Assembly (NCBI GenBank): GCA_030602785.1
Contig: JAUVZB010000002.1
Coordinates: 47,550-111,549, forward strand
Origin: Dehalococcoidia bacterium
Lineage (GTDB): Bacteria; Chloroflexota; Dehalococcoidia; GIF9; AB-539-J10
Direction of reading: 5' to 3'
Length of the DNA stretch: 64,000 nucleotides
Notes under the pieces: model-generated
Database searches by the model: none
The model's input: the letters and a program-made list of their open reading frames with translations, nothing else
Told to the model about the DNA's origin: nothing
Part shown: one piece after another, positions 1 to 64,000 of the stretch
How the letters are laid out: every line of letters begins with the position of its first letter
Position numbering within the stretch: position 1 is the first letter of the stretch
Position numbers and translations under genes: made by a program

Positions 1-651
<651 letters not shown>

Positions 652-1131
652 TCACTCCTTTTCATCCGCGAGACTCAAGGCCAGATTCACGGCCTCCTCG
701 GCAGTGGGCACTTCAGCCACCGGATTGGGGCCGGTGCCACCCTGCGCAAGACTCCACGAGCCGATGCCGACAACCGGGATGTCAGAGTTGAGGGCAAAGG
801 CCATCTCGGCCAGCGTGCCGTACGCCCCTCCAATGGCAATCACAGCCTGAGAAGAACGCACAACTGCCATGTTCCGGGCCTGGCCGACCCCGGTCGCTAT
901 GGGCAGCGACACCCATTCGTTGGCAGACCGTCTGTCATTTCCCGGCAGTATACCTACCGTGAACCCTTCACGGGAACGCGCCCCGCGACACACGGCTTCC
1001 ATCACTCCACCAAGACCTCCGCACACCACTATTGCTCCACGCCCGGCGAGTAGAGAGCCCACTTCCTCCGCGAGCGCCTCTTCCCGGGGAGAACAGACAG
1101 ACCTCCCTATCACGGCGATGACGGGCGGCAT
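652..1131 (-). CDS. TIGR00725 family (LOG/Rossmann-like nucleotide-binding) protein
   Basis: Motifs CGGLGGVMEAVCRGA, GILPG, ARN, IGGAYGTLAE. Confidence 0.85.
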   Translation of the reverse strand: MPPVIAVIGRSVCSPREEALAEEVGSLLAGRGAIVVCGGLGGVMEAVCRGARSREGFTVGILPGNDRRSANEWVSLPIATGVGQARNMAVVRSSQAVIAIGGAYGTLAEMAFALNSDIPVVGIGSWSLAQGGTGPNPVAEVPTAEEAVNLALSLADEKE

Positions 1132-1510
1132 GGCGCCTATACTACACTACTCATAGATTCTCTCACACACTCCTTCCGAAGCCCGGCCTGCGACAATTCC
1201 CGCTGCCAGAGGAGGACGCGTGTGGTCTGATGCAGCGGCGCTTCAAGAACCGCCCGTTTTCAAGGTAGTGTTCCACGGAACGTTGCGGCAGTCCGGTTGC
1301 GTGGGCCAGTCGCCCATGTCATCGCGGCGGGCGCGGCCGGTCATCGCCTGAACGCACTCTCTCACGCCCGGTCCACTTATGTTCCTTTCGGCAACGTCTT
1401 TTCTAACGCAATTCGCCAATGGCGCGCCCCATCCAAACCACAACGAAGGGAGAGGACGTTTCCGCCGGACAACAACAGCCACAACGGCCCGCAGCTTCGA
1501 CTCAACGTGT

Positions 1511-3004
1511 CTATTCAACGCCCGCGTGTTCCGCAACCATCTGGTAGTGGTAGCCCTGCACCGCGAAGCTGATGAACAGTGGGAAGCACCGTGGCTTGTG
1601 ACGCACAGTCCAGGCAAACCCCTTCCAGAAATCGGATCTGCCTCTCTGCTTCACACCGACCGTCCACATGCATCTGAACAGCGCGCGGATGTAGCGTGGG
1701 CTATAGTTGCCTCGGCGAATACCGCTCGGCCGATACTCCATCAGGAAAGTGCGCACGCGCTCGTAGTAGTAGCGCGGTGAATAGATTGTGCTGACCACCT
1801 GCTTGTAGCCGGCAGTCAGCTTCTCCAGTCCCATCTTCGGGACGATGTTTGTGGAACCATCAGTGTTGTTGCCGCTGCCACCAGGATGAAGTCGGCCCTC
1901 TGCCTCCAATCGTTTGTACAGAGGGGTGCCGGGCGGCGCCATAAGCACACCAACCATGGCAGTTACGATGCCGCTCTTCTGTATGAAGTCTATCTGACTA
2001 CGGAAGATGGACAGCGGGTCACCATCAAACCCAACGATGAAGCCACCCTGGACCTGCATGCCGTGCCGCTGGATAGTCTTCACGGACTCTATCAGGTCGC
2101 GTCCCGTATTCGTCATCTTGTTGCATTCAACAAGGCTCTCTTCGTTGGGACTCTCGATGCCAACAAAGACCATATCGAAACCCGCATCCACCATGAGCTG
2201 CATCAAGTCTTCGTCATCGGCCAGGTTGACGGATGCCTCCGTGAAGAAGGAGAAGGGGTACTTCCGCTCCCTGTTCCACTCGATAATTGCCGGCAGTATC
2301 TCCGCCTTCAGCTTCTTCTTGTTGCCGATGAAGTTGTCATCCGTGAAGAAGACATTCCCGCGCCAGCCATGGTCGTACAGCACGCTCAGTTCGGCGGCAA
2401 TCTGCTCGCGGCTCTTCGTTCGCGGCACATGCCCGTTCATGATGACGATGTCGCAAAATTCACAGTTGTAGGGACAACCACGGGAGTACTGCAGACTCAT
2501 CATCTGGTAGTTCCCTGTATCGACCAGTGACCACAAAGGAACAGGGCTCACTGCAATGTCCGGTCGCTCGTCGGACGAATAGATATGGGCGGCACACCCG
2601 TTCTCAAGATCCTGAAGGAACTGCGGTAGTATGTTCTCCGCCTCGCCCATGATGATGTGGTCCACGTCATCGAAGCCAACGTCCTCATACCCGGTCCGGT
2701 ACATCGGGCCGCCGGCAACCACCTTCGTGCTGAACGCCCTGCACCTGCTGACGACCTCCTGCGCGGAGTCCTGTTGCACAACCATGGCACTGATGAAGAC
2801 GTAGTCGGCCCATTGCAGGTCTCTGTCACGCAACTTCGCTGCGTTCATGTCCACCAGCTTCTTCTCCCATTCGGAGGGAAGCATGGCAGCAACGGTGAGC
2901 AAGCCGAGAGGAGGAAACGCTGTCTTCCGCGAGGTGAACTTCAATGCGTGTTTGAAGCTCCAGAACGTCTCTGGTATCCGCGGATATACGAGAAGGACTT
3001 TCAC
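1511..3004 (-). CDS. B12-binding domain radical SAM protein (DUF4070-type C-terminus)
   Basis: PPLGLLTVAAML, GGP, SRGCPYNCEFC (CxxxCxxC), FTDDNF, GIES. GGAGGT RBS favours the GTG at 3004 over the ORF-track start at 3022. Confidence 0.9.
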   Translation of the reverse strand: MKVLLVYPRIPETFWSFKHALKFTSRKTAFPPLGLLTVAAMLPSEWEKKLVDMNAAKLRDRDLQWADYVFISAMVVQQDSAQEVVSRCRAFSTKVVAGGPMYRTGYEDVGFDDVDHIIMGEAENILPQFLQDLENGCAAHIYSSDERPDIAVSPVPLWSLVDTGNYQMMSLQYSRGCPYNCEFCDIVIMNGHVPRTKSREQIAAELSVLYDHGWRGNVFFTDDNFIGNKKKLKAEILPAIIEWNRERKYPFSFFTEASVNLADDEDLMQLMVDAGFDMVFVGIESPNEESLVECNKMTNTGRDLIESVKTIQRHGMQVQGGFIVGFDGDPLSIFRSQIDFIQKSGIVTAMVGVLMAPPGTPLYKRLEAEGRLHPGGSGNNTDGSTNIVPKMGLEKLTAGYKQVVSTIYSPRYYYERVRTFLMEYRPSGIRRGNYSPRYIRALFRCMWTVGVKQRGRSDFWKGFAWTVRHKPRCFPLFISFAVQGYHYQMVAEHAGVE

Positions 3005-3118
3005 GAGAGCACCTCCCTTCACTGCAACCCAACTCGACTACAAGACGCCGCAGGAACGCGGCGGAGGGGAATGCAACAGGAGAGCAAGGCATTCCATGGC
3101 AGGAATCCTACCACGATG

Positions 3119-3156
3119 TTGAATTCCGGGGACACCATTGAATTCCGGGGACACCA
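3119..3156. repeat. 19-bp tandem direct repeat TTGAATTCCGGGGACACCA x2
   Basis: Identical copies at 3119-3137 and 3138-3156, followed by TACTTATCTC. Confidence 0.9.
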
Positions 3157-3194
3157 TACTTATCTCTCGACACGGCGCGAGGCGCCATGTCAAT

Positions 3195-3250
3195 ATCCCG
3201 TAGATGGCAGGGATTGTTGCGCCGCATTTCCCGCATCTATTGCCCGCGGC
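3195..3250 (+). pseudogene. Possible decayed 5' end of a REP-associated tyrosine transposase (RAYT/Y1)
   Basis: Reads I-P-*-M-A-G-I-V-A-P-H-F-P-H, then IARG after a frameshift. This resembles RAYT N-termini of the MPRxARIVAPxxPHHxxQRGN type. Confidence 0.45.
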
Positions 3251-3327
3251 GCCCCCTCCCACACCGCAATTCACCTCTCAGAACACCCCACCGACCCTAC
3301 CTGCAGATACGCCGAGTACCAGCAAAA

Positions 3328-3912
3328 CTAGTTGTAGCGGTTCATTGCAGTATCGAGGCCTTCCAGGATGATGCATTCCAGCACATCACCGACCAGCGCG
3401 ATTGACTCCTGAATAGCGGTCTCTTCTCCCGCAGTGAATCGGCCCAACACATAGCGGATGAGCGCCTCCTCCGACCACGGGAAGTTGGCATCCCTGTCCG
3501 GCCGCCCGATGCCGACGCGGACACGGGGAAAGCTCTCGGTGTTCAAGGAAGCAACGATAGACTTCATGCCTTTGTGCCCCCCCGGTCCTCCGGAGGACCG
3601 CACGCGGACTTTCCCGAGCGGCAGGTCCACGTCATCATAGACCAGTATCAGCTTTTCGGCGGGAATCCGGTGCGCCCGGACGAAACAGGCTGCGGCCTCG
3701 CCGCTGAGATTCATGTAGGTCCGCGGTTTTGCGAGCACGACCTGTCTGCAACGAAGCGTCACGTCGGCGAGCTTCGAGCGGCAGCCGGTGCGCGAGAAGC
3801 GCGCCGAGTGCTTCTTCGCGAAGTAGTCGACACAGCGGAATCCTACGTTATGTCTCGTGGACGCATACTCCTTCCCCGGATTCCCCAGGCCGATGACAAC
3901 CGTCGCTCCCAT
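3328..3912 (-). CDS. pth: Peptidyl-tRNA hydrolase
   Basis: GLGNPGKEYASTRHNVGF, KPRTYMNLSG, GGHKG, RVRVGIGRP. Start taken as ATG at 3912. Confidence 0.96.
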   Translation of the reverse strand: MGATVVIGLGNPGKEYASTRHNVGFRCVDYFAKKHSARFSRTGCRSKLADVTLRCRQVVLAKPRTYMNLSGEAAACFVRAHRIPAEKLILVYDDVDLPLGKVRVRSSGGPGGHKGMKSIVASLNTESFPRVRVGIGRPDRDANFPWSEEALIRYVLGRFTAGEETAIQESIALVGDVLECIILEGLDTAMNRYN

Positions 3913-3988
3913 AGCTATCGCTGCATTATAGTCGAGCACCAGCACAGAACCAACCTCCAGACACCACGAACCCCCTTGCCAATCCGCC

Positions 3989-4017
3989 TTGACACTCTTC
4001 GGGGGCCACGCTACCAT
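3989..4017 (+). promoter_or_regulatory. Sigma70-type promoter of paralog 1
   Basis: TTGACA-17 bp-TACCAT, conserved exactly 1380 bp downstream. Confidence 0.75.
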
Positions 4018-4126
4018 AGCCGCACTGCCAATGGGCCACGTGCAGATTCGACCAACCCCGGTTTCCGGTCAGACCATACACTGCCAGCCATACACGCAGT
4101 CTATTCACGTACAGGGAGGTTTCTGA

Positions 4127-4999
4127 ATGTTCTACAAAGTAAGTGTTCCTGATGCCGGAAAAGACAAGGTCGCCGCACTCGTCACGCTGAACCCTGCCGA
4201 GTCGAGACGTCTCATCGCGAAGGCAGTAGTTCAACTGCCCGAGGTCAAAGCTGCCCTCAAGAAAGGCATGATTATCCTCGGCCGCGGCGTGACAAACGCC
4301 TACGTCAGCGAGGAGCTGTTCAACATCACGGTTGAGCCCAAGGCACAGCAGACAGTGGGCATGGTTGTCAACGGCGCCACCAATGCCAACACCTCACCAC
4401 CTCCTTGCACAATGCACGTGGTGCGAGATGGCAAGCCCGTTGAGAACGCGGACTCAAACGTAGAGATACTCGCTTTCGGGCCTGAAGATGTCTTCATCAA
4501 GGGCGCCAACGCCATCGACCCGCAGGGCAACGCCGGCATCATGGCTTCGTCGCTCAAGGGGGGCACCTGGGGGATGTTCACCCCCATCATAACCGGCAGG
4601 AACTCCCATCTGATAGTCGCAGCCGGCCTCGAGAAGATGGTGCCGTCAGTCATGGAGGCCTGCGAACATAGCGGGGTCTACTACTACAAGTACAGCCATG
4701 GACTCCCCGCCAAGCTGTCTCCGACAGTTACCGGCAAGGTTGTGACGGAGATTGAGGCACTGGCGGTTCTTGCAGGAGTCAGTGCTTTCCACATCTGCTC
4801 CGGCGGCGTCGGCGGCTCGGAGGGCGCGGTCGTGCTGTCCGTTGAGGGAGACCAGGCACACGTGAAGAAGGCATTCGACCTGGTGAACACCATCAAGGGC
4901 GAACCCCCGGTGACCGTGCCGGACACATACCGCGTGAGTTCTCCCGCCGATTTCGGCTACGATGCGCTGGCGCAACTCGCGACTCTACAGGGCATGTAG
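4127..4999 (+). CDS. Conserved hypothetical protein, paralog 1 (possible NagB/RpiA/CoA-transferase/LUD-like fold)
   Basis: 290 aa, GGAGGT RBS. DVFIKGANAID..G and IVAAGLEKMVP resemble LUD/CoA-transferase-like motifs. Confidence 0.85.
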   Translation: MFYKVSVPDAGKDKVAALVTLNPAESRRLIAKAVVQLPEVKAALKKGMIILGRGVTNAYVSEELFNITVEPKAQQTVGMVVNGATNANTSPPPCTMHVVRDGKPVENADSNVEILAFGPEDVFIKGANAIDPQGNAGIMASSLKGGTWGMFTPIITGRNSHLIVAAGLEKMVPSVMEACEHSGVYYYKYSHGLPAKLSPTVTGKVVTEIEALAVLAGVSAFHICSGGVGGSEGAVVLSVEGDQAHVKKAFDLVNTIKGEPPVTVPDTYRVSSPADFGYDALAQLATLQGM

Positions 5000-5023
5000 C
5001 CATCAGGATTGCATCTCTAACCC

Positions 5024-5051
5024 GGAAGGCCCGGGAGTTCCCGGGCCTTCC
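5024..5051 (+). terminator. GC-rich hairpin after paralog 1
   Basis: GGAAGGCCCGGG-AGTT-CCCGGGCCTTCC, 12-bp stem, weak U-tract. Confidence 0.65.
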
Positions 5052-5368
5052 TCGTACGTGAGTCACACCGGTCGTGCCACCATCGGCAGGGCAGGTCCCA
5101 GAACAGGCTTCCTGACAGCAAGACAAGACATGGCTGCCTGCAGCACCCACTCCACTTCTCGCTCCACTCCATGGCTGCAACCGCGTGCTGACACAACCGC
5201 CGGGAGCCTCCCGAAGAGCCCCTGCAGCGGACCACACATCCCTGATCCAGAACGTGCGGCGAATGCGTCGCGCCCACAACGACACCATCACCTGCATACG
5301 GGCATCTTCGCTGAACAGCTAAGGGCGGACAGCATCGCAGAACGTCAACACTCCCGTGCCGGCCCGAA

Positions 5369-5397
5369 TTGACGCTGCTCGGGGACCACGCTACCAT
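5369..5397 (+). promoter_or_regulatory. Sigma70-type promoter of paralog 2
   Basis: TTGACG-17 bp-TACCAT. Confidence 0.7.
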
Positions 5398-5506
5398 AAC
5401 CGGACTGCCTATGAGCCGGAGTCAGGTTCATTCATTCCAGGATTGCAGACGCGATCTGTACTACCAGCTACACTTGCAGTCTATTCACACACAGGGAGGT
5501 TTCTGA

Positions 5507-6379
5507 ATGTTCTACAAAGTCAGTGTTCCTGATGCCGGAAAGGACAAGGTCGCCGCACTTGTCACGCTGAACCCCGCCGAGTCGAGACGCCTCATCGCGA
5601 AGGCAGTAGTTCAACTGCCCGAGGTCAAGGCTGCCCTCAAGAAAGGCATGATCATCATCGGCCGTGGCGTGACGAACGCCTACGTCAGCGAGGAGATGTT
5701 CAACATCACGGTTGAGCCCAAGGCGCAGCAGACAGCCGGCATGGTCGTCCGTGGCGCTACGAACGCCAACTATGCACCTCCTCCTTGCTCCATGCACGTG
5801 GTCCGTGACGGCAAGGTCGTTGAGAACGCCGACTCCAACGTAGAGATTCTCGACTTCGGGCCTGATGATGTCTTCATCAAGGGCGCAAATGCCATCGACG
5901 CCCAGGGCAACGCCGGGATCATGGCTTCGTCGCTCAAGGGTGGTACCTGGGGGATGTTCACCCCCATCATAACGGGCAGGAACTCCCCTCTGATAATCGC
6001 AGCCGGTCTCGAAAAGATGGTGCCGTCAGTCATGGAGGCCTGCGACCATAGCGGTGTTTACTTCTACAAGTACAGCCAGGGCCTCCCGGCCAAGCTGTCC
6101 TTCGCCGTTACCGGCAAGGTCGTCACCGAGATAGAGGCACTGGCAGTCCTCGCCGGTGTTCAGGCTTTCCATGTCTGCTCCGGCGGCGTTGGCGGCTCGG
6201 AGGGCGCGGTGGTGCTATCCGTCGAGGGAGATGACGCGCGCGTGAAGAAGGCGTTCGACCTCGTGAACTCCATCAAGGGCGAGCCTCCGGTGACCGTGCC
6301 GGACACCATGTTCGTGAGTTCTCCGGCCGACTACAAATACGATGCCCTGGCGCAACTAGCAACGCTCGGGGGCAAGTAG
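5507..6379 (+). CDS. Conserved hypothetical protein, paralog 2
   Basis: 290 aa, collinear with 4127..4999 and identical to it over most of its length, same RBS context. Confidence 0.85.
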   Translation: MFYKVSVPDAGKDKVAALVTLNPAESRRLIAKAVVQLPEVKAALKKGMIIIGRGVTNAYVSEEMFNITVEPKAQQTAGMVVRGATNANYAPPPCSMHVVRDGKVVENADSNVEILDFGPDDVFIKGANAIDAQGNAGIMASSLKGGTWGMFTPIITGRNSPLIIAAGLEKMVPSVMEACDHSGVYFYKYSQGLPAKLSFAVTGKVVTEIEALAVLAGVQAFHVCSGGVGGSEGAVVLSVEGDDARVKKAFDLVNSIKGEPPVTVPDTMFVSSPADYKYDALAQLATLGGK

Positions 6380-6405
6380 CCAGCAGATACTGTGCCGCAA
6401 GACCG

Positions 6406-6434
6406 GGAAGGCCCGGGGTTTCCCCGGGCCTTCC
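6406..6434 (+). terminator. GC-rich hairpin after paralog 2
   Basis: GGAAGGCCCGGGG-TTT-CCCCGGGCCTTCC, 13-bp stem, variant of the hairpin at 5024. Confidence 0.65.
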
Positions 6435-6517
6435 TCGTACACAGCACAGCTCGGCCGGGCACATCAGTGAGCTGGCTTCCGAACAGCAGAGACGAGGCGC
6501 GCCACCCACACCAGCCC

Positions 6518-6546
6518 TTGACGGCCCGCGGGCCATGTTCTACAGT
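6518..6546 (+). promoter_or_regulatory. Putative promoter of the FAH-family gene
   Basis: TTGACG-17 bp-TACAGT. Confidence 0.5.
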
Positions 6547-6614
6547 GACTCGATTGCAACACGTGGCAGCATCCGCATACGTTGCGTTCTTGCCATAGCA
6601 TAGAAGGAGGAACC

Positions 6615-7382
6615 ATGAAACTGGCACGCATCCAATATCAGGGCACCCCGAAGTGGGGTATCATCGAAGGCGACGACATCTACGCTCTCGAGGGCGACCT
6701 CTACGGTGATTTCAGCAAGGGCGCCAAGCTCTGTGCACTGGCTGAGGCAAAGCTGCTCGCCCCCGCAGAGCCGACCATCATCGTGGCCTGCGGACTCAAC
6801 TACATGGGCGAGATCAAGCACCTCGGCGCGCCCATCCCCCCGGAGCCTTCACTTTTCTTCAAGCCGGCCACCACAGTCCTCGACCCCGGTGTGACAATCC
6901 CATATCCCGCTCTGACGGAGAAGCTTTCGCACGAAGCCGAGTTGTGCTGCGTGATGAAGCGGACTGCACGCAACGTGCCCGAGGACAAGGCACTCGACTA
7001 CGTGCTCGGCTACACCTGCGGCAATGACATCGGGATGATGGACATCCTGAAGAAAGACAACAGCCTCATCACGAGGGCGAAGGGTTTTGACATGTCGTCG
7101 GCACTCGGTCCATGTCTGGAGACCGACCTCGACTCGACGAACCTTGCCATCAAGGGCATGATCAACGGCGAGGTCATTCAGGACTCCAACACGGGAGAGA
7201 TGCTGTTCAGTGTGGCACACATCGTCAGCTATATCTCCGAATTCATGACTCTTCGGCCCGGCGACGTGGTCTTCACCGGCACGCCCGCGGGCGGCCACTA
7301 TGTGGTCAAGGTGGGCGACGTCATGGAAGTGGAGATCGAGAACATCGGCAAGCTCACGACCCCGGTCGGACCAAAGGCATAG
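6615..7382 (+). CDS. Fumarylacetoacetate hydrolase family protein
   Basis: CGLNY, PSLFFKP, HEAEL, GYTCGND, RAKGFD, TLRPGDVVFTGTP. AAGGAGG RBS before ATG 6615. Confidence 0.93.
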   Translation: MKLARIQYQGTPKWGIIEGDDIYALEGDLYGDFSKGAKLCALAEAKLLAPAEPTIIVACGLNYMGEIKHLGAPIPPEPSLFFKPATTVLDPGVTIPYPALTEKLSHEAELCCVMKRTARNVPEDKALDYVLGYTCGNDIGMMDILKKDNSLITRAKGFDMSSALGPCLETDLDSTNLAIKGMINGEVIQDSNTGEMLFSVAHIVSYISEFMTLRPGDVVFTGTPAGGHYVVKVGDVMEVEIENIGKLTTPVGPKA

Positions 7383-7434
7383 AACGCCCCCGGAACGCCC
7401 GAGGCGAAGTCTGAGCCCGCCCGGGGCAACTGCG

Positions 7435-8868
7435 CTACTCCTGGGGCTGTCCGCCCGTCACCTCCCGGTGACCGGTGGGCAGCCTCACTGTGAATACTGC
7501 TCCCTTCTCAGGACCGTTCCCAGCCCGGATGCTGCCCCCGTGCGCGTGCACAATCACTCTTGCTATCGCCAGCCCCAACCCTGCACCCGTCCGCACACCT
7601 GCGCCCTGGTAGAAACGGTCGAACACGTGATCGAGGTTGTCGGGCGGAATCCCCGGGCCCTCGTCGACGACAGAGATCTCAACCCGGTCCATGCCTGCAG
7701 CACACGCCGTCACGCGTATCGTGCCGCCCTGCGGGCTGTGCTTGAGCGCGTTGTCGAGCAGGTTGCCAATGACCTGTTCCAGACGGTCGCTATCACCGAT
7801 GACACGCAGACCCTCCGGGACATCGGTCTCGATAGTCACCTCCCTGTCACTCGCACGTCTCGACAGCAGCTCCGAGCAGAGTCCGACCAGCTCGGACACC
7901 GGGAGCACCTCGCGCAACATCGCTACTTGTCCGGACTGCACACGCGACAGGTCCAGCAGCTCGTCCACCTGCGCCGCAACTCTCCTCGATTCGTCCGCGA
8001 TTATCTGCGCTGCTCGTCGCCGTGTTGACTCGTCCTCGGCGGTTCCGTCAAGAAGCGCCTGAGCGAAACCGCCGATAGAGGTAAGAGGGCTTCTCAGCTC
8101 ATGGGACACATCTGCCACGAAGTCCCGGAGGCGCTGTTGCGATAGCTTCACCCTGACCGCCATGTCATTGAACGCCGCAGCGAGCCGCTGGAGCTCGGGA
8201 GGACCCGACACGGGCACGTTCTGGTCATAGTTGCCTTCGGCAATTGCCGCGACGGCCAACGTCATTCTCTGCACCGGGCGGTACAGAGACCGCGCCACCA
8301 GCGCGGCGACGACAATCGAGAACACCAACGCAACGAGTCCGGCCCACGCCATCGGGCGGAGTATCAAGCCCCATGTCGCAAGCAACCCTCTTCGAGGGAC
8401 CGCCAGCACCAGCGTGGATGGCTGCATTTCCGCATCCGCTGTCAGCGACAGGCTCGCCAGCGAATAGCTGACGTAGACAAAAGACTGCCCGCCGGGAGCC
8501 TTCCACGTGCCGGTGAGCGTACCAGCAGCCGACAGGACCTCCGGCGGCACCTCCAGTCCATCGATTCCGAGAGCCCGCCATGGCGACGCCGCCTTGATGA
8601 CCTCTCCCCCATCATCCAGCATCAGGATGGCCACGCTGGATTCCTCCGCCTGGTCCTCCAAGTTCGCCCACACCTCTCGCAACGTCGCCCGACCGCTTGC
8701 AAGCGATCTGGCCTGGACGTAGATAGGCACGCTCATATCCTGCAGGCGGTCTGTCGTCACTCTATCGCTGTAGCCACGCAGAATCACGGTGAATACGACA
8801 GCAACGATTCCGAGACAGACGACTATCACGAGAGCGTAGGAGAGAATCAGTCGACCACGCAAGCTCAC
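7435..8868 (-). CDS. Two-component sensor histidine kinase (2 TM, HAMP, HisKA, HATPase)
   Basis: H-box DVSHELRSPLTSI, N-box NLLDNALKH, DEGPGI, GAGLGLAI. Confidence 0.95.
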   Translation of the reverse strand: MSLRGRLILSYALVIVVCLGIVAVVFTVILRGYSDRVTTDRLQDMSVPIYVQARSLASGRATLREVWANLEDQAEESSVAILMLDDGGEVIKAASPWRALGIDGLEVPPEVLSAAGTLTGTWKAPGGQSFVYVSYSLASLSLTADAEMQPSTLVLAVPRRGLLATWGLILRPMAWAGLVALVFSIVVAALVARSLYRPVQRMTLAVAAIAEGNYDQNVPVSGPPELQRLAAAFNDMAVRVKLSQQRLRDFVADVSHELRSPLTSIGGFAQALLDGTAEDESTRRRAAQIIADESRRVAAQVDELLDLSRVQSGQVAMLREVLPVSELVGLCSELLSRRASDREVTIETDVPEGLRVIGDSDRLEQVIGNLLDNALKHSPQGGTIRVTACAAGMDRVEISVVDEGPGIPPDNLDHVFDRFYQGAGVRTGAGLGLAIARVIVHAHGGSIRAGNGPEKGAVFTVRLPTGHREVTGGQPQE

Positions 8869-8871
8869 GAT

Positions 8872-9615
8872 TCAGATTCCTGACTGCGGCGCCGTGTCGG
8901 GTGCAGCAGTCTCCTCCTGCAGTGCGTCCCGGAGCACGAGCTTGTACCCCGTACCGCGAATCGTCTCGATGGCAACAGATGAACCTGCCAGCTTTTCCCG
9001 CACGTGATTGACATGCACATCGACAGTGCGGGTCTCGCCAGCGTAGTCGTAGCCCCAGACCTTGTCCAGCAACCGCTCTCTCGTGAGTACGATTCCCGGG
9101 GCCCGGGCGAAAGCCGCAAGGAGCGCGAACTCTTTCGACCTGAGTTGCAGCAATCGCTCCTGGAGCCTGGCCTCGTGCCTGGACAGGTCCACTGTCAGGG
9201 GGCCGACACGCACCTCTGAAGAGTCAGCCTCCCCGGTGGAGCGCCTCCGCAGAATCGCCTTGACGCGAGCGACAAGCTCGCGTGGATTGAACGGCTTGGT
9301 CATATAGTCGTCGGCGCCAAGCTCGAGGCCGACAATCTTGTCGACATCATCGGCACGGGCAGTCAACACCAGTATCGGGACGTCGCTGTGCGCGCGCACC
9401 TGTCGGCAGATCTCAAATCCATCGCCATCCGGCAACATGAGGTCGAGAATGACCAGGTCCGGGCTGGAGGCGTTGATGCGGGACAGCCCGCCGGCCGCAG
9501 TGCCGAATCCCTCCACTCGATAGCCCTCTCGCTCAAGGTAGAGGCGGGCCAGTTCGATTATCGGTGGCTCGTCATCGATTATGAATACCCTTGCCTGCGT
9601 GGCCTGTTCTCTCAT
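8872..9615 (-). CDS. OmpR/PhoB-family response regulator
   Basis: IIDDE, LDLMLP, GADDYMTKPF, winged-helix RTVDVHV...TIRGTGYKL. Confidence 0.95.
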   Translation of the reverse strand: MREQATQARVFIIDDEPPIIELARLYLEREGYRVEGFGTAAGGLSRINASSPDLVILDLMLPDGDGFEICRQVRAHSDVPILVLTARADDVDKIVGLELGADDYMTKPFNPRELVARVKAILRRRSTGEADSSEVRVGPLTVDLSRHEARLQERLLQLRSKEFALLAAFARAPGIVLTRERLLDKVWGYDYAGETRTVDVHVNHVREKLAGSSVAIETIRGTGYKLVLRDALQEETAAPDTAPQSGI

Positions 9616-9668
9616 GACATCCTCTGGCTGTGATTATACCCGACGCACGGGCGCCTCTACATCGCAGA

Positions 9669-9697
9669 GGGAGGTGTCGCCAGAGGCGACACCTCCC
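9669..9697 (-). terminator. Hairpin downstream of the secreted-protein gene
   Basis: GGGAGGTGTCGCC-AGA-GGCGACACCTCCC, 13-bp perfect stem. Confidence 0.6.
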
Positions 9698-9720
9698 CGC
9701 CTTCGCCTCATGCAATGCGC

Positions 9721-10260
9721 CTACGGAGCAGGAGACACTTCCGTCCGGGCTGAACCAAACCGACTCCATTGGCCGCGACCTGCACTCCAGTCGAAGGTCT
9801 CATCGCCATCCACACCGCTCACGACGCACGTGCCATGGCCCCACAGCATGACTCGCCCGATGCCGCCGGCATGCAGATCGATGTCCACTCCTGAAACACA
9901 GACAACAATCCGACTGCCCGACACACGTGCGTGTCCGCGAAAGCCCGAGTACTGTATCCAGCCGTCCTCGAACTCCTCCTTCTCACCGTAGCCGGAGACG
10001 TCAATCCGGGCGTCGCCCCTCAGGTCCCTTATCCAGAGGATTCCGCTGCCCTTCACGTCCACGACTCCTCTGCCACCGATAAGGGCTATTCCGTCGCCCT
10101 CGGCATGCAGTCGGCCGCCGCCGGCTGCCGCGGCTGCCTCATCCACTTCAGCGAGGGACCCGGTGTCGTCCGCGCTTACTGCGACAGCTCCAACAGTGAG
10201 CGCCCCCAGAACGGTCACCAGCGAGAGCAGTGCCAGTACGATACTCCGTCTCTTCTTCAT
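9721..10260 (-). CDS. Secreted Gly-rich, beta-rich hypothetical protein
   Basis: MKKRRSIVLALLSLVTVLGALTVGAVAVSA signal peptide. AGGAGG RBS before ATG 10260. Confidence 0.75.
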   Translation of the reverse strand: MKKRRSIVLALLSLVTVLGALTVGAVAVSADDTGSLAEVDEAAAAAGGGRLHAEGDGIALIGGRGVVDVKGSGILWIRDLRGDARIDVSGYGEKEEFEDGWIQYSGFRGHARVSGSRIVVCVSGVDIDLHAGGIGRVMLWGHGTCVVSGVDGDETFDWSAGRGQWSRFGSARTEVSPAP

Positions 10261-10379
10261 TTCGATATACCTCCTCTGTCTGCTTGTTGCCGTGTACCTG
10301 AAAGGGAGCTTCATTCCGGGCCCGTCGACTCAGCTCCTCTGCCAGTTGTTCGGCATAGAAGAGAGTCTAGGCGGCGGGA

Positions 10380-10418
10380 GTTACCCCGGCGTTACCGCTG
10401 CGTAAAACGTGTGTAAAA
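10380..10418. promoter_or_regulatory. Four phased direct repeats, candidate OmpR-family binding site
   Basis: GTTACC at 10380 and 10391, GTAAAA at 10402 and 10413 (11-bp period), upstream of a TAGACT -10 on the minus strand (10364-10369). Confidence 0.55.
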
Positions 10419-10540
10419 TCCGGCGCCGCAGGCCATTCCGTGGACGTGATGCCAGGTCCGGCGGGGATTGCAGCAGAAAGGGCCGGAGGTTCACGCCCCG
10501 GCCCTCTACTACACAGGAGTCGCCGAACGAAAGGCCCGGT

Positions 10541-11725
10541 CTACCAGTGAGACTTCGCTTTCTTCCACGGGTGTGCTCGCAGCACTTCCTCGTTGATCTC
10601 CATGCCCCAACCGGGACCGGAAGGAATAGCCATTCGTCCATTGCTTATGGCCGGAATGTTGCTGACGAGTTGCTCTCTCAAGGGGATGTCATCCACATCG
10701 ATTTCCATGATGTGGACATTCGGAACCACGGCGCACAGGCTCGCACTGATGAATGTGGCGAAATGACTGTAGTAGTTGTGAGGAGCAACGTTGAACTCAA
10801 ACACCTGCGCAAGGTCGGCAATCTTCTTCGACTGGCTGAAGCCGACCCAGGGGACGTCAACCATGAAGACGTCCGCGCTGCGGTTCTGGAAATACGGCAG
10901 GAACTCACGCATGTAGATGTAGTTCTCTCCCGTGCAGATGGGAGTGCGCGACGAGTCCTTGATGGAGCGCAACGCCTCCGGGCTGTACATGTCCACTTCA
11001 AGCCACATTAGCTTGTAGGGCTCCAGCATCCTCGCGATCCGCGTGCAGCTCTCCGGCTTGAAGTTGAAGTTGAGGTCAAGACACATGTCGACCGTCGGGC
11101 CAACTGCGTCCCGGAAGGTGCCTATCAGCGTCTCTATGTGCGACAGCATGGCGTTATCGACGGCCTGGTCAGTTGTGCCGAGACCGCCGCCAAAGCCATG
11201 GAAATGCACCCGGGCCGGCTCCCCGGGAAACACGATATTGGTCTTCAGGGCGTTGTAGCCCTTGCTGACCACTTCCTTGCCCAGGTTGTGGATATCAGAC
11301 ATGGTCCTGATGGGCGGTTTGCCCATCTCGGGGTAAAGCGCCCTGGTTGTGCCGCAGTGCGACCAGTAGAGGCGGACATCCTCCCTCATGGGCCCGCCGA
11401 ACAGCTCCACCACCGAGATACCCAGCGCCCTGGCCTTGATGTCAATCAACGCCAACTCGATCCCTGCGATAGTCTTCGCCCTCACGCCCAAGGGGCCCTG
11501 TATCGAGAGCCGCGCCAAGTCCCAGAACCTCATCTCGAAGGCCCTCGGGTCGGCGCCAATCAGCAGAGCCTTGAAGTCCTCAACAGCACCTACGACAGCA
11601 AATGGGCCACGCGCCACGCTGCACTCCCCCCATCCAGCTATCCCCTCGTCAGTGGAGACTTTGATGAACGTCCATGGACGCCATCCAGCATCGAATACGA
11701 AGGCCTCTACATCTGTGATTTTCAT
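10541..11725 (-). CDS. Mandelate racemase/muconate lactonizing enzyme family (acid-sugar dehydratase-like) protein
   Basis: MKITDVEAF, TDEGIAGWGE, ALIDIKARALG, metal-ligand region DLN..WLE..TGE, APHN. GAGGAGG RBS before ATG 11725. Confidence 0.9.
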   Translation of the reverse strand: MKITDVEAFVFDAGWRPWTFIKVSTDEGIAGWGECSVARGPFAVVGAVEDFKALLIGADPRAFEMRFWDLARLSIQGPLGVRAKTIAGIELALIDIKARALGISVVELFGGPMREDVRLYWSHCGTTRALYPEMGKPPIRTMSDIHNLGKEVVSKGYNALKTNIVFPGEPARVHFHGFGGGLGTTDQAVDNAMLSHIETLIGTFRDAVGPTVDMCLDLNFNFKPESCTRIARMLEPYKLMWLEVDMYSPEALRSIKDSSRTPICTGENYIYMREFLPYFQNRSADVFMVDVPWVGFSQSKKIADLAQVFEFNVAPHNYYSHFATFISASLCAVVPNVHIMEIDVDDIPLREQLVSNIPAISNGRMAIPSGPGWGMEINEEVLRAHPWKKAKSHW

Positions 11726-11947
11726 TGACTCCTCCTCACTGATAGGTGGGGCCAGTGTAGCAAAAGAGGGAAGACAAGTGGAGTGCCCCGTGAGGAAACG
11801 TCCCCGGAATCCCCGGTCACGTAAAGCGGGAAGCTCCTCGTCGTCCGGGTCACAAGGAGCCGGAGCACGCTCGGGCACAGGAGCACAGGATGTTGGTGAT
11901 CAGAGCCGGACCGACGGGCCGGCAGTCAGAACAGCCGGACCCCGGTG

Positions 11948-12151
11948 TTACAGACCAAGCAGGCTGTGGTGGCCACCTCGCCTGTCGAAGTCAGCGTCTT
12001 CGTGCTCGTAGTCCATCTGGTCGCCACAGAAACGACCGCCAAACGGGTCCAGGTCAGGTTCTTGCGTGTCATCGGTTTCCACGTCCAGCAACCAGCGGCC
12101 GGCAACAGGGGTGACCCGCTCTGGTTTCTGCACGTGCTTGAGCTCTGCCAT
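11948..12151 (-). CDS. Small acidic hypothetical protein (67 aa)
   Basis: Strong GGGAGGTG RBS before ATG 12151 and its own promoter candidate. No recognised family. Confidence 0.55.
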   Translation of the reverse strand: MAELKHVQKPERVTPVAGRWLLDVETDDTQEPDLDPFGGRFCGDQMDYEHEDADFDRRGGHHSLLGL

Positions 12152-12301
12152 CGTACACCTCCCTCGCATTCGCGCAAACGTCCGTCAGCCGGGGGCTCCC
12201 TGCCTTTCGTAGTGCATGCACTGAGGCACGACAGCCCGGGGCGAGGAAGCGAACTACGGGAAACCCCAACGGTCCACCACACAACCACCCGGCGAATCGG
12301 A

Positions 12302-12329
12302 ATTATGGCGCTCTGCAGCTATCTGTCAA
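12302..12329 (-). promoter_or_regulatory. Sigma70-type promoter upstream of the small ORF
   Basis: TTGACA-16 bp-CATAAT on the minus strand. Confidence 0.6.
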
Positions 12330-12484
12330 GAGGTTGGCGGCCAATCCTGCGGAAAATCCTCGTCCGGCCGCAGCACCTTCCCTGCGCAAGGCGATTGACA
12401 GTCACAGCTGGCCCGCCTAACATACGTAAACAAGTGCAGCGTGCGACCCCTGCCCCGGAACCCGAACTCGGAAGGACTTAGCAG

Positions 12485-13354
12485 ATGGCTATTCGCAAAC
12501 AGAGAGAGCGACCCTCTGACGAAACCCTGGAGAGCGTCCGGTATATCGTCGTGTTCCGGGCCAGGTATTCTCCGCCCAAGCCAGCCGATGGCGCCATCGA
12601 AACGGATCCGCTTGGCTCTCTCTTCTACTCGCAGATGATGTCATTCGTCGAGTCGCGGGAGCTGGCCGTGCTGTATCACCGGGGACGCGGGATGTTCGAC
12701 AAGCACGACAAGCTTCACTACCGTATCACTGAGCACAGAGCAGTCCGCCTGGAGTTTGTTGACAGGCTGACGGTCGACGCCATCGACGGACCACACGAAC
12801 TTGTGAGCATAGGCAAGTACACCAGCGGTGGGTGGGAAGACAGGCTCAAGGAGGTCCACGACGAGTGCCTCCGCCTCAGTGACCAGATGGACCACACCGC
12901 CTCCGTGGAGGAGTTACTGAGCAACAGCCAGGACCCGCTGGATGTTGTTGCCCTCCTCGACTCGGCTCCCGACCGCGAAGGCCTGCTGAAGATGCTCTGT
13001 CTGAGCCAGAAGAGAAGCACCAACGCCTACACCCTCTACATGTCCCACATTCTCACCGACAGGATTGCTGAAGCATACGCAATAATCCAGACAGCCATCG
13101 AACTCAACCCCGGCGACGCCCGACTGCACCTTTCGCTCGGGAACTTCTACTGGGCGGCTCTCTCCAACGCCCGGGGCTGGGCCGAAGGGCGAGACCCTGG
13201 ACCGCTGAGGCAAGTGACGCTCGATGCGCTCGACATGCCCTACGAGAAGGCAAGAAGTCTGGCTCGGACTCACTACCTGGAGGCCATGCGCCTGTCCACA
13301 AGGCGCGAAATCGAGGAAGAGGCGGGGGCGCAGCTGTCTGCGCTGCGCTCGTGA
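12485..13354 (+). CDS. Hypothetical protein with C-terminal TPR-like repeat
   Basis: AYAIIQTAIELNPGDARLHLSLGNFY is TPR-like. AAGGA RBS. Confidence 0.7.
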   Translation: MAIRKQRERPSDETLESVRYIVVFRARYSPPKPADGAIETDPLGSLFYSQMMSFVESRELAVLYHRGRGMFDKHDKLHYRITEHRAVRLEFVDRLTVDAIDGPHELVSIGKYTSGGWEDRLKEVHDECLRLSDQMDHTASVEELLSNSQDPLDVVALLDSAPDREGLLKMLCLSQKRSTNAYTLYMSHILTDRIAEAYAIIQTAIELNPGDARLHLSLGNFYWAALSNARGWAEGRDPGPLRQVTLDALDMPYEKARSLARTHYLEAMRLSTRREIEEEAGAQLSALRS

Positions 13355-13481
13355 ATCTTCCCCGGGGCAACCGGGACAGGCAACCCGTCGCTTCCGGGCT
13401 CTCCCTCTTCCCATGAGGCCCCGGCAGTTTCGTCCGGGGAACGACAGTCAACGTGACACCGATTGCGTCGGAAGGCGGGTA

Positions 13482-14360
13482 TCAGTCCACCCTGTCGCCG
13501 TCTCCCAGTCCATTCAAGAAATCCTCGACCTCCCGGGGCAAAGGAGGCAGCTCCTCATCTCTCCGGCCCAGCCTCGCCTCATAGCGTGATTCAAAGTGGG
13601 GCACGACGGCCGCAAGGTCAGGATTCCGCTGCACGGCTTCGTTGATCGCCTCGGTCTGGTCACGGGCGCGCTCCCTGTCTGCCTCATCAATTGAGACATC
13701 ATAGAGGGTGCTGAGAAGCTCCATCAGCCTCAACTTGCCCACATAGTCCTCGTCCACCTGGACATACTGAGGAAGATGGACAATACACCACATCGCCTCC
13801 ATCCCCTGAAGAGACGCCTTCTGGACAATCTGGAAGGTCAACGAGGAAGGGCCCTGGTAGTTGGTTGGCTGGATGTCGAGGCGCCGCACATCCTCCTCAG
13901 CAGCCGAGCCGACGGCGCCCCCGCTGACAAGCAGTCTGCGGGTGTGCGGCACCATGTCGTACATGCTTCCAAGCCAGACATAGCGTCGCACTCCAAGCGC
14001 CTTCAACAGCGCAAGGATCGACTCAACATAGACCTCGCCGAACATGTGGGGCTCCAACATCTTCACGATGACCAGGTCCGGCCCTTCAGTCCGTTGCGCG
14101 AAGCTGACGACGGTGTTGGGCACCGATAGCTCCCTGCTCCCTTCCCGCAGATAAACAGTCGGCCGGTACCGGGTGAAGTCGTAGAACGAGCCGGGTCTGG
14201 CAAGGGTCGCCAGCTCCTGCGCGTCGAACTGCTGTTCAATGTCCAGAAGCGCCAGTGCGCCCACGCTTCCGGCATCCGTCCACGGACGCAGCATGGCAAG
14301 TGCATGCGGCTGATGCAACTCGGGCAGTGGCTCGCGAAAGCTGAACGCGCCGATTCTCAT
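13482..14360 (-). CDS. PAC2 family (proteasome assembly chaperone-like) protein
   Basis: PWTDAGSVG, FYDFTRYRP, LEPH, VPHTR, YQGPS, HLPQY. Confidence 0.85.
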   Translation of the reverse strand: MRIGAFSFREPLPELHQPHALAMLRPWTDAGSVGALALLDIEQQFDAQELATLARPGSFYDFTRYRPTVYLREGSRELSVPNTVVSFAQRTEGPDLVIVKMLEPHMFGEVYVESILALLKALGVRRYVWLGSMYDMVPHTRRLLVSGGAVGSAAEEDVRRLDIQPTNYQGPSSLTFQIVQKASLQGMEAMWCIVHLPQYVQVDEDYVGKLRLMELLSTLYDVSIDEADRERARDQTEAINEAVQRNPDLAAVVPHFESRYEARLGRRDEELPPLPREVEDFLNGLGDGDRVD

Positions 14361-14761
14361 GGTCAGATACCCACCTCGCTCCTCCCTCCATTGTCGGTAG
14401 CCTCAGAGTTGTTGTCAAGTCGCGCCGGCGTCAGTTGCTGCATAGACCGGTCATATCTGGCAGAATATACTGTGCCGGAGCGCAGTCAGCTGCAGGCCGG
14501 GAGGGCTGGCTGCTCAGGAACGGCCAGGACGTGGAAGATGATCGAGTCCAGGGCATTGGGCGTTGCGGCAGGCATTCTCGCGACAGGAGGAGGCATCAGC
14601 GAGTTTCAGCCTGCCATCGCAACGGCGGCCCCGACCCCGCAGATACTGGAGAACCATCACGAAGACAAGACAGCAGGAATCCACCCCACTTCAGGGGATA
14701 ACCGCGGAACGACGCACATCTGAAGCAATCACCAGCACACCGAAAGACTAAGGAGGAGACC

Positions 14762-14968
14762 ATGCCCAACAAAGTCTACAAGAGCATTGAACTGACAGGT
14801 TCCTCGCCCACAAGCATCGAGGATGCAGTCCGCGTCGCAATCGAGAGGGCAGGCAAGACAATCCGCAACATGAGCTGCTTCGAGGTGGTCGATACACGCG
14901 GCTACGTGGAGGGGAACAAGATAGCCTACTGGCAGGCCACCATCAAGATAAGCTTCACTGTGGAATAG
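14762..14968 (+). CDS. Dodecin (flavin-binding)
   Basis: VYKSIELTGSSPTSIEDAV..AIERA.KTIRN, WQATIKISF. AGGAGGAG RBS. Confidence 0.92.
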   Translation: MPNKVYKSIELTGSSPTSIEDAVRVAIERAGKTIRNMSCFEVVDTRGYVEGNKIAYWQATIKISFTVE

Positions 14969-15110
14969 CAGTCCTCAGGAGAAAGCCCCTGCGGCCAAGG
15001 CAGGCCCGCCACGACTGGCACAGGTCACGTGCGGACCGAATCGGTCGCCGAGGGGTGCAGTCACTCAGCGCTCCGCTGGCACAGTGGCGCGCTGTTGGCT
15101 GCTGCGGAAG

Positions 15111-15530
15111 TCAGCGGGGAGTTACTGTCACGTTGAAGAGATGCTGTCTGGCAACATCATCCGGCTGCAGCGGCCCGCGAAGCGCAACGAGAATGACCCA
15201 CTCTCCCACGCTGGCCGCCGTGAACGTGAAACGGTAGTAGCCCCACGAGCAGAGCTTGCACTCACGGTCCTCCGGAAACACAAGTTCTTCGGAGACAAGC
15301 TCAAAGTCTGACTCCTCAAACTCGGCATCCCATCTGTACCCCGTATCAGGACTATCGGGAAGAGAGAGGATGAAGCTTTCACCATTCCGAACCAGGATAG
15401 GCACGTCTGGATCCGAATAGATCTTCGGTTCTGAGCTACAGCCCTGCGGTACGAGCATCGCGGCTATAGCCACGATGAGCACAAGAAGTCGACTGTTCGG
15501 CAACCATCGAAATGGTCTCATGTGTATCAA
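15111..15530 (-). CDS. Chagasin/I42 protease-inhibitor family lipoprotein
   Basis: Signal peptide ending in QGC, then GESFILSL..PDTGYRW and FTFTA. Confidence 0.7.
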   Translation of the reverse strand: MIHMRPFRWLPNSRLLVLIVAIAAMLVPQGCSSEPKIYSDPDVPILVRNGESFILSLPDSPDTGYRWDAEFEESDFELVSEELVFPEDRECKLCSWGYYRFTFTAASVGEWVILVALRGPLQPDDVARQHLFNVTVTPR

Positions 15531-15737
15531 TATCGATTCCCCTTGTGCTCACCCCGACTCTGGCATCCCTTCAGATAGCTCTGAAGGCGCACTGTAACTC
15601 ACAATGCTACCCGACAATGCCTCAGGGAGAGGAGGCAAAGGACAGCCGCAACCAGATGAAGCACCGTCTCCATAGAAAGACGGCACTGTGCTCCACGAGC
15701 ACAATGAGAGAAGGCCGCGGGCAGGGGTATTCCCGTA

Positions 15738-16130
15738 CTACTTCTTCTTCGCCTGCTCCAGCTTGGCAAGAAGATCAGCACGGGGAGGGATGAAGATATC
15801 GATTGCCTTGCAGCCGCAGTCCAGGACATACCCGCCGTGCTCTACGTTTGAAGGCAGCATGATGATATCGCCTTTCTTCAGGTGATACAGCTTGCCTTCG
15901 ACTATTTCATCCTGCTCGCCATCGAGTACCATCATGACCTGTTCCGCTTCATGACGATGAGGCGGGAAGTAGGCGTTGGGCTCCTGCGTGAGAATACTGA
16001 GCATGACTCCTTCCGTGGCGACGATATGGCTCATGGAGCCCGGGTTCAGCTCTACCTGAGGCACGTCAGGGTAGTGCACGACCCGCTTGTCGTATTCCTC
16101 CTGGCTTGCGTACGGTTCCTTCTTCTCCAT
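15738..16130 (-). CDS. Cupin domain protein
   Basis: PPHRHEAEQ, GDIIMLPSNVEHG, IDIFIPPR. AAAGGAG RBS before ATG 16130. Confidence 0.9.
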   Translation of the reverse strand: MEKKEPYASQEEYDKRVVHYPDVPQVELNPGSMSHIVATEGVMLSILTQEPNAYFPPHRHEAEQVMMVLDGEQDEIVEGKLYHLKKGDIIMLPSNVEHGGYVLDCGCKAIDIFIPPRADLLAKLEQAKKK

Positions 16131-16698
16131 GAAATCACTCCTTTCCGTCTTCTTCGATACCTCGATACCAGCCAGGGCGCAGTTTCTCAACTGCGCGAAC
16201 ACATCACCGCCACGCTGACGTGGTTCCGTCGACCCCACAGGAGGCGACGCCAGTCAGGCCTGCCAACCTCCACCACCCACCTGCCCTCAACCACAATAGT
16301 CCTAACTAACAGAGGAGCCGGCAGCAAACAGAAACGCCACCTCGGGAGAACTCTCGCCGTGGCCGCCGACAGTTCCGCACCCGCAGGTGCTACTGACACG
16401 CGACCGCAGGGCACTATAGAAGCCAACGGCAGGGCCTGTCAATTCGCGCGACGACGCACTCCGACACCACCCTCTGCACACCACTGCAACGCGGAGTGTC
16501 GCGGCAAGGGAGTGAGAGCAGTGTCATCGGCCATGCTACGTCCTGAACATACGAGCAGGCGCGGAGCAAAGGGCTCGTCGGGATGGTAAAGGTACGAGTC
16601 GCCAGTGCTTCCACCGCAACGGCCATCCTGCGACGCACTGTCGGGTAGCCACGAGGGGATTTCCTATCACCCACAATGAGGACAAGCAACGAGACAGA

Positions 16699-16751
16699 TG
16701 CCGAGGGAGGGACTCGAACCCACACTCCCTTGCGGGAAGCGAATTTCAGGT
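16699..16751 (-). repeat. att site: duplicated 3' half of tRNA-Leu(TAA)
   Basis: 16699-16741 is identical to 19076-19118 (43 bp), and similarity continues through the anticodon loop with 3 mismatches. Confidence 0.93.
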
Positions 16752-16867
16752 TGTGAGTCCGGGATGCCGCCCCATGTCGCCTCATGCCGCGCACTCGTGC
16801 GCCGTCGAAGGGGTCATAGCTAGCAGGTGTCGGGCGATGATGCCTGATGTTGGCCCCTGACGCGAAG

Positions 16868-16888
16868 TTCGTGACCATTTCGTGACCA
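16868..16888. repeat. Tandem CGTGACCATTT repeat, left copy (candidate integrase arm site)
   Basis: TTCGTGACCATTTCGTGACCA, matching 18989-19009. Confidence 0.7.
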
Positions 16889-17048
16889 AGGTCGCAGAGC
16901 AAGCCAGTCGTCAAGTGTACGTCACGTCCACTTAGCGCAGGGGAAAGCAGCGAGAGCCATCGGCCAGCACTCTGTGCGTGTTCGGCCAAGAGGCTGACAC
17001 GCTGAGCGCCGAGGTAGGCCCTTCCTTGAAGGGCCTACCTCGGGAACG

Positions 17049-17552
17049 TCACAAATGCGCTGAGTTCGCCAGGGCCATGACCTCATTCAAGACCTCATGC
17101 AAGACGGGGAACTCGTTCCTGGTCAGTCTTACCCTGCTCAGTTGCGTGCCCGAGCACACATCAAATACGTGTTTGTGGTATTCGTCGAAATCGTCCTGGT
17201 TGTCGTACCGCAGAATATTGTGCTTCCCGGCTATCCTGGCGTTGTAGCCATACGAGAAACACTTGACGCGCATTCGACCGTTCTGCATGACGTCGGTCTC
17301 CAAGTATTTGGAGACCGACAGGATAATGCTCCGAAGGCAATAGATGTCACCAATGAATGTGACAATTGGACGGCCATCGACATCAAACTGGTCGAAAGTA
17401 GGAGGAGGGTGCCCATGGTCTACAAAGGGGTGGTTCTCTATGTGCCAGATGTGGAGATACCTATAGTTCTCGAAGGTGTTCCAGTCGTGCCGGTCGTGCC
17501 CTTCGCATATCCATTGCGAAGGTGGGTCAACACCCCGTAGCTCTGCATCCAC
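17049..17552 (-). CDS. DUF6516/TumE-like putative toxin (start uncertain)
   Basis: C-terminal YGYNA...NILRYDN...YHKH...PVLHEVLNEV pattern, downstream of an antitoxin-like ORF. Confidence 0.6.
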   Translation of the reverse strand: MDAELRGVDPPSQWICEGHDRHDWNTFENYRYLHIWHIENHPFVDHGHPPPTFDQFDVDGRPIVTFIGDIYCLRSIILSVSKYLETDVMQNGRMRVKCFSYGYNARIAGKHNILRYDNQDDFDEYHKHVFDVCSGTQLSRVRLTRNEFPVLHEVLNEVMALANSAHL

Positions 17553-17728
17553 TTGCTCAGCGCCTCGGTTTCGGTCCTTCGGCCCTCTTGGAGGGCTTGA
17601 CGCATAACAACAGACGACACCCCATAGCTGACTTCAAAACGGGTGACTTCGGCTTCAAGGCGGTCAATCAGTTGCTTGCCAGGGCGCACCCTGATGCCAT
17701 AATAACGTTCAGTGGCGGTCAAGTCCAT
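17438..17728 (-). CDS. TumA-like putative antitoxin
   Basis: RLEAEVTRFEVSYGVSS...ETEALSKW pattern. AAGGGGG RBS and a promoter directly upstream. Confidence 0.55.
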   Translation of the reverse strand: MDLTATERYYGIRVRPGKQLIDRLEAEVTRFEVSYGVSSVVMRQALQEGRRTETEALSKWMQSYGVLTHLRNGYAKGTTGTTGTPSRTIGISTSGT

Positions 17729-17766
17729 GGCACCCCCTTGACTTAGTCCGTCCGGAACCTACTGTC

Positions 17767-17795
17767 ATTGTGCTAGAGCAATATCCCTATGTCAA
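17767..17795 (-). promoter_or_regulatory. Promoter of the TA-like pair
   Basis: TTGACA-17 bp-CACAAT. Confidence 0.6.
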
Positions 17796-17940
17796 TGCCT
17801 TGCGCGAATTGCGGGTAAGCATAGCACTAATTGAATATCAGTCGTATAAGACTAAACTGTTGAGCGATACAGCAGATGCATTGACCGCGTGCCAAACAAG
17901 AGTGAGCGAGAGTCTAGTCCGTGTGTGTTGCCAAGCATTG

Positions 17941-18039
17941 GTCCTCGGTCTGAGCGGCTGCCTCTTGGAGACCTGGCAGGACATGAGAATAGGTGTCCAT
18001 GGTAACGGCGATGTTGCTGTGCCCAAGTCCCTCGCTAGC
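17941..18039 (-). pseudogene. C-terminal fragment of a tyrosine integrase
   Basis: ASEGLGHSNIAVTMDTYSHVLPGLQEAAA is the box II LGH plus catalytic Tyr region. The rest of the gene is missing. Confidence 0.85.
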
Positions 18040-18064
18040 AGGGGAGCTGTAACGCCATTTGACC

Positions 18065-18829
18065 CTAGTGCAGGAAAGTAGTGAGTCTACTGAATGCCTC
18101 ACGTACTGCACTGTCTATGAGTGACAGGATGTTATCAACGGGTAGGTCCGTCCTGATACCAGCCGGGGGATTGCCAAAGCAGACACGGATTGTGAGACGG
18201 ACCTGCAGGTCAACGTTGCCAGTGGTAGGTACGACAGAGACGAATTCCTGGTCATCCGCGATCTCCGGGTGGATGCGTGAGATGATAGGTGGCTGGTGGT
18301 CGCCCGCACCGAACCAGCCCACAGCCAAATTCGGAATGTGCCGCCTAGTGAGTAGGAGCTGCCTATGCTTGTCAGCATTGTTGAGCTCATACAGATACCA
18401 GAGATACCACCAGTAGTCCTGCGGGGGTGTGCTGTAGCAGGGCTGAAGCCCATCTACAACACCATATGCACTGGGAGGAACGCCTGCGAGTTTGCGGCCC
18501 TTCGCCTTCTCGTACTTGCGAGAGTCGTTGAAGATCGGGAACTCGTTGTGGTCACTGGGGGCGTGACCCGCCGATACGACCAGTTGCCAGATGAGATGGT
18601 CGAGGGAACAGCGGTAGTTGTGCAGGACCTCCCCGATTTGCAGATTGAGCTCGCCTGGCATTGGGGGAACACTTCCGAAGCGGAAGTGAAAGCATCCAGT
18701 AGCCGGGTCGACTTGCTTGACAATACCGTACTGGTTGGCGTCACCAAGGACTGCCAAGTCCCTGGCCAGCGCCTCGCGTAGCGCGGCAGCTCTATCGAGC
18801 TTCGCGTGGGCACTACTTGGACCGGACAT
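18065..18829 (-). CDS. Uncharacterised island protein, possibly HEPN-related
   Basis: 254 aa with GEVLHNYRCSLDHLIWQL, EFPI, LQP and LYELNNADKHR. GAGGTG RBS. Confidence 0.7.
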   Translation of the reverse strand: MSGPSSAHAKLDRAAALREALARDLAVLGDANQYGIVKQVDPATGCFHFRFGSVPPMPGELNLQIGEVLHNYRCSLDHLIWQLVVSAGHAPSDHNEFPIFNDSRKYEKAKGRKLAGVPPSAYGVVDGLQPCYSTPPQDYWWYLWYLYELNNADKHRQLLLTRRHIPNLAVGWFGAGDHQPPIISRIHPEIADDQEFVSVVPTTGNVDLQVRLTIRVCFGNPPAGIRTDLPVDNILSLIDSAVREAFSRLTTFLH

Positions 18830-18988
18830 GCTGGGATTCCCACCTCACACGAACTCGCCGCTGTGGCAGACGAGCGCACCTTAGTCGAGAGGTATGCTGG
18901 CATGCGAGCCACAGCGAGTCAACACCTAGGAGGAGTCGCCACCCTCAACTGATTGTGAACAGGGAGCACGGTCCTCTGAACAACGTCC

Positions 18989-19009
18989 CGTGACCATTTC
19001 GTGACCATT
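18989..19009. repeat. Tandem CGTGACCATTT repeat, right copy (candidate integrase arm site)
   Basis: CGTGACCATTTCGTGACCATT, followed by the inverted partial copy GGTCAC. Confidence 0.7.
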
Positions 19010-19075
19010 CGGGTCACCGGACGGGTGTAGAGAAACCGGGAAGGTGCCAGGTCTCCACGTTGGCGTCACGTTCGG

Positions 19076-19158
19076 TGCCGAGGGAGGGACTCGAACCCAC
19101 ACTCCCTTGCGGGAAGCGGATTTTAAGTCCGCCGCGTCTACCATTCCGCCACCTCGGC
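19076..19158 (-). tRNA. tRNA-Leu (TAA)
   Basis: GCCGAGG acceptor, anticodon arm GCGGA-CTTAAAA-TCCGC, long variable arm, GTTCGAGTC. Confidence 0.96.
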
Positions 19159-19201
19159 GTTGAGGCCCGGTACGCGAGACAGGACGAAGGAGCAGAAAAC
19201 A

Positions 19202-19274
19202 AGGCGGCGAGCGGATTCGAACCGCTGAATAGGGGTTTTGCAGACCCCCGCCTTAACCTCTTGGCTACACCGCC
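19202..19274 (-). tRNA. tRNA-Cys (GCA)
   Basis: GGCGGTG..GGGGT-CTGCAAA-ACCCC..GTTCGAATC, U discriminator. Confidence 0.95.
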
Positions 19275-19295
19275 ACGAAGGCAAGTCAAACAGAA

Positions 19296-19370
19296 TGGAG
19301 CGGAAGACGAGATTCGAACTCGCGACCTCCTCCTTGGCAAGGAGGCGTTCTACCACTGAACTACTTCCGC
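19296..19370 (-). tRNA. tRNA-Gly (GCC)
   Basis: GCGGAAG..CCTCC-TTGCCAA-GGAGG..TCCA end. Confidence 0.96.
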
Positions 19371-19420
19371 CCGCTCGCTATTGTACTGTCTCCTTCTCAC
19401 CTCGTTCAAGGAAGAAAGAG

Positions 19421-19504
19421 TGCCGAGGGGGAGACTTGAACTCCCACGCGCTTGCGCGCACCACCCCCTCAAGATGGCGTGTCTACCTATTCCACCACCT
19501 CGGC
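19421..19504 (-). tRNA. tRNA-Leu (GAG)
   Basis: CCATC-TTGAGGG-GGTGG anticodon arm, long variable arm. Confidence 0.95.
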
Positions 19505-19505
19505 A

Positions 19506-19582
19506 TGGCAGGGGCGGCAGGACTCGAACCCACGACCGGCGGTTTTGGAGACCGCTGCTCTACCAAACTGAGCTACGCCCCT
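19506..19582 (-). tRNA. tRNA-Trp (CCA)
   Basis: AGGGGCG..GCGGT-CTCCAAA-ACCGC..GCCA end. Confidence 0.96.
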
Positions 19583-19603
19583 AGATACCAAAGATATTCC
19601 TCA

Positions 19604-19677
19604 TACCCCTGGGGCGACTCGAACGCCCGACACGCGGTTTAGGAAACCGCTGCTCTTTCCTACTGAGCTACAGGGGC
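19604..19677 (-). tRNA. tRNA-Arg (CCT)
   Basis: GCCCCTG..GCGGT-TTCCTAA-ACCGC..GTTCGAGTC. Confidence 0.95.
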
Positions 19678-19680
19678 AAG

Positions 19681-19753
19681 TGGAGATAGGGGGACTCGAA
19701 CCCCCAACCTCCGCGATGCGAACGCGGCGCTCTCCCAGCTGAGCTATATCCCC
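19681..19753 (-). tRNA. tRNA-Ala (CGC)
   Basis: G3:U70 acceptor pair, CCGCG-TTCGCAT-CGCGG. Confidence 0.95.
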
Positions 19754-19762
19754 AACGTCGGC

Positions 19763-19791
19763 ATTGTAGCAGTCTCCATGGCCGACAGCAA
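19763..19791 (-). promoter_or_regulatory. Promoter of the tRNA cluster
   Basis: TTGCTG-17 bp-TGC-extended TACAAT, 9 bp before tRNA-Ala. Confidence 0.65.
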
Positions 19792-19865
19792 GATTCCTGG
19801 CCTCAAGCATCACTGAACTGGAACGCAACAGCCGCGCATGAGCAGAACCTGCGTCCACCCGGGAG

Positions 19866-20480
19866 CTACGGTCCCCACTGTTCGTAGAGGATAACCTCGC
19901 GCCTGCACCGGGGGCAGAGGAAACTCACATTGTCCCCACGCTCAAGAGCCCTGGCCGGATCGCGCATGCTCTCAGCGACCAGGCCAAGATCCTGGCTCAG
20001 CATGAGGGCAAGACCCATGTTGCCGAACGCCTTGGGCCCCAGTCTCTGCGCCACCCAGCGGATCTGGTCCACAGTGGCTATGACCTCGCCGCACTCCTGG
20101 CAAATGACCAATTCCTTCTCAACAGTCGACACCGCGAGCGTCCGGTCATAGGTGCCAGTGTCAAACTCGTTCGTCAGCACAACACCTTCCAACGTCGTGC
20201 AGTAGCGATGACACTGGCCACAGAAGATGCAGTGGTCGTGGTGAATGGTCAGCACGCGACGTCCCTTGCCATCCTCCACATGGTCCACAACTTCGATTGC
20301 GTTCGCAGGACACACCTGGGCGCACGCTCCACAGCCAATGCAGTCCGCCTCAACGAACTTCGGCTTGCCACGGAAGGCCTCCGGCGGCACGGACGGCTCG
20401 TAGGGAAAGCGTATTGTGTAGGGCCGGCTGAAGAGAGACCGTAGCGCCTCTCCAAGCTCCCTGACTTTGGGTGTCCTCAT
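19866..20480 (-). CDS. NuoI/HycF-like 2x[4Fe-4S] hydrogenase subunit with C-terminal extra Cys pairs
   Basis: PYTIRFP, CIGCGACAQVCP, CIFCGQCHRYC, plus CQEC and CPRC. Confidence 0.88.
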   Translation of the reverse strand: MRTPKVRELGEALRSLFSRPYTIRFPYEPSVPPEAFRGKPKFVEADCIGCGACAQVCPANAIEVVDHVEDGKGRRVLTIHHDHCIFCGQCHRYCTTLEGVVLTNEFDTGTYDRTLAVSTVEKELVICQECGEVIATVDQIRWVAQRLGPKAFGNMGLALMLSQDLGLVAESMRDPARALERGDNVSFLCPRCRREVILYEQWGP

Positions 20481-20483
20481 AGT

Positions 20484-21935
20484 CTAAGCTCCAAGCATGA
20501 TTGCGCGGACAGCGGGTTGGAGTACGTGCTCAATGAACCACGGGAACGTAAAGCCGAGCGCTATACACGCGGCAGCCAGAACAACCGCCGGCGCATACAT
20601 GCTGACGGGGCTCTCCTTGACGCCACGCAGAGCCTGCGGCAGCGCTCCGAAAAACACGCCGCGCTCGTACCTCAGGAAGTACCCGATTGTGATCACGGCT
20701 CCGACCGCTGCCACAACCGCAAACCCTGTCTGGCCGGCCTGGACCGCAGCTACGATTATCAGGAGCTTGCTCCAGAAGCCGTTGAAGGGCGGGCACCCGC
20801 TGATCGAGAAGAAGCCGATGGCCGACGTCACGCCTGTCACAGGCATCCTGCTGTTCAAGCCGCCCAGCTTGCAGATATCACGAGTTCCTGTCTGGCGTTC
20901 AACCGAGCCGGCCCCGAAGAAGAACAGCTCTTTGAAAAGAGCGTGGTTCACAAGATGAAACAGCGCACCAATGAGCGCCAGCGGCGTACCGAGGCCCAGG
21001 CCCAGCAACACGTATCCCATCTGGCTGATAGTGCAATAGGCAAGAAGACGCTTCATGTCGCTCTGGACCAGGGCAAGCAGCGCGCCCGCAAGTATCGACA
21101 AGGACGCCAGAACGAGCAGCACAGTCGAGAACACGCCCCCCGGTACAAACACGAGGAAAAGCAGCCGCATGAGTCCGTAGAGCCCGACGACTTTGATGAA
21201 GACGCCGGACAGAACGGCAGATACCGGAGCCGGCGCCGTTGAGTGCGCGTCCGGAAGCCACGCATGATAGGGCACAAACGCCGCCTTCAAGGCAAGGCCG
21301 GAGAGGAGAAGCACGGCCGGCAGCCCAACGCCCGCAGCGGTGGCGGAACCCATCGCTGCCATCTCGCGGAACGACACCGTGCCCAGGCAGTTGTACGTCA
21401 GTCCGATGCCCGCAATCAGGCAGAGCGTCCCGACGGTGCCGAGCACCTGGTACTTGAACGACGCCTCGAGGTATTCCTTGCCCAACCCGTATGCCACCAG
21501 GGCATAGCACGCAAGTGCGGCCACCTCAATTCCGACGTAGAGATTGACGAGGTCGGCACCGAGAACAACCATGTTCATACCGGCCAGCATCAACAAAAAC
21601 AACACGTAGTACTTCGCCTTCGACGTGTACGACTCCATGTAGGAGACGGAGTAGACCGATGCGGCAAGACAACCCACCGCGCTGACAAGCAGCATCAGGA
21701 GGCTCAGCCCATCCGCACTGAGGCTTATCCCCAGGGGGGACGCGCCACCCATGGACCAGGTCAACGTTGTCCCACCCAGAACCGGACCCGCGACGGCGAG
21801 CGCGAGGCCCAACACGACTACCGTTCCAACATTGCACAGGACGTCGGCAACTCGCTCAGCGCCTCTGGAAAACAACGCTATGGCAAGTGCTGCCGCGAGA
21901 GGCACAGCTATCAGCGCAGGAAGAACAGCACTCAT
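20484..21935 (-). CDS. MrpD/NuoN-like antiporter subunit
   Basis: Polytopic, with YVGIEV, LKAAFVPYHAWLPDAH, KRLLAYCTISQMGY, PPFNGFWSK. Confidence 0.9.
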   Translation of the reverse strand: MSAVLPALIAVPLAAALAIALFSRGAERVADVLCNVGTVVVLGLALAVAGPVLGGTTLTWSMGGASPLGISLSADGLSLLMLLVSAVGCLAASVYSVSYMESYTSKAKYYVLFLLMLAGMNMVVLGADLVNLYVGIEVAALACYALVAYGLGKEYLEASFKYQVLGTVGTLCLIAGIGLTYNCLGTVSFREMAAMGSATAAGVGLPAVLLLSGLALKAAFVPYHAWLPDAHSTAPAPVSAVLSGVFIKVVGLYGLMRLLFLVFVPGGVFSTVLLVLASLSILAGALLALVQSDMKRLLAYCTISQMGYVLLGLGLGTPLALIGALFHLVNHALFKELFFFGAGSVERQTGTRDICKLGGLNSRMPVTGVTSAIGFFSISGCPPFNGFWSKLLIIVAAVQAGQTGFAVVAAVGAVITIGYFLRYERGVFFGALPQALRGVKESPVSMYAPAVVLAAACIALGFTFPWFIEHVLQPAVRAIMLGA

Positions 21936-22231
21936 CCCTTGAGTCTCCTCATCTCACGGATATCCAGCGTCCCGTATTTCTCATACAGGCGCACCGCTGT
22001 GACAGTCATCAGGGAGACAACCGACGCCCCACCGATGACAGCCATAAGACCCACCGTCTGCGAGACCTCAGCAACCGATGAGCCTTCCATCCCGACCACC
22101 ACTACGAGTGCCGCGACTCCCAGCACCATCATCTCAATGCCGAGGACGACCTTCAGGAGGTTCCGCTTGAGCAGAACGCCGTAGAGGCCAACTGCGACAA
22201 GCAGTACTGAGAAGAGACACAGCTGGCTCAT
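21932..22231 (-). CDS. MrpC/NuoK-like small membrane subunit
   Basis: GLYGVLLKRNLLKVVLGIE...YGTLDIREMRRLKG, start overlaps the upstream stop. Confidence 0.85.
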   Translation of the reverse strand: MSQLCLFSVLLVAVGLYGVLLKRNLLKVVLGIEMMVLGVAALVVVVGMEGSSVAEVSQTVGLMAVIGGASVVSLMTVTAVRLYEKYGTLDIREMRRLKG

Positions 22232-22692
22232 TCGTCCCTCCTTCCTGTCTTGCGAAGCATCGCCCACACAGCCGCCAGCGCTGAAATGACCACGATGACT
22301 TCACGCAGGAGCCCCACGTGACTGCCGGCCTCACCATCTGTCCGCGCAATCGTCTCAACCGGGCAATATCCTCTCAGCACCAGGAGGGCAACAATCACGA
22401 ACGCAACGACAGTCACGATTGCCAGAACGCTGCCCGCTCCTTCGCCGAGCGCAGGCACGGTGTCCTCAGCCCCGGTGCGGCCAATGGCCCATTTCATCAC
22501 GCCCAACACCACAACCACCGCCACGACAGCGCCCACTCCCACCTCAACGGCCCCCGCGACAAACATGGCCACGGCGAACAGGACGAGCGCCACTCCTGTC
22601 GCCACGAGCGACTTCTTCAACTGCCGTAGCTCGAGTGCCGCAACGCCGGCAATCGCACTCAACACAAGCAACACAGACACCGGACTCACCAT
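22228..22692 (-). CDS. Membrane subunit (MrpA C-terminus/MrpB/NuoJ-like, divergent)
   Basis: About 5 hydrophobic helices, sits between the MrpA-like and MrpC-like genes. Confidence 0.6.
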   Translation of the reverse strand: MVSPVSVLLVLSAIAGVAALELRQLKKSLVATGVALVLFAVAMFVAGAVEVGVGAVVAVVVVLGVMKWAIGRTGAEDTVPALGEGAGSVLAIVTVVAFVIVALLVLRGYCPVETIARTDGEAGSHVGLLREVIVVISALAAVWAMLRKTGRRDE

Positions 22693-22702
22693 AATCTATG
22701 TC

Positions 22703-24607
22703 CTAGCCAACAACCGATAACACAACAAACAACACCAGAACACCCCACAACATCCAGGAGACGTAGGTAGACAGTCTGCCGCCGTGCAAGGCGCTCAGAG
22801 CCCAACCAAGCGGAGCTGCAAGCTTGCTCAATCGCTGTATGTCGAAGGCGCCACTCTCACCCTTGTCATAGAGCCGGCTCAAACCAGGCAGCCTTCGTAT
22901 GCTGTCATAGAACTCGGTCCCGAGCACGCGGGTATCAGACATTTCCCTGTTCCGCCCATACTTCGTGTTCAGAGAGTCGCTCGTTCCTTCTCCGGCAGTC
23001 TCCCCTCCGATGTAGACTGGCGCAATCCGAACCGAACGGGTCCGCGACGCGAGGTAGATGAAATACCCGATGAGCAGCGCCAGGAGCAACAGCGCCGTGG
23101 CGACTGTCGGACTCCAGATACCACCAATTGATATGGCTTCAGGGAATGCGGGGAACTGCATGCCAACAGCCGGGCCGATGAAGTGCTGCAGCGGCACCTG
23201 GGCAGCGACTCCAAAGATGACGCACAGCGTGGCGAGAACAGCCGGGGCAAAGCGCATTGATGGCCCCACCTCAACAACACCTGACAAGCCCCTGGGACTA
23301 TCCCCAAGGAAGACGCCATGCGCCACCTTCACGAAAGACGCGAGCGTCAGGGCGCTACCGAACATGGCGGCAACCAGGAATATCCAGTACCTGTCAACGC
23401 CGGCCTCAACAATGCCCTGGTAGACCATCCACTTCGAGACGAACCCGTTCAAGGGCGGAATGCCTGATATGGCCAGCGCAGCTATGCCGAATGCAACAAA
23501 TGTGAATGGCATCACGCGAGCCAGGCCTCCCAGCTTCGCAATATCCATGGTGCCTGTTCGCTTCTCCACCGCCCCTGCTGTCAGGAAAAGGCAGCTCTTG
23601 TAGATGGCGTGGTTCAGCATGTGGAACAGCCCGCCGGCAATGCCTATCGCGGTCCCGGTTCCGATGCCAAGCACCATGTAGCCGACCTGTGACACCGCGT
23701 GGAATGACAACAGCTTCCGCAGGTCATGCTGCACCATCGCCATCACCACAGCAGCCACTATCGTCACAGCCCCTATGACCATCAGGAGCAGATTGAGGGC
23801 AAGGTTGACCTGGAATATGTCAAGGACGAGCCTTGCAAGCAAATATATTCCCAGCAGCTTGTCGAGGGATGCAGGTAGAAGCGCCATGACCGATGTGGGA
23901 GCCGCCTCCGCCATGTCAGGAATCCAGCTGTGCATCGGCATTGCGCCGGCCTTCGACAGGGCGCCCAGCATGATGAGGACAAACGCTGCCGCCGACATGG
24001 AACCCGTGACGGGCAAAGACGTCTCACTGAGTACGAGCGTGCCTGACTGCGCGAACACCAGGCCGACACCCAGTATGAGAGCCAGATCTGCAGCTCCAAG
24101 GATTATCATGCTCTTGCCGGCCGCACGCATCACCTTGTTCGCATCCGCGTCCGCCGCGCCGATTGTGGTGAGAAGGAAGAGGGTCACGAGTATAAGACCC
24201 CAGAACCCCACAAACGCCAGCCAGTTGTTGGCAAGAAGCGCGCCGTTCGCGGCGCCGATGCTTATCAGCACGTAGGGGTAGTATTCCCGCAACCTCGACC
24301 TACCCCGCATGTAGCCAAGTGAGAACACGGTCACGAGAAGTCCGAACAGGGTGGCGAACATGACCATGAACCTGTTCAGCTCGTCAATGCGCAGGTCGAC
24401 AAGATAGCCCTGCACGAAACCGAGTGAAATCGCACGATACGATGCCTCCGGCCCCACGAGCACAACCATGCCCAGCAGGAACACAGCGCCACTCACAACC
24501 GTGCTGAACACTTCGCGGAACTTCTCCGCCCTGACGGGGATGGCAAACGCAACCGCCCCCGCAATCAAGGGCAGGAAGACAACCCACGGCAACACGGGAG
24601 AACTCAT
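22703..24607 (-). CDS. MrpA/NuoL/HyfB-like antiporter subunit
   Basis: SKAGAMPMHSWIPD, DKLLGIY, KLLSFHAVSQVGY, HMLNHAIYK, PPLNGFVSKW. ATG 24607 overlaps the large-subunit stop. Confidence 0.9.
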   Translation of the reverse strand: MSSPVLPWVVFLPLIAGAVAFAIPVRAEKFREVFSTVVSGAVFLLGMVVLVGPEASYRAISLGFVQGYLVDLRIDELNRFMVMFATLFGLLVTVFSLGYMRGRSRLREYYPYVLISIGAANGALLANNWLAFVGFWGLILVTLFLLTTIGAADADANKVMRAAGKSMIILGAADLALILGVGLVFAQSGTLVLSETSLPVTGSMSAAAFVLIMLGALSKAGAMPMHSWIPDMAEAAPTSVMALLPASLDKLLGIYLLARLVLDIFQVNLALNLLLMVIGAVTIVAAVVMAMVQHDLRKLLSFHAVSQVGYMVLGIGTGTAIGIAGGLFHMLNHAIYKSCLFLTAGAVEKRTGTMDIAKLGGLARVMPFTFVAFGIAALAISGIPPLNGFVSKWMVYQGIVEAGVDRYWIFLVAAMFGSALTLASFVKVAHGVFLGDSPRGLSGVVEVGPSMRFAPAVLATLCVIFGVAAQVPLQHFIGPAVGMQFPAFPEAISIGGIWSPTVATALLLLALLIGYFIYLASRTRSVRIAPVYIGGETAGEGTSDSLNTKYGRNREMSDTRVLGTEFYDSIRRLPGLSRLYDKGESGAFDIQRLSKLAAPLGWALSALHGGRLSTYVSWMLWGVLVLFVVLSVVG

Positions 24608-25809
24608 ATCTCCAGCCAACTCCTCGAACGCTGTGGGAAACTCCGCTCGAGCTCCTTCGTGCGTTCCCACGAAAGATCGAGGAGGTTCTTCTCATCCAGC
24701 GCTTCCACCGACTTTCCGTCCTCCATGCGGACAGCACGATTCGTACAGCAATAGCACGGGTCGATCGACGCCAGGATAATCATGATATCCGCCACTCTCT
24801 CACCGATGAAGCGAGACCTGAAGGACGGCAGGTTGGAGAACGTAGGCGCACGCACCTTCAGTCTGTAAGGGCAATTCGTGCCGTCGGACCGCACGTAGTG
24901 GAAGCACTCACCCCGTGGCGCCTCCTCGACCCCGATGCCCTCACCCGGAGGAACTTCAGGAATCTCCTCAAGAATCGCCCCCTCAGGAATTCCATCCACG
25001 CACTGGCGGACGATTTTCACGGCTTCAAGAATCTCAAGCAGCCTCACCACAGCCATGGCCAACACATCTCCATCTGTCTGAGTGATGACGTTCCACTCAA
25101 CAGCATCGTAGGCTGCATAGGGGTAGTCTCTGCGGGTGTCGATGTCGACTCCCGCGCTCCTGGCCACAGGCCCCACAGTGCAGCGTTTCACGGCATCCTC
25201 ACGGCTGAGCTTTCCGACGCCTTTCAGTCTCGCGAGCATGACGGGATCATCGAGTATCGCGCCGATGAACATGTTGATCTTCGGCTCAAGCTCATCCATA
25301 GCCTTGACAATGCCGCTGTACTCCGAGGGCTTGATATCCTGTCGCACTCCGCCCGGCTTGATCATCGCGTAGGACTGCCGGTTGCCGGAGATTCTCTCGA
25401 AGAGATCGCAGACTAGCTCGCGATACCGCCACGACCACATCCAGACCGTGTGGTATCCGATGTAGTGGCCGGCCAACCCGAGCCACAGCAGATGGCTATG
25501 CATACGTTCGAGCTCCGCAACGATGGACCGTATGTACCTGGCTCGCTCCGGGATCTCCACACCGACCAGGTCCTCGACCGCCTGGCAGAACGCTATGGGA
25601 TGGGAAGTGGAGCAGATTCCGCAGATTCTCTCCACCAGGAAGACGACCTGGTCATAGGTCTTGCTCTCCGCAATCTTCTCAATGCCACGATGCATGTAGC
25701 TCGTGCGCCAATCGATATCGACAACCCTTTCGCCCTCCACGACAATGCGGAACAGTTCCGGCTCTTCAATCAGAGGGTGATATGGACCAACAGGTATGGT
25801 AGTCCTCAT
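24604..25809 (-). CDS. Group 4 [NiFe]-hydrogenase large subunit
   Basis: GPYHP, HRGIEK, L1 ERICGICSTSH, EAPRGE, RAPT, L2 DPCYCCTNR, plus a C-terminal tail. Confidence 0.93.
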   Translation of the reverse strand: MRTTIPVGPYHPLIEEPELFRIVVEGERVVDIDWRTSYMHRGIEKIAESKTYDQVVFLVERICGICSTSHPIAFCQAVEDLVGVEIPERARYIRSIVAELERMHSHLLWLGLAGHYIGYHTVWMWSWRYRELVCDLFERISGNRQSYAMIKPGGVRQDIKPSEYSGIVKAMDELEPKINMFIGAILDDPVMLARLKGVGKLSREDAVKRCTVGPVARSAGVDIDTRRDYPYAAYDAVEWNVITQTDGDVLAMAVVRLLEILEAVKIVRQCVDGIPEGAILEEIPEVPPGEGIGVEEAPRGECFHYVRSDGTNCPYRLKVRAPTFSNLPSFRSRFIGERVADIMIILASIDPCYCCTNRAVRMEDGKSVEALDEKNLLDLSWERTKELERSFPQRSRSWLEI

Positions 25810-26315
25810 TCTGTCCCCTTGCTCCGAATCCGCTTCCTGACTTCTTCCTGTTCCTCCTCAGTCCGGTAGGGGTACCTCCCCTTGTTTTCCTTCCTGTAGG
25901 GGTACTCGCCTTCAGGCCAATCGTCGGCGAGAATGAATCGAGCGGGATTGGGATGACCGATGAACTCGACGCCGAAGAGATCGGCAATCTCTCTTTCGAT
26001 GTATTCGGCGCCGTCTATGATTGTGGCAATCGAATCGATCCGGGGTTCCGGCATCGGCACAACCGCCCTCAGGGTCAGGATTTTCCCGAGCTGATCGAAC
26101 GAGAAGTGGTACAGAAGCTCCATCCCCGCACGGGTCTCGAGTCCGGTCAGGATAATCAGGCGAGCTCCCATGTCCGTAAACAGAAAACTCGAGATATCCC
26201 TGACCTTGCCCGGCACGATGCTGGCATAGACCCTGGAGTCAGACCGTAGCTCTACATCAGCAACGGCTTCAGGGAAACGCTCTTGAAGGCTCTTGACAGG
26301 ATCCACGTTTCTCAC
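25806..26315 (-). CDS. NuoC/EchD-like subunit
   Basis: LLYHFSFD, IDSIA, EREIADLFGVEFIGHP...DWPEG.YP.RK. Confidence 0.9.
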   Translation of the reverse strand: MRNVDPVKSLQERFPEAVADVELRSDSRVYASIVPGKVRDISSFLFTDMGARLIILTGLETRAGMELLYHFSFDQLGKILTLRAVVPMPEPRIDSIATIIDGAEYIEREIADLFGVEFIGHPNPARFILADDWPEGEYPYRKENKGRYPYRTEEEQEEVRKRIRSKGTE

Positions 26316-26322
26316 CTATCTC

Positions 26323-26760
26323 CTAAAGCTTGGCAAGCCCCTTGACCACCCCGGCGATAATCGCCTCCGGTCGGGGGGGGCAGCCGGGAATGTACACATC
26401 AACCGGAATTATCTTGTCCAGAGGTCCCACCATATGATAGCTGCCATCGAATATGCCTCCGCTGCATGCACAGGCGCCGATTGCGACAACGAGGCATGGC
26501 TTCGCGGTCTGTTCGTACACATGCAGCAACCTCGGAAAAGTCTGCATCGTCACAATCCCAGTAACCAAAAGCACATCCGCATGCCGGGGCGACCCGACGA
26601 GAATAATGCCAAATCGCTCGGCATCGTATTTCGGTGTTAGCACATCGAGAATCTCGATGTCGCAGTTGTTACACGAGCCGGTATTCAGATGGAACGCCCA
26701 GGGTGACTTCTTGAGTCCCCACCGGGATAACTTGCTCAGCTTTCTTTCGCTTTCTTCCAT
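26323..26760 (-). CDS. NuoB/EchC-like hydrogenase small subunit
   Basis: GSCNNCDIE, SPRHAD, GACACSGG, YIPGCPPRP. Confidence 0.94.
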   Translation of the reverse strand: MEESERKLSKLSRWGLKKSPWAFHLNTGSCNNCDIEILDVLTPKYDAERFGIILVGSPRHADVLLVTGIVTMQTFPRLLHVYEQTAKPCLVVAIGACACSGGIFDGSYHMVGPLDKIIPVDVYIPGCPPRPEAIIAGVVKGLAKL

Positions 26761-26764
26761 TTCA

Positions 26765-27697
26765 CTACAAGCCCAGTGAGGCCAGCACTATGCCCACGAT
26801 AGAGAGAACCAGGACCGGCCCCCAGAAGAACCGGAGCGCCTGGTCGATTCGAAGTCGCGGGTTCGTGTTCTTAATCAGGGCCACGAATACCAGGATGAGG
26901 ACGTACCACAGTATGGCCCACGGACTCCACGCTGTCGTGGCGAAAAGGGTAATCAGGAACACGGGCAGCACACACACCAGCATCGCTTTCGTCAGCTTGA
27001 ATGCAGCCAGCGGCACGCCCGAGTATTCGGTGTATGGTCCCGCTATCAACTCGCACTCGGCCTCCGGTATGTCAAACGGTCCCACAGCCAGCTTCGCTGG
27101 CACATATATCAGCGCCACGATGAAAGCAATGATGCACGAGATCCCCTGTGACAGCATCGGCCCGCTGGCCTGCTGGTAGGCGACCATTCCGCCGAGAGAC
27201 ACAATACCGCCGTTCTTCACAACGAGCGTGAAGACCGAGAGGAGGAACCCAACCTCGTAAGCCAGCATCAGCTTCATCTCGCGGCTGGCGCCGAGAGCTG
27301 CAAAAGGATTTCGGGAGGCCGAACCTCCGACTATGAGAGCCAATGATGGCACATACAAAAGATACAGCACTACGATGAGGTCGCCCACAAACCCGCCGTC
27401 AGGTCGGATGCTCGCCATCCAGAGTACCGTGGACACGACCACAACCGCGGCGAACCCCACGAAGGGGGCACCGAGAAAAGTGAGCTTCGCGCTCCCATCG
27501 GCAACGACGGTCTCCTTACCCAGCAGCTTCGCCACGTCGGCAAAGGACTGGTACCAGGGAGGGCCAACGCGCCACTGGAGCCTCGCGCTCAACTTGCGGT
27601 CGAACCACGACGACAGTAGGCCCACAACAGCCGTGAATACGAACCCCGGGAACACGGCCACCAGACCAACGTACGTCAGCAGATTCGTCAGAGACAC
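26765..27697 (-). CDS. NuoH/EchB/HycD-like membrane subunit
   Basis: RKLSARLQWRVGPP, DVAKLLGKE, PFDIPEAECEL..GP.TEYSG, PRLRIDQ. Confidence 0.93.
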   Translation of the reverse strand: MSLTNLLTYVGLVAVFPGFVFTAVVGLLSSWFDRKLSARLQWRVGPPWYQSFADVAKLLGKETVVADGSAKLTFLGAPFVGFAAVVVVSTVLWMASIRPDGGFVGDLIVVLYLLYVPSLALIVGGSASRNPFAALGASREMKLMLAYEVGFLLSVFTLVVKNGGIVSLGGMVAYQQASGPMLSQGISCIIAFIVALIYVPAKLAVGPFDIPEAECELIAGPYTEYSGVPLAAFKLTKAMLVCVLPVFLITLFATTAWSPWAILWYVLILVFVALIKNTNPRLRIDQALRFFWGPVLVLSIVGIVLASLGL

Positions 27698-27699
27698 GC

Positions 27700-28179
27700 C
27701 TATACTCTCCTGAAGAACGGATGACGCCCCTTCATGCTGGAGCCAATCATGACGCTATTCTCAGCGATTTCGTCAGCCTCTTCATACGTGAGGGCGTCTG
27801 CAGGACATGCCATGACACACGCCGGCTCCCTGCCTTCCTCCAACCTCGAGGCGCAGAGGTCGCACTTGGAGATCACGTATGACCGGATCTCCGGCTCAAT
27901 CACACCAAAGGGGCACGCCACCACACACGAGCCACAACCCGTGCACAGCATGTTCATTCTCTTGATTGCCCCACTATCGAGCTTCTTGATAGCGCCCTGG
28001 GGGCAGGCGGCGAGACAGGCAGGCTCCTCGCACTGACGGCAGATGAACGGCAGTCGAACATCTTCCCGCAACTCACCGTACCCTATCGTAGGCCTGTGCT
28101 CATTGTGTGAGTAGTCACACGCCGCCGAGCATGTCCGGCACGCGATGCAACGATCGATATTGACGAAGACTCTCTTCAT
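27700..28179 (-). CDS. HycB/CooF-like 4x[4Fe-4S] ferredoxin subunit
   Basis: CIACRTCSAAC, CRQCEEPACLAACP, CTGCGSCVVACP, KCDLC...PACVMACP. Confidence 0.92.
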   Translation of the reverse strand: MKRVFVNIDRCIACRTCSAACDYSHNEHRPTIGYGELREDVRLPFICRQCEEPACLAACPQGAIKKLDSGAIKRMNMLCTGCGSCVVACPFGVIEPEIRSYVISKCDLCASRLEEGREPACVMACPADALTYEEADEIAENSVMIGSSMKGRHPFFRRV

Positions 28180-29939
28180 GACTTACGTTTCCCGGTCACT
28201 CGCGCAGCCCCGGGGGCCGTGGAGAACCAGCCATCATCTACTGCACGCCATGAGAAAAGGGCTCTCATCTTCACATCATATTCGGGCACTGCGACGACGC
28301 CAGCCTGCAGCCGGTCCGTTATCCTGGCCGTCGCCTCGGCCTCACCAGAGGCCGACGTCAGCACAATGGTGTCTCCATCACATATGCCTTCAGCCGCTGC
28401 GTCCACCTGGCTGAGCTCGACGAAAGCTCCGGGGAAAATCTCCGCAGCCCAGTCCATCCAGCGCGTAACGCTGCCGCAGCCGGAATGGCCGCTCGCAGCC
28501 AGGCTGAAGACCATCTTCTCCTGCGCCGGCGCCGCGACAGCCGCGCTCCTGACAGACTCAAGCCGCTCCGGAAAGTTCGCAGCCGAGAAGACAGCAGCCT
28601 CGCTCGAAGACCCCGGACTCCCCGCTTTCGACGCAGAATCGTCTCCACCATCCAGGGAGCGTTCCAGTAGTGAAATCGCGTCGCCCACCGGGAGCGCACC
28701 CCATGACGGGGGCACGACGGCCTGCCAGTTCTCAACGCTGCCATCAAAGGACGTTGCCGAGCCTGCGGATTCGAGCCACGACGCAGCGGCAAGTACGACG
28801 GATGACATGTGCTCCATCTCTCCAGGGAGCATCGAGCACGTCGCGACCAGTTCAAGTCCACCAAGAGCCTTCTTCAACTCCGACGAAGGGTATGCCGCGC
28901 TGATGTCGGCCCCGAAGCTCAACAATGCCCTGCACTTGCCCGACTCGAGGTCGGCCACAAGTTGGGACACAGGCTTCCAAGACTCTTCAATCGCGACCTC
29001 CAGGGCTCCCCGCGAGTTGCCGGCAGACGGCAACGAAACATACTGCTTGTCAGCACCGGCAATGGACGCCAGAAGACTGGCGAGGCTCGACACAAGGGCG
29101 ACATCGGAGATTCCCCGCACCGGCGGCGCAACAAGCACCGCAGCTTTCTCGGCATCCACGAACGAGCGCGCCATTCGCGCCACCGTCTCTCTGGAAACGC
29201 CGGCTGCGTCCAGAAGCCTCGCGTCATCCACAGTGTCAACCCACCCGGCGGACTCGGAGTCCGCCCTGCCAAGAGCCCTGACTGCCTTCAGCATTGCGGC
29301 AAGGACAAGGGCCTCAGTACCGGGGCGGTTCTGCACGTGCTCGCTCGCGAACCATGCGGTGTTGCTCCTTCGGGGAGCCACAACGAACAGACTGTTGCCA
29401 CGCGCCGCGTACTTGGCATCGATGATTCGCTTCGATAGAACAGGATGTGTCGTGAACACATCTCCAAACACAACGATACAGGCGGCTTCCTCGAGGCAGG
29501 ACGCGTCTGCGCTCCCGCCGGCCGCCATCAGAGGCCAGTCCTGAGGCTCACACACACACGACACGGCGTCCGTGCCGACACTGCGTGCCAGCCGTCCGAC
29601 GGCTCGAAGCTCCTCTGTGCTTCGTGTCGAATCAGTCACTATCGCCACGGATTGCGGGCCGGAGGCGCCGAGAATCACTTTCAGTCGAGAGGCCAACTCC
29701 CCGACGGCAACATCCCACGCAGCCTCCCTGAGCCTCCCCTCCCTTCGAACGAGTGGGGCTGCTATGCGCTGCGGATGGTTCAGCAACTCAGTCGCGTAGA
29801 GCCCGCGAGGGCACACACGGCCATCATTGAGGCCCTGGCCGGGGCAGAATTCCGGACCCACGACTGCCTGGCCTTTCACTCTGAGGCCTATCTTGCAACC
29901 CAGAGGGCACAGAAGACAGAGCGACTCTTTTACATCCAT
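28176..29939 (-). CDS. Molybdopterin-oxidoreductase family (FdhF/NuoG-like) subunit, divergent
   Basis: N-terminal CLLCPLGC...VCPRG, HPQRIAAPLVR, C-terminal DAAAEGICDGD dinucleotide-binding-like domain. Only 587 aa. Confidence 0.8.
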   Translation of the reverse strand: MDVKESLCLLCPLGCKIGLRVKGQAVVGPEFCPGQGLNDGRVCPRGLYATELLNHPQRIAAPLVRREGRLREAAWDVAVGELASRLKVILGASGPQSVAIVTDSTRSTEELRAVGRLARSVGTDAVSCVCEPQDWPLMAAGGSADASCLEEAACIVVFGDVFTTHPVLSKRIIDAKYAARGNSLFVVAPRRSNTAWFASEHVQNRPGTEALVLAAMLKAVRALGRADSESAGWVDTVDDARLLDAAGVSRETVARMARSFVDAEKAAVLVAPPVRGISDVALVSSLASLLASIAGADKQYVSLPSAGNSRGALEVAIEESWKPVSQLVADLESGKCRALLSFGADISAAYPSSELKKALGGLELVATCSMLPGEMEHMSSVVLAAASWLESAGSATSFDGSVENWQAVVPPSWGALPVGDAISLLERSLDGGDDSASKAGSPGSSSEAAVFSAANFPERLESVRSAAVAAPAQEKMVFSLAASGHSGCGSVTRWMDWAAEIFPGAFVELSQVDAAAEGICDGDTIVLTSASGEAEATARITDRLQAGVVAVPEYDVKMRALFSWRAVDDGWFSTAPGAARVTGKRKS

Positions 29940-29945
29940 GTTTCT

Positions 29946-30770
29946 CTACGTCCAGGCATCAGGAAAGTCACATATCTGGTCATACGTGAACACCGGGCCG
30001 TCTTTGCAGACGTAGTAGTTGCCTATCCGGCAGTGTCCGCACAGACCCATACCACAACTCATGTTCTTCTCCATCGAGAAGTACATGTGCTCCGGCTTGA
30101 AGCCCATCTTCAGAAGCAGCGGCGCCATGAACCGCAGCATGATCGGAGGACCGCATCCTACCGCGACCGCGTTCGGGATGTCCTTGATGTCCTCAGGTTT
30201 CATGATTGTCGTGACGACGCCTACGTTGTGCCGCCACGATTCAGCAGCAACGTCAACCGTGTAGACAACATCAATCCTTGGATCGGTCTCCCACGAGAGA
30301 CAGAGCTCCTTGTACATTCTCAATTCCGGGTTGCGTGCACCGTAGCGAAGGACGATGCTCGTGTACTGCTCGGCCTCGTGCAGGAGCGCAAGGAGAACTC
30401 CCCGCATAGGGGCCATTCCCACTCCACCACCCACAACGTAGACCTCTCGCCCCTTGAAGTAGTCCATCGGGTACCCGTTGCCGAACGGGCCTCTCACAAG
30501 AGCTGTCTGGCCGGGTTTCGCATTGTGCAGCGCAGTCGTGTTCTTGCCGTGAGGCTGTATCTGCACGCTCACTTCGAACTTCTCAAGGTCAAAGCTGGAT
30601 GATGACACGCCGAACGGGGACTCTCCGACCCCCGGCATGCCAGCCATAACGAATTGCCCGGGTTTGAAGCAGAGCGGCTCCCTCGGTTTCAGGACGAATG
30701 TCTTGATGGCCGAATTCTCATCGAGAAGGTCCAGTATCTCCGCTTCGACGGGCAAGTAGGGGTTAGTCAC
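29946..30770 (-). CDS. AsrB/sulfhydrogenase gamma-like FAD/NAD(P)-binding [2Fe-2S] subunit
   Basis: PGQF, GESPF, RGPFGNG, GGGVGMAP, CGPPIM, MSCGMGLCGHC..VCKDGPVF. GTG start at 30770. Confidence 0.92.
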   Translation of the reverse strand: MTNPYLPVEAEILDLLDENSAIKTFVLKPREPLCFKPGQFVMAGMPGVGESPFGVSSSSFDLEKFEVSVQIQPHGKNTTALHNAKPGQTALVRGPFGNGYPMDYFKGREVYVVGGGVGMAPMRGVLLALLHEAEQYTSIVLRYGARNPELRMYKELCLSWETDPRIDVVYTVDVAAESWRHNVGVVTTIMKPEDIKDIPNAVAVGCGPPIMLRFMAPLLLKMGFKPEHMYFSMEKNMSCGMGLCGHCRIGNYYVCKDGPVFTYDQICDFPDAWT

Positions 30771-31797
30771 TCTGGCTTTCCTCCAGGTCGTGGAGTACCT
30801 GTCGCATGTCGATCCCGGCGAGGCATGCCTCGATGCAACGACCACAGCCGGTACACGCCATCATGTCGAACTTGGACGGGTAGAACTGGAACTTCTTCAC
30901 GTACTTGTTTTTGAACCTGTCATTACCTGTTGCACGTGCGCTGTGTCCACCGCCGACGCGCGTGTAGCCACGCAGGTAACAGAAGTCCCACACCCTGACA
31001 CGCTCGTTCTGGTCGCCCACTTTCTGATCGTAGAGAACAAAGCAATGGCAGGTCGGGCACACGGCGAGACAGGCGGCGTCCTCCCTGCATCTGCCGACGT
31101 ACTTAGTCCAGGCGGGGGACTCGAAATTCGACTCGACGAGTTCAGTGAAGGAGTGGGTGGTCTCGAACTCGCGATTCTGCTCTTCCACCGTCCTGCGTGT
31201 CTGCTCCCTGTTGCGCTCGCGCTCCGCGAGCTGTTGGTCAGTCGCCTCGCTCAGCTCTACGCCGTCAACATCGAGAAGCCTCGCCCCCTTCTCGGTGCCG
31301 ACCTCCACGACGAGACCGCCGGACACGACAGCCACACTGAGATCGAAACCGCTCTGCGGATAGGGCTTCATGTCCAGGAGTGTGCAGAAGCAGGTCGGAG
31401 CAGGAGCGGAGCAGTCGGCGCCTATCACAAATGCCTTCTCGCGCCTCGAAACCCAGAACGGATCCTGGATATCCCCCATGGCAAACGTCTGGTCAAGGCA
31501 TTCAAGGGAACGCAAATCGCAGTTCTTCGCACCGACAAGCACAAACCCCGGTTCATCATCAAGGGGATCGGGTCCGGAAGGGTACTTTGCGACGGTCTCT
31601 TTGAGGTGGAAATAGAAAGTCTTCAGAGGCTCGACAGCGCGGATTCCGTCCAATTCGGGCTTGGCCCCTGTCTCCGGGGCAAACCGCCACCAGTGGCGGT
31701 GCCCGGCTCTGGAGACCGGCATGTAGACCGGCCTGTCCTGAGCCCAGGAACCCATCAATCGCTCGAATTCAGACGACGTGATGAAGAATGTCGACAT
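30763..31797 (-). CDS. AsrA/sulfhydrogenase beta-like Fe-S subunit
   Basis: PLKTFY, KNCDL, DC...TCFC, CREDAACLAVCPTCHCF, RVWDFC, CTGCGRCIEAC. Confidence 0.9.
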   Translation of the reverse strand: MSTFFITSSEFERLMGSWAQDRPVYMPVSRAGHRHWWRFAPETGAKPELDGIRAVEPLKTFYFHLKETVAKYPSGPDPLDDEPGFVLVGAKNCDLRSLECLDQTFAMGDIQDPFWVSRREKAFVIGADCSAPAPTCFCTLLDMKPYPQSGFDLSVAVVSGGLVVEVGTEKGARLLDVDGVELSEATDQQLAERERNREQTRRTVEEQNREFETTHSFTELVESNFESPAWTKYVGRCREDAACLAVCPTCHCFVLYDQKVGDQNERVRVWDFCYLRGYTRVGGGHSARATGNDRFKNKYVKKFQFYPSKFDMMACTGCGRCIEACLAGIDMRQVLHDLEESQSD

Positions 31798-31915
31798 CTG
31801 ATTCAACCCCGGACGGAAACAGCGGGCGTTTAAGCGAAAAAAGAAAACACTTCAGCCGTTGAGGAGCCAACAGCGCCGGGCTGACCGGCCGAAGGAACAG
31901 TACCATGAGTGCCGC

Positions 31916-31945
31916 ATTATACGAGGCGCGCTGAAACAGTGTCAA
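31916..31945 (-). promoter_or_regulatory. Consensus sigma70 promoter of the hydrogenase operon
   Basis: TTGACA-18 bp-TATAAT. Confidence 0.8.
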
Positions 31946-31971
31946 TACATCTGTGGCAGAGAGTCCCGAAT

Positions 31972-32301
31972 TCATTGTGAGCGGAAACTGACTCGCAACT
32001 CGGAATCTTCCCCCGTGAGGAGATCCTCGATCTCCCGCTGCACGGAGGAGTCGACGACAGGCTCAATAGCAGACACGGGCAATCCGTGCTCGTCCTTCTC
32101 TGACTGCCACTCCTTCACATAGCCCAACACGGTGGCGTAGTGGAAGACCCTGTCGCCACAACACACGGTATCAACCACTGCGTCGGTGAGCAGGTAGAGA
32201 ACATCTCGTCCCCGGTGCACAACCGTGCGTTCCCCCCAGTGAGCCTTCACTCCATACCCGCTGTGGTCGTCTGAACCCTCGGGCAGATGTACGTACCGCA
32301 A
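31972..32301 (-). CDS. Conserved hypothetical protein with DxxCCG motif
   Basis: GRDVLY..VDTVCCG..YATVLGYVKEW...PVSAIEPV. AAGGAG RBS, TTG start. Confidence 0.65.
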   Translation of the reverse strand: MRYVHLPEGSDDHSGYGVKAHWGERTVVHRGRDVLYLLTDAVVDTVCCGDRVFHYATVLGYVKEWQSEKDEHGLPVSAIEPVVDSSVQREIEDLLTGEDSELRVSFRSQ

Positions 32302-32391
32302 GGCCGATGTCTCCTTCCGCGGTTCTCCGCGGCGGTTAACTCACACGAAGGAGCCTCCTCAGCCTCCACGGTGGCGCCCTCCGGCAAACGG

Positions 32392-32850
32392 CTACCTGGT
32401 GTGGTAGAGCATGAACATCTGTTGCCTGGTTGCCGCCAACTGGTCAGCCGCGATTCTGACAACCCGCTCCATCACGCGGGCGCAGATGTCCGGGTACGTC
32501 TCGCACAGCTTCCGCATGCGTGACCCATCCAGGACAACCAGCGCGGAATCAGTCACTGCCTTGGCAGTACTCGTGTACCGATAGGGCGGGACCAGAGCCT
32601 CCCATCCGAATACCTCGTTTCGCTTCAGGGACGCCACCTGAAGGCGCGTGTCCGGAATCGCCTCAATCTCCAGATTCACGCGTCCCGAATCCAGGACATA
32701 CAGCTCGGTGCTCTCTGCGTTCTCTGTGAACACGACTGCGTCTGTAGAGAAATGCTGAACCCGGACGACGCTCAGCCTGACCATGTCGAGTTCTTCGTCA
32801 CTGATACCGTGAAATATTCCAACTTCCTTGAGACGATCTACGCTCACCAT
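32392..32850 (-). CDS. Stand-alone cyclic-nucleotide-binding domain protein
   Basis: IFHGIS.EEL, LYVLDSGRV, EVFGWEAL, YTSTAKA. No HTH. AGGAGGT RBS. Confidence 0.88.
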   Translation of the reverse strand: MVSVDRLKEVGIFHGISDEELDMVRLSVVRVQHFSTDAVVFTENAESTELYVLDSGRVNLEIEAIPDTRLQVASLKRNEVFGWEALVPPYRYTSTAKAVTDSALVVLDGSRMRKLCETYPDICARVMERVVRIAADQLAATRQQMFMLYHTR

Positions 32851-32890
32851 CGCAGTTACCTCCTATCGAGTCTGGCCGGGAGCCATTCCT

Positions 32891-33148
32891 CTACCCCTTG
32901 AGCATGCGGAGTCGCACCGGGTCGATGATGATTCCACATTCACACCTACCCGTGCTTGCAATATCGGCCAGCGCCTCCTCGCAAGGGCAGAGAATGCGGG
33001 AGGCCACGCAAGGGCAATGACCAAGCTCGACATACCTTGCAGTGTGGGACTTGAGGCACTCCGAGTCCGCGAGAACAAAGCCATGCCGCCTCGCGAATTC
33101 GCCGAGGTCGCGGGCGACTTCGGTTGGATCCTTCTCTATCTTGCCCAT
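32891..33148 (-). CDS. Ferredoxin:thioredoxin reductase catalytic-subunit-like protein
   Basis: CPC...CPC...CEC pattern (canonical third motif is CHC). Confidence 0.75.
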   Translation of the reverse strand: MGKIEKDPTEVARDLGEFARRHGFVLADSECLKSHTARYVELGHCPCVASRILCPCEEALADIASTGRCECGIIIDPVRLRMLKG

Positions 33149-33483
33149 GACACAGAACGGACTCGTCTCTGGACCAAGTCCTCGCTTCCCCCTCCACCAG
33201 GAAACAGCCGGGAACCCCGATATACTACCAGCGTGACGCGCAAACTGAAAGCATCCGGGCTGCGCGCATGGCACGGCGCAGCGGGACGAACTCTGTGAGT
33301 CAAGCTGGGCGCACGTCAGTGCGAGCTTTCACCACAGCAGCATTATTGGTATAATGGCCTGCTGGCCGGGATTGTGCAGTCCCGTGGCGGAGTCTGGACT
33401 GCACGACGGCAGTAACTGGACCATTGTCTGGAATCCGCAGCGAGACAAGGAGCATCGGGCGAGCAGCCCGGGAGGAGCGAGGA

Positions 33484-33702
33484 GTGCCCACCTATCTAGC
33501 TATAGGCCAAATGCTGGTTGCTGTGGCCCTTATCTCTGTCATCCTTCTGCAAGTGCACGGAGGCGGCCTTGGAGGCATATTCGGGCAGCCCGATTCCGTA
33601 TACCGGACCAGAAGGGGTGTAGAGAAGACGCTCTTCCGCCTGACGATTGCTCTGGCGGTATTCTTTGTCATACTCGCCATGGTGATTGTGTCCGTCTCGT
33701 AG
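33484..33702 (+). CDS. secG: Preprotein translocase subunit SecG
   Basis: VILLQ..GGGLGGIFG...RTRRGVEKTLFRLT. GAGGA RBS, GTG start. Confidence 0.92.
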   Translation: MPTYLAIGQMLVAVALISVILLQVHGGGLGGIFGQPDSVYRTRRGVEKTLFRLTIALAVFFVILAMVIVSVS

Positions 33703-33709
33703 CCAGGTC

Positions 33710-34546
33710 ATGGGGCCACCAATCACGCTGCTTACCGACTTCGGAACCGACGACGCGTACGCAGCAGTGATGAAGGGGGTCATCCTCAGCAGAAACCCGC
33801 GCGCGACCGTCATCGACATCACTCACTCCATCGAGCCTCACAACGTGAGGCATGGCGCGTTCATTCTGGCCACGTCCTACGCCTACTTCCCGGAGAACAC
33901 GATTCACGTAGTGGTCATTGACCCGGGCGTCGGCAGCCAGCGCAGGGGAATCATCCTCAAGGTCCCGGGCGCCCTCTTCGTCGCACCCGACAACGGCGTA
34001 CTCAGCTACATAGTGGACCAGCTCGCGCTCAATGAAGACAGCGCTCCGGATGGTGGCACGGAATCCGCAGTGGTGCGGCTGAAGCGAGGAATCGAGGCGG
34101 TCTCTATCACCGATCCGCGTTTCTGGAGAAATCCGGTCAGCCCTACATTCCATGGAAGGGATATCTTCGCACCCGTCGCGGCCGGCCTCTCGCTCGGCCT
34201 GTCTCCCTACGAATTCGGAGAGAAGACAAACGTGCTCACTATCCAGCCAATCCCGAAGCCACAGACTGACGCATCAGGGGATGTTGTAGGCCACGTGATG
34301 CACGTGGACCATTTCGGGAACCTCGTGACGGATATCAGGGGCTCGAACCTGCCACCCGGCCCTGTGGACGTCTACATCGGCAGCACCCGAATCGACGGCA
34401 TCTCCCACTACTACCAGGAGACCGAAGGGCTGGCAGCACTGCTGGGCAGCAGCGGCTACCTCGAGATCTCACTGCGAGACAGCAGTGCCGCAGAGTATCT
34501 GGAGGCCCTGGTGGGAGACGAGGTTCGCGTGGCAGCAGTTGCCTAG
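33710..34546 (+). CDS. SAM hydroxide adenosyltransferase (DUF62) family protein
   Basis: TLLTDFG, VIDPGVGSQRR, APDNG, SPTFHGRDIFAP, VDHFGN. Confidence 0.92.
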   Translation: MGPPITLLTDFGTDDAYAAVMKGVILSRNPRATVIDITHSIEPHNVRHGAFILATSYAYFPENTIHVVVIDPGVGSQRRGIILKVPGALFVAPDNGVLSYIVDQLALNEDSAPDGGTESAVVRLKRGIEAVSITDPRFWRNPVSPTFHGRDIFAPVAAGLSLGLSPYEFGEKTNVLTIQPIPKPQTDASGDVVGHVMHVDHFGNLVTDIRGSNLPPGPVDVYIGSTRIDGISHYYQETEGLAALLGSSGYLEISLRDSSAAEYLEALVGDEVRVAAVA

Positions 34547-34556
34547 GACCACGGCT

Positions 34557-35381
34557 CTAGAGGCCAAGCCACTCGAAGGCGCCCATCATCCTCAGGCCCA
34601 CGTAGACCATCAGAACGACGAACAGCAGCCTCAGTCGGCGGGCATCAACCACGTGCGCGGTTCGCGCACCTAACTGCGCCATTGGTATGCTCAGGACGAT
34701 GAGGGCGAACCCCACTGCCAGGTTCACGTAGCCCAGGCTGTAAGGAAGCCTGTCCGGCACGCCGAGCCCGTTCGCAATGTAGCCCACAATACCGCCGAGG
34801 GCGGCGAAGATGATTGCGGCGCTCGACGTGGCCACCGCCCGCCGCATGGGGAAATGGAACAGTAGAACCAGCGCCGGCACCATGAGCGCCCCTCCGCCCA
34901 ACCCCGTGAGTCCGCTGACAACCCCCATTACAACACCAAGCACAACCAGATGCACGCGCTTTGGCTGAGGCCAGGACTCGCCCGCGCACGACTCTTCCCG
35001 CAACCCAACACCCATCCTCACGGCTATCACCAGGACCAGCACTCCGAAGCCCATCTTGAGAACACTCCCCGGCAGACTCGCCGCAACCGTCGAGCTTGCC
35101 AGCGCTCCAACAAGTCCGCACGGGCCAAGAACGAGAGACACGTTCCAGACAACGGCGTCGCACTTGTGATGGCGCCAGGTGCTACTTGCGACGGTGGGAA
35201 TGATGACGAAGAGGCTCGTTCCAAAAGCTGTGAGCAGCGCAACGTCTTCAGCGACGCCGGCCCCGGACATGACCCAGTACATCACGGGAACCATGATAAA
35301 GCCGCCCCCCACACCCAGCAGCGCTGCGGTGAAGCCAACCACTGCCCCGGTTACGACAAGGATTGGCAGGAAATCAAACAC
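34557..35381 (-). CDS. TauE/SafE (TSUP) family transporter
   Basis: LLGVGGGFIMVP and GLTGLGGGALMVP repeats, AVATSS. Confidence 0.9.
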   Translation of the reverse strand: MFDFLPILVVTGAVVGFTAALLGVGGGFIMVPVMYWVMSGAGVAEDVALLTAFGTSLFVIIPTVASSTWRHHKCDAVVWNVSLVLGPCGLVGALASSTVAASLPGSVLKMGFGVLVLVIAVRMGVGLREESCAGESWPQPKRVHLVVLGVVMGVVSGLTGLGGGALMVPALVLLFHFPMRRAVATSSAAIIFAALGGIVGYIANGLGVPDRLPYSLGYVNLAVGFALIVLSIPMAQLGARTAHVVDARRLRLLFVVLMVYVGLRMMGAFEWLGL

Positions 35382-35708
35382 GCAGGCCGCCTCCCGGGCA
35401 TTTCGCAACCGAAACGGCGGGAAGATGGGTGCGGGTCGATGCAGTGAACCACGTAGCCACGAGGCGGGGGGCTATCGCAGCATCTCGCTGATATCGAAGC
35501 CAGTCAGCCCGGGGCATGAGTGCCCCCGCAGCCGCTGTCATGTGTCACCTCTGCCCAACTGAGTCGGCTCCAGCGCCGGGCACACACGGTTGCATCGGAA
35601 CAGTATCATCACACTTCTGCTGACCCGCACCCCCGAACACGCTCCAGTGTGGTCAATCATCAGTGTCACAAGAAGGACATGTCCAGGGAACTCCGCATGC
35701 GAACGCCA

Positions 35709-35939
35709 CTAGATACCGCACGATGTGCAGTTACCGGTGCTACACGTTGAACAGCTGCTGCCACCGGCACCCGAGAAAGACAGGTCATCTGAGCCGGAGC
35801 AGAAGAAAGATGAGAACAACCGCGTGGGACCGACAACTCCACAATCAGGACACTTAAGGTCCGAGCCATCCTCTCCGATAGCCTGTCGAACCTCGAATCT
35901 CTTGCCACACCCGTCACACTCGTACTCATAGATCGGCAT
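35709..35939 (-). CDS. FmdB-family zinc ribbon protein
   Basis: MPIYEYECDGCG...CPDCG, C-terminal CSTCSTGNCTSC. GGAGGT RBS. Confidence 0.92.
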   Translation of the reverse strand: MPIYEYECDGCGKRFEVRQAIGEDGSDLKCPDCGVVGPTRLFSSFFCSGSDDLSFSGAGGSSCSTCSTGNCTSCGI

Positions 35940-36202
35940 ACAGTACCTCCAGGGACTCGTGTAGAGCCTCACACTCTACGCTGCTACTGCGCCCGGCTGC
36001 CGGTCAGGCAGACCTGCCCACATAGCCGACGCAAGGCGCGCCCACAGTCCCATTTCTTATACCGCTGAATTGTAGCACTCCCGAAGCCGGATGCCTGCCG
36101 GGACCGCCACGCCGAGTCATCATCGAGACAGAGGCCCACTTCCCCACTACCTGCCTGCCCCAAAGGCTTGATAGGCCGGGGCGACTGTGTTAGACATGTC
36201 AC

Positions 36203-36475
36203 ATGACTCGAATCGAGCTGAGCCCTACTGCCGAGCAGTGTATCGAGACAACCGCACGCCGGCGATTTCATCGTCTCACCGAGTCGATTCTCCGTGGGGA
36301 GAAGACAGACGACGCGACACTGGACGAGATTGAACTCCTGCGGCGATTCCTCGAGACGGCTGACTTCGCGCGGCTGAGAGCAGAGAGCGAGAAGGAACTG
36401 CACAGCGGACGAAGTGTCACATTCCAGGTATTCCGGACTCACGGTAAGGTCACACAGCGGATGCAGGTGACCTAG
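36203..36475 (+). CDS. Hypothetical protein (90 aa)
   Basis: Natural composition (IELLRRFLETADFARLRAESE), fills an otherwise empty gap. Confidence 0.6.
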   Translation: MTRIELSPTAEQCIETTARRRFHRLTESILRGEKTDDATLDEIELLRRFLETADFARLRAESEKELHSGRSVTFQVFRTHGKVTQRMQVT

Positions 36476-36517
36476 GAGCCTGTCGGAATAACCACACTCA
36501 CGGTGAGGCTACACAGC

Positions 36518-36742
36518 GTAGGGCAGGGTTGGTGCGCCACTTCACGAAGGCCGGGAGTGCGCGAAGCGCGAAATGCAGGGGCACGTTGCACGTGCCCGGT
36601 GGACGCGAGGCGGTCCGAATGTAGGGGCAGGCCTCTGCGCCTGCCCGTGGTGGAGGCGATGGCTGCAGGTGGAAGTGTTGGCGCAACCAACCGTCGACGG
36701 TGTACAAACCCGTGGCGGGCGGACACAGAGGTCCGCCCCTAC
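36518..36742. repeat. Cluster of GTAG-type REP palindromes
   Basis: GTAGGGCAGGGTT (36518), GCAGGGGCACGTTGCACGTGCCC (36575), GTAGGGGCAGGCCTCTGCGCCTGCCC (36621) and inverted GGGCGGACACAGAGGTCCGCCCCTAC (36717-36742). Confidence 0.8.
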
Positions 36743-36853
36743 ACTAGGGGACTCGACCGTGAATGATGATAATGAGTGGCGTGTCAACAGCGCGACATGG
36801 CCAAGTTGCTCCCTTCGTACCAATACCAAGGGGGCTGTTTCTCCGACAGGCTC

Positions 36854-37324
36854 CTAGGGTTCGAGGAGCACAACCGCGTAGGCCGCCATTCCCTCACCAC
36901 GTCCGATGAAGCCAAGGCCGTCATTCGTCTTCGCTTTGACAGAGACACGCTCCGGGACAACTCCCATCGCTGCGCCGAGCGTCTCCCTCATCTGCCTGAT
37001 GAAAGGCGAGAGCAGCGGGCCCTCCGCAATGACGACCACATCAACATTCGCAACGCTCAGCCCCATCTCCGCAATCATCCCGGCGACTGTCTCCAGCAAG
37101 TCGATACTGGAGACGTCCCGGAACCGCGCGTCGCCGCTGGGGAAATGCGTCCCGATATCCGCGAGACACGCCGCCCCGCAAATGGCATCCACAACAGCGT
37201 GAGTGACTAGATCAGCATCGCTCCACCCATCAAGACCCCGTGCGAAGGGCACATCAACACCACCGAGAATCAGTCTCCTGCCCTCCACAAGGCGATGGCT
37301 GTCGTAGCCTGCTCCGATTCTCAT
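36854..37324 (-). CDS. ispF: 2-C-methyl-D-erythritol 2,4-cyclodiphosphate synthase
   Basis: MRIGAGYDSHRL, SDAD..HA..DA, DIGTHFP, VSVKAKT. Confidence 0.96.
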   Translation of the reverse strand: MRIGAGYDSHRLVEGRRLILGGVDVPFARGLDGWSDADLVTHAVVDAICGAACLADIGTHFPSGDARFRDVSSIDLLETVAGMIAEMGLSVANVDVVVIAEGPLLSPFIRQMRETLGAAMGVVPERVSVKAKTNDGLGFIGRGEGMAAYAVVLLEP

Positions 37325-38001
37325 GTGGAATCCCCCCATCTCTCTGCGATTAACCTGGCCAGGAGCAGGTCCTCCGGAGTGGTCACTTTCAGGTTCTGAT
37401 AGGAGCCGGGATACAGGCGAACGGTACAACCAAGCCTCTCCGCAAGCATGGCATCGTCAGTGACTGCGTCGCTCATGCCTGCGCAGGCGTCGCGAATGAT
37501 GTCCGCGCGAAAGACCTGAGGTGTTTGAGCAGCGCGGAGCACGTCGCGTTCTAGCGTCCGCAGGACGTTGTTCGACTCATCCGCCACCTTCACCGTGTCC
37601 TTGACCGGTACCGCGGCGACAGCAACGCCGGTCTCCCGCGCCGAGCGGAGTCCCTCTTCCAGCAGCTCTTGCGTCAGGAAGGGACGGTCACCATCATGCA
37701 CAATCACCCAGCCCACCTCTCCAATGGCTCGAAGCGCGTTCCCGACCGAGTCCTGCCGGCGGTCTCCGCCGAGACAGAACCTGGTCTTGGTCCATCCCCG
37801 CGTGCGGCACAGTTCCTCACCAAGAGCGATTGTGTCGGGATTGAGGGCAACAACCACATCAGTGACCAGGTCGCAGCGCTCCAGCGTATCGATGCACCAC
37901 GCCAGCAGTGATTTCCCGCCCAGGCAGAGAAACAGCTTGTCCTCACCACACATCCGCGTGCCACGCCCCGCGGCAGGGACAACCACACCAACCCGTTCCA
38001 T
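37321..38001 (-). CDS. ispD: 2-C-methyl-D-erythritol 4-phosphate cytidylyltransferase
   Basis: PAAGRGTRM, GGDRRQDSV, VHDGDRP, QTPQVF, TDDA, NLKVTTPEDL. Confidence 0.96.
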   Translation of the reverse strand: MERVGVVVPAAGRGTRMCGEDKLFLCLGGKSLLAWCIDTLERCDLVTDVVVALNPDTIALGEELCRTRGWTKTRFCLGGDRRQDSVGNALRAIGEVGWVIVHDGDRPFLTQELLEEGLRSARETGVAVAAVPVKDTVKVADESNNVLRTLERDVLRAAQTPQVFRADIIRDACAGMSDAVTDDAMLAERLGCTVRLYPGSYQNLKVTTPEDLLLARLIAERWGDST

Positions 38002-38003
38002 TG

Positions 38004-39416
38004 TCAAACCTGCGCGCCTGTTTCACCGCTCTCGCGCTCAAACGCGAAAGCAAGCGCCTGGCCGAGTGATGTCGCATACAGCGGCTTTATCCCGGAGACC
38101 TCTGAAGGCGGCAGCTTCGCATCAGATGGAAGGAGGCAGCTTTCGAAGCCGAGTCGTGCTGCTTCGGCCAGACGTCTCGCGGGCTGGGACACGGCTCTCA
38201 ACTCACCCCCGAGTCCAAGTTCTCCGAAGACAACGAGTCCTCGCCTGGGAGCCCTGTCCCGCATGCTTGAGACGATTGCCAGCGCCACCCCGAGGTCCGC
38301 AGCCGGCTCCGAGATCCTCAGGCCACCTGTCACGTTCACAATAACATCCTGGTTGGATAGCTTCAGCCTGGTTCGTTTCGTCAGGACAGCCGTAATGAGA
38401 AGAAGACGGTTCACGTCGAACCCGTTGGCCACCCGCCTCGGCGGTCCAAATCCTGAGGGGGTGCTGAGAGCTTGTATCTCCGCCAGAAGCGGTCGACTGC
38501 CTTCCAGCACGGGCACAACCACGGCCCCACTGGCTTCGCCCCTGTCTCTGCCAACGAAGATGCTGGACGGATTCTCGACCTCGGCCAGGCCGTTGGAAAC
38601 CATCTCGAAGACCCCGAGTTCGTCAGTGGAGCCAAACCGGTTCTTGACGCTTCGAACCAGCCGGTACGCACTGTGCCTCTCGCCCTCCATGTAGAGGACG
38701 ACATCCACGATATGATCGAGGGCTCCGGGACCCGCGATGGAACCATCTTTCGTGACATGCCCCGCCATGAGAACGGGGACAGAACGCTGCTTCGCGAATC
38801 TCATGAGGGCCAGCGTGCTCTCACGAACCTGGCTCAGGCTACCCTGCGCACCGGGAACGCCATCCAGGCACATGGTCTGGATTGAGTCAACGATGACCAT
38901 CGCCGGCGTCATCACCGACAGGTGGCTGAGGACAGCGTCCAGGTTCGTCTCCGGCAGGAGGATGATGTTCTCGCCCGATACGCCGAGCCGGATGGAGCGA
39001 AGCCTCACTTGCTGTGAGGACTCCTCGCCCGATACGTACACAACCGGGCTGCCATCGTGCGCCATTCGGGAGCAGACCTGGAGAAGAAGCGTTGACTTGC
39101 CGATGCCCGGTTCCCCTCCAAGCAGCACGAGCGATCCGGGCACAAGCCCCCCACCGAGAACCCTGTCGAACTCGGAGATGCCCAGACTCAGACGCGGAGT
39201 GGCATCCAGGGCTACGGCGGCAAGCTCCTCGGGACTTGCGCTGTTTGAAAGAGAGCGCAGACCGGAGGGAGGACGGCGCTCAACGGAGACAGGTTCGAAG
39301 CTATTCCAGCTTTCGCAGCCAGGACAACGCCCGAGCCATCTCAGGCTCTCGCGACCACACTGCTGACAGATGAATATCTGCTTAAGCTTGCCCTTGTCGC
39401 GATTCTCAGGCGTCAC
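38004..39416 (-). CDS. radA: DNA repair protein RadA/Sms
   Basis: CQQCG..CPGC zinc finger, GEPGIGKSTL, KNRFG, Lon-like C-terminus. Confidence 0.97.
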   Translation of the reverse strand: MTPENRDKGKLKQIFICQQCGRESLRWLGRCPGCESWNSFEPVSVERRPPSGLRSLSNSASPEELAAVALDATPRLSLGISEFDRVLGGGLVPGSLVLLGGEPGIGKSTLLLQVCSRMAHDGSPVVYVSGEESSQQVRLRSIRLGVSGENIILLPETNLDAVLSHLSVMTPAMVIVDSIQTMCLDGVPGAQGSLSQVRESTLALMRFAKQRSVPVLMAGHVTKDGSIAGPGALDHIVDVVLYMEGERHSAYRLVRSVKNRFGSTDELGVFEMVSNGLAEVENPSSIFVGRDRGEASGAVVVPVLEGSRPLLAEIQALSTPSGFGPPRRVANGFDVNRLLLITAVLTKRTRLKLSNQDVIVNVTGGLRISEPAADLGVALAIVSSMRDRAPRRGLVVFGELGLGGELRAVSQPARRLAEAARLGFESCLLPSDAKLPPSEVSGIKPLYATSLGQALAFAFERESGETGAQV

Positions 39417-39434
39417 ACTCGGTGTCTGGCGAGT

Positions 39435-41891
39435 CTATGACACAGCTTCCCGGACAAGAGGGCGCATGACAAGCTGATCATCCTCGCAGTCGATCTCCAC
39501 GGCGTCTCCGGACTGGAACTCACTACGCAGGATTGCGTCGGAGAGCTGGTCCTCAAGCATGGTCTGAATAAGCCGACGCAGCGGCCGGGCCCCGAATACC
39601 GGATCATAGCCCTTGCTGCCCAACAAGTCCTTCGCCGCTTCCGATACCTCGATAGTGATGTTCTTTTCCTTCAGCGCCGCAGCCACCTGGGCAAGCATGA
39701 GGTCGACAATCTGGCGAAGTTCTTCCCTGCCCAGAGAATGAAACACAACGGAAGCGTCAAGACGGTTGAGGAACTCGGGACGGAACCGGTTTTTCAACTC
39801 CGTGAGGACCCGGTCCTTCATCTTCTCGTAGTCCTGCTGCTGCTTCTGAGCCCCGTCGGAATGCGTCGGGAAACCGATGTTCATGTCCTTGCGAATAAGC
39901 TCCGCACCGACGTTGCTGGTCATGATGATGATGCTGTTCCGGAAGTCCACCTTCCGACCCTTGGCGTCGGTGAGATGGCCATCGTCGAAAATCTGCAACA
40001 GGATGTTGAACACGTCATAATGGGCCTTCTCAATCTCGTCGAGCAGGATGCAGCAGTACGACTTGCGGCGAACCGCCTCGGTGAGCTGACCACCATCGTC
40101 ATAGCCGACATAGCCCGGTGGCGCGCCGACGAGCCGTGCAACAGTATGGCGCTCCATAAATTCAGACATGTCCAGGCGGATGAGAGTATCCTCGGCGCCA
40201 AACATGAACTCGGAGAGCGCCCTCGCGAGCTCGGTCTTGCCGACGCCGGTCGGCCCCAGGAAGATAAAGACACCGATTGGGCGCCTCGGATCCTTCAGGC
40301 CGGCCCGGGCACGACGGACAGCCCTGGCAATCGTCGTGACTGCCTCACCCTGGCCGATTATGCGCTTGTGAAGGGCATCTTCCATCTGTAGCAGCCGGGA
40401 GCTCTCATCGGAACTCAGGCGCACAACAGGAATGCCCGTCCACATACTGACGACCTCGGCCACATCATCCTCGCCGACCTCGGGTTTCTCCGTTGCGCGC
40501 TGAACCTGCCACTCCTGCTCAACGGTGGTTACTTTGTCCATGAGCTGGAGTTCGCGCTCGCGCAACTCGCTTGAGTACTCGTACTGCTGTGAGGCAATGG
40601 CTGTCTCTTTCTCGCGTCTGAGGCTCTCCAGCGCCTTGCGAGCTTCGGTGAGTCCGATAGGAGCGCTGCCGCGCCGTATGCGAACGCGAGAGCTCGCTTC
40701 GTCAATGACATCAATGGCCTTGTCGGGTAGAAAGCGGTCAGCGATGTAGCGCGAGGCAAGAGATGCGGCGCTACTGAGTGCGTCATCGGAGATAGTCAGC
40801 TGATGGAAGTCCTCGTAGCGGGACCTTACGCCATGCAGTATGCCGAGCGTCTCCTCAACAGTCGGCTCAGCAACCAGAACCGTCTGGAACCTGCGTTCGA
40901 GAGCCGGATCCTTCTCAACGTACTTGCGGTAGTCGTTGAGAGTTGTTGCGCCAATGCACTGCAGATGTCCACGAGACAGCGCAGGCTTGAGCATGTTGGA
41001 GGCATCGACCGCACCCTCGGCGGCACCCGCCCCGACAATAGTATGCATCTCGTCAATGAAGAGAACGCAGTTGCCCGACGCCTTCTCCTCCTCAATGACC
41101 TTCTTCATGCGCTCTTCGAATTCGCCACGGTACTTGGTGCCCGCGACGAGCGAGCCGATGTCGAGGGCGACAATCCTCTTTCCCTGGAGGACCTCCGGAA
41201 CATCCCCCTCCACCACTCGCTGTGCAAGACCCTCGACTATTGCGGTCTTTCCGACTCCCGGCTCGCCTATGAGCGCCGGGTTGTTCTTCGTGCGCCTGCT
41301 CAGGATCTGAATGACCCGCTCGATCTCCTTCGTGCGCCCGATGATTGGATCGAGCTTGCCCGAACGCGCAAGCTCAGTAAGATCAGTGCCAAGCTGGTCG
41401 AGGGTAGGGGTCTTGCTCGCCGTCCGATTGGTCCGGGCACGGACGACATCGTGCTTCATCACCTGGGCGGCCTCTTCGCGGGCGCGCTCGAGCGTGATAC
41501 CGAAGTTCTCCAGCACGTTACAGGCCACGCCTTCCTTGCCGCCAAGCAGGCCGAGCAACAAGTGCTCGCTGCCTATGTAGGTGGAGTTGAGTCGCCTTGC
41601 CTCGTCAACCGCTATCTCAATCGCCCTCTTCGCACGCGGTGAGAGGCTTATCTCGCCTGTGGTCCGGCGCTCGCCTTTGCCAACGACGAACTCCACAGCG
41701 GCGCGCACCTTAGTGAGAGGGACTCCAAGATTCGTGAGGACCTTCGAGGCGACGCCGGCCTCCTCACCAACAATTCCAAGGAGGATGTGCTCGGTGTCGA
41801 TATAGCTGTGACCGAGGCGTTTCGCTTCTTCCTGAGCCTTTGTCAGGACTCTGCGGGCACCTTCGGAAAACCGCTCAAAACCGCTACTCAT
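39435..41891 (-). CDS. clpC: ATP-dependent Clp protease ATPase ClpC
   Basis: [11 protein letters not shown] Clp-N repeats, two AAA+ modules ([16 protein letters not shown]), UVR-type middle domain, IGF loop. Confidence 0.95.
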
Positions 41892-42016
41892 ACGTACAAC
41901 TACCCTTCGAACCCTGCTTCGAAGTATAGTAGATGCACCTGGGGCAGTCAAACGTTTGGAGCTATTGATGAACGTACGTGGCGCATAGTACAATGCAGCA
42001 CCATTCGGGGCGTAGA

Positions 42017-42568
42017 ATGCGAGTTGTGGGGGGACGTGCGGGGGGTATCGAGCTGAGGGCCCCCTCGGGGCGGCGGGTGAGACCCACCACGAGCCTGACG
42101 AGGCAGGCCATCTTCTCGATGCTTGAGAGTTGCGGCTGCAGCTGCGAGGTTGTGCTCGATCTGTTCGCCGGCACAGGGGCGCTTGGCATTGAGGCCCTGA
42201 GCAGAGGTGCTGCCTGGTGTGACTTCGTGGACCGGAGCCATGACTGTTGCAGCGTCATCAGGCAGAATCTGGCAAAGACAGGTTTCGCCGACCTTGCGGG
42301 CGTATACTGCATCGCGGCGAGCAGGGCGACGGAAGTACTTGAACGGCAATACGACGTGATTTTCCTCGATCCTCCTTACGACGAACCATCCACCGACGGA
42401 CTGTTGTCGGTCCTGTCCACGAGCAGGCTGCTTGCGCCGGACGCTCTCATGGTCGTCAGTCACGGCAACCGTCATCCACTGAGCGATACCCACGGGCCAC
42501 TGACGGCCTGGAAGAAGCGTCGCTACGGCGACTCACATATCTCTATCTATCGTAGAGAGGAGCAATGA
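42017..42568 (+). CDS. rsmD: 16S rRNA m2G966 methyltransferase
   Basis: MRVVGG, VRPTT, LDLFAGTGALGIEALSRGA, FLDPPY, YGDS. Confidence 0.95.
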   Translation: MRVVGGRAGGIELRAPSGRRVRPTTSLTRQAIFSMLESCGCSCEVVLDLFAGTGALGIEALSRGAAWCDFVDRSHDCCSVIRQNLAKTGFADLAGVYCIAASRATEVLERQYDVIFLDPPYDEPSTDGLLSVLSTSRLLAPDALMVVSHGNRHPLSDTHGPLTAWKKRRYGDSHISIYRREEQ

Positions 42569-42569
42569 G

Positions 42570-43109
42570 ATGACAATCGCGGTATATCCCGGCTCGTTCG
42601 ACCCTATAACGAACGGCCACGCCGACATAATCAGGAGGGCTTCGGCGCTTTTCGACTATCTCTTCGTTGCGGTCTATGACAGGCCGGAGAAGAAACTCCT
42701 GTTCAACGTGCAGGAGCGCGTTGACCTGGCCACCAAGGCCGCCGAGGGTATCCCCAACGTTACGGTCCAGTCCTTCTCGGGCCTGGTGGTTGACTTCATC
42801 CACCAGGTGAAGGCGGATGTCATGATTCGAGGGCTACGGGCAAACTCCGACTTCGAGCGGGAATTCGAGATGGCCCTGATGAACGGATCCCTCGCACCGG
42901 ATATCGAGCTCGTATGCCTGATGACGAGCCCCAAGTACCAGTTCATCAGTTCCAGTGTCATCAAGGAAGTCGCAAGGCTCGGTGGCCGCCTCGACGGGAT
43001 GGTATCCGACTACGTGGCCGAGGCCCTCACTCACAAGTACGCCGACTACATACGAGAGGTTGAAAAACGGATGGGAGCCCAGTACAATAGTTCATCTACG
43101 CGTACCTGA
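42570..43109 (+). CDS. coaD: Pantetheine-phosphate adenylyltransferase
   Basis: YPGSFDPITNGH, RGLR..SDFE.E, ISSSVIKE. Confidence 0.97.
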   Translation: MTIAVYPGSFDPITNGHADIIRRASALFDYLFVAVYDRPEKKLLFNVQERVDLATKAAEGIPNVTVQSFSGLVVDFIHQVKADVMIRGLRANSDFEREFEMALMNGSLAPDIELVCLMTSPKYQFISSSVIKEVARLGGRLDGMVSDYVAEALTHKYADYIREVEKRMGAQYNSSSTRT

Positions 43110-43126
43110 GGAGGTAGGGCAAGAGC

Positions 43127-43399
43127 ATGGCGTACAAGATCACAGATGACTGCATTAGCTGTGGCGCGTGCGAATCCGAGTGCAAGAACGAGGCCATCAG
43201 CGAGGGGGAAGCGGCGTACGTAATCGATGCCGATAAGTGCACCGAGTGCGTGGGCTGGTTCGAATCTGCTCGCTGCGCTGAGGTCTGCCCTGTCGGAGCG
43301 CCCGTGCAGGATCCAGACAACAGCGAGTCCAAGGAACAGCTCCTGGAGAAATTCAAGAAGCTGCATCCGGGCGAGACGCCGGTAGAGGGAACCTACTAG
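43127..43399 (+). CDS. YfhL-like 2x[4Fe-4S] ferredoxin
   Basis: [11 protein letters not shown] and CTECVG..CAEVCPV. Confidence 0.93.
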
Positions 43400-44187
43400 A
43401 GGCCCTTCGTTCTGGTGTAGGCGGCAGCAACCGCCTCGGCAATCAGTGTTCTCAAGCTGCCCTTCTCAAGTTCGTGGAGGGCAGTTGCTGTTGTCCCCCC
43501 GGGAGATGTGACCAGGTTTCTCAGTTCGGCGGGATGTTTCCCCGCTTCACGCAGGTATCCCATCGAGCCAAGAACCGTCTGCACGGCAAGCTCCTCCGCC
43601 ATTGACCGCGGCATTCCAATCCTGACCGCTCCGTCAATCAGCGCCTCGACGAAGAGAAAAACGTAGGCAGGCCCGCTGCCGCTGAGCGCAGTGGCCATGT
43701 CCACGTACTTCTCGTCCGGGACGTACAGTTCTTCGCCAAGAGCAGATAGAATCGTTCGCGCTCGCTCGATGTGCGGCTCTCCCGCTCCGGACGTGGCAGT
43801 CCACACCGTCATGCCCTGTCCAATCTGGGCCGGCATATTCGGCATGGCTCGGACGATGATGCCGTGCTCGAAGCGAGTGGCGAGCCTTTCCAGCTTGACC
43901 CCGGCGAGAATAGACAGCAGCAGCTGCCCCTCCTCGAGCTTTCCCATCTGACTCGCGGCCTTTTCGAGGTCCTGTGGCTTCACGGCGAGCACGACGACAT
44001 CGGCTCCACCTATGCAGTCCGACGGCTCCGGGTACGTATCCACACCATATTGCCGTTCAAGCAGCTCCCGCCGCCCCTCTGCCGGGTCGGCCACCCGCAC
44101 CTGTCCGGGCGAAACCACTTCGCCCGCGAGCAGACGCCTGATGAGAGCCTCGGCCATCGTGCCACCGCCAACAAATGTCAGTTTCAT
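43396..44187 (-). CDS. proC: Pyrroline-5-carboxylate reductase
   Basis: [32 protein letters not shown]. Confidence 0.96.
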
Positions 44188-44194
44188 CTCATTG

Positions 44195-46639
44195 TCACGA
44201 TACGACGATGCTGACTACGCGCCCGGGGACATAGATAACCTTGCGTATGGTCTTTCCATCGGTGTGGCTTTTCACCCGGTCACTCGCCAGCGCCAGCGTT
44301 CGAACCTCCTCCTCCGACATATTCGCAGGAACAACCAGTTTGTCTCGCAGCTTGCCGTTCACCTGAATCGCAACGGTTGTTTCCTCTTCACGCGCAAGGG
44401 ACTCGTCGAATGCCGGCCACAGCTGGTTGTGGATGCTGTATCCATATCCTCGACGCGTCCACAGTTCCTCCGCGATGTGAGGCCCGGTCGGGGCTACCAG
44501 GAGCAGGAGAACCCGTATCGCCTCATTCCACGTGGCCGCCGAGACACTTCCTGCCTCGAGAACGGGGCCAAGCAAGTTCGTGAACTCCATCAGCCTGGCG
44601 AGCATCGTATTGAACCTGAATTCCTCAATGTCCTCCGTCACGGCTTTGATGGTCTTGTGCGTCGCGTGCAGCACATCCTTCTCGGTCGCCTCATCCACTG
44701 TCCCCGGGGAATACTGCGACTCACAGAGGTTCCACACGCGATTGAACCACCGGCTGAAGCCGACAATGCCGCTGTCGCTCCACTCCCCTCCGAGGTTCCA
44801 GGGACCCACGAACATGAGATACGCGCGCACCGCGTCCGCGCCCAATTCCGAGACATATTTGTCAGGGGCAACAACATTCCCCTTCGACTTGCTCATCTTG
44901 CCGCCACCATAGATTATGGTTCCCTGGTTGAACAGCTGCGTGAAGGGCTCATCGAACTGCAGCAACCCCACATCACGAAGGGCCTTCACGAAGAACCGTG
45001 AGTACAGCAGGTGCAGCACGGCATGCTCAGCACCACCCGTATACAGGTCCACGGGCATCCAGTAGTTCAATTTGTCCATATCAAAAGGTGCGTCGTCGAC
45101 TCCCGGACTCGTAAAGCGAAGGAAGTACCAGTTGGAACACATGAACGTGTCCATCGTGTCTGTCTCCCGCTTCGCCGGGCCACCGCACGACGGGCAGACA
45201 GTGTTGACGAACGAATCGCAGTATTTCAGAGGCGACTCGCCTGTGGGCTTGAACTCGGCGTCAGAGGGGAGCAGCACAGGGAGGTCAGCTTCGGGCACAG
45301 GTACGATGCCACACCTGTCGCAGTACACCATCGGAATCGGGGCTCCCCAGTAGCGCTGGCGCGATATCAGCCAGTCGCGGATGCGATAGGCTACCGAGGC
45401 CTTGCCCCAGCCCTCGCGTTCAGCAATGGCGCAGGCGGCATTGAATCCCTCCGCGGCCGGAAGCCCATCGAGCTCTCCGGAATTCACCAGCGTCCCGTCA
45501 CCGACATACGACTCCTCCAGCTGTTCTCCCGTCCAGTCCGGAGGGGCAATCACGGTCCGTATCGGTAGCCCGAACTTCGTGGCGAACTCGAAGTCCCGCT
45601 CGTCATGGGCCGGAACTCCCATGACCGCCCCTGTGCCGTACGTGGAGAGAACGTAATCGGTTATCCATATCGGCACCCGTTCATCGGTGAACCGGTTGAT
45701 GACATAGCTGCCAACAAAGACTCCCGTCTTCTCCCTGCCGAGAGCGGTCCGTTCATAGTCTGCCTGTCGACGGCACCACTGGATGTATTCCTCCACCTCG
45801 TCCCGATGCTCAGGCGTCGTGAGCTTCGACACAAGCGGGTGCTCCGGCGACAGCAGGAAGAACGTGACACCACCGATGGTGTCGGGGCGTGTCGTGAATA
45901 CTCGAATCTCTTTCTGCTCTACGCCGGGGTGCTCCAGTCCGAATGAAACATCAGCACCCTCACTTCTCCCAATCCAGTTCGTCTGTATTGTCCTGATTCG
46001 CTCGGGCCAGTCAATCTTGCTGAAGTCGAGCAGTTCCTCTGCGTACTTCGTTATGCGGAAGAACCACTGTTCGAGCTCTCTCTTGGTCACCATCGCGCCG
46101 CATCGTTCGCACTCTCCCTCTCCGATGACCTGCTCATTTGCCAGTACTGTCTGGCACTGTGGACACCAGTTGACGGGCGCCGCCCCCCTGTACGCCAGGC
46201 CAGCCTCATATAGCTTGAGGAAGAACCACTGGGTCCAGCGATAGTACTCCGGTTGACAGCTGACAACTTCGCGCGTCCAGTCGTAGATGGCCCCCATAGT
46301 CCGCAACTGAGAGCGCATCCTCTCGATGTTCGCCATCGTCCACTTGTAGGGATGAATACCGTGCTTGATGGCTGCGTTCTCCGCGGGAAGACCGAAGGCG
46401 TCGAAGCCCATCGGGTGCATCACATTGAAGCCCTGCATGCGCTTGAAGCGCGCACGAACATCAGATGGAGCCATCGCATACCAGTGCCCGATGTGGAGGT
46501 CACCTGACGGATAGGGGTACATGGTGAGCGCGTAGTACTTGGGGCGCTCATCGTCCTCGCTGACCTCGTAAAGGCGGTCGGCCGCCCATTTGTCCTGCCA
46601 TTTCGTCTCGATTTCCCGGGGAACGTACTTGCTGGTCAT
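44195..46639 (-). CDS. leuS: Leucine--tRNA ligase
   Basis: YPYPSGDLHIGH, editing domain VFTTRPDT, KMSKS, QVNGKLR. Start taken as ATG 46639. Confidence 0.98.
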   Translation of the reverse strand: MTSKYVPREIETKWQDKWAADRLYEVSEDDERPKYYALTMYPYPSGDLHIGHWYAMAPSDVRARFKRMQGFNVMHPMGFDAFGLPAENAAIKHGIHPYKWTMANIERMRSQLRTMGAIYDWTREVVSCQPEYYRWTQWFFLKLYEAGLAYRGAAPVNWCPQCQTVLANEQVIGEGECERCGAMVTKRELEQWFFRITKYAEELLDFSKIDWPERIRTIQTNWIGRSEGADVSFGLEHPGVEQKEIRVFTTRPDTIGGVTFFLLSPEHPLVSKLTTPEHRDEVEEYIQWCRRQADYERTALGREKTGVFVGSYVINRFTDERVPIWITDYVLSTYGTGAVMGVPAHDERDFEFATKFGLPIRTVIAPPDWTGEQLEESYVGDGTLVNSGELDGLPAAEGFNAACAIAEREGWGKASVAYRIRDWLISRQRYWGAPIPMVYCDRCGIVPVPEADLPVLLPSDAEFKPTGESPLKYCDSFVNTVCPSCGGPAKRETDTMDTFMCSNWYFLRFTSPGVDDAPFDMDKLNYWMPVDLYTGGAEHAVLHLLYSRFFVKALRDVGLLQFDEPFTQLFNQGTIIYGGGKMSKSKGNVVAPDKYVSELGADAVRAYLMFVGPWNLGGEWSDSGIVGFSRWFNRVWNLCESQYSPGTVDEATEKDVLHATHKTIKAVTEDIEEFRFNTMLARLMEFTNLLGPVLEAGSVSAATWNEAIRVLLLLVAPTGPHIAEELWTRRGYGYSIHNQLWPAFDESLAREEETTVAIQVNGKLRDKLVVPANMSEEEVRTLALASDRVKSHTDGKTIRKVIYVPGRVVSIVVS

Positions 46640-47230
46640 AGCTGTGAATTCTAGCCGAAGCCAGGCCAAATGGGAAGTCCGAAGCACTCTGAACTCTTAT
46701 GTCCACTGTGCCCCAACCCCGCACCTGCCCTCGCGGGAGGCATCGTGAATCATCACAGCCGGTCCGGCCGGGCGAACTGCTCTCTCCGACTCTCCACGCA
46801 CTCTCTGTTCCCGGGGCAGCGGTGCGGTGGATGCTTCACGTTCACGCATTGACATGCCCCACGCCACGGCCCTAACCTACGAGTAAGCGCACCGCACGGT
46901 GTACAACGAGGCCGCATGAAGGACAATCGCGCAGTCCGGGTGATTGTGCCGGCACCGGAGGCAGAAGATGCCGGCGTTGAGACAAGGATATTCCCGCGCG
47001 TCCCCTGCACGACGGTTCCGTGGACAGGCATAATAGATGACGCGCCGGACGCCGCACACAGTCAGGGCTGTCGTCCGGTGCTGCAAACAGGAGGATTCGA
47101 TCTCGGGACTACGAATCACGAACGCAACTCGCGACAACAGGGATGAAGAGTCCTGCAAGCCAATCACATCCTGAAGATAAGCCAGCCCATCATTCACAGA
47201 TAGCGCAAAGCTAGGAAGAGGCAGACCCGC

Positions 47231-49249
47231 ATGACAGACACGGATTTCGAGCAGCAGTGCATCAACACCGTCCGCGCGTTGTCGATTGACGCCGTGCAGA
47301 GGGCCAACTCCGGACACCCGGGGGCCCCACTGGGCGCAGCAGCCATGGCACACGTCCTGTGGACCCGCTTCCTGAGGCATAATCCGGCCAATCCTGGATG
47401 GAGCAATCGCGACCGATTCGTACTGTCGGCAGGGCACGCGTCAGCGCTTCTGTACGCCCTTCTCTACCTCACTGGCTATGACCTGTCACTGGAAGAACTC
47501 AAGGGATTCCGCCAGTGGGGAAGCCGGGCGGCGGGACACCCGGAGTACGGTCTGACTCCCGGTGTCGAGACAACCACCGGGCCTCTGGGCCAGGGTTTCG
47601 CGAACGGCGTAGGCATGGCCATAGCCGAGCGTTGGCTGGCCAGTCGCTACAATCGCCCGGGACACACCGTGGTCGACCACTATGTATACGCCATCGTCTC
47701 CGACGGAGACCTTCAGGAAGGACTCTCCTCGGAAGCGGCATCTCTTGCCGGGCAGCTTGGCCTCGGGAGACTGATCTATCTTTACGACGACAACAGCATA
47801 TCTATCGAGGGGCCAACCCAACTCAGTTTCACAGAGGATGTCGGAGCGCGGTTTCGTTCCTACGGGTGGCAGGTGGTCGGGCCAATCGACGGCATGAACC
47901 CGCAGGAAGTTGAAGTGGCGGTGCGGGAAGCCCGGGAAGACATCAATCACCCTTCCCTCGTCATCTGCCGCACCATCATCGGCTATGGGAGCCCGCACAA
48001 GGCAGGCACAGCCAGGGCACACGGTGAACCACTCGGTGAGGAGGAGACAGCACTCACCAAGATCAACCTTGGATGGAAGGCAGAGGAGCCTTTCCACGTG
48101 CCTCCGGATGTACTGTCGTACTTTCGGGAGGCGCTCAGCCGCGGTCAGAAGCAGACAGAGAACTGGGACTCCGCGATGAAGTCCTACAGCTCGGCGTACC
48201 CGGAGGAAGCGCGCCAGTTGGAGGCTCAACTGCGCGGCGAACTGGCGGATGGGTGGGACGAGGGTCTTGCAGCTCTGTTTCTTTCGGCGGAGAAGCCGAT
48301 GGCCACGAGGGTTGCTTCGGGCGCGGTGCTCAATAGGCTCGCGCCACGCATACGCAGTCTCCTTGGCGGTTCGGCAGACCTGGCGCCCTCGACCAAGACA
48401 CTGCTGGACGGGGAGGGCGACTTCGGCCCCGCGGACTACAGCGGCCGCAATCTGCACTTCGGCATCAGGGAACACGCGATGGGAGCTATCGCCAATGGAA
48501 TGGCCGTTCACGGCGGAGTGATTCCCTACACGGCGACGTTCCTGGTCTTCTACGACTACATGCGCCCCGCGGTACGGCTGGCAGCACTCATGGGCATACG
48601 CGTTGTATTCATCTTCACTCACGATTCCATCGGCGTAGGAGAAGACGGACCGACCCACCAGCCCATAGAGCAAGTCATGGGGCTCAGGTCCGTGCCGAAT
48701 CTGACGACCATACGTCCGGCCGATGCCACGGAGACAGCTATGGCATGGGTGGCCGCCATAGAGAACGTGCACGGCCCCACCGCCCTGGTCCTGACCCGGC
48801 AGTCCCTGCCCGTCCTCGACAGGGGCGTCTACGCGTCAGCCGAAGGTGTGCTGCGTGGCGGCTACTCGTTGTGGCAGACTTCCGACTCACCTGATCTGCT
48901 CATGATAGCAACCGGGTCGGAAATCCACCTGGCGCTTGAGGCCGCACGGATTCTGGCAGACCGTGGTATCAATCTGAGAGTTGCGTCCATGCCAAGCTGG
49001 GAGCTGTTCGAGGCACAACCTCAGGACTACAGAGAGTCAGTCCTCCCTTCGGCGGTCCGCGCCCGGATATCGGTGGAGGCTGGAATCACACTCGGCTGGG
49101 AACGCTACGCAGGATTGGATGGAAAGGCCATCGGTATTGACAGATTCGGCGCCTCCGCCCCGGGGCCCGAGCTCTACCGGCGTCTCGGGCTAACGCCTGA
49201 CAGGATCGTCCAGGAGGCTCTACAAGTGCTCAAAGGAGGCGGCTATTGA
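47231..49249 (+). CDS. tkt: Transketolase
   Basis: [41 protein letters not shown]. Confidence 0.98.
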
Positions 49250-49752
49250 AACTTCGCATCGCTATCGCGGCAGACCACGGAGGCTTCGACCTCAAGCAGG
49301 AGCTTGTGCGGCGGCTGGCAGACGCAGTCGACTTCCTTGATCTGGGGGCGGATTCCTACGATTCAAGCGACGACTATCCTGACTTTGCGATTGCGGCCGC
49401 GCGAGCCGTCTCATCCGGCGACGTTCAGCGCACGGTTGTCATCTGCGGCAGCGGCGTTGGAGCATCCATCGCGTGCAACAAGGTTCCGGGCGTACGCGCA
49501 GGGCTCTGTCACGACACATACTCGGCCCACCAGGGCGTGGAACATGACGACATGAATGCCCTTTGCATGGGCGCCCGGGTGATAGGAATCGAGCTGGCCA
49601 CAGAGATTGTCGCGGCATTCCTGATGGCCCGGTTCTCAGGCGAGGAGCGCCATCTGAGACGTATCGACAAAATCATGGCAATCGAGCAGGGCTGGGCCAC
49701 GAAAGAAGAAAACGAGGAGGAACCTGCAGACATAGATGACAACGCCGACTGA
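49246..49752 (+). CDS. rpiB: Ribose 5-phosphate isomerase B
   Basis: [35 protein letters not shown]. Confidence 0.96.
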
Positions 49753-51394
49753 ATCCTACGACTCCTACGCCTTCCCGCCAGACGTGGCGCACTCCGTCGA
49801 CCAGTGTCTCGCGGAAGTCGACGGAATCCGTTTCAACGAGCGCATCCGGGCCCACGATGCGACACTGTGGCAGGGTGACTCTGAAGCAATCGGCGAGCGT
49901 CTCGGCTGGCTTCACGTGGGCGACACCATGCGGCAACACGAAGAGCGTCTGCTGCAGTTCGCGGAGGAGGTCCGACAGGAAGGATTCACAGACGCTGTGC
50001 TGCTTGGAATGGGAGGAAGCAGCCTGGGCGCCCACGTCATCGGCCAGGTTGCCGGGACCGGCGCCAACAGCCCCAGGCTTCACGTCCTCGACTCAACAGT
50101 GCCGGGAGCGGTCCACGCAGTAGCCGGCAACGTTGCACTTGACCGGACACTCTTCATCGTCTCCTCGAAATCGGGCGGCACTCTCGAGCCGAACCTGTTG
50201 TACGATTTCTTCCGCTCGACGGTCGAGCGCGAACTCGGGGCGAAGGATTCGGGCGGCCATTTCATCGCCATCACGGATCCCGGCACGTCTCTCGCGGAGC
50301 TTGCGAGCCAGAAAGGCTTCCGAAGGCTGTTCCTGAACCCACCGGACATCGGCGGCCGTTTCTCCGTGCTTTCACTCTTCGGCCTTGTTCCCGGAGCGAT
50401 AGCCGGAGTCGAGGCAGGCCGCCTGCTCAACAGCGCCAGGCACATGGCGCATTCATGTGCGGCCACGTCAGGTGCCGCCGGGAACCCCGGTGCGTGGCTT
50501 GGCGCATACCTGGTTGGCTGCGCCCGCACAGGCCGTGACAAGCTCACGTTCATCACCTCTCCGAGACTCGGAGGCTTCGGATTGTGGGCAGAGCAATTGC
50601 TCGCGGAGAGCACCGGGAAGAATGGGCAGGGGATTGTCCCGGTAGTGGATGAGCCTTTCGCGCCACCGGAGTCCTACGCAAATGACAGGGCATTCGTGTA
50701 CGTCCGTCTAGAAGGAGATTCGAACCAGGAAAGCGACAGACATGCTCAGCTCGTGGTGGAGGCAGGCTTGCCGTGTGTGACTTTCGGACTGAGAGATGGT
50801 GACTCCCTCGGCTCAGAGTTCTTCCGCTGGGAGTATGCGACTGCGGTCGCCGGGGCCCTCCTCCAGATTGACCCCTTCGACCAGCCGGACGTACAGAGCG
50901 CCAAGGAGGCCACGGGCCAAATCCTCGCGGAATTCGTGTCTGCAGGCGCGCTGCCAGCCATGACCTCACGTGCCGGAGTTCTCAAGGAACTTCGCGACCT
51001 GAGGGCGCCCTCCTATCTTGCACTTCTCGCGTACCTCCGTGAGACCGCCGAGATGAACAGCGTGTTCTCGGAGTTCCGCAGCCAGATAGTCGCTGCTCGC
51101 CGAACCGCCACAACCCTCGGCTACGGTCCGCGCTACCTGCACTCAACAGGTCAGCTTCACAAAGGAGGACCTGACTCGGGCCTCTTCATCCTGCTCACCG
51201 CCCGGCGGACTGAAGATGACCGTATTCCAGGACGACCCCACGGCTTCGGCGTCGTGTCGCAGGCCCAGGCTATCGGTGATTTCAGGGCTCTCTCACAGCG
51301 CGGAAGAGCGGTGCTGCACATAGAGTTGCCTTCCGAGGACCCGCAGGAACTGCGTGCGGTTCTGAGCAAACTGGCCGGACCGGACACGGATTGA
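49736..51394 (+). CDS. pgi: Glucose-6-phosphate isomerase of the Tal-Pgi C-terminal-domain type
   Basis: GMGGSSLG, SSKSGGTLE, DIGGRFS, EQLLAESTGK, PFDQPDV..AK, GPRYLHSTGQLHKGG. Confidence 0.85.
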   Translation: MTTPTESYDSYAFPPDVAHSVDQCLAEVDGIRFNERIRAHDATLWQGDSEAIGERLGWLHVGDTMRQHEERLLQFAEEVRQEGFTDAVLLGMGGSSLGAHVIGQVAGTGANSPRLHVLDSTVPGAVHAVAGNVALDRTLFIVSSKSGGTLEPNLLYDFFRSTVERELGAKDSGGHFIAITDPGTSLAELASQKGFRRLFLNPPDIGGRFSVLSLFGLVPGAIAGVEAGRLLNSARHMAHSCAATSGAAGNPGAWLGAYLVGCARTGRDKLTFITSPRLGGFGLWAEQLLAESTGKNGQGIVPVVDEPFAPPESYANDRAFVYVRLEGDSNQESDRHAQLVVEAGLPCVTFGLRDGDSLGSEFFRWEYATAVAGALLQIDPFDQPDVQSAKEATGQILAEFVSAGALPAMTSRAGVLKELRDLRAPSYLALLAYLRETAEMNSVFSEFRSQIVAARRTATTLGYGPRYLHSTGQLHKGGPDSGLFILLTARRTEDDRIPGRPHGFGVVSQAQAIGDFRALSQRGRAVLHIELPSEDPQELRAVLSKLAGPDTD

Positions 51395-51485
51395 GACAAC
51401 ACAACCCCTGGTCGTGGCCCGAGTAGCGGCACATTTCACATGTGCTGGAGCTTTCTCGGATTCGTCAGCCCGTCTGCAGCGTGTG

Positions 51486-52169
51486 TCAGCCGGTTGCCCG
51501 GTCATCCGACCGACCGGACGCAGCTCTCCCGGCGAGAGTCACCAACCGCTCATATGCCAGCGGCGGTTCGGGTTGCAGAAAGATAGCGCTTCCCACGCAG
51601 ATGGAGTCCGCGCCAGAACGCACAACATCTCCTATGTTGCTCTCCTTGACTCCTCCGTCAACCTCGATCTCCAGCGCCGGAGCCAGAGTACGCAGTTCCC
51701 GCACTTTGTCGAGGACCACCGGAACGAATAGGCTGCCATAGTAGCCGGGAGTCACAGTAAGCAGAAGCAGCACATCCAGGCGGTCCAGCAGGTGAAGGAC
51801 GGTGTCGACAGGAGTTTCAGGATTGAGCGCAAGGCCAACATCCAGCCCCAACTCCCTCGCGGCCCGGATGGAAACGACTGGATCTCCTGACGCCTCCTGA
51901 TGGAAGATGACCCGCTGCGCGCCGGCACGCTTCATGGGAGCGAAGTACGTTTCAGGGCACTGCACCATCAAGTGTGCTTCCCAGTCGAACGGCAGAACCG
52001 TCGACTGCAGATCATCGGCCGTGATACTACGAGCGGGAACGAAATCCCCGTCCATGACATCCACCTGAACGAACGTGGCAAAACCTGCTGCAACACCTGC
52101 CATCGTGGAGAGAGCCGATGCATTGTCGGTGAGCAGCGCCGGCACAACCCGTACCCTTCTGTCCGTCAT
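51486..52169 (-). CDS. rpe: Ribulose-phosphate 3-epimerase
   Basis: VDVMDGDFVP, EAHLMV, LNPETP, TVTPG, EVDGGV, VGSAIF. Confidence 0.94.
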   Translation of the reverse strand: MTDRRVRVVPALLTDNASALSTMAGVAAGFATFVQVDVMDGDFVPARSITADDLQSTVLPFDWEAHLMVQCPETYFAPMKRAGAQRVIFHQEASGDPVVSIRAARELGLDVGLALNPETPVDTVLHLLDRLDVLLLLTVTPGYYGSLFVPVVLDKVRELRTLAPALEIEVDGGVKESNIGDVVRSGADSICVGSAIFLQPEPPLAYERLVTLAGRAASGRSDDRATG

Positions 52170-52456
52170 CTGTTCCCTGTTCACAATTGTGCCTGGAGCT
52201 CTCGTGCAGGATTCCATATCGCGCTCTGCAGGCGCGCGAGGCAACCCCACAGGAGCCGGTGTCCCGCACTCATGGCAAGGCTACCGCTACCACTCCCACC
52301 AGACAGGCGTTCGGCCGACGTCTGTGTCATGCGCCACCTCACCGCATGACAGGCGCGCTATGAGACCGGAGCTGCACGCGGAGGGATGTCCATTCGGAAG
52401 AAGAAACTCGCCGCTGACACAGGATGCCTCACGCACTGCCCCAGGAGTATTCGAGA

Positions 52457-52532
52457 TGGTGGAGCTGATGGGATTCGAACCCACTACCTTCTGACTGCCA
52501 GTCAGACGCTCTCCCGATTGAGCTACAGCCCC
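52457..52532 (-). tRNA. tRNA-Ala (GGC)
   Basis: GGGGCTG..TCTGA-CTGGCAG-TCAGA..GTTCGAATC..CTCCACCA. Confidence 0.96.
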
Positions 52533-52574
52533 GCTGAGCGACAAATATACCGTATGGAGCGATGCCCACACAAG

Positions 52575-53138
52575 TTAGACGCTGAGGCCGAGCCACTGGA
52601 GCACGGTTCGGATGCCGAAGTAGCCGACGTAGGCAAGCAGGAGGTTCTTCAGGGTCCTGCCCAGCAACGTCAGGAAGAAGAACTTGCCTATCTTCACGCG
52701 CATCACCCCCATCCACACGGCGAAGGGGTAGTAGATGGGGTTGATGAGGACTGCCATGAGAAACATCGCCTTCGAGCCGTGCCTCTGCATGAGCCCGGAG
52801 AAGCGTTGCTCCATCTCACTGCTGAGCAGCAGGCCACGTCCGCCATACCCGGTTAGATAGGCCCCCACGGCGCCGGTGGCCTCTCCAAGGCCGGCGACAA
52901 CGCCAACGACGGCCGGATGGAGGACTCCGCCTAGCGTGAACGTTATCACTGCGCCCATCCCGGGAACGACAAAAGTCCCGGTTGCGAATACATTGATGAG
53001 GAAGCAGCCGACGTAGCCCCACTGCGAAATCTCATCCAGGTACTCGCGGTGCCGGAGGATCAGGACGCAGAGAACCACAGTGCCTACGACGGAAGCCGCC
53101 GCAATAGCGAACTCACGTCGCGATGCCTTTATCTCCAC
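52575..53138 (-). CDS. VTT/DedA (SNARE-associated) membrane protein
   Basis: GLGEATG...YLTGYGGR, FFFLTLLGRTLK, hydrophobic. Confidence 0.82.
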   Translation of the reverse strand: MEIKASRREFAIAAASVVGTVVLCVLILRHREYLDEISQWGYVGCFLINVFATGTFVVPGMGAVITFTLGGVLHPAVVGVVAGLGEATGAVGAYLTGYGGRGLLLSSEMEQRFSGLMQRHGSKAMFLMAVLINPIYYPFAVWMGVMRVKIGKFFFLTLLGRTLKNLLLAYVGYFGIRTVLQWLGLSV

Positions 53139-53188
53139 AGGGGCGAATTATACCCTATGAGAACACCACGTAGGACGCCTCGACCGCC

Positions 53189-55648
53189 TCAATCGCTGAG
53201 AAGCTGCTCCCGTTCGTTGACTATGAACGCCAGCTCGTCGTCCTGCACGGCGACTCTCACACGATCGCCGTCACGAATCTCCCCGCTGAGAAGTCGAGCC
53301 GAAAGGGGGTTCTCAACGTGTTTCTCGATGGCGCGTCGAAGGGGTCGCGCGCCGTAGACAGGGTCATGCCCCCTGCTGATAAGCCACATCCTGGCCTCAT
53401 CATCCACTTCGAGCCTCACGTCGCGCTCGCCAAGACGTTCCTCCGTCTCTCGCAGCATCAACTCGATTATCTTCCGGAGGTGCTCCTCACCCAGCGGGCG
53501 GAAAATCACGATATCGTCAATCCTGTTGAGCAACTCGGGCCGGAACGTCCGCTTCAGCTCCGCCTCGATGCTCTTGCGCATGTCGGACTCTCCCGGGTCT
53601 TCGCCTCGAGCGAAACCGACAGCCTGACGCTGGAACTCCGACGTTCCGAGGTTACTCGTCATTATCACAACCGTGTTCTTGAAGTCGACTGAACGTCCGT
53701 GCCCGTCTGTCAACCTGCCGTCCTCAAGCAACTGAAGCAGTATGTTGAAGACGTCAGGATGCGCCTTCTCAATCTCGTCGAAGAGGATGAGACGGTAGGG
53801 TCTGCGCCTGACAGCTTCGGTGAGCTGTCCTCCCTCGTCATACCCGACGTACCCGGGAGGAGCTCCTATCAGGCGGGACACAGTGTGCTTCTCCATGTAC
53901 TCGGACATATCGAGCCGCACAATGGCGTCTTCGTTATCAAAAAGGAACCACGCCAGCGCACGAGCGAGTTCCGTCTTCCCAACGCCTGTCGGGCCGAGGA
54001 AGATGAAACTGCCTATCGGCCTGCGGGGGTTCTTGAGTCCAGCCCTGCTGCGCCGTATCGCCTCAGATACTGCCGACACGGCCTCCTCCTGGTCGACAAG
54101 GCGTTCGTGCAGTCGCGCCTCCATGTTCACAAGCTTGCCCGCCTCCGCCTCAAGCATGCGGGCCACAGGTATACCGGTCCACTGTGACACCATGGTGGCA
54201 ATATCCTCATCTCTGACAACGCCATCAAGTCGTTTCTCTGCCTGCCACCGGCACTTCACGTCGTTGTACTCGGTCTCCAATCTGGAAATCTCGGCTTTCA
54301 GGGAGACCGCTTCCTCATAGTCCTGCCGCTGCGCCGCGGAGTCCTCCCTGTCATGCAGATGGCGAATGCGCAGTTCACGTCCCTTGACCTCTGCGGGCGC
54401 GCTCTCCATATCCAGTCGCATCTTGCTCGCAGCCTCATCGATGAGGTCGATGGCCTTGTCGGGCAGGAACCTGTCGGAGATGTACCGCTCGGAGAGCTTC
54501 GCGGCCGCCTCGAGCGCGGAATCATCAATCTTCACCGTCTTGTGATGAGCTTCGTAGCGGGGTCGGAGAGCCTTCAGTATCTCCAGCGTTGTCGCGATGT
54601 CAGGCTCACCCACGAAGACCGGCTGGAAGCGCCGTTCGAGCGCCCTGTCCTTCTCGACAAACCGCCTATACTCGTCAAGAGTCGTCGCTCCCACGCACTG
54701 GAGTTCCCCCCGTGCGAGGGCGGGTTTGAGCATATTGCTCGCATCTATGGCGCCTTCGGCCGCACCGGCACCTACCACGGTGTGAAGCTCGTCGATGAAG
54801 AGAATCACCTCTCCGCTCGCCTGGTGAACTTCGTCAAGGACCGCCTTAAACCTCTCCTCGAACTCGCCTCTGAACTTGGCGCCCGCAACAAGCGCCGCCA
54901 TGTCGAGTGCGACCACCCGCTTGTCTCTCAGCGAACCGGGAACATCCTCCGCGACAACCCGCTGCGCCAGTCCTTCTGCAATCGCCGTCTTTCCGACGCC
55001 CGCATCGCCTATCAGGACCGGGTTGTTCTTCGTGCGCCTTGAGAGAATCTGAATGGTGCGCCGGATCTCCTCGTCTCTCCCGATAACAGGGTCAAGCCGC
55101 CCCTGTCGCGCCATCTCGGTGAGATCATGGCCATACTTCTCGAGCGAGCGATACTTGCTCTCCGCGTGCTGGTCGGTCACGCGGTGTCCACCACGTATGG
55201 TCTGAAGGACCTGATAGACTCGCTCCTGGCTGATTCCAAAATCACTCAGGATCCTGGCTGACTCCCCTGTCCTCTCGCCTGCCATGGCAATCAGCATGTG
55301 CTCCGTGCTGATGAATTCGTCGCGAAAACGCTCGGCCTCCTGCCTCGCGCCTTCCACTACTTGCAGGGCACGCGGTGTCGCGTATATCTGTGTGCCTTCG
55401 TACGCAACCTTGGGAAGGGATTCCAGGGAGCGTCGCAGGGCACTCCGAAGCTGGTCGCCGTCGACTCCCAGCTCCTGCAGGATGCGCCCCATCAAGCCAC
55501 CCTTCTGCTCCACCAGCGCCAGCGCAATATGCTCTACATCCCACTGGTTGTGCCGGAACTCCCGAACGTATTCCTGCGAGGCAGCCAGTACCTGCTGCGC
55601 CTGCTCGGTGAACTTGTCCGGGGTGAGGGGCCCGATTCCCTGTTCCAT
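53189..55648 (-). CDS. Second Clp/Hsp100 ATPase (ClpB-like N-terminus, ClpC-like middle domain)
   Basis: [10 protein letters not shown]-domain, [16 protein letters not shown], short coiled coil with QDYEEA, VGF loop, 819 aa. Confidence 0.92.
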
Positions 55649-55657
55649 GCCCGTCTG

Positions 55658-56116
55658 CTATTCCTCGACATCCGGGCCGGTGGCGCCGTTGACGCCGCGC
55701 CTCCTGCGCTCCAGCCGGCCAAGCCTGCTGGACATCCCGGCCACTTCCCGCTGCAGGTCATCCATTCGCTTCATGAGTGCCAGTGCAAACTGGACTCCGG
55801 CTGAATTCAAGCCAAGGTCATTCATCAGCGTCCTGACACAACGAAGGTGATCGACGTCCTCTTGTGAGTAGAGTCTCGTGTTGCCACCCGAGCGACCGGG
55901 ATGGACAAAGCCCAGACGCTCGTAGTGTCGAAGTCGGTGTGCCTCTATGCCCACCATTCTCGACGCGACACTAATCACGTAGCGAGGCTCTGAGTGACCC
56001 GGTCCACGAACGCTTGAGTCGAGCAGGTGACACAGAGCGTCACAGGCGAGGCGCATCTCATCCGGGATTTCGACTGCCTGCCGGGCCGGCTCGCTCGCAT
56101 CACTGGGCATGCTCAT
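55658..56116 (-). CDS. hspR: MerR-family heat-shock repressor, HspR-like
   Basis: YVISVASRMVG..HRLRHYERLG.V.P.RS.GNTRLYS..D, DLGLNSAGV. GGAGGT RBS, upstream of a Clp gene. Confidence 0.85.
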   Translation of the reverse strand: MSMPSDASEPARQAVEIPDEMRLACDALCHLLDSSVRGPGHSEPRYVISVASRMVGIEAHRLRHYERLGFVHPGRSGGNTRLYSQEDVDHLRCVRTLMNDLGLNSAGVQFALALMKRMDDLQREVAGMSSRLGRLERRRRGVNGATGPDVEE

Positions 56117-56130
56117 CGCCTCTCACCTCC

Positions 56131-56177
56131 ACGTGACTCACGTATGAATTGTACGGCAAATCTAGATTTGTTGTCAA
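56131..56177 (-). promoter_or_regulatory. hspR-clp promoter with two palindromes
   Basis: TTGACA-18 bp-TACAAT. The spacer holds the perfect palindrome CAAATCTAGATTTG (56157-56170), and ACGTGA-C-TCACGT lies at 56131-56143. Confidence 0.75.
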
Positions 56178-56330
56178 GGACGCGTATGAAATCTCACATC
56201 GCCTTGTAGGCTCCGGCACACGGATTCGGGGAACTGACCCGCGAAAGCCACTGCGGATATGCTCTCCATCACGCTCGTGCCGGACATCCTGCACGAGAAA
56301 GGCGCCTCCGAAGGACAAGGTCCATATTCC

Positions 56331-56900
56331 TCATTTCTCAGCAGTGTCGAGCAGGTCAACCAGATGCCTCAGTATGCGACCCGTGGCCCCCCAGATAACG
56401 TGTCCGTCATAGTCACACACAGGCCCGGAGTAGTAGTACTCACCGATGGCACGTTCCTGGTGCCGGAACCTCTGAGGGTCCATCAGGACCGCGAGTGGAA
56501 CGCAGAAGATATCCTTCGTCTCCTGTTCATTCGCGTGAAAAACGTAGGGGTAGGGAATGAAGCCGACGAAAGGCGTTATCACGTAGCCAGTGCTCGCCAC
56601 AACGTTGTCATCTATCTCCCCTATCACATCGACGTCCTCAGGCCGCAGGCCTGTCTCCTCCCACGCCTCCCGGAGCGCCGTCTCAAGAAGGCTGTCGTCC
56701 TCTACCTGGCTTGTGCCGCCGGGGAAGCAGACCTGCCCCTTGTGCAAGCCAACTTCTTCGGTGCGTTCCGTGAGCAGGACATGCAATTCGCCATCCTTGC
56801 ACAGGAGCGGAATCAGCACTGCCGACGGCACAAGATGCCGCCCGTCAAACGGGCGCTTCTCATAGCGAGCGACAACCCCACGCACATCCTCCCTGTTCAC
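56331..56900 (-). CDS. Nudix CoA pyrophosphatase
   Basis: [40 protein letters not shown]. Confidence 0.92.
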
Positions 56901-57025
56901 GGTTCGATTATAGCACCGGCAATGGCCGAACCCGGTCGCGCCTGCAGGGCGACTGCGAGTTCGTTCGCGGCATTTGTCATCTCCTGCGTCGCGCATTTAC
57001 AATGAGGGGTTCGGAGCATAAGCGA

Positions 57026-58081
57026 ATGCAGGTAAGCCGCGACTACTATGAGGTCCTTGGTGTCACTCGCGATGCCAGTGGCGAGGAGGTCAGGAAGGCG
57101 TTCAGGAAGCTGGCCTTCCAATACCATCCCGACCGCAACCGCGATCCCGGGGCCGAGGAGAGCTTCAAGGAGATTAATGAGGCCTATCAGTGCCTCTGCG
57201 ATCCGGCCAAGCGCCAGACATACGACCTGTACGGTCACTCGGGCCAGCGGACACCAGGATTCGAGGACTTCGGCTTTGGTGGCCTGGGCGAGATATTCGA
57301 CACGTTCTTTGGCAGCGCCTTTGGTGACTCGGCCGCGCGTGCTCCACGTCAAGGGGAGAGCTTCCAGGTCAGAGCACGGATCTCACTTGAGGAGGCGGCA
57401 TTCGGCTGCCTCCGCGAGTTCACTGTCAAGCGGAGAGAATCGTGCGCCGAATGCAGGGGAACGGGATGCGCCCCCGGGACAGCACCACTCAGGTGCCCCG
57501 ATTGCCGGGGTAGCGGAAAGCTCAGAAGGGTTGAGCAAAGCATTTTCGGCCGCTTCAGTCACGTTGTGCGGTGTCCCAAGTGTGGAGGGACAGGGTTCGT
57601 GGTGGCGCAACCGTGCTCGGCATGCAACGGGGCCACAGTGGTGACGGGAACCCGCACTCTGAAGACACAGGTGCCTGCGGGCGTCGACAGCGGCAGCGTT
57701 ATCACTCTCAAGGGACAGGGAAGCATCGGGCCGAACGGTGGGCGACCGGGAGACGTTCTCATTGCTGTGGAGGTCACTCCCCATGAGCTATTCCTCAGGG
57801 ACGGCCTCGACATCCACTGCGAGATTCCCGTCAACTTTGCGCAGGCCGCTCTCGGCACCGATTTGGAGGCACCCTTCCTGGGAGGAACCACCTCTGTCCA
57901 CGTACCGGCAAATACACAGACGGGGAAGGTCCTGCGCCTCAAGGGGAAGGGTATTCACGAGCAAAGCGGGCGACATCATGGCGACCACTTCGTCCACATC
58001 AAGGTCGTCACGCCCAGAAAGCTGAATCGCGACCAGCGCAGGCTATTCGAGGAACTGGCCAGGACACTGCCTGCGGAGTAG
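57026..58081 (+). CDS. dnaJ: Chaperone DnaJ
   Basis: [12 protein letters not shown], four CxxCxG(x)G-type repeats, C-terminal domain. Confidence 0.96.
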
Positions 58082-58107
58082 CAGACACGGAGGCGAGGGA
58101 CTCCTCA

Positions 58108-59067
58108 TCAAGAGCGCTGGACCTGGCTCGTGAATCTGGCAACCGTCCTCGCGACAGGGTAGCCCTCGAAAAGGATTCGGTAGATGGCCATCATGATTGG
58201 CGCTTCCACTCCCAGTTCGCTCACCAGCCGCTGCACTGCCCGCGTGGTGTGGACGCCTTCTGCGACGTGATGCATTGAGTCCAGCACGTCATCAAGACGC
58301 CGTCCGCGAGCTATTTCGCGGCCCACATAGTGATTCCGGCTGAGGTCGCTGACACAGGTTGCCACGACATCTCCGAAGCCTGCCAGACCGTAGAACGTGG
58401 CCTCCCGGGCGCCAAGAGCAGCGCCAAATGAGATGACCTCGCTCCATGTGAAAGCGATGAACGCCGCTTTCGCGTTGTCGCCGAGGGCAAGCCCATCCAT
58501 CATGCCGGCTCCCAGCGCGACGATGTTCTTGAGGGCTCCCGCCAGTTCCACACCAATAAGGTCATCGCTTGTCACAATGACGAAGCGATCAGAGCCGAAA
58601 AGGGACTGCACTTCTCTCGCAAGATCGATATCAGCCGACGCAACCACCGACGCCGCAGGCAGGCCACTTGAGATCTCTGAGGCGAGATTCGGGCCCGAGA
58701 GCGCGCAAAGCCCTCGCAGTGGACCATCTCCAAGCACGGCCTCGAGCACCTGCGTCATCCGCTTGCCTGACCCCACCTCCAGTCCTTTGGCAGCACTCAC
58801 ATGGCACACTTCGGGGTCGAACAACCCCCGGAGGCGAGTCGCGTTGGCGCGCATAGTCTGAGACGGAACAACCCACACCACGAAACGAGCACTCTCAAGG
58901 GCTTCCTCTTCTCTGTGGGTCGGACTGTAGCCAGGACCGCTGTTCTGAAGCAACAGGGTCTCCTCCTCCGACCGCGTGAGCAGCCATGCATTCAGCCCCC
59001 TCCTGGCCAGAAGCGCCGCAATGGTGTTGCCCCAGCTTGTGTTGCCGATTACCGTTACCTTTTCCAT
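58108..59067 (-). CDS. gpsA: NAD(P)H-dependent glycerol-3-phosphate dehydrogenase
   Basis: KGLE, LSGPNLA, GVELAGALKN, GLAGFGD, SRN, AEGV. Confidence 0.95.
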   Translation of the reverse strand: MEKVTVIGNTSWGNTIAALLARRGLNAWLLTRSEEETLLLQNSGPGYSPTHREEEALESARFVVWVVPSQTMRANATRLRGLFDPEVCHVSAAKGLEVGSGKRMTQVLEAVLGDGPLRGLCALSGPNLASEISSGLPAASVVASADIDLAREVQSLFGSDRFVIVTSDDLIGVELAGALKNIVALGAGMMDGLALGDNAKAAFIAFTWSEVISFGAALGAREATFYGLAGFGDVVATCVSDLSRNHYVGREIARGRRLDDVLDSMHHVAEGVHTTRAVQRLVSELGVEAPIMMAIYRILFEGYPVARTVARFTSQVQRS

Positions 59068-59083
59068 ACTCGCCGACCGAACC

Positions 59084-59722
59084 CTAGAAGAGCCGCCGTT
59101 CGGTGCCATTACGCAGACGGCCGATGTTGTCGCGGTGTTTGAAAATCAGCCAACCCGTCGCCACCACCGCGTACAGAAGGTGCGGTAGAACAACCCATCC
59201 TGTCAGGAACAACGCAAGCATCACAGAGCAGGTAGCCACACCACCGAGAAGAGAGCCGAGCGACATACGCCGGGTGGCAAGCGCAACGATGGCCAGCACC
59301 TCGATGCCGAATAGGGCCGCCGGCAGATGGATTATGCACATCGTGCCGAAGAATGCCGACACGCCTCTGCCCCCGCGGAATCTCGAGAACATGGGACGAT
59401 TGTGGCCCGCCATGGCTGCCAGACCGGCCAACCCCTGTACGACGGAGACATCGAGCACCAGAGACCCGAACCCCAGGGCGACGTGGCTCGCAACCATTGT
59501 GGCAATGATGACAGCCACTCCGGCTTTCAGCCCATCCAGAAAGAGGGTGAGAAAGCCCAGCTTCGCGCCTGCGGACCTCATCACATTCGTGGCGCCGGTC
59601 TTGCCGCTTCCGGTCTCCCGCAGGTCTTCACCTGTCTTCCACCTCGTGATGAGGATGCCGACGGGGACGGAGCCAAGGAAGTATGACAGCGCCAGAATGC
59701 CGAGCAACAAGACCGTACTCAT
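59084..59722 (-). CDS. plsY: Glycerol-3-phosphate acyltransferase
   Basis: YFLGSVP, GSGKTGATN, DGLK, GHN, FRGGRGV, KHRDNIGRL..GTE. Confidence 0.96.
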   Translation of the reverse strand: MSTVLLLGILALSYFLGSVPVGILITRWKTGEDLRETGSGKTGATNVMRSAGAKLGFLTLFLDGLKAGVAVIIATMVASHVALGFGSLVLDVSVVQGLAGLAAMAGHNRPMFSRFRGGRGVSAFFGTMCIIHLPAALFGIEVLAIVALATRRMSLGSLLGGVATCSVMLALFLTGWVVLPHLLYAVVATGWLIFKHRDNIGRLRNGTERRLF

Positions 59723-61065
59723 CAGCCTTGAGGCTCCTGCTCAGCCCGGCGGGGTCGGCCCGCGCGCACGAACGTGAAATGCAGGGGGACGCCACGATAG
59801 CCGAACTTCCGCCGCATGTGGTGCTCCAGATACCGTTCATACGTAGTGGGCACGAGCGTTGGCTCGTTCACATGAAGAACGAAGGTCCAGGGGTTCTCCT
59901 CATCCTGGTGAGCCCAGATGACATTGAGCCTCCTCGTTCCGACGCGTGGAGGGGAGTGAAGCTCCACGGCCTCCCGTATCGCATTGTCCACCGTAGAGCG
60001 AGACAGCCGGCGTCCTCTCGACTGCCACACATCGAGGGCGCTCTGCAGAACCCGCCTCACGTTCGTACCTTCCTTCGCGGATATGTGCAGGACAGGAACA
60101 AACGACAGGAACGGGAGCCGGCGTTTCATCCAGTCCTTGTGCGTCTCACGGTACTCCGACGGCACCAGGTCCCATTTGTTCACCACGAGAACGAGTCCAC
60201 GGCCCGACTCGATGACATACCTTGCGATGTTGATGTCCTGCGCCGTAGCCGGATCGGTAGCATCAAGGACCAGGAGGGCAACGTCTGAGCGGTCGATAGC
60301 ATGAAGGGCACGGAGGACCGAGAAGTAGTCCACCCCGTAGTTGACACGGGAGCGCTTGCGTATTCCTGCCGTGTCGACAAGCACGAGTCGTCTGCCTTGC
60401 CACTCGAGGTCCGCGTCCAGGGAGTCCCTCGTCGTACCCGGTGTCTCATCGACGATCGCCCGCTCGTCGCCAAGCAATGCGTTGAGCAGAGTCGACTTGC
60501 CCGCATTAGGCCGGCCGACGATGGCCAGGCGCACGACACTGTCATCCACCTCCTCCGGAGGCCCCTGAGGAGGCAGCAATTGCACCACCGCGTCTTCGAG
60601 GTGACCCATGCCCCGGTTGTGAAGTGCACTCACGGGCACGACTTCTTCTATGCCCAGTCTATGGAACTCCGGCACAAGCGAGTCGCGTAGCGAAGTGTCG
60701 ATCTTGTTCACGGCCAGCACGGCGGGCTTTCCGGCAGCGCGCACAAGCGATGCAGCCTCCTCATCGGCCGCAATGACTCCGTCTGTCGCCGCGACCACGA
60801 GTATGACGACATCGGCCTGGGCGACTGCAAGCTCCGCCTGGCGCTTCACCTTGGACCCGATGGGCGAGTCCGCATCGACACCCCATCCTCCGGTGTCGAC
60901 AATAGTCAAGTCACGCCCCTGCCACGTCACGGGAAAGAACAGCCTGTCCCGGGTCACGTTCGGCTGGTCGTCGACAACGGCGTATCGAGCACCGACGATG
61001 CGATTGAGAAGCGTGGATTTGCCAACGTTGGTCCTGCCAACGAGAGCAACAACGGGTCTGGACAT
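59722..61065 (-). CDS. der: Ribosome biogenesis GTPase Der (EngA)
   Basis: Two G domains (GRTNVGKS, GRPNAGKS, DTGG/DTAG, NKID/NKWD) plus KH-like C-terminus. Confidence 0.96.
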   Translation of the reverse strand: MSRPVVALVGRTNVGKSTLLNRIVGARYAVVDDQPNVTRDRLFFPVTWQGRDLTIVDTGGWGVDADSPIGSKVKRQAELAVAQADVVILVVAATDGVIAADEEAASLVRAAGKPAVLAVNKIDTSLRDSLVPEFHRLGIEEVVPVSALHNRGMGHLEDAVVQLLPPQGPPEEVDDSVVRLAIVGRPNAGKSTLLNALLGDERAIVDETPGTTRDSLDADLEWQGRRLVLVDTAGIRKRSRVNYGVDYFSVLRALHAIDRSDVALLVLDATDPATAQDINIARYVIESGRGLVLVVNKWDLVPSEYRETHKDWMKRRLPFLSFVPVLHISAKEGTNVRRVLQSALDVWQSRGRRLSRSTVDNAIREAVELHSPPRVGTRRLNVIWAHQDEENPWTFVLHVNEPTLVPTTYERYLEHHMRRKFGYRGVPLHFTFVRAGRPRRAEQEPQG

Positions 61066-61077
61066 CAAAGCACCCCC

Positions 61078-62001
61078 TTAATCAGGGGCAAGGAGTATCT
61101 GCGCCAGCACAGCCTTCTGGATGTGCAGCCTGTTCTCTGCCTGGTCGAACACGATTGAGGCTGGCCCATTCAACACGTCTGAAGTGACCTCCTCGCCATG
61201 ATGCGCAGGGAGGCAATGCATGAATACCACGTCCTGCTTCGCCAGGGAGAGGAGAGGACCGTTGACCTGGTAGTCCTCAAACGCCCTGTGCCGGGCCCCA
61301 GCCTCTTCCTCCTGCCCCATACTTGCCCACGCATCAGTATACACAACATCAGCATCGCGGACAGCCTCGGCCGGGTCTCCTGTGACCACGACCTTGCTGC
61401 CACTGGCTGCGGCAAACGAACGGGCCCGCTTCACGGTGTCTTCGTCCAGTTGATAGCCCCCCGGTGACGCAATCGCAAACTCAACGCCCACCATCGCAGA
61501 TAGCAGGGCAAGACTGCGCGCCACATTGTTGCCGTCGCCGACGAATGCCAGTCGCAGTCCCTCGATGCGGCCCTTCTTCTCACGGATAGTCAGCAGGTCA
61601 GCAAGCGCCTGGCAAGGGTGCTCCACATTGGAGAGGGCATTGATGACCGAGACAGACGCGGATTGAGCCAGTGAGACCAGTGTCTGATGACTGAACACAC
61701 GGGCCACAATGCAGTCAACGTAGCGACTCAGTACACGCGCCACGTCGGGAACAGGCTCGCGCTTCCCCAGACCGACCTCCTGGGGTGAAAGATACACACA
61801 GTGGCCGCCCAGCTGGGCGACCGCAATCTCGAAGCTGACCCTTGTACGAAGCGAGGGCTTCTCGAACAAGAGCGCCACAGACCTCCACGGAAGAAGGCAG
61901 CGCATTTCGCCTTGCTTCATCACGAGGGCCTGCTCCACAAGCTGCTCGACCTCTCCGCGGCTGAGGTCAGCAACGGAGAGGAGGTCTTTCTTCACGGCCA
62001 T
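61078..62001 (-). CDS. argF: Ornithine carbamoyltransferase
   Basis: KPSLRTRVSF, HPCQALAD, GDGNNV, YTDAWASMG, MHCLP, QAENR. The start may be GTG at 61995. Confidence 0.96.
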   Translation of the reverse strand: MAVKKDLLSVADLSRGEVEQLVEQALVMKQGEMRCLLPWRSVALLFEKPSLRTRVSFEIAVAQLGGHCVYLSPQEVGLGKREPVPDVARVLSRYVDCIVARVFSHQTLVSLAQSASVSVINALSNVEHPCQALADLLTIREKKGRIEGLRLAFVGDGNNVARSLALLSAMVGVEFAIASPGGYQLDEDTVKRARSFAAASGSKVVVTGDPAEAVRDADVVYTDAWASMGQEEEAGARHRAFEDYQVNGPLLSLAKQDVVFMHCLPAHHGEEVTSDVLNGPASIVFDQAENRLHIQKAVLAQILLAPD

Positions 62002-62039
62002 TTAGTATAGCATGGCGTTCGAACGGTATAATGAGAGCG

Positions 62040-64000
62040 ATGCAACCGCCCCTGCTTCTCCTGGTCGACGGCAACGCCCTGATTCACCGCGCGTTCCATG
62101 CGCTCCCTCCTCTCACAACATCGAAGACGGGGGAGATGGTGAACGCAGTGTACGGGTTCACGAACACTCTACTGAAGGTGGTTGCCGACCAGAAGGCAAC
62201 GCACTGGGCCATCGCGTTCGACTATCCTGCGCCGACGTTCAGGCACAAGCTGTTTGACCAGTACAAGGCCCAGCGTCCACCCACACCCGAGGAACTCAGG
62301 AGTCAGATACGACGGGTCCATGAACTCGTCAGCGCGCTCGGTATGCCGGCTTTCGAAGTCGCCGGCTACGAGGCGGATGACATACTCGGGGCACTGGCGA
62401 TACAGTCCCGCAACCTCAACATGGAGGCAGCCATCCTCACGGGAGACCGCGACCTGCTGCAGATGGCAGGTCCGGGCATCAGCATACTGCTGCCCGGAAG
62501 GAACTTCAGTGAAGCCGCCTCGTACGACGCTGCTGCGGTCGAGGCTAGATTCGGAGTGTCGCCGGAGCAGTTCGCAGCCTACAAGGCGCTCGTCGGCGAC
62601 CCCTCCGACAACATCCCGGGAGTACAGGGAGTGGGCGACAAGACAGCAGTACGCCTTCTCACGCAGTTCAAGAGCCTCGAGGGAGTCTACGAGCACCTCG
62701 CGGAGGTCACCCCCCAGAGGCTGCAGGCAATCATGCTCTCTTCCGAAGCCCAAGCCTACTTGAGTCAGCGCCTGGCGACCATCATGACAGACGTCCCCGT
62801 GCAGCTCGCCCTTTCGGACTGCGCCATCGGAGAGTACAGCCCGGAGCAGGCGCGGAGCCTGTTCACGGAACTCGAGTTCACCCGCCTGCTGTCGCGCCTG
62901 CCGTCAGCCACCGGCGCAGACGCGCATCCGGAGGAACCCGCGCCCGCGCCAACGCAATCGAAAGTGCAAGTCGTGTCCGGTGCACAGGAAGAGCACGAGG
63001 TTCTTGAGAAGATTGCACACTCATCCGAGGCGGTCATATCCCTTGCGCTGGACGGCAATGAGCGGCGCCGCGCGCAGCGGGCACGCGCCGACGGCCCGAC
63101 GGAGGCGACAGCGCTCGGTGTCGCCGTGTCCGCAGGCAGGGGCCATACGTTCTATGTGCCGCTTGAACCGATGCCTTTCGGGCCGCTCGACCAGCTTGCC
63201 CTGGCACAACCGCCCGAATTCCTCGCCTCCATGCTTGGAAACGAGAAGCTCCACAAGATATGCGAGGACGCCAAAGTCTTCACAAGGCAACTGTCGCGGT
63301 ACGGTCTGACACTCAGAGGACTTGCTTTCGATATCTCTATCGCGGCACACCTTGCCGGAGAGAAGAACGTCTCGCTCCAGTCTCTTGCCCTGACCCGGCT
63401 GGGGCTATCGCTTCCAGACGCGCCGGATTCCGGGGGAGGGCTGGCCGCCGGAGACGACGACATCGCCCGATGGCTCGCTCAACGCTCCGACATATGCTGG
63501 GCGCTCAGAGAGCCCCTCGATGGCGAACTGGAGAAGAAAGGGCTTGGGCCACTGTTCCGAGACGTGGAACTGCCGCTCATCCCAGTCCTCGCGTCAATGG
63601 AAGAGAGCGGCATACTGATAGACACGGCCATGCTGCGAGAGATGTCTCGAAGACTGGCAGACGACCTCAAGAGACTGGAGGTCGGCATCTACAACGAAGT
63701 CGGGCACATGTTCAATGTCAACTCTCCCAAGCAACTCGGGAATGTCCTTTTCGACGAACTCGGACTACCGGGCGGGCGCAAGACCAAGGGAAGCTACTCA
63801 ACTGAGGCGGCTCTTCTGGAGACACTCAGAAATGCCAACCCCGTCATCGACCTCGTGCTGCAGTACAGGCAACTATCCAAATTGAAGTCGACCTACGTCG
63901 ACACGCTGCCCGCACTGGTGAACCCGAGGACGGGCAGGGTGCACACAGTGTTCAGTCAGACAGGAACAACGACAGGGCGTCTGTCGTCGAGCGAGCCGAA
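62040..64000 (+). CDS. polA: DNA polymerase I, 5' part (runs off window end)
   Basis: My translation gives MQPPLLLLVDGNALIHRAFHA..., YEADD, LVGDPSDNIPGV.GVG.KTA, FNVNSPKQL, KLKSTYVD, TTTGRLSS. Confidence 0.97.
   Translation, partial: MQPPLLLLVDGNALIHRAFHALPPLTTSKTGEMVNAVYGFTNTLLKVVADQKATHWAIAFDYPAPTFRHKLFDQYKAQRPPTPEELRSQIRRVHELVSALGMPAFEVAGYEADDILGALAIQSRNLNMEAAILTGDRDLLQMAGPGISILLPGRNFSEAASYDAAAVEARFGVSPEQFAAYKALVGDPSDNIPGVQGVGDKTAVRLLTQFKSLEGVYEHLAEVTPQRLQAIMLSSEAQAYLSQRLATIMTDVPVQLALSDCAIGEYSPEQARSLFTELEFTRLLSRLPSATGADAHPEEPAPAPTQSKVQVVSGAQEEHEVLEKIAHSSEAVISLALDGNERRRAQRARADGPTEATALGVAVSAGRGHTFYVPLEPMPFGPLDQLALAQPPEFLASMLGNEKLHKICEDAKVFTRQLSRYGLTLRGLAFDISIAAHLAGEKNVSLQSLALTRLGLSLPDAPDSGGGLAAGDDDIARWLAQRSDICWALREPLDGELEKKGLGPLFRDVELPLIPVLASMEESGILIDTAMLREMSRRLADDLKRLEVGIYNEVGHMFNVNSPKQLGNVLFDELGLPGGRKTKGSYSTEAALLETLRNANPVIDLVLQYRQLSKLKSTYVDTLPALVNPRTGRVHTVFSQTGTTTGRLSSSEP

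Follow-up and report, generated by a model that had tools for sequence, protein, structure and literature searches.

A predicted Dehalococcoidia operon joins a group 4 [NiFe]-hydrogenase to an NAD(P)H-type flavoprotein pair and carries a non-core Fdh-like subunit

We analyzed a window of 64,000 nucleotides of Dehalococcoidia DNA, in which 13 genes are predicted to form an operon for a complex-I-like, ion-pumping [NiFe]-hydrogenase that includes an NAD(P)H-type flavoprotein module. The best explanation, which we hold to be moderately probable when its parts are taken jointly, is a reversible NAD(P)H:H+ oxidoreductase coupled to ion translocation, with an Fdh-like subunit that is a dead and most likely molybdopterin-free relic. 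The initial annotation of this DNA stands with respect to the hydrogenase type, the membrane arm and the flavoprotein pair. Its suggestions that the system may be undescribed and that the Fdh/NuoG-like subunit is a core part do not, as the same gene set appears in the available portions of four earlier papers (bioRxiv 10.1101/536078, PMC6349859, bioRxiv 10.1101/765248, and PMC13582414) and 40 of the 49 related loci do not carry the Fdh-like gene.

Organization and conservation of the predicted operon

An open reading frame (ORF) check located 13 tightly packed, co-directional ORFs at 19866-31806 (minus strand), all where the initial annotation had placed them, and Pfam and NCBIfam assigned 12 of the 13 products to the families it had listed, leaving a 154-aa protein without a family. 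The operon genes, their promoter, and two neighbors outside the promoter are as follows.

32392-32850, minus: 152-aa protein consisting solely of a cNMP-binding domain (Pfam cNMP_binding)
31972-32301, minus: 109-aa protein of no family
31916..31945, minus: sigma-70-type promoter, TTGACA-18 nt-TATAAT, 12/12 consensus match
30763..31806, minus: HunA / HydB (SHI-beta) / AsrA-like polyferredoxin (Pfam Fer4_22), probably starting at ATG 31797
29946..30770, minus: HunB / HydG (SHI-gamma) / AsrB-like FAD, NAD(P)H, [2Fe-2S] flavoprotein, 274 aa from GTG 30770 (Pfam FAD_binding_6, NAD_binding_1, DHODB_Fe-S_bind)
28176..29939, minus: Fdh-like molybdopterin-family subunit (Pfam PF04879, PF00384, PF01568)
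27700..28179, minus: HunC / HycB / CooF-like ferredoxin with four 4-Cys motifs (Pfam Fer4_11, sequence, Cys-motif conservation)
26765..27697, minus: NuoH / HyfC-like membrane subunit (PF00146, E 1.7e-60)
26323..26760, minus: NuoB-type hydrogenase small subunit (PF01058, E 7e-32)
25806..26315, minus: NuoC-like subunit (PF00329)
24604..25809, minus: [NiFe] large subunit (HunG-type) with CGIC and CYCC motifs and a C-terminal extension (PF00346, PF00374)
22703..24607, minus: NuoL/MrpA-like antiporter subunit with a C-terminal extension, ATG 24607 in an ATGA overlap (PF00361, PF00662)
22228..22692, minus: 154-aa hydrophobic protein, family-less
21932..22231, minus: NuoK / MnhC-like subunit, ATG 22231 in an ATGA overlap (PF00420)
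20484..21935, minus: MrpD / NuoM/N-like antiporter subunit (PF00361, E 3e-68)
19866..20480, minus: NuoI / HycF-like 2x[4Fe-4S] subunit at the HunP position (Pfam Fer4 families)

The starts of the MrpA-like and NuoK-like genes given above are corrected ones, as is GTG 30770 of the asrB-like gene, which has GGAGGA ahead of it; a longer asrB-like ORF was rejected as coding because a related locus (L005) interrupts the extension with a stop. With these starts, every gene junction is either an overlap of 4 or 8 nt or a gap of 2-10 nt, and the operon genes appear to be translationally coupled. All 13 genome loci keep the gene order over the stretch that their contigs cover, and six of them include the whole span from the asrA-like to the nuoI-like gene. 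The consensus promoter was also upheld: a promoter scan returned 4 sites against 3.2 +/- 1.9 in shuffles, a count not above chance, but the two hexamers and their 18-nt spacer recur in 9/9 Dehalococcoidia loci, where intergenic column identity averages only 51%.

The genes for the 109-aa and cNMP-domain proteins lie upstream in all 8 other Dehalococcoidia loci holding that DNA (L001, L003-L007, L010, and L023), and these proteins are possible accessory or regulatory partners. In two loci (L060 and L066), a 151-aa cNMP-domain gene is found between the asrB-like and hycB-like genes. A TauE/SafE-family exporter gene is located 2.7 kb upstream of the operon. The source genome contains the HypD and HycI maturation genes and also encodes a classical Mbh-type hydrogenase, with MrpE/F/G/B and without a flavoprotein.

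Hydrogenase core, membrane arm and flavoprotein pair

The large subunit contains the sequences RICGICSTSH and DPCYCCTNR, its residues C63, C66, C352, and C355 are invariant in 13 sequences, and its PDB matches include Mbh (6cfw_L, 4.8e-80) and HycE (7z0s_E, 4.3e-79). Among NCBIfam models, the NuoI/HycF-like protein scores highest against the formate hydrogenlyase iron-sulfur subunit (97.5 bits, below the cut-off). The [NiFe]-hydrogenase belongs to group 4, and its membrane arm resembles that of complex I. Within this arm, the NuoL model matches the MrpA-like protein end to end (NCBIfam), and the TM7 Lys, the TM8 Asp-Lys pair, and the TM12 Lys are kept in 51/51 sequences, the TM5 Glu position being Gly in 47 of them. 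The MrpD-like subunit retains the TM5 Glu and TM7 Lys in 41/41 sequences and the TM8 Lys and TM12 Lys in 40/41 each. Conservation of these Lys and Glu residues in the antiporter-like subunits supports ion translocation. The 154-aa protein has no Pfam or NCBIfam match; homologues were detected by tblastn only in L002, L004, and L010 and by phmmer in L023. In a typical Hun locus (L039), its place is taken by MbhD/E and MnhB, and MrpE/F/G are absent from the window's version of the operon.

Solved relatives of the first two products are almost exclusively the beta and gamma subunits of P. furiosus sulfhydrogenase I. For the AsrA-like subunit, the sole PDB match is the P. furiosus sulfhydrogenase 1 beta subunit (9nez_B, E 3.7e-41), NCBIfam matches are ShyB (165 bits), AsrA (108 bits), and HydB, all below cut-off, and 14 Cys are invariant among 26 sequences. 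The top PDB match of the AsrB-like subunit is 9nez_C (E 7.2e-48). In the same number of sequences, its FAD motif is conserved, its [2Fe-2S] residues Cys 239, 244, 247, and 255 are invariant, and so is its NAD(P)-binding loop (G114-G116, G118, P121), of which the first residue is nearly and the rest fully invariant; these motifs and the homology suggest that the subunit binds NAD(P)H. The AsrA, AsrB, HydB, and HydG equivalog scores of the pair are all below cut-off. The HycB/CooF-like protein has 16 Cys. Of 80 metagenome loci whose large subunit is related, 49 were informative, holding at least 600 nt upstream of the HycB-like gene, and the AsrB-like gene is found upstream in all 49; 37/37 loci with at least 3600 nt in this direction carry the AsrA-like as well as the AsrB-like gene. 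Because of this linkage, together with the synteny in 13/13 genome loci and the predicted translational coupling, the FNR-type flavoprotein pair appears to be an integral part of the hydrogenase system, as had been proposed.

These input subunits might instead serve a ferredoxin-driven, Mbh-like hydrogenase, in which the AsrAB-like pair and the HycB-like protein only collect electrons from reduced ferredoxin while H2 is evolved and ions are pumped. Ferredoxin is assigned in bioRxiv 10.1101/536078, in the parts of that preprint available, as well as in PMC8542988 and PMC9324843, and a number of MAG papers presume it as the donor of "group 4g". The enzyme exposes many [4Fe-4S] domains at which ferredoxin could dock, and electron flow from ferredoxin to H2 is downhill and therefore could drive pumping. 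We nevertheless consider this unlikely, given that complete FAD and NAD(P)-binding motifs are strongly conserved in the AsrB-like subunit and that its closest solved relative is the NADPH-binding SHI gamma. Since a classical Mbh-type hydrogenase is already present in the source genome, a second ferredoxin-only enzyme would be less needed.

The Fdh-like subunit

The AF2 model of the Fdh-like subunit (pLDDT 85.9) matches the Fdh/Nap fold at TMq 0.82-0.84, its best PDB matches are FdhH and other Fdh, and its N-terminal [4Fe-4S] Cys motif is kept. In a profile alignment to E. coli FdhH, however, Sec140 is replaced by Q133, His141 by D134, and Arg333 by Pro, and the Sec/Cys, His, and Arg catalytic residues are also replaced in 60 representatives of the wider family and in 9 metagenome copies. 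The latter are 379-611 aa in length, and three have lost an FS0 Cys. Across the family, the FS0 Cys and D134, the Asp beside the former ligand position, are conserved, which fits a retained role of this subunit and possibly a retained ligand site. Its identity of 49-61%, compared to 64-92% for its neighbors (L003-L011), is the lowest among the well-aligned subunits. The gene is found in just 9 of the 49 informative metagenome loci; the subunit is not a core part of the system.

Profile searches of the source genome, which is 95.4% complete, gave no match for MoaC, MoeA_N, MoaA-C, or MoaE, and the Fdh-like subunit is the sole PF00384 match there, as it is in 8 of 11 carrier genomes. MoeA_N was detected in 1/11 carriers, which are relatives rather than independent cases, versus 235 of 251 sampled Dehalococcoidia (234/250 when one unpublished genome, G244, is excluded), and MoaC in 2/11, one copy being split over two frames. 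The missing matches may be partly due to incomplete bins, because carrier G252 has three other PF00384 proteins yet no MoeA_N or MoaC match and completeness is unstated for 9/11 carriers. In complex I, the NuoG C terminus is a cofactor-less molybdopterin fold serving as a scaffold. Since the catalytic residues are lost and MoeA is so scarce among carriers relative to the wider sample, the Fdh-like subunit, predicted to be catalytically dead, is most likely a cofactor-free relic like this part of NuoG.

A different role has been proposed in a 2026 paper (PMC13582414), the available text of which describes group 4b clusters with SHI-beta/gamma homologues, a Cys/Sec-less Fdh, and NADP(H) as the proposed partner, including one modelled example from Chloroflexota. 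Compared by description, these clusters share with the window SHI-gamma-like, SHI-beta-like, and Fdh-like proteins, the last without a Mo ligand, on an antiporter-bearing group 4 hydrogenase. The authors' AlphaFold 3 modelling gave an Fe-S network with branches leading to the large subunit, to SHI-gamma, and to the Fdh-like protein, and from it they put forward a three-way confurcating or bifurcating complex acting on H2/H+, NADP(H), and a third substrate at an active Fdh-like site. The fully Fdh-like fold and the family-wide conservation of the FS0 Cys and Asp134 are consistent with such a site. Its existence here is improbable, since the subunit lacks a Cys/Sec ligand and the catalytic His and Arg, some copies are as short as 379-485 aa and others are without an FS0 Cys, the AsrAB-like pair is kept without it in 40/49 loci, most carriers are without Moco biosynthesis markers, and the operon has no bifurcating-type flavoprotein (NfnB/GltD-like or HdrA-like). 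Altogether, dispensability in most relatives and the lack of Moco genes argue for a dead relic rather than a third-substrate site.

A sulfur-linked role, in which electrons from H2 would pass through the AsrAB/sulfhydrogenase-like pair to sulfite, polysulfide, or S0, is very unlikely; homology to AsrA/AsrB and sulfhydrogenase beta/gamma and the nearby exporter gene would fit, but the equivalog scores are all below cut-off, the operon has no AsrC or siroheme subunit, and the nickel ligands are intact, unlike in Mbs. Formate hydrogenlyase activity (HydDB group 4a/4b function), with the Fdh-like subunit oxidizing formate and the hydrogenase releasing H2, is scarcely credible: the best matches are Fdh-alpha and FdhH and the gene order, running from Fdh-like through HycB-like to HycF-like, parallels E. 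coli FHL, but the top NCBIfam match, Fdh-alpha, scores 177 bits against a cut-off of 666, the replacement of all three catalytic residues contradicts it, and Moco genes were not found in the source genome.

Related systems and proposed mechanism

The gene design is already in print, as the "Hun" complex and in genome surveys. The accessible parts of Glass et al. (bioRxiv 10.1101/536078) describe a Hun supercomplex (hunA-P) with CGIC/CYCC nickel motifs, AsrAB-resembling HunAB, a HunC polyferredoxin, and, optionally, a molybdopterin-domain protein encoded between HunB and HunC; HunAB is taken as the ferredoxin acceptor and ferredoxin as the assumed donor. Shared with the operon in the window are the AsrAB-like pair, polyferredoxin, NuoH/B/C, the CGIC/CYCC large subunit, Mrp-like subunits, and the terminal NuoI-like gene, and the hosts of both are sediment or subsurface anaerobes. 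As described there, Hun has 16 genes, whereas the operon in the window has 13 and lacks MnhE/F/G, one family-less 154-aa protein replacing MbhD/E and MnhB. As far as their available portions go, two surveys of other phyla report clusters whose function they state as unknown and give neither residue-level nor cofactor-pathway analyses. PMC6349859 describes a group 4 hydrogenase in Saganbacteria RX5A that it calls "enigmatic", and bioRxiv 10.1101/765248 describes an Elusimicrobia cluster termed the "Mbh-Mrp-oxidoreductase type", both matching the operon in the window in hydrogenase, Mrp-like, unclassifiable molybdopterin oxidoreductase, cooF-like, asrA-like, and asrB-like genes. Literature searches, including these four papers, found no biochemical characterization of this design, in agreement with the initial annotation.

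Among solved structures, E. coli FHL (FdhF-HycB-HycF-HycG-HycE-HycC-HycD; PDB 7z0s/7z0t) has the same chain of subunit types from an Fdh fold to the [NiFe] site, and its FdhF in 7z0t matches the Fdh-like model at TMq 0.82; the operon in the window departs from it in that its Fdh is without Sec, His, and Arg and in that it has gained an NAD(P)H-type flavoprotein pair, one more antiporter-like subunit, and a subunit of NuoK type. The beta/gamma subunits of P. furiosus soluble hydrogenase I (PDB 9nez), the closest solved relatives of the first two products, share their FAD, NAD(P), and Fe-S motifs but serve a soluble group 3b hydrogenase, whereas the window's pair, with equivalog scores far below cut-offs, is joined to a membrane-bound group 4 enzyme. 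The NuoB/C/D/H/I core, the NuoL/M/N-type antiporter subunits, and NuoK are features that it has in common with complex I and P. furiosus Mbh (PDB 6cfw). Unlike complex I, the window's enzyme keeps the nickel ligands, has no quinone site, and has an FNR/PyrK-type flavoprotein input instead of NuoEF; Mbh, in turn, has MrpE/F/G, which the window operon lacks.

In the mechanism that we favor, NAD(P)H would bind the AsrB/HydG-like flavoprotein, and electrons would pass from FAD to its [2Fe-2S] cluster, then through the AsrA/HydB-like [4Fe-4S] clusters, the four of the HycB-like protein, the two of the NuoI/HycF-like protein, and the one of the NuoB-like subunit to the [NiFe] site, along a path that would be reversible. 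We infer this Fe-S wire and the subunit contacts by analogy with E. coli FHL and P. furiosus SHI. At the NuoB/C/D/H interface, redox turnover would drive, or be driven by, ion movement in a membrane arm made of NuoH, the NuoL-like subunit, the 154-aa protein, NuoK, and MrpD. The Fdh-like subunit, a relic of a formate-hydrogenlyase ancestor with only its [4Fe-4S] cluster kept, would be a scaffold or side branch like the NuoG C-terminal domain. NAD(P)H as the substrate, the reaction direction, and the ion species are the presumed parts of this scheme. Midpoint potentials are about -320 mV for NAD(P)H and about -414 mV for H2. Because electron flow from NAD(P)H to H2 runs uphill under standard conditions, the physiological direction may be either one: H2 oxidation with NAD(P)+ could conserve about one ion per H2, or an ion gradient could drive H2 release from NAD(P)H when H2 is low. 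To the published accounts of this design, our analysis adds the loss of catalytic residues in the Fdh-like subunit, the scarcity of MoeA, the lack of MrpE/F/G, the presence of the Fdh-like gene in 9/49 loci, and an AsrB-like/HycB-like gene order kept in 49/49.

Operon layout and surroundings

Thirteen co-oriented genes lie on the minus strand between 19866 and 31806 of the window, and are listed here in operon order with the families that identify them, followed by the features around them.

Gene 1, minus strand: HydB/AsrA-like polyferredoxin (Pfam and NCBIfam)
Gene 2, minus strand: HydG/AsrB-like FAD/NAD(P)/[2Fe-2S] flavoprotein (Pfam and NCBIfam)
Gene 3, minus strand: molybdopterin-family protein, 587 aa, here the Fdh-like subunit (Pfam and NCBIfam)
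Gene 4, minus strand: HycB/CooF-like ferredoxin with 16 Cys (Pfam and NCBIfam)
Gene 5, minus strand: NuoH (PF00146)
Gene 6, minus strand: NuoB (PF01058)
Gene 7, minus strand: NuoC (PF00329)
Gene 8, minus strand: [NiFe] large subunit (PF00374 and PF00346)
Gene 9, 22703-24607, minus strand: NuoL/MrpA-like subunit (Pfam and NCBIfam)
Gene 10, minus strand: 154-aa hydrophobic protein (no family)
Gene 11, minus strand: NuoK/MnhC-like subunit (Pfam and NCBIfam)
Gene 12, minus strand: MrpD-like subunit (Pfam and NCBIfam)
Gene 13, minus strand: NuoI/HycF-like ferredoxin (Fer4 families)
31972-32850, minus strand, upstream of the promoter: 109-aa protein (no family) and 152-aa protein consisting of a cNMP-binding domain only
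19074-19753, minus strand, directly downstream of the operon: tRNA array (Leu, Cys, Gly, Leu, Trp, Arg, Ala)
13482-14360, minus strand, neighbouring gene: PAC2-family protein
33686-34546, plus strand, neighbouring gene: SAM hydroxide adenosyltransferase-family protein
34557-35408, minus strand, neighbouring gene: TauE/SafE-family exporter

Three gene starts were corrected. The asrB-like gene begins at GTG 30770, with GGAGGA in front, and its longer open reading frame is an artefact because a stop lies within that stretch in the related locus L005; the MrpA-like and NuoK-like genes begin at ATG 24607 and ATG 22231, each within an ATGA overlap. With these starts, all 12 junctions are 4- or 8-nt overlaps or 2-10-nt gaps, and the nuoI-like gene begins 3 nt past the mrpD-like gene. 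The promoter, TTGACA-18-TATAAT at 31945..31916, agrees with the consensus at 12 of 12 positions in a scan whose total is at chance level (4 sites against 3.2 ± 1.9). Since both hexamers and their spacing are conserved in 9 of 9 Dehalococcoidia loci, in an intergenic region whose mean column identity is otherwise 51%, the site looks real, and the initial annotation's picture of tightly packed genes behind a single promoter was borne out. A search of the window for a Rex operator consensus gave 0 matches at up to 3 mismatches.

The source is probably a marine sediment metagenome, as the DNA run holding the whole stretch is labelled. Two RNA runs of the same study gave coverage only in the tRNA bin 19274-19747 and 0 across the operon; the RNA-run contigs over the tRNA array are 90-95% alike and may therefore stem from other organisms. 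No link to the operon was seen for the PAC2, SAM hydroxide adenosyltransferase, and TauE/SafE neighbours. The two genes upstream of the promoter are retained in all 8 other Dehalococcoidia loci that include that DNA. The stand-alone cNMP-binding protein (about 151 aa, without a DNA-binding domain) accompanies the hydrogenase, and in two distant metagenome loci (L060:422-874 and L066:7178-7630) its gene separates the asrB-like from the hycB-like gene within the operon; the protein may serve as an accessory subunit that senses a ligand. Its 109-aa companion had no family match and no usable Atlas match.

Hydrogenase class and published relatives

The large subunit carries the motifs RICGICSTSH (L1) and DPCYCCTNR (L2) and therefore all four nickel ligands, and the four motif cysteines are invariant across 13 of its relatives. 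With matches to PF00374 and PF00346, two CxxC motifs, and NuoB-type, NuoC, NuoI-type, and NuoH-type genes in the same operon, its assignment to the group 4 [NiFe]-hydrogenases stands; of the maturation genes, HypD is encoded on contig C56 and HycI on contig C64 of the same genome. Respiratory complex I was rejected as an identity: the NuoE and NuoF families were not found in the operon, the nickel ligands are present, and the NuoD equivalog score is 331 against a cut-off of 360 bits. An AsrABC sulfite reductase was likewise rejected, with no AsrC-type gene within the operon and scores of 108 against 323 for AsrA and 205 against 289 for AsrB. A group 3b sulfhydrogenase is dismissed because the only PF00374 matches of the genome are two group 4-type large subunits, and HydA/ShyA score 25-46 bits.

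The proposal that this is an undescribed system was not sustained, as the design is already in print. Passages of Glass et al. (bioRxiv 10.1101/536078) describe a "Hun" supercomplex of 16 subunits in which HunAB resemble AsrAB and HunG bears CGIC and CYCC, with a molybdopterin-domain protein between HunB and HunC in some MAGs; carriers named there include Atribacteria, Omnitrophica, Elusimicrobia, and Kosmotoga isolates, and ferredoxin is assumed as the donor. HunG is placed there in HydDB group 4g, yet distant from other 4g sequences, and clusters of the same make-up are placed in group 4b in PMC13582414 (2026). According to passages of the latter, the Cys/Sec ligand is missing from about half of the Fdh subunits that group 4b clusters encode, and the clusters with such subunits carry homologues of the gamma and beta subunits of Pyrococcus furiosus sulfhydrogenase I (SHI); in an AlphaFold 3 model the Fe-S network branches three ways, from which the authors propose bifurcation with an unnamed further substrate. 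In the passages concerned, the Saganbacteria version is called "enigmatic" by Matheus Carnevali et al. (PMC6349859 and preprint), Méheust et al. (bioRxiv 10.1101/765248) leave the function of a "Mbh-Mrp-oxidoreductase type" unassigned, and Mrp-linked enzymes of Omnitrophota, Cloacimonadota, and Auribacterota are labelled group 4g and ferredoxin-coupled (PMC8542988, PMC9324843); those of PMC5165239 and PMC2678158 have no bearing on this architecture. An enzyme assay of this design was not found in the passages of these papers, taken without supplementary figures, nor did literature searches yield a characterised example, and to that extent the statement that no biochemically characterised example is known was upheld.

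Like Hun, the window has HunA/HunB- and HunC-type genes directly upstream of its hydrogenase genes, as do 49 of 49 informative relatives, and its large subunit has CGIC in L1 and CYCC in L2. It differs in the membrane module. L039, a typical locus, carries 16 genes, MbhD/E, MnhB, MnhE, MrpF, and MnhG among them, whereas the window gave no match to any of these, so that the full Mnh/Mrp module (MnhA-G) of the 16-subunit complex is not present; in their place the window and its Dehalococcoidia relatives have the 154-aa protein. The window thus holds a reduced variant, and the operon is a reduced, newly found representative of the published Hun or "Mbh-Mrp-oxidoreductase" design. What is new here is evidence that separates core parts from relics, not the design itself.

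Another group 4 hydrogenase of the same genome (G000:C64:15400-26200; L022:4455-15199) belongs to the classical Mbh type. It comprises MrpE/F/G, MbhE, MnhB, MrpD, NuoB/C, NuoH, NuoI, and a large subunit whose nickel motifs are intact, and is without a flavoprotein; HycI, a NifU-like gene, and a CoA-disulfide-reductase-like pyridine-nucleotide-disulfide oxidoreductase with a rhodanese domain come next on the contig.

A constant flavoprotein pair and an optional Fdh-like subunit

The large subunit and the molybdopterin-family protein both have their named relatives among Dehalococcoidia/Chloroflexota MAGs. When one genome per species was scanned with the molybdopterin-family protein, 13 loci were recovered, all from Dehalococcoidia; every one keeps the gene order of the window as far as its contig ends, 6 spanning the asrA-like to nuoI-like genes, and the asrAB-like genes are thus syntenic with the hydrogenase. 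A metagenome scan by large-subunit alignment gave at least 595 relatives; the top 80 loci, at 51-85% identity, were analysed by scoring their open reading frames against the proteins of the window and an Fdh-like family profile. An AsrB-like gene lies upstream of the HycB-like gene in 49 of 49 loci with at least 600 nt there, the other 31 being too short to score, and both AsrA-like and AsrB-like genes are present in 37 of 37 loci with at least 3600 nt. The Fdh-like gene is found in only 9/49 and 8/37 of these sets, respectively. These counts indicate that the flavoprotein pair is a constant part of the hydrogenase clade and the Fdh-like subunit an optional extra; of the joined input arm initially proposed, the AsrAB-like pair therefore stands, but the Fdh/NuoG-like subunit does not stand as a core part.

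The sole solved relative of the AsrA-like protein is the beta subunit of SHI (9nez, E 3.7e-41), and the best solved relative of the AsrB-like protein is its gamma subunit (9nez, E 7.2e-48). Because the ShyB, HydB, AsrA, AsrB, and HydG equivalog scores are all below cut-off, the pair forms a subfamily of its own. Over 26 sequences, with identity down to about 29% (AsrA-like) and 41% (AsrB-like), 14 cysteines of the AsrA-like protein are invariant, as are, in the AsrB-like protein, the FAD motif, the NAD(P)-loop residues G115, G116, G118, and P121, and Cys 239, 244, 247, and 255. A search for longer AsrA-like proteins revealed 8 AsrA-AsrB fusions of about 677 aa; P0349 (763 aa), checked as a candidate AsrA-HycB fusion, is not one.

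The history of the Fdh-like gene was traced on a quick maximum-likelihood tree of 90 large subunits. These come from the window, 8 of the 13 genome loci, and all 80 metagenome loci, with the C64 enzyme as outgroup; the tree omits L001, L003, L008, and L012 (large subunit partial or none) and L006. Presence of the gene requires 2 changes, against a mean of 15.5 after shuffling, and 0 of 500 shuffles were as low. Carriers sit on basal branches and non-carriers in two large derived clades, in a tree rooted by one long outgroup branch and with basal forks without support. The pattern fits an Fdh-bearing ancestor with later loss.

A profile of 23 Fdh-like family members aligned best with formate dehydrogenases, and the AF2 model of the subunit (pLDDT 85.9) has an Fdh/Nap-like fold (TMq 0.82-0.84), its matches including FdhF of the formate hydrogenlyase (FHL) structure. 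Aligned with Escherichia coli FdhH, however, Sec140 is replaced by an invariant Gln (Q133), His141 by an invariant Asp (D134), and Arg333 by Pro; with U140, H141, and R333 all replaced and an Fdh-alpha score of 177 against a cut-off of 666 bits, a functional formate dehydrogenase or FHL was rejected. A library-wide profile search gave 314 Fdh-like representatives at E ≤ 1e-30. Among 60 taken from the 150 best-scoring listed (about 530-640 aa, matching most of the profile), the four Cys of FS0, the N-terminal [4Fe-4S] cluster, and the Asp occur in every sequence that includes its N-terminus, and the ligand position is never Cys. The nine metagenome copies (379-611 aa) show the same pattern, with FS0 Cys lost in 3. 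In the Dehalococcoidia loci, the Fdh-like protein is the least conserved well-aligned subunit (49-61% against 64-92%).

Cofactor supply was assessed from the genomes. The Fdh-like protein is the only PF00384 match in the window's genome (2.57 Mb in 141 contigs, 95.4% complete), where MoaC, MoeA_N, the MoaA C-terminal domain, and MoaE had no match; each of these matches in 11 of 14 control genomes. The Moco biosynthesis genes expected beside a functional Mo/W bis-PGD enzyme were thus not found in this genome. PF00994 has a single match there, in a 401-aa ORF, and also matches control genomes in which the other markers are missing. Eleven carrier genomes were reached, which are relatives of each other and have completeness given for only 2; MoeA_N occurs in one of them (G259) and MoaC in two (G259 and G253), and in 8 PF00384 has no match besides the Fdh-like protein. 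The sole MoaC match of G253 (G253:C3:691360-691747) is split over two overlapping frames, as if this Moco-pathway gene were decaying while the Fdh-like hydrogenase subunit is retained; G252 has three other PF00384 proteins, yet neither MoeA_N nor MoaC was matched there. Across Dehalococcoidia sampled evenly, MoeA_N is found in 235 of 251 genomes (234 of 250 without the unpublished G244), and the Fdh-like family (E < 1e-100) in just two, each of them one of the 16 genomes that lack MoeA_N. Altogether, the Fdh-like subunit is catalytically dead and probably cofactor-free.

Membrane arm, proposed electron path and possible origin

In the MrpD-like subunit, what we take to be the TM5 Glu and the TM7, TM8, and TM12 Lys are kept in 40-41 of 41 aligned family members. 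The NuoL/MrpA-like subunit keeps the presumed TM7 and TM12 Lys and TM8 Asp-Lys pair in 51 of 51, and has Gly in 47 of 51 (about residue 158 of the listed ORF) where MbhH and MrpA have the TM5 Glu; judged from these alignments, the first antiporter-like subunit may have a rearranged charge pair. The 154-aa protein matched no Pfam or NCBIfam family and showed no similarity to the HyfE-like fused ORF of locus L063. Downstream of the large subunit in three loci (L033, L065, and L089), the NuoI-like gene comes immediately after the first antiporter-like gene, so that the family's arm varies, with a single antiporter-like subunit at one extreme and a full Mrp module at the other. Some metagenome contigs have a further, smaller NuoH/NuoB/large-subunit cluster directly upstream of the Hun-type operon (L033:488-5542 and L087:3756-5372).

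The mechanism initially proposed, though not its novelty, is partly supported by the constant AsrAB-like pair on a group 4 enzyme. In the most likely scheme, NAD(P)H would reduce the FAD on the AsrB-like subunit, and electrons would pass through about ten Fe-S clusters, in the AsrB, AsrA, HycB-like, NuoI-like, and NuoB-like subunits, to the [NiFe] site; an analogy with FHL and SHI underlies this chain, and the subunit contacts are putative. The membrane arm would couple electron flow to ion movement, the path could also run in reverse from the [NiFe] site to NAD(P)+, and the Fdh-like subunit would be a relic retaining one cluster. With midpoint potentials of -320 mV for NAD(P)H and -414 mV for H2, H2-driven NAD(P)+ reduction yields about 18 kJ/mol, roughly one ion's worth, and H2 formation from NAD(P)H needs a gradient or very low H2.

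It is possible, though we hold it only tentatively, that the Hun family, and its Dehalococcoidia branch especially, represents an independent route from FHL to a complex-I-like NAD(P)H enzyme. An FHL ancestor would have recruited an FNR/PyrK-type flavoprotein pair as its new input; the formate dehydrogenase would have lost catalysis and then its cofactor, surviving as a NuoG-like scaffold that most descendants later shed. The present-day enzyme would act either as an H2:NAD(P)+ oxidoreductase that conserves energy or as an NAD(P)H hydrogenase driven by an ion gradient; no membrane hydrogenase is known to show either activity.

The dead, probably cofactor-free subunit parallels, in a living enzyme, the NuoG domain of complex I, and makes the exchange of input arms among modular respiratory complexes open to test. 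If the link from NAD(P)H and H2 to an ion gradient is true, it would fill a gap in anaerobic bioenergetics, that of a membrane hydrogenase drawing directly on pyridine nucleotides instead of on ferredoxin, formate, or CO. Hun-type enzymes are common in sediment and subsurface bacteria, and with relatives so numerous in one metagenome scan (at least 595), models of H2 flux in these habitats hinge on the donor used, a role currently assigned to ferredoxin by default.
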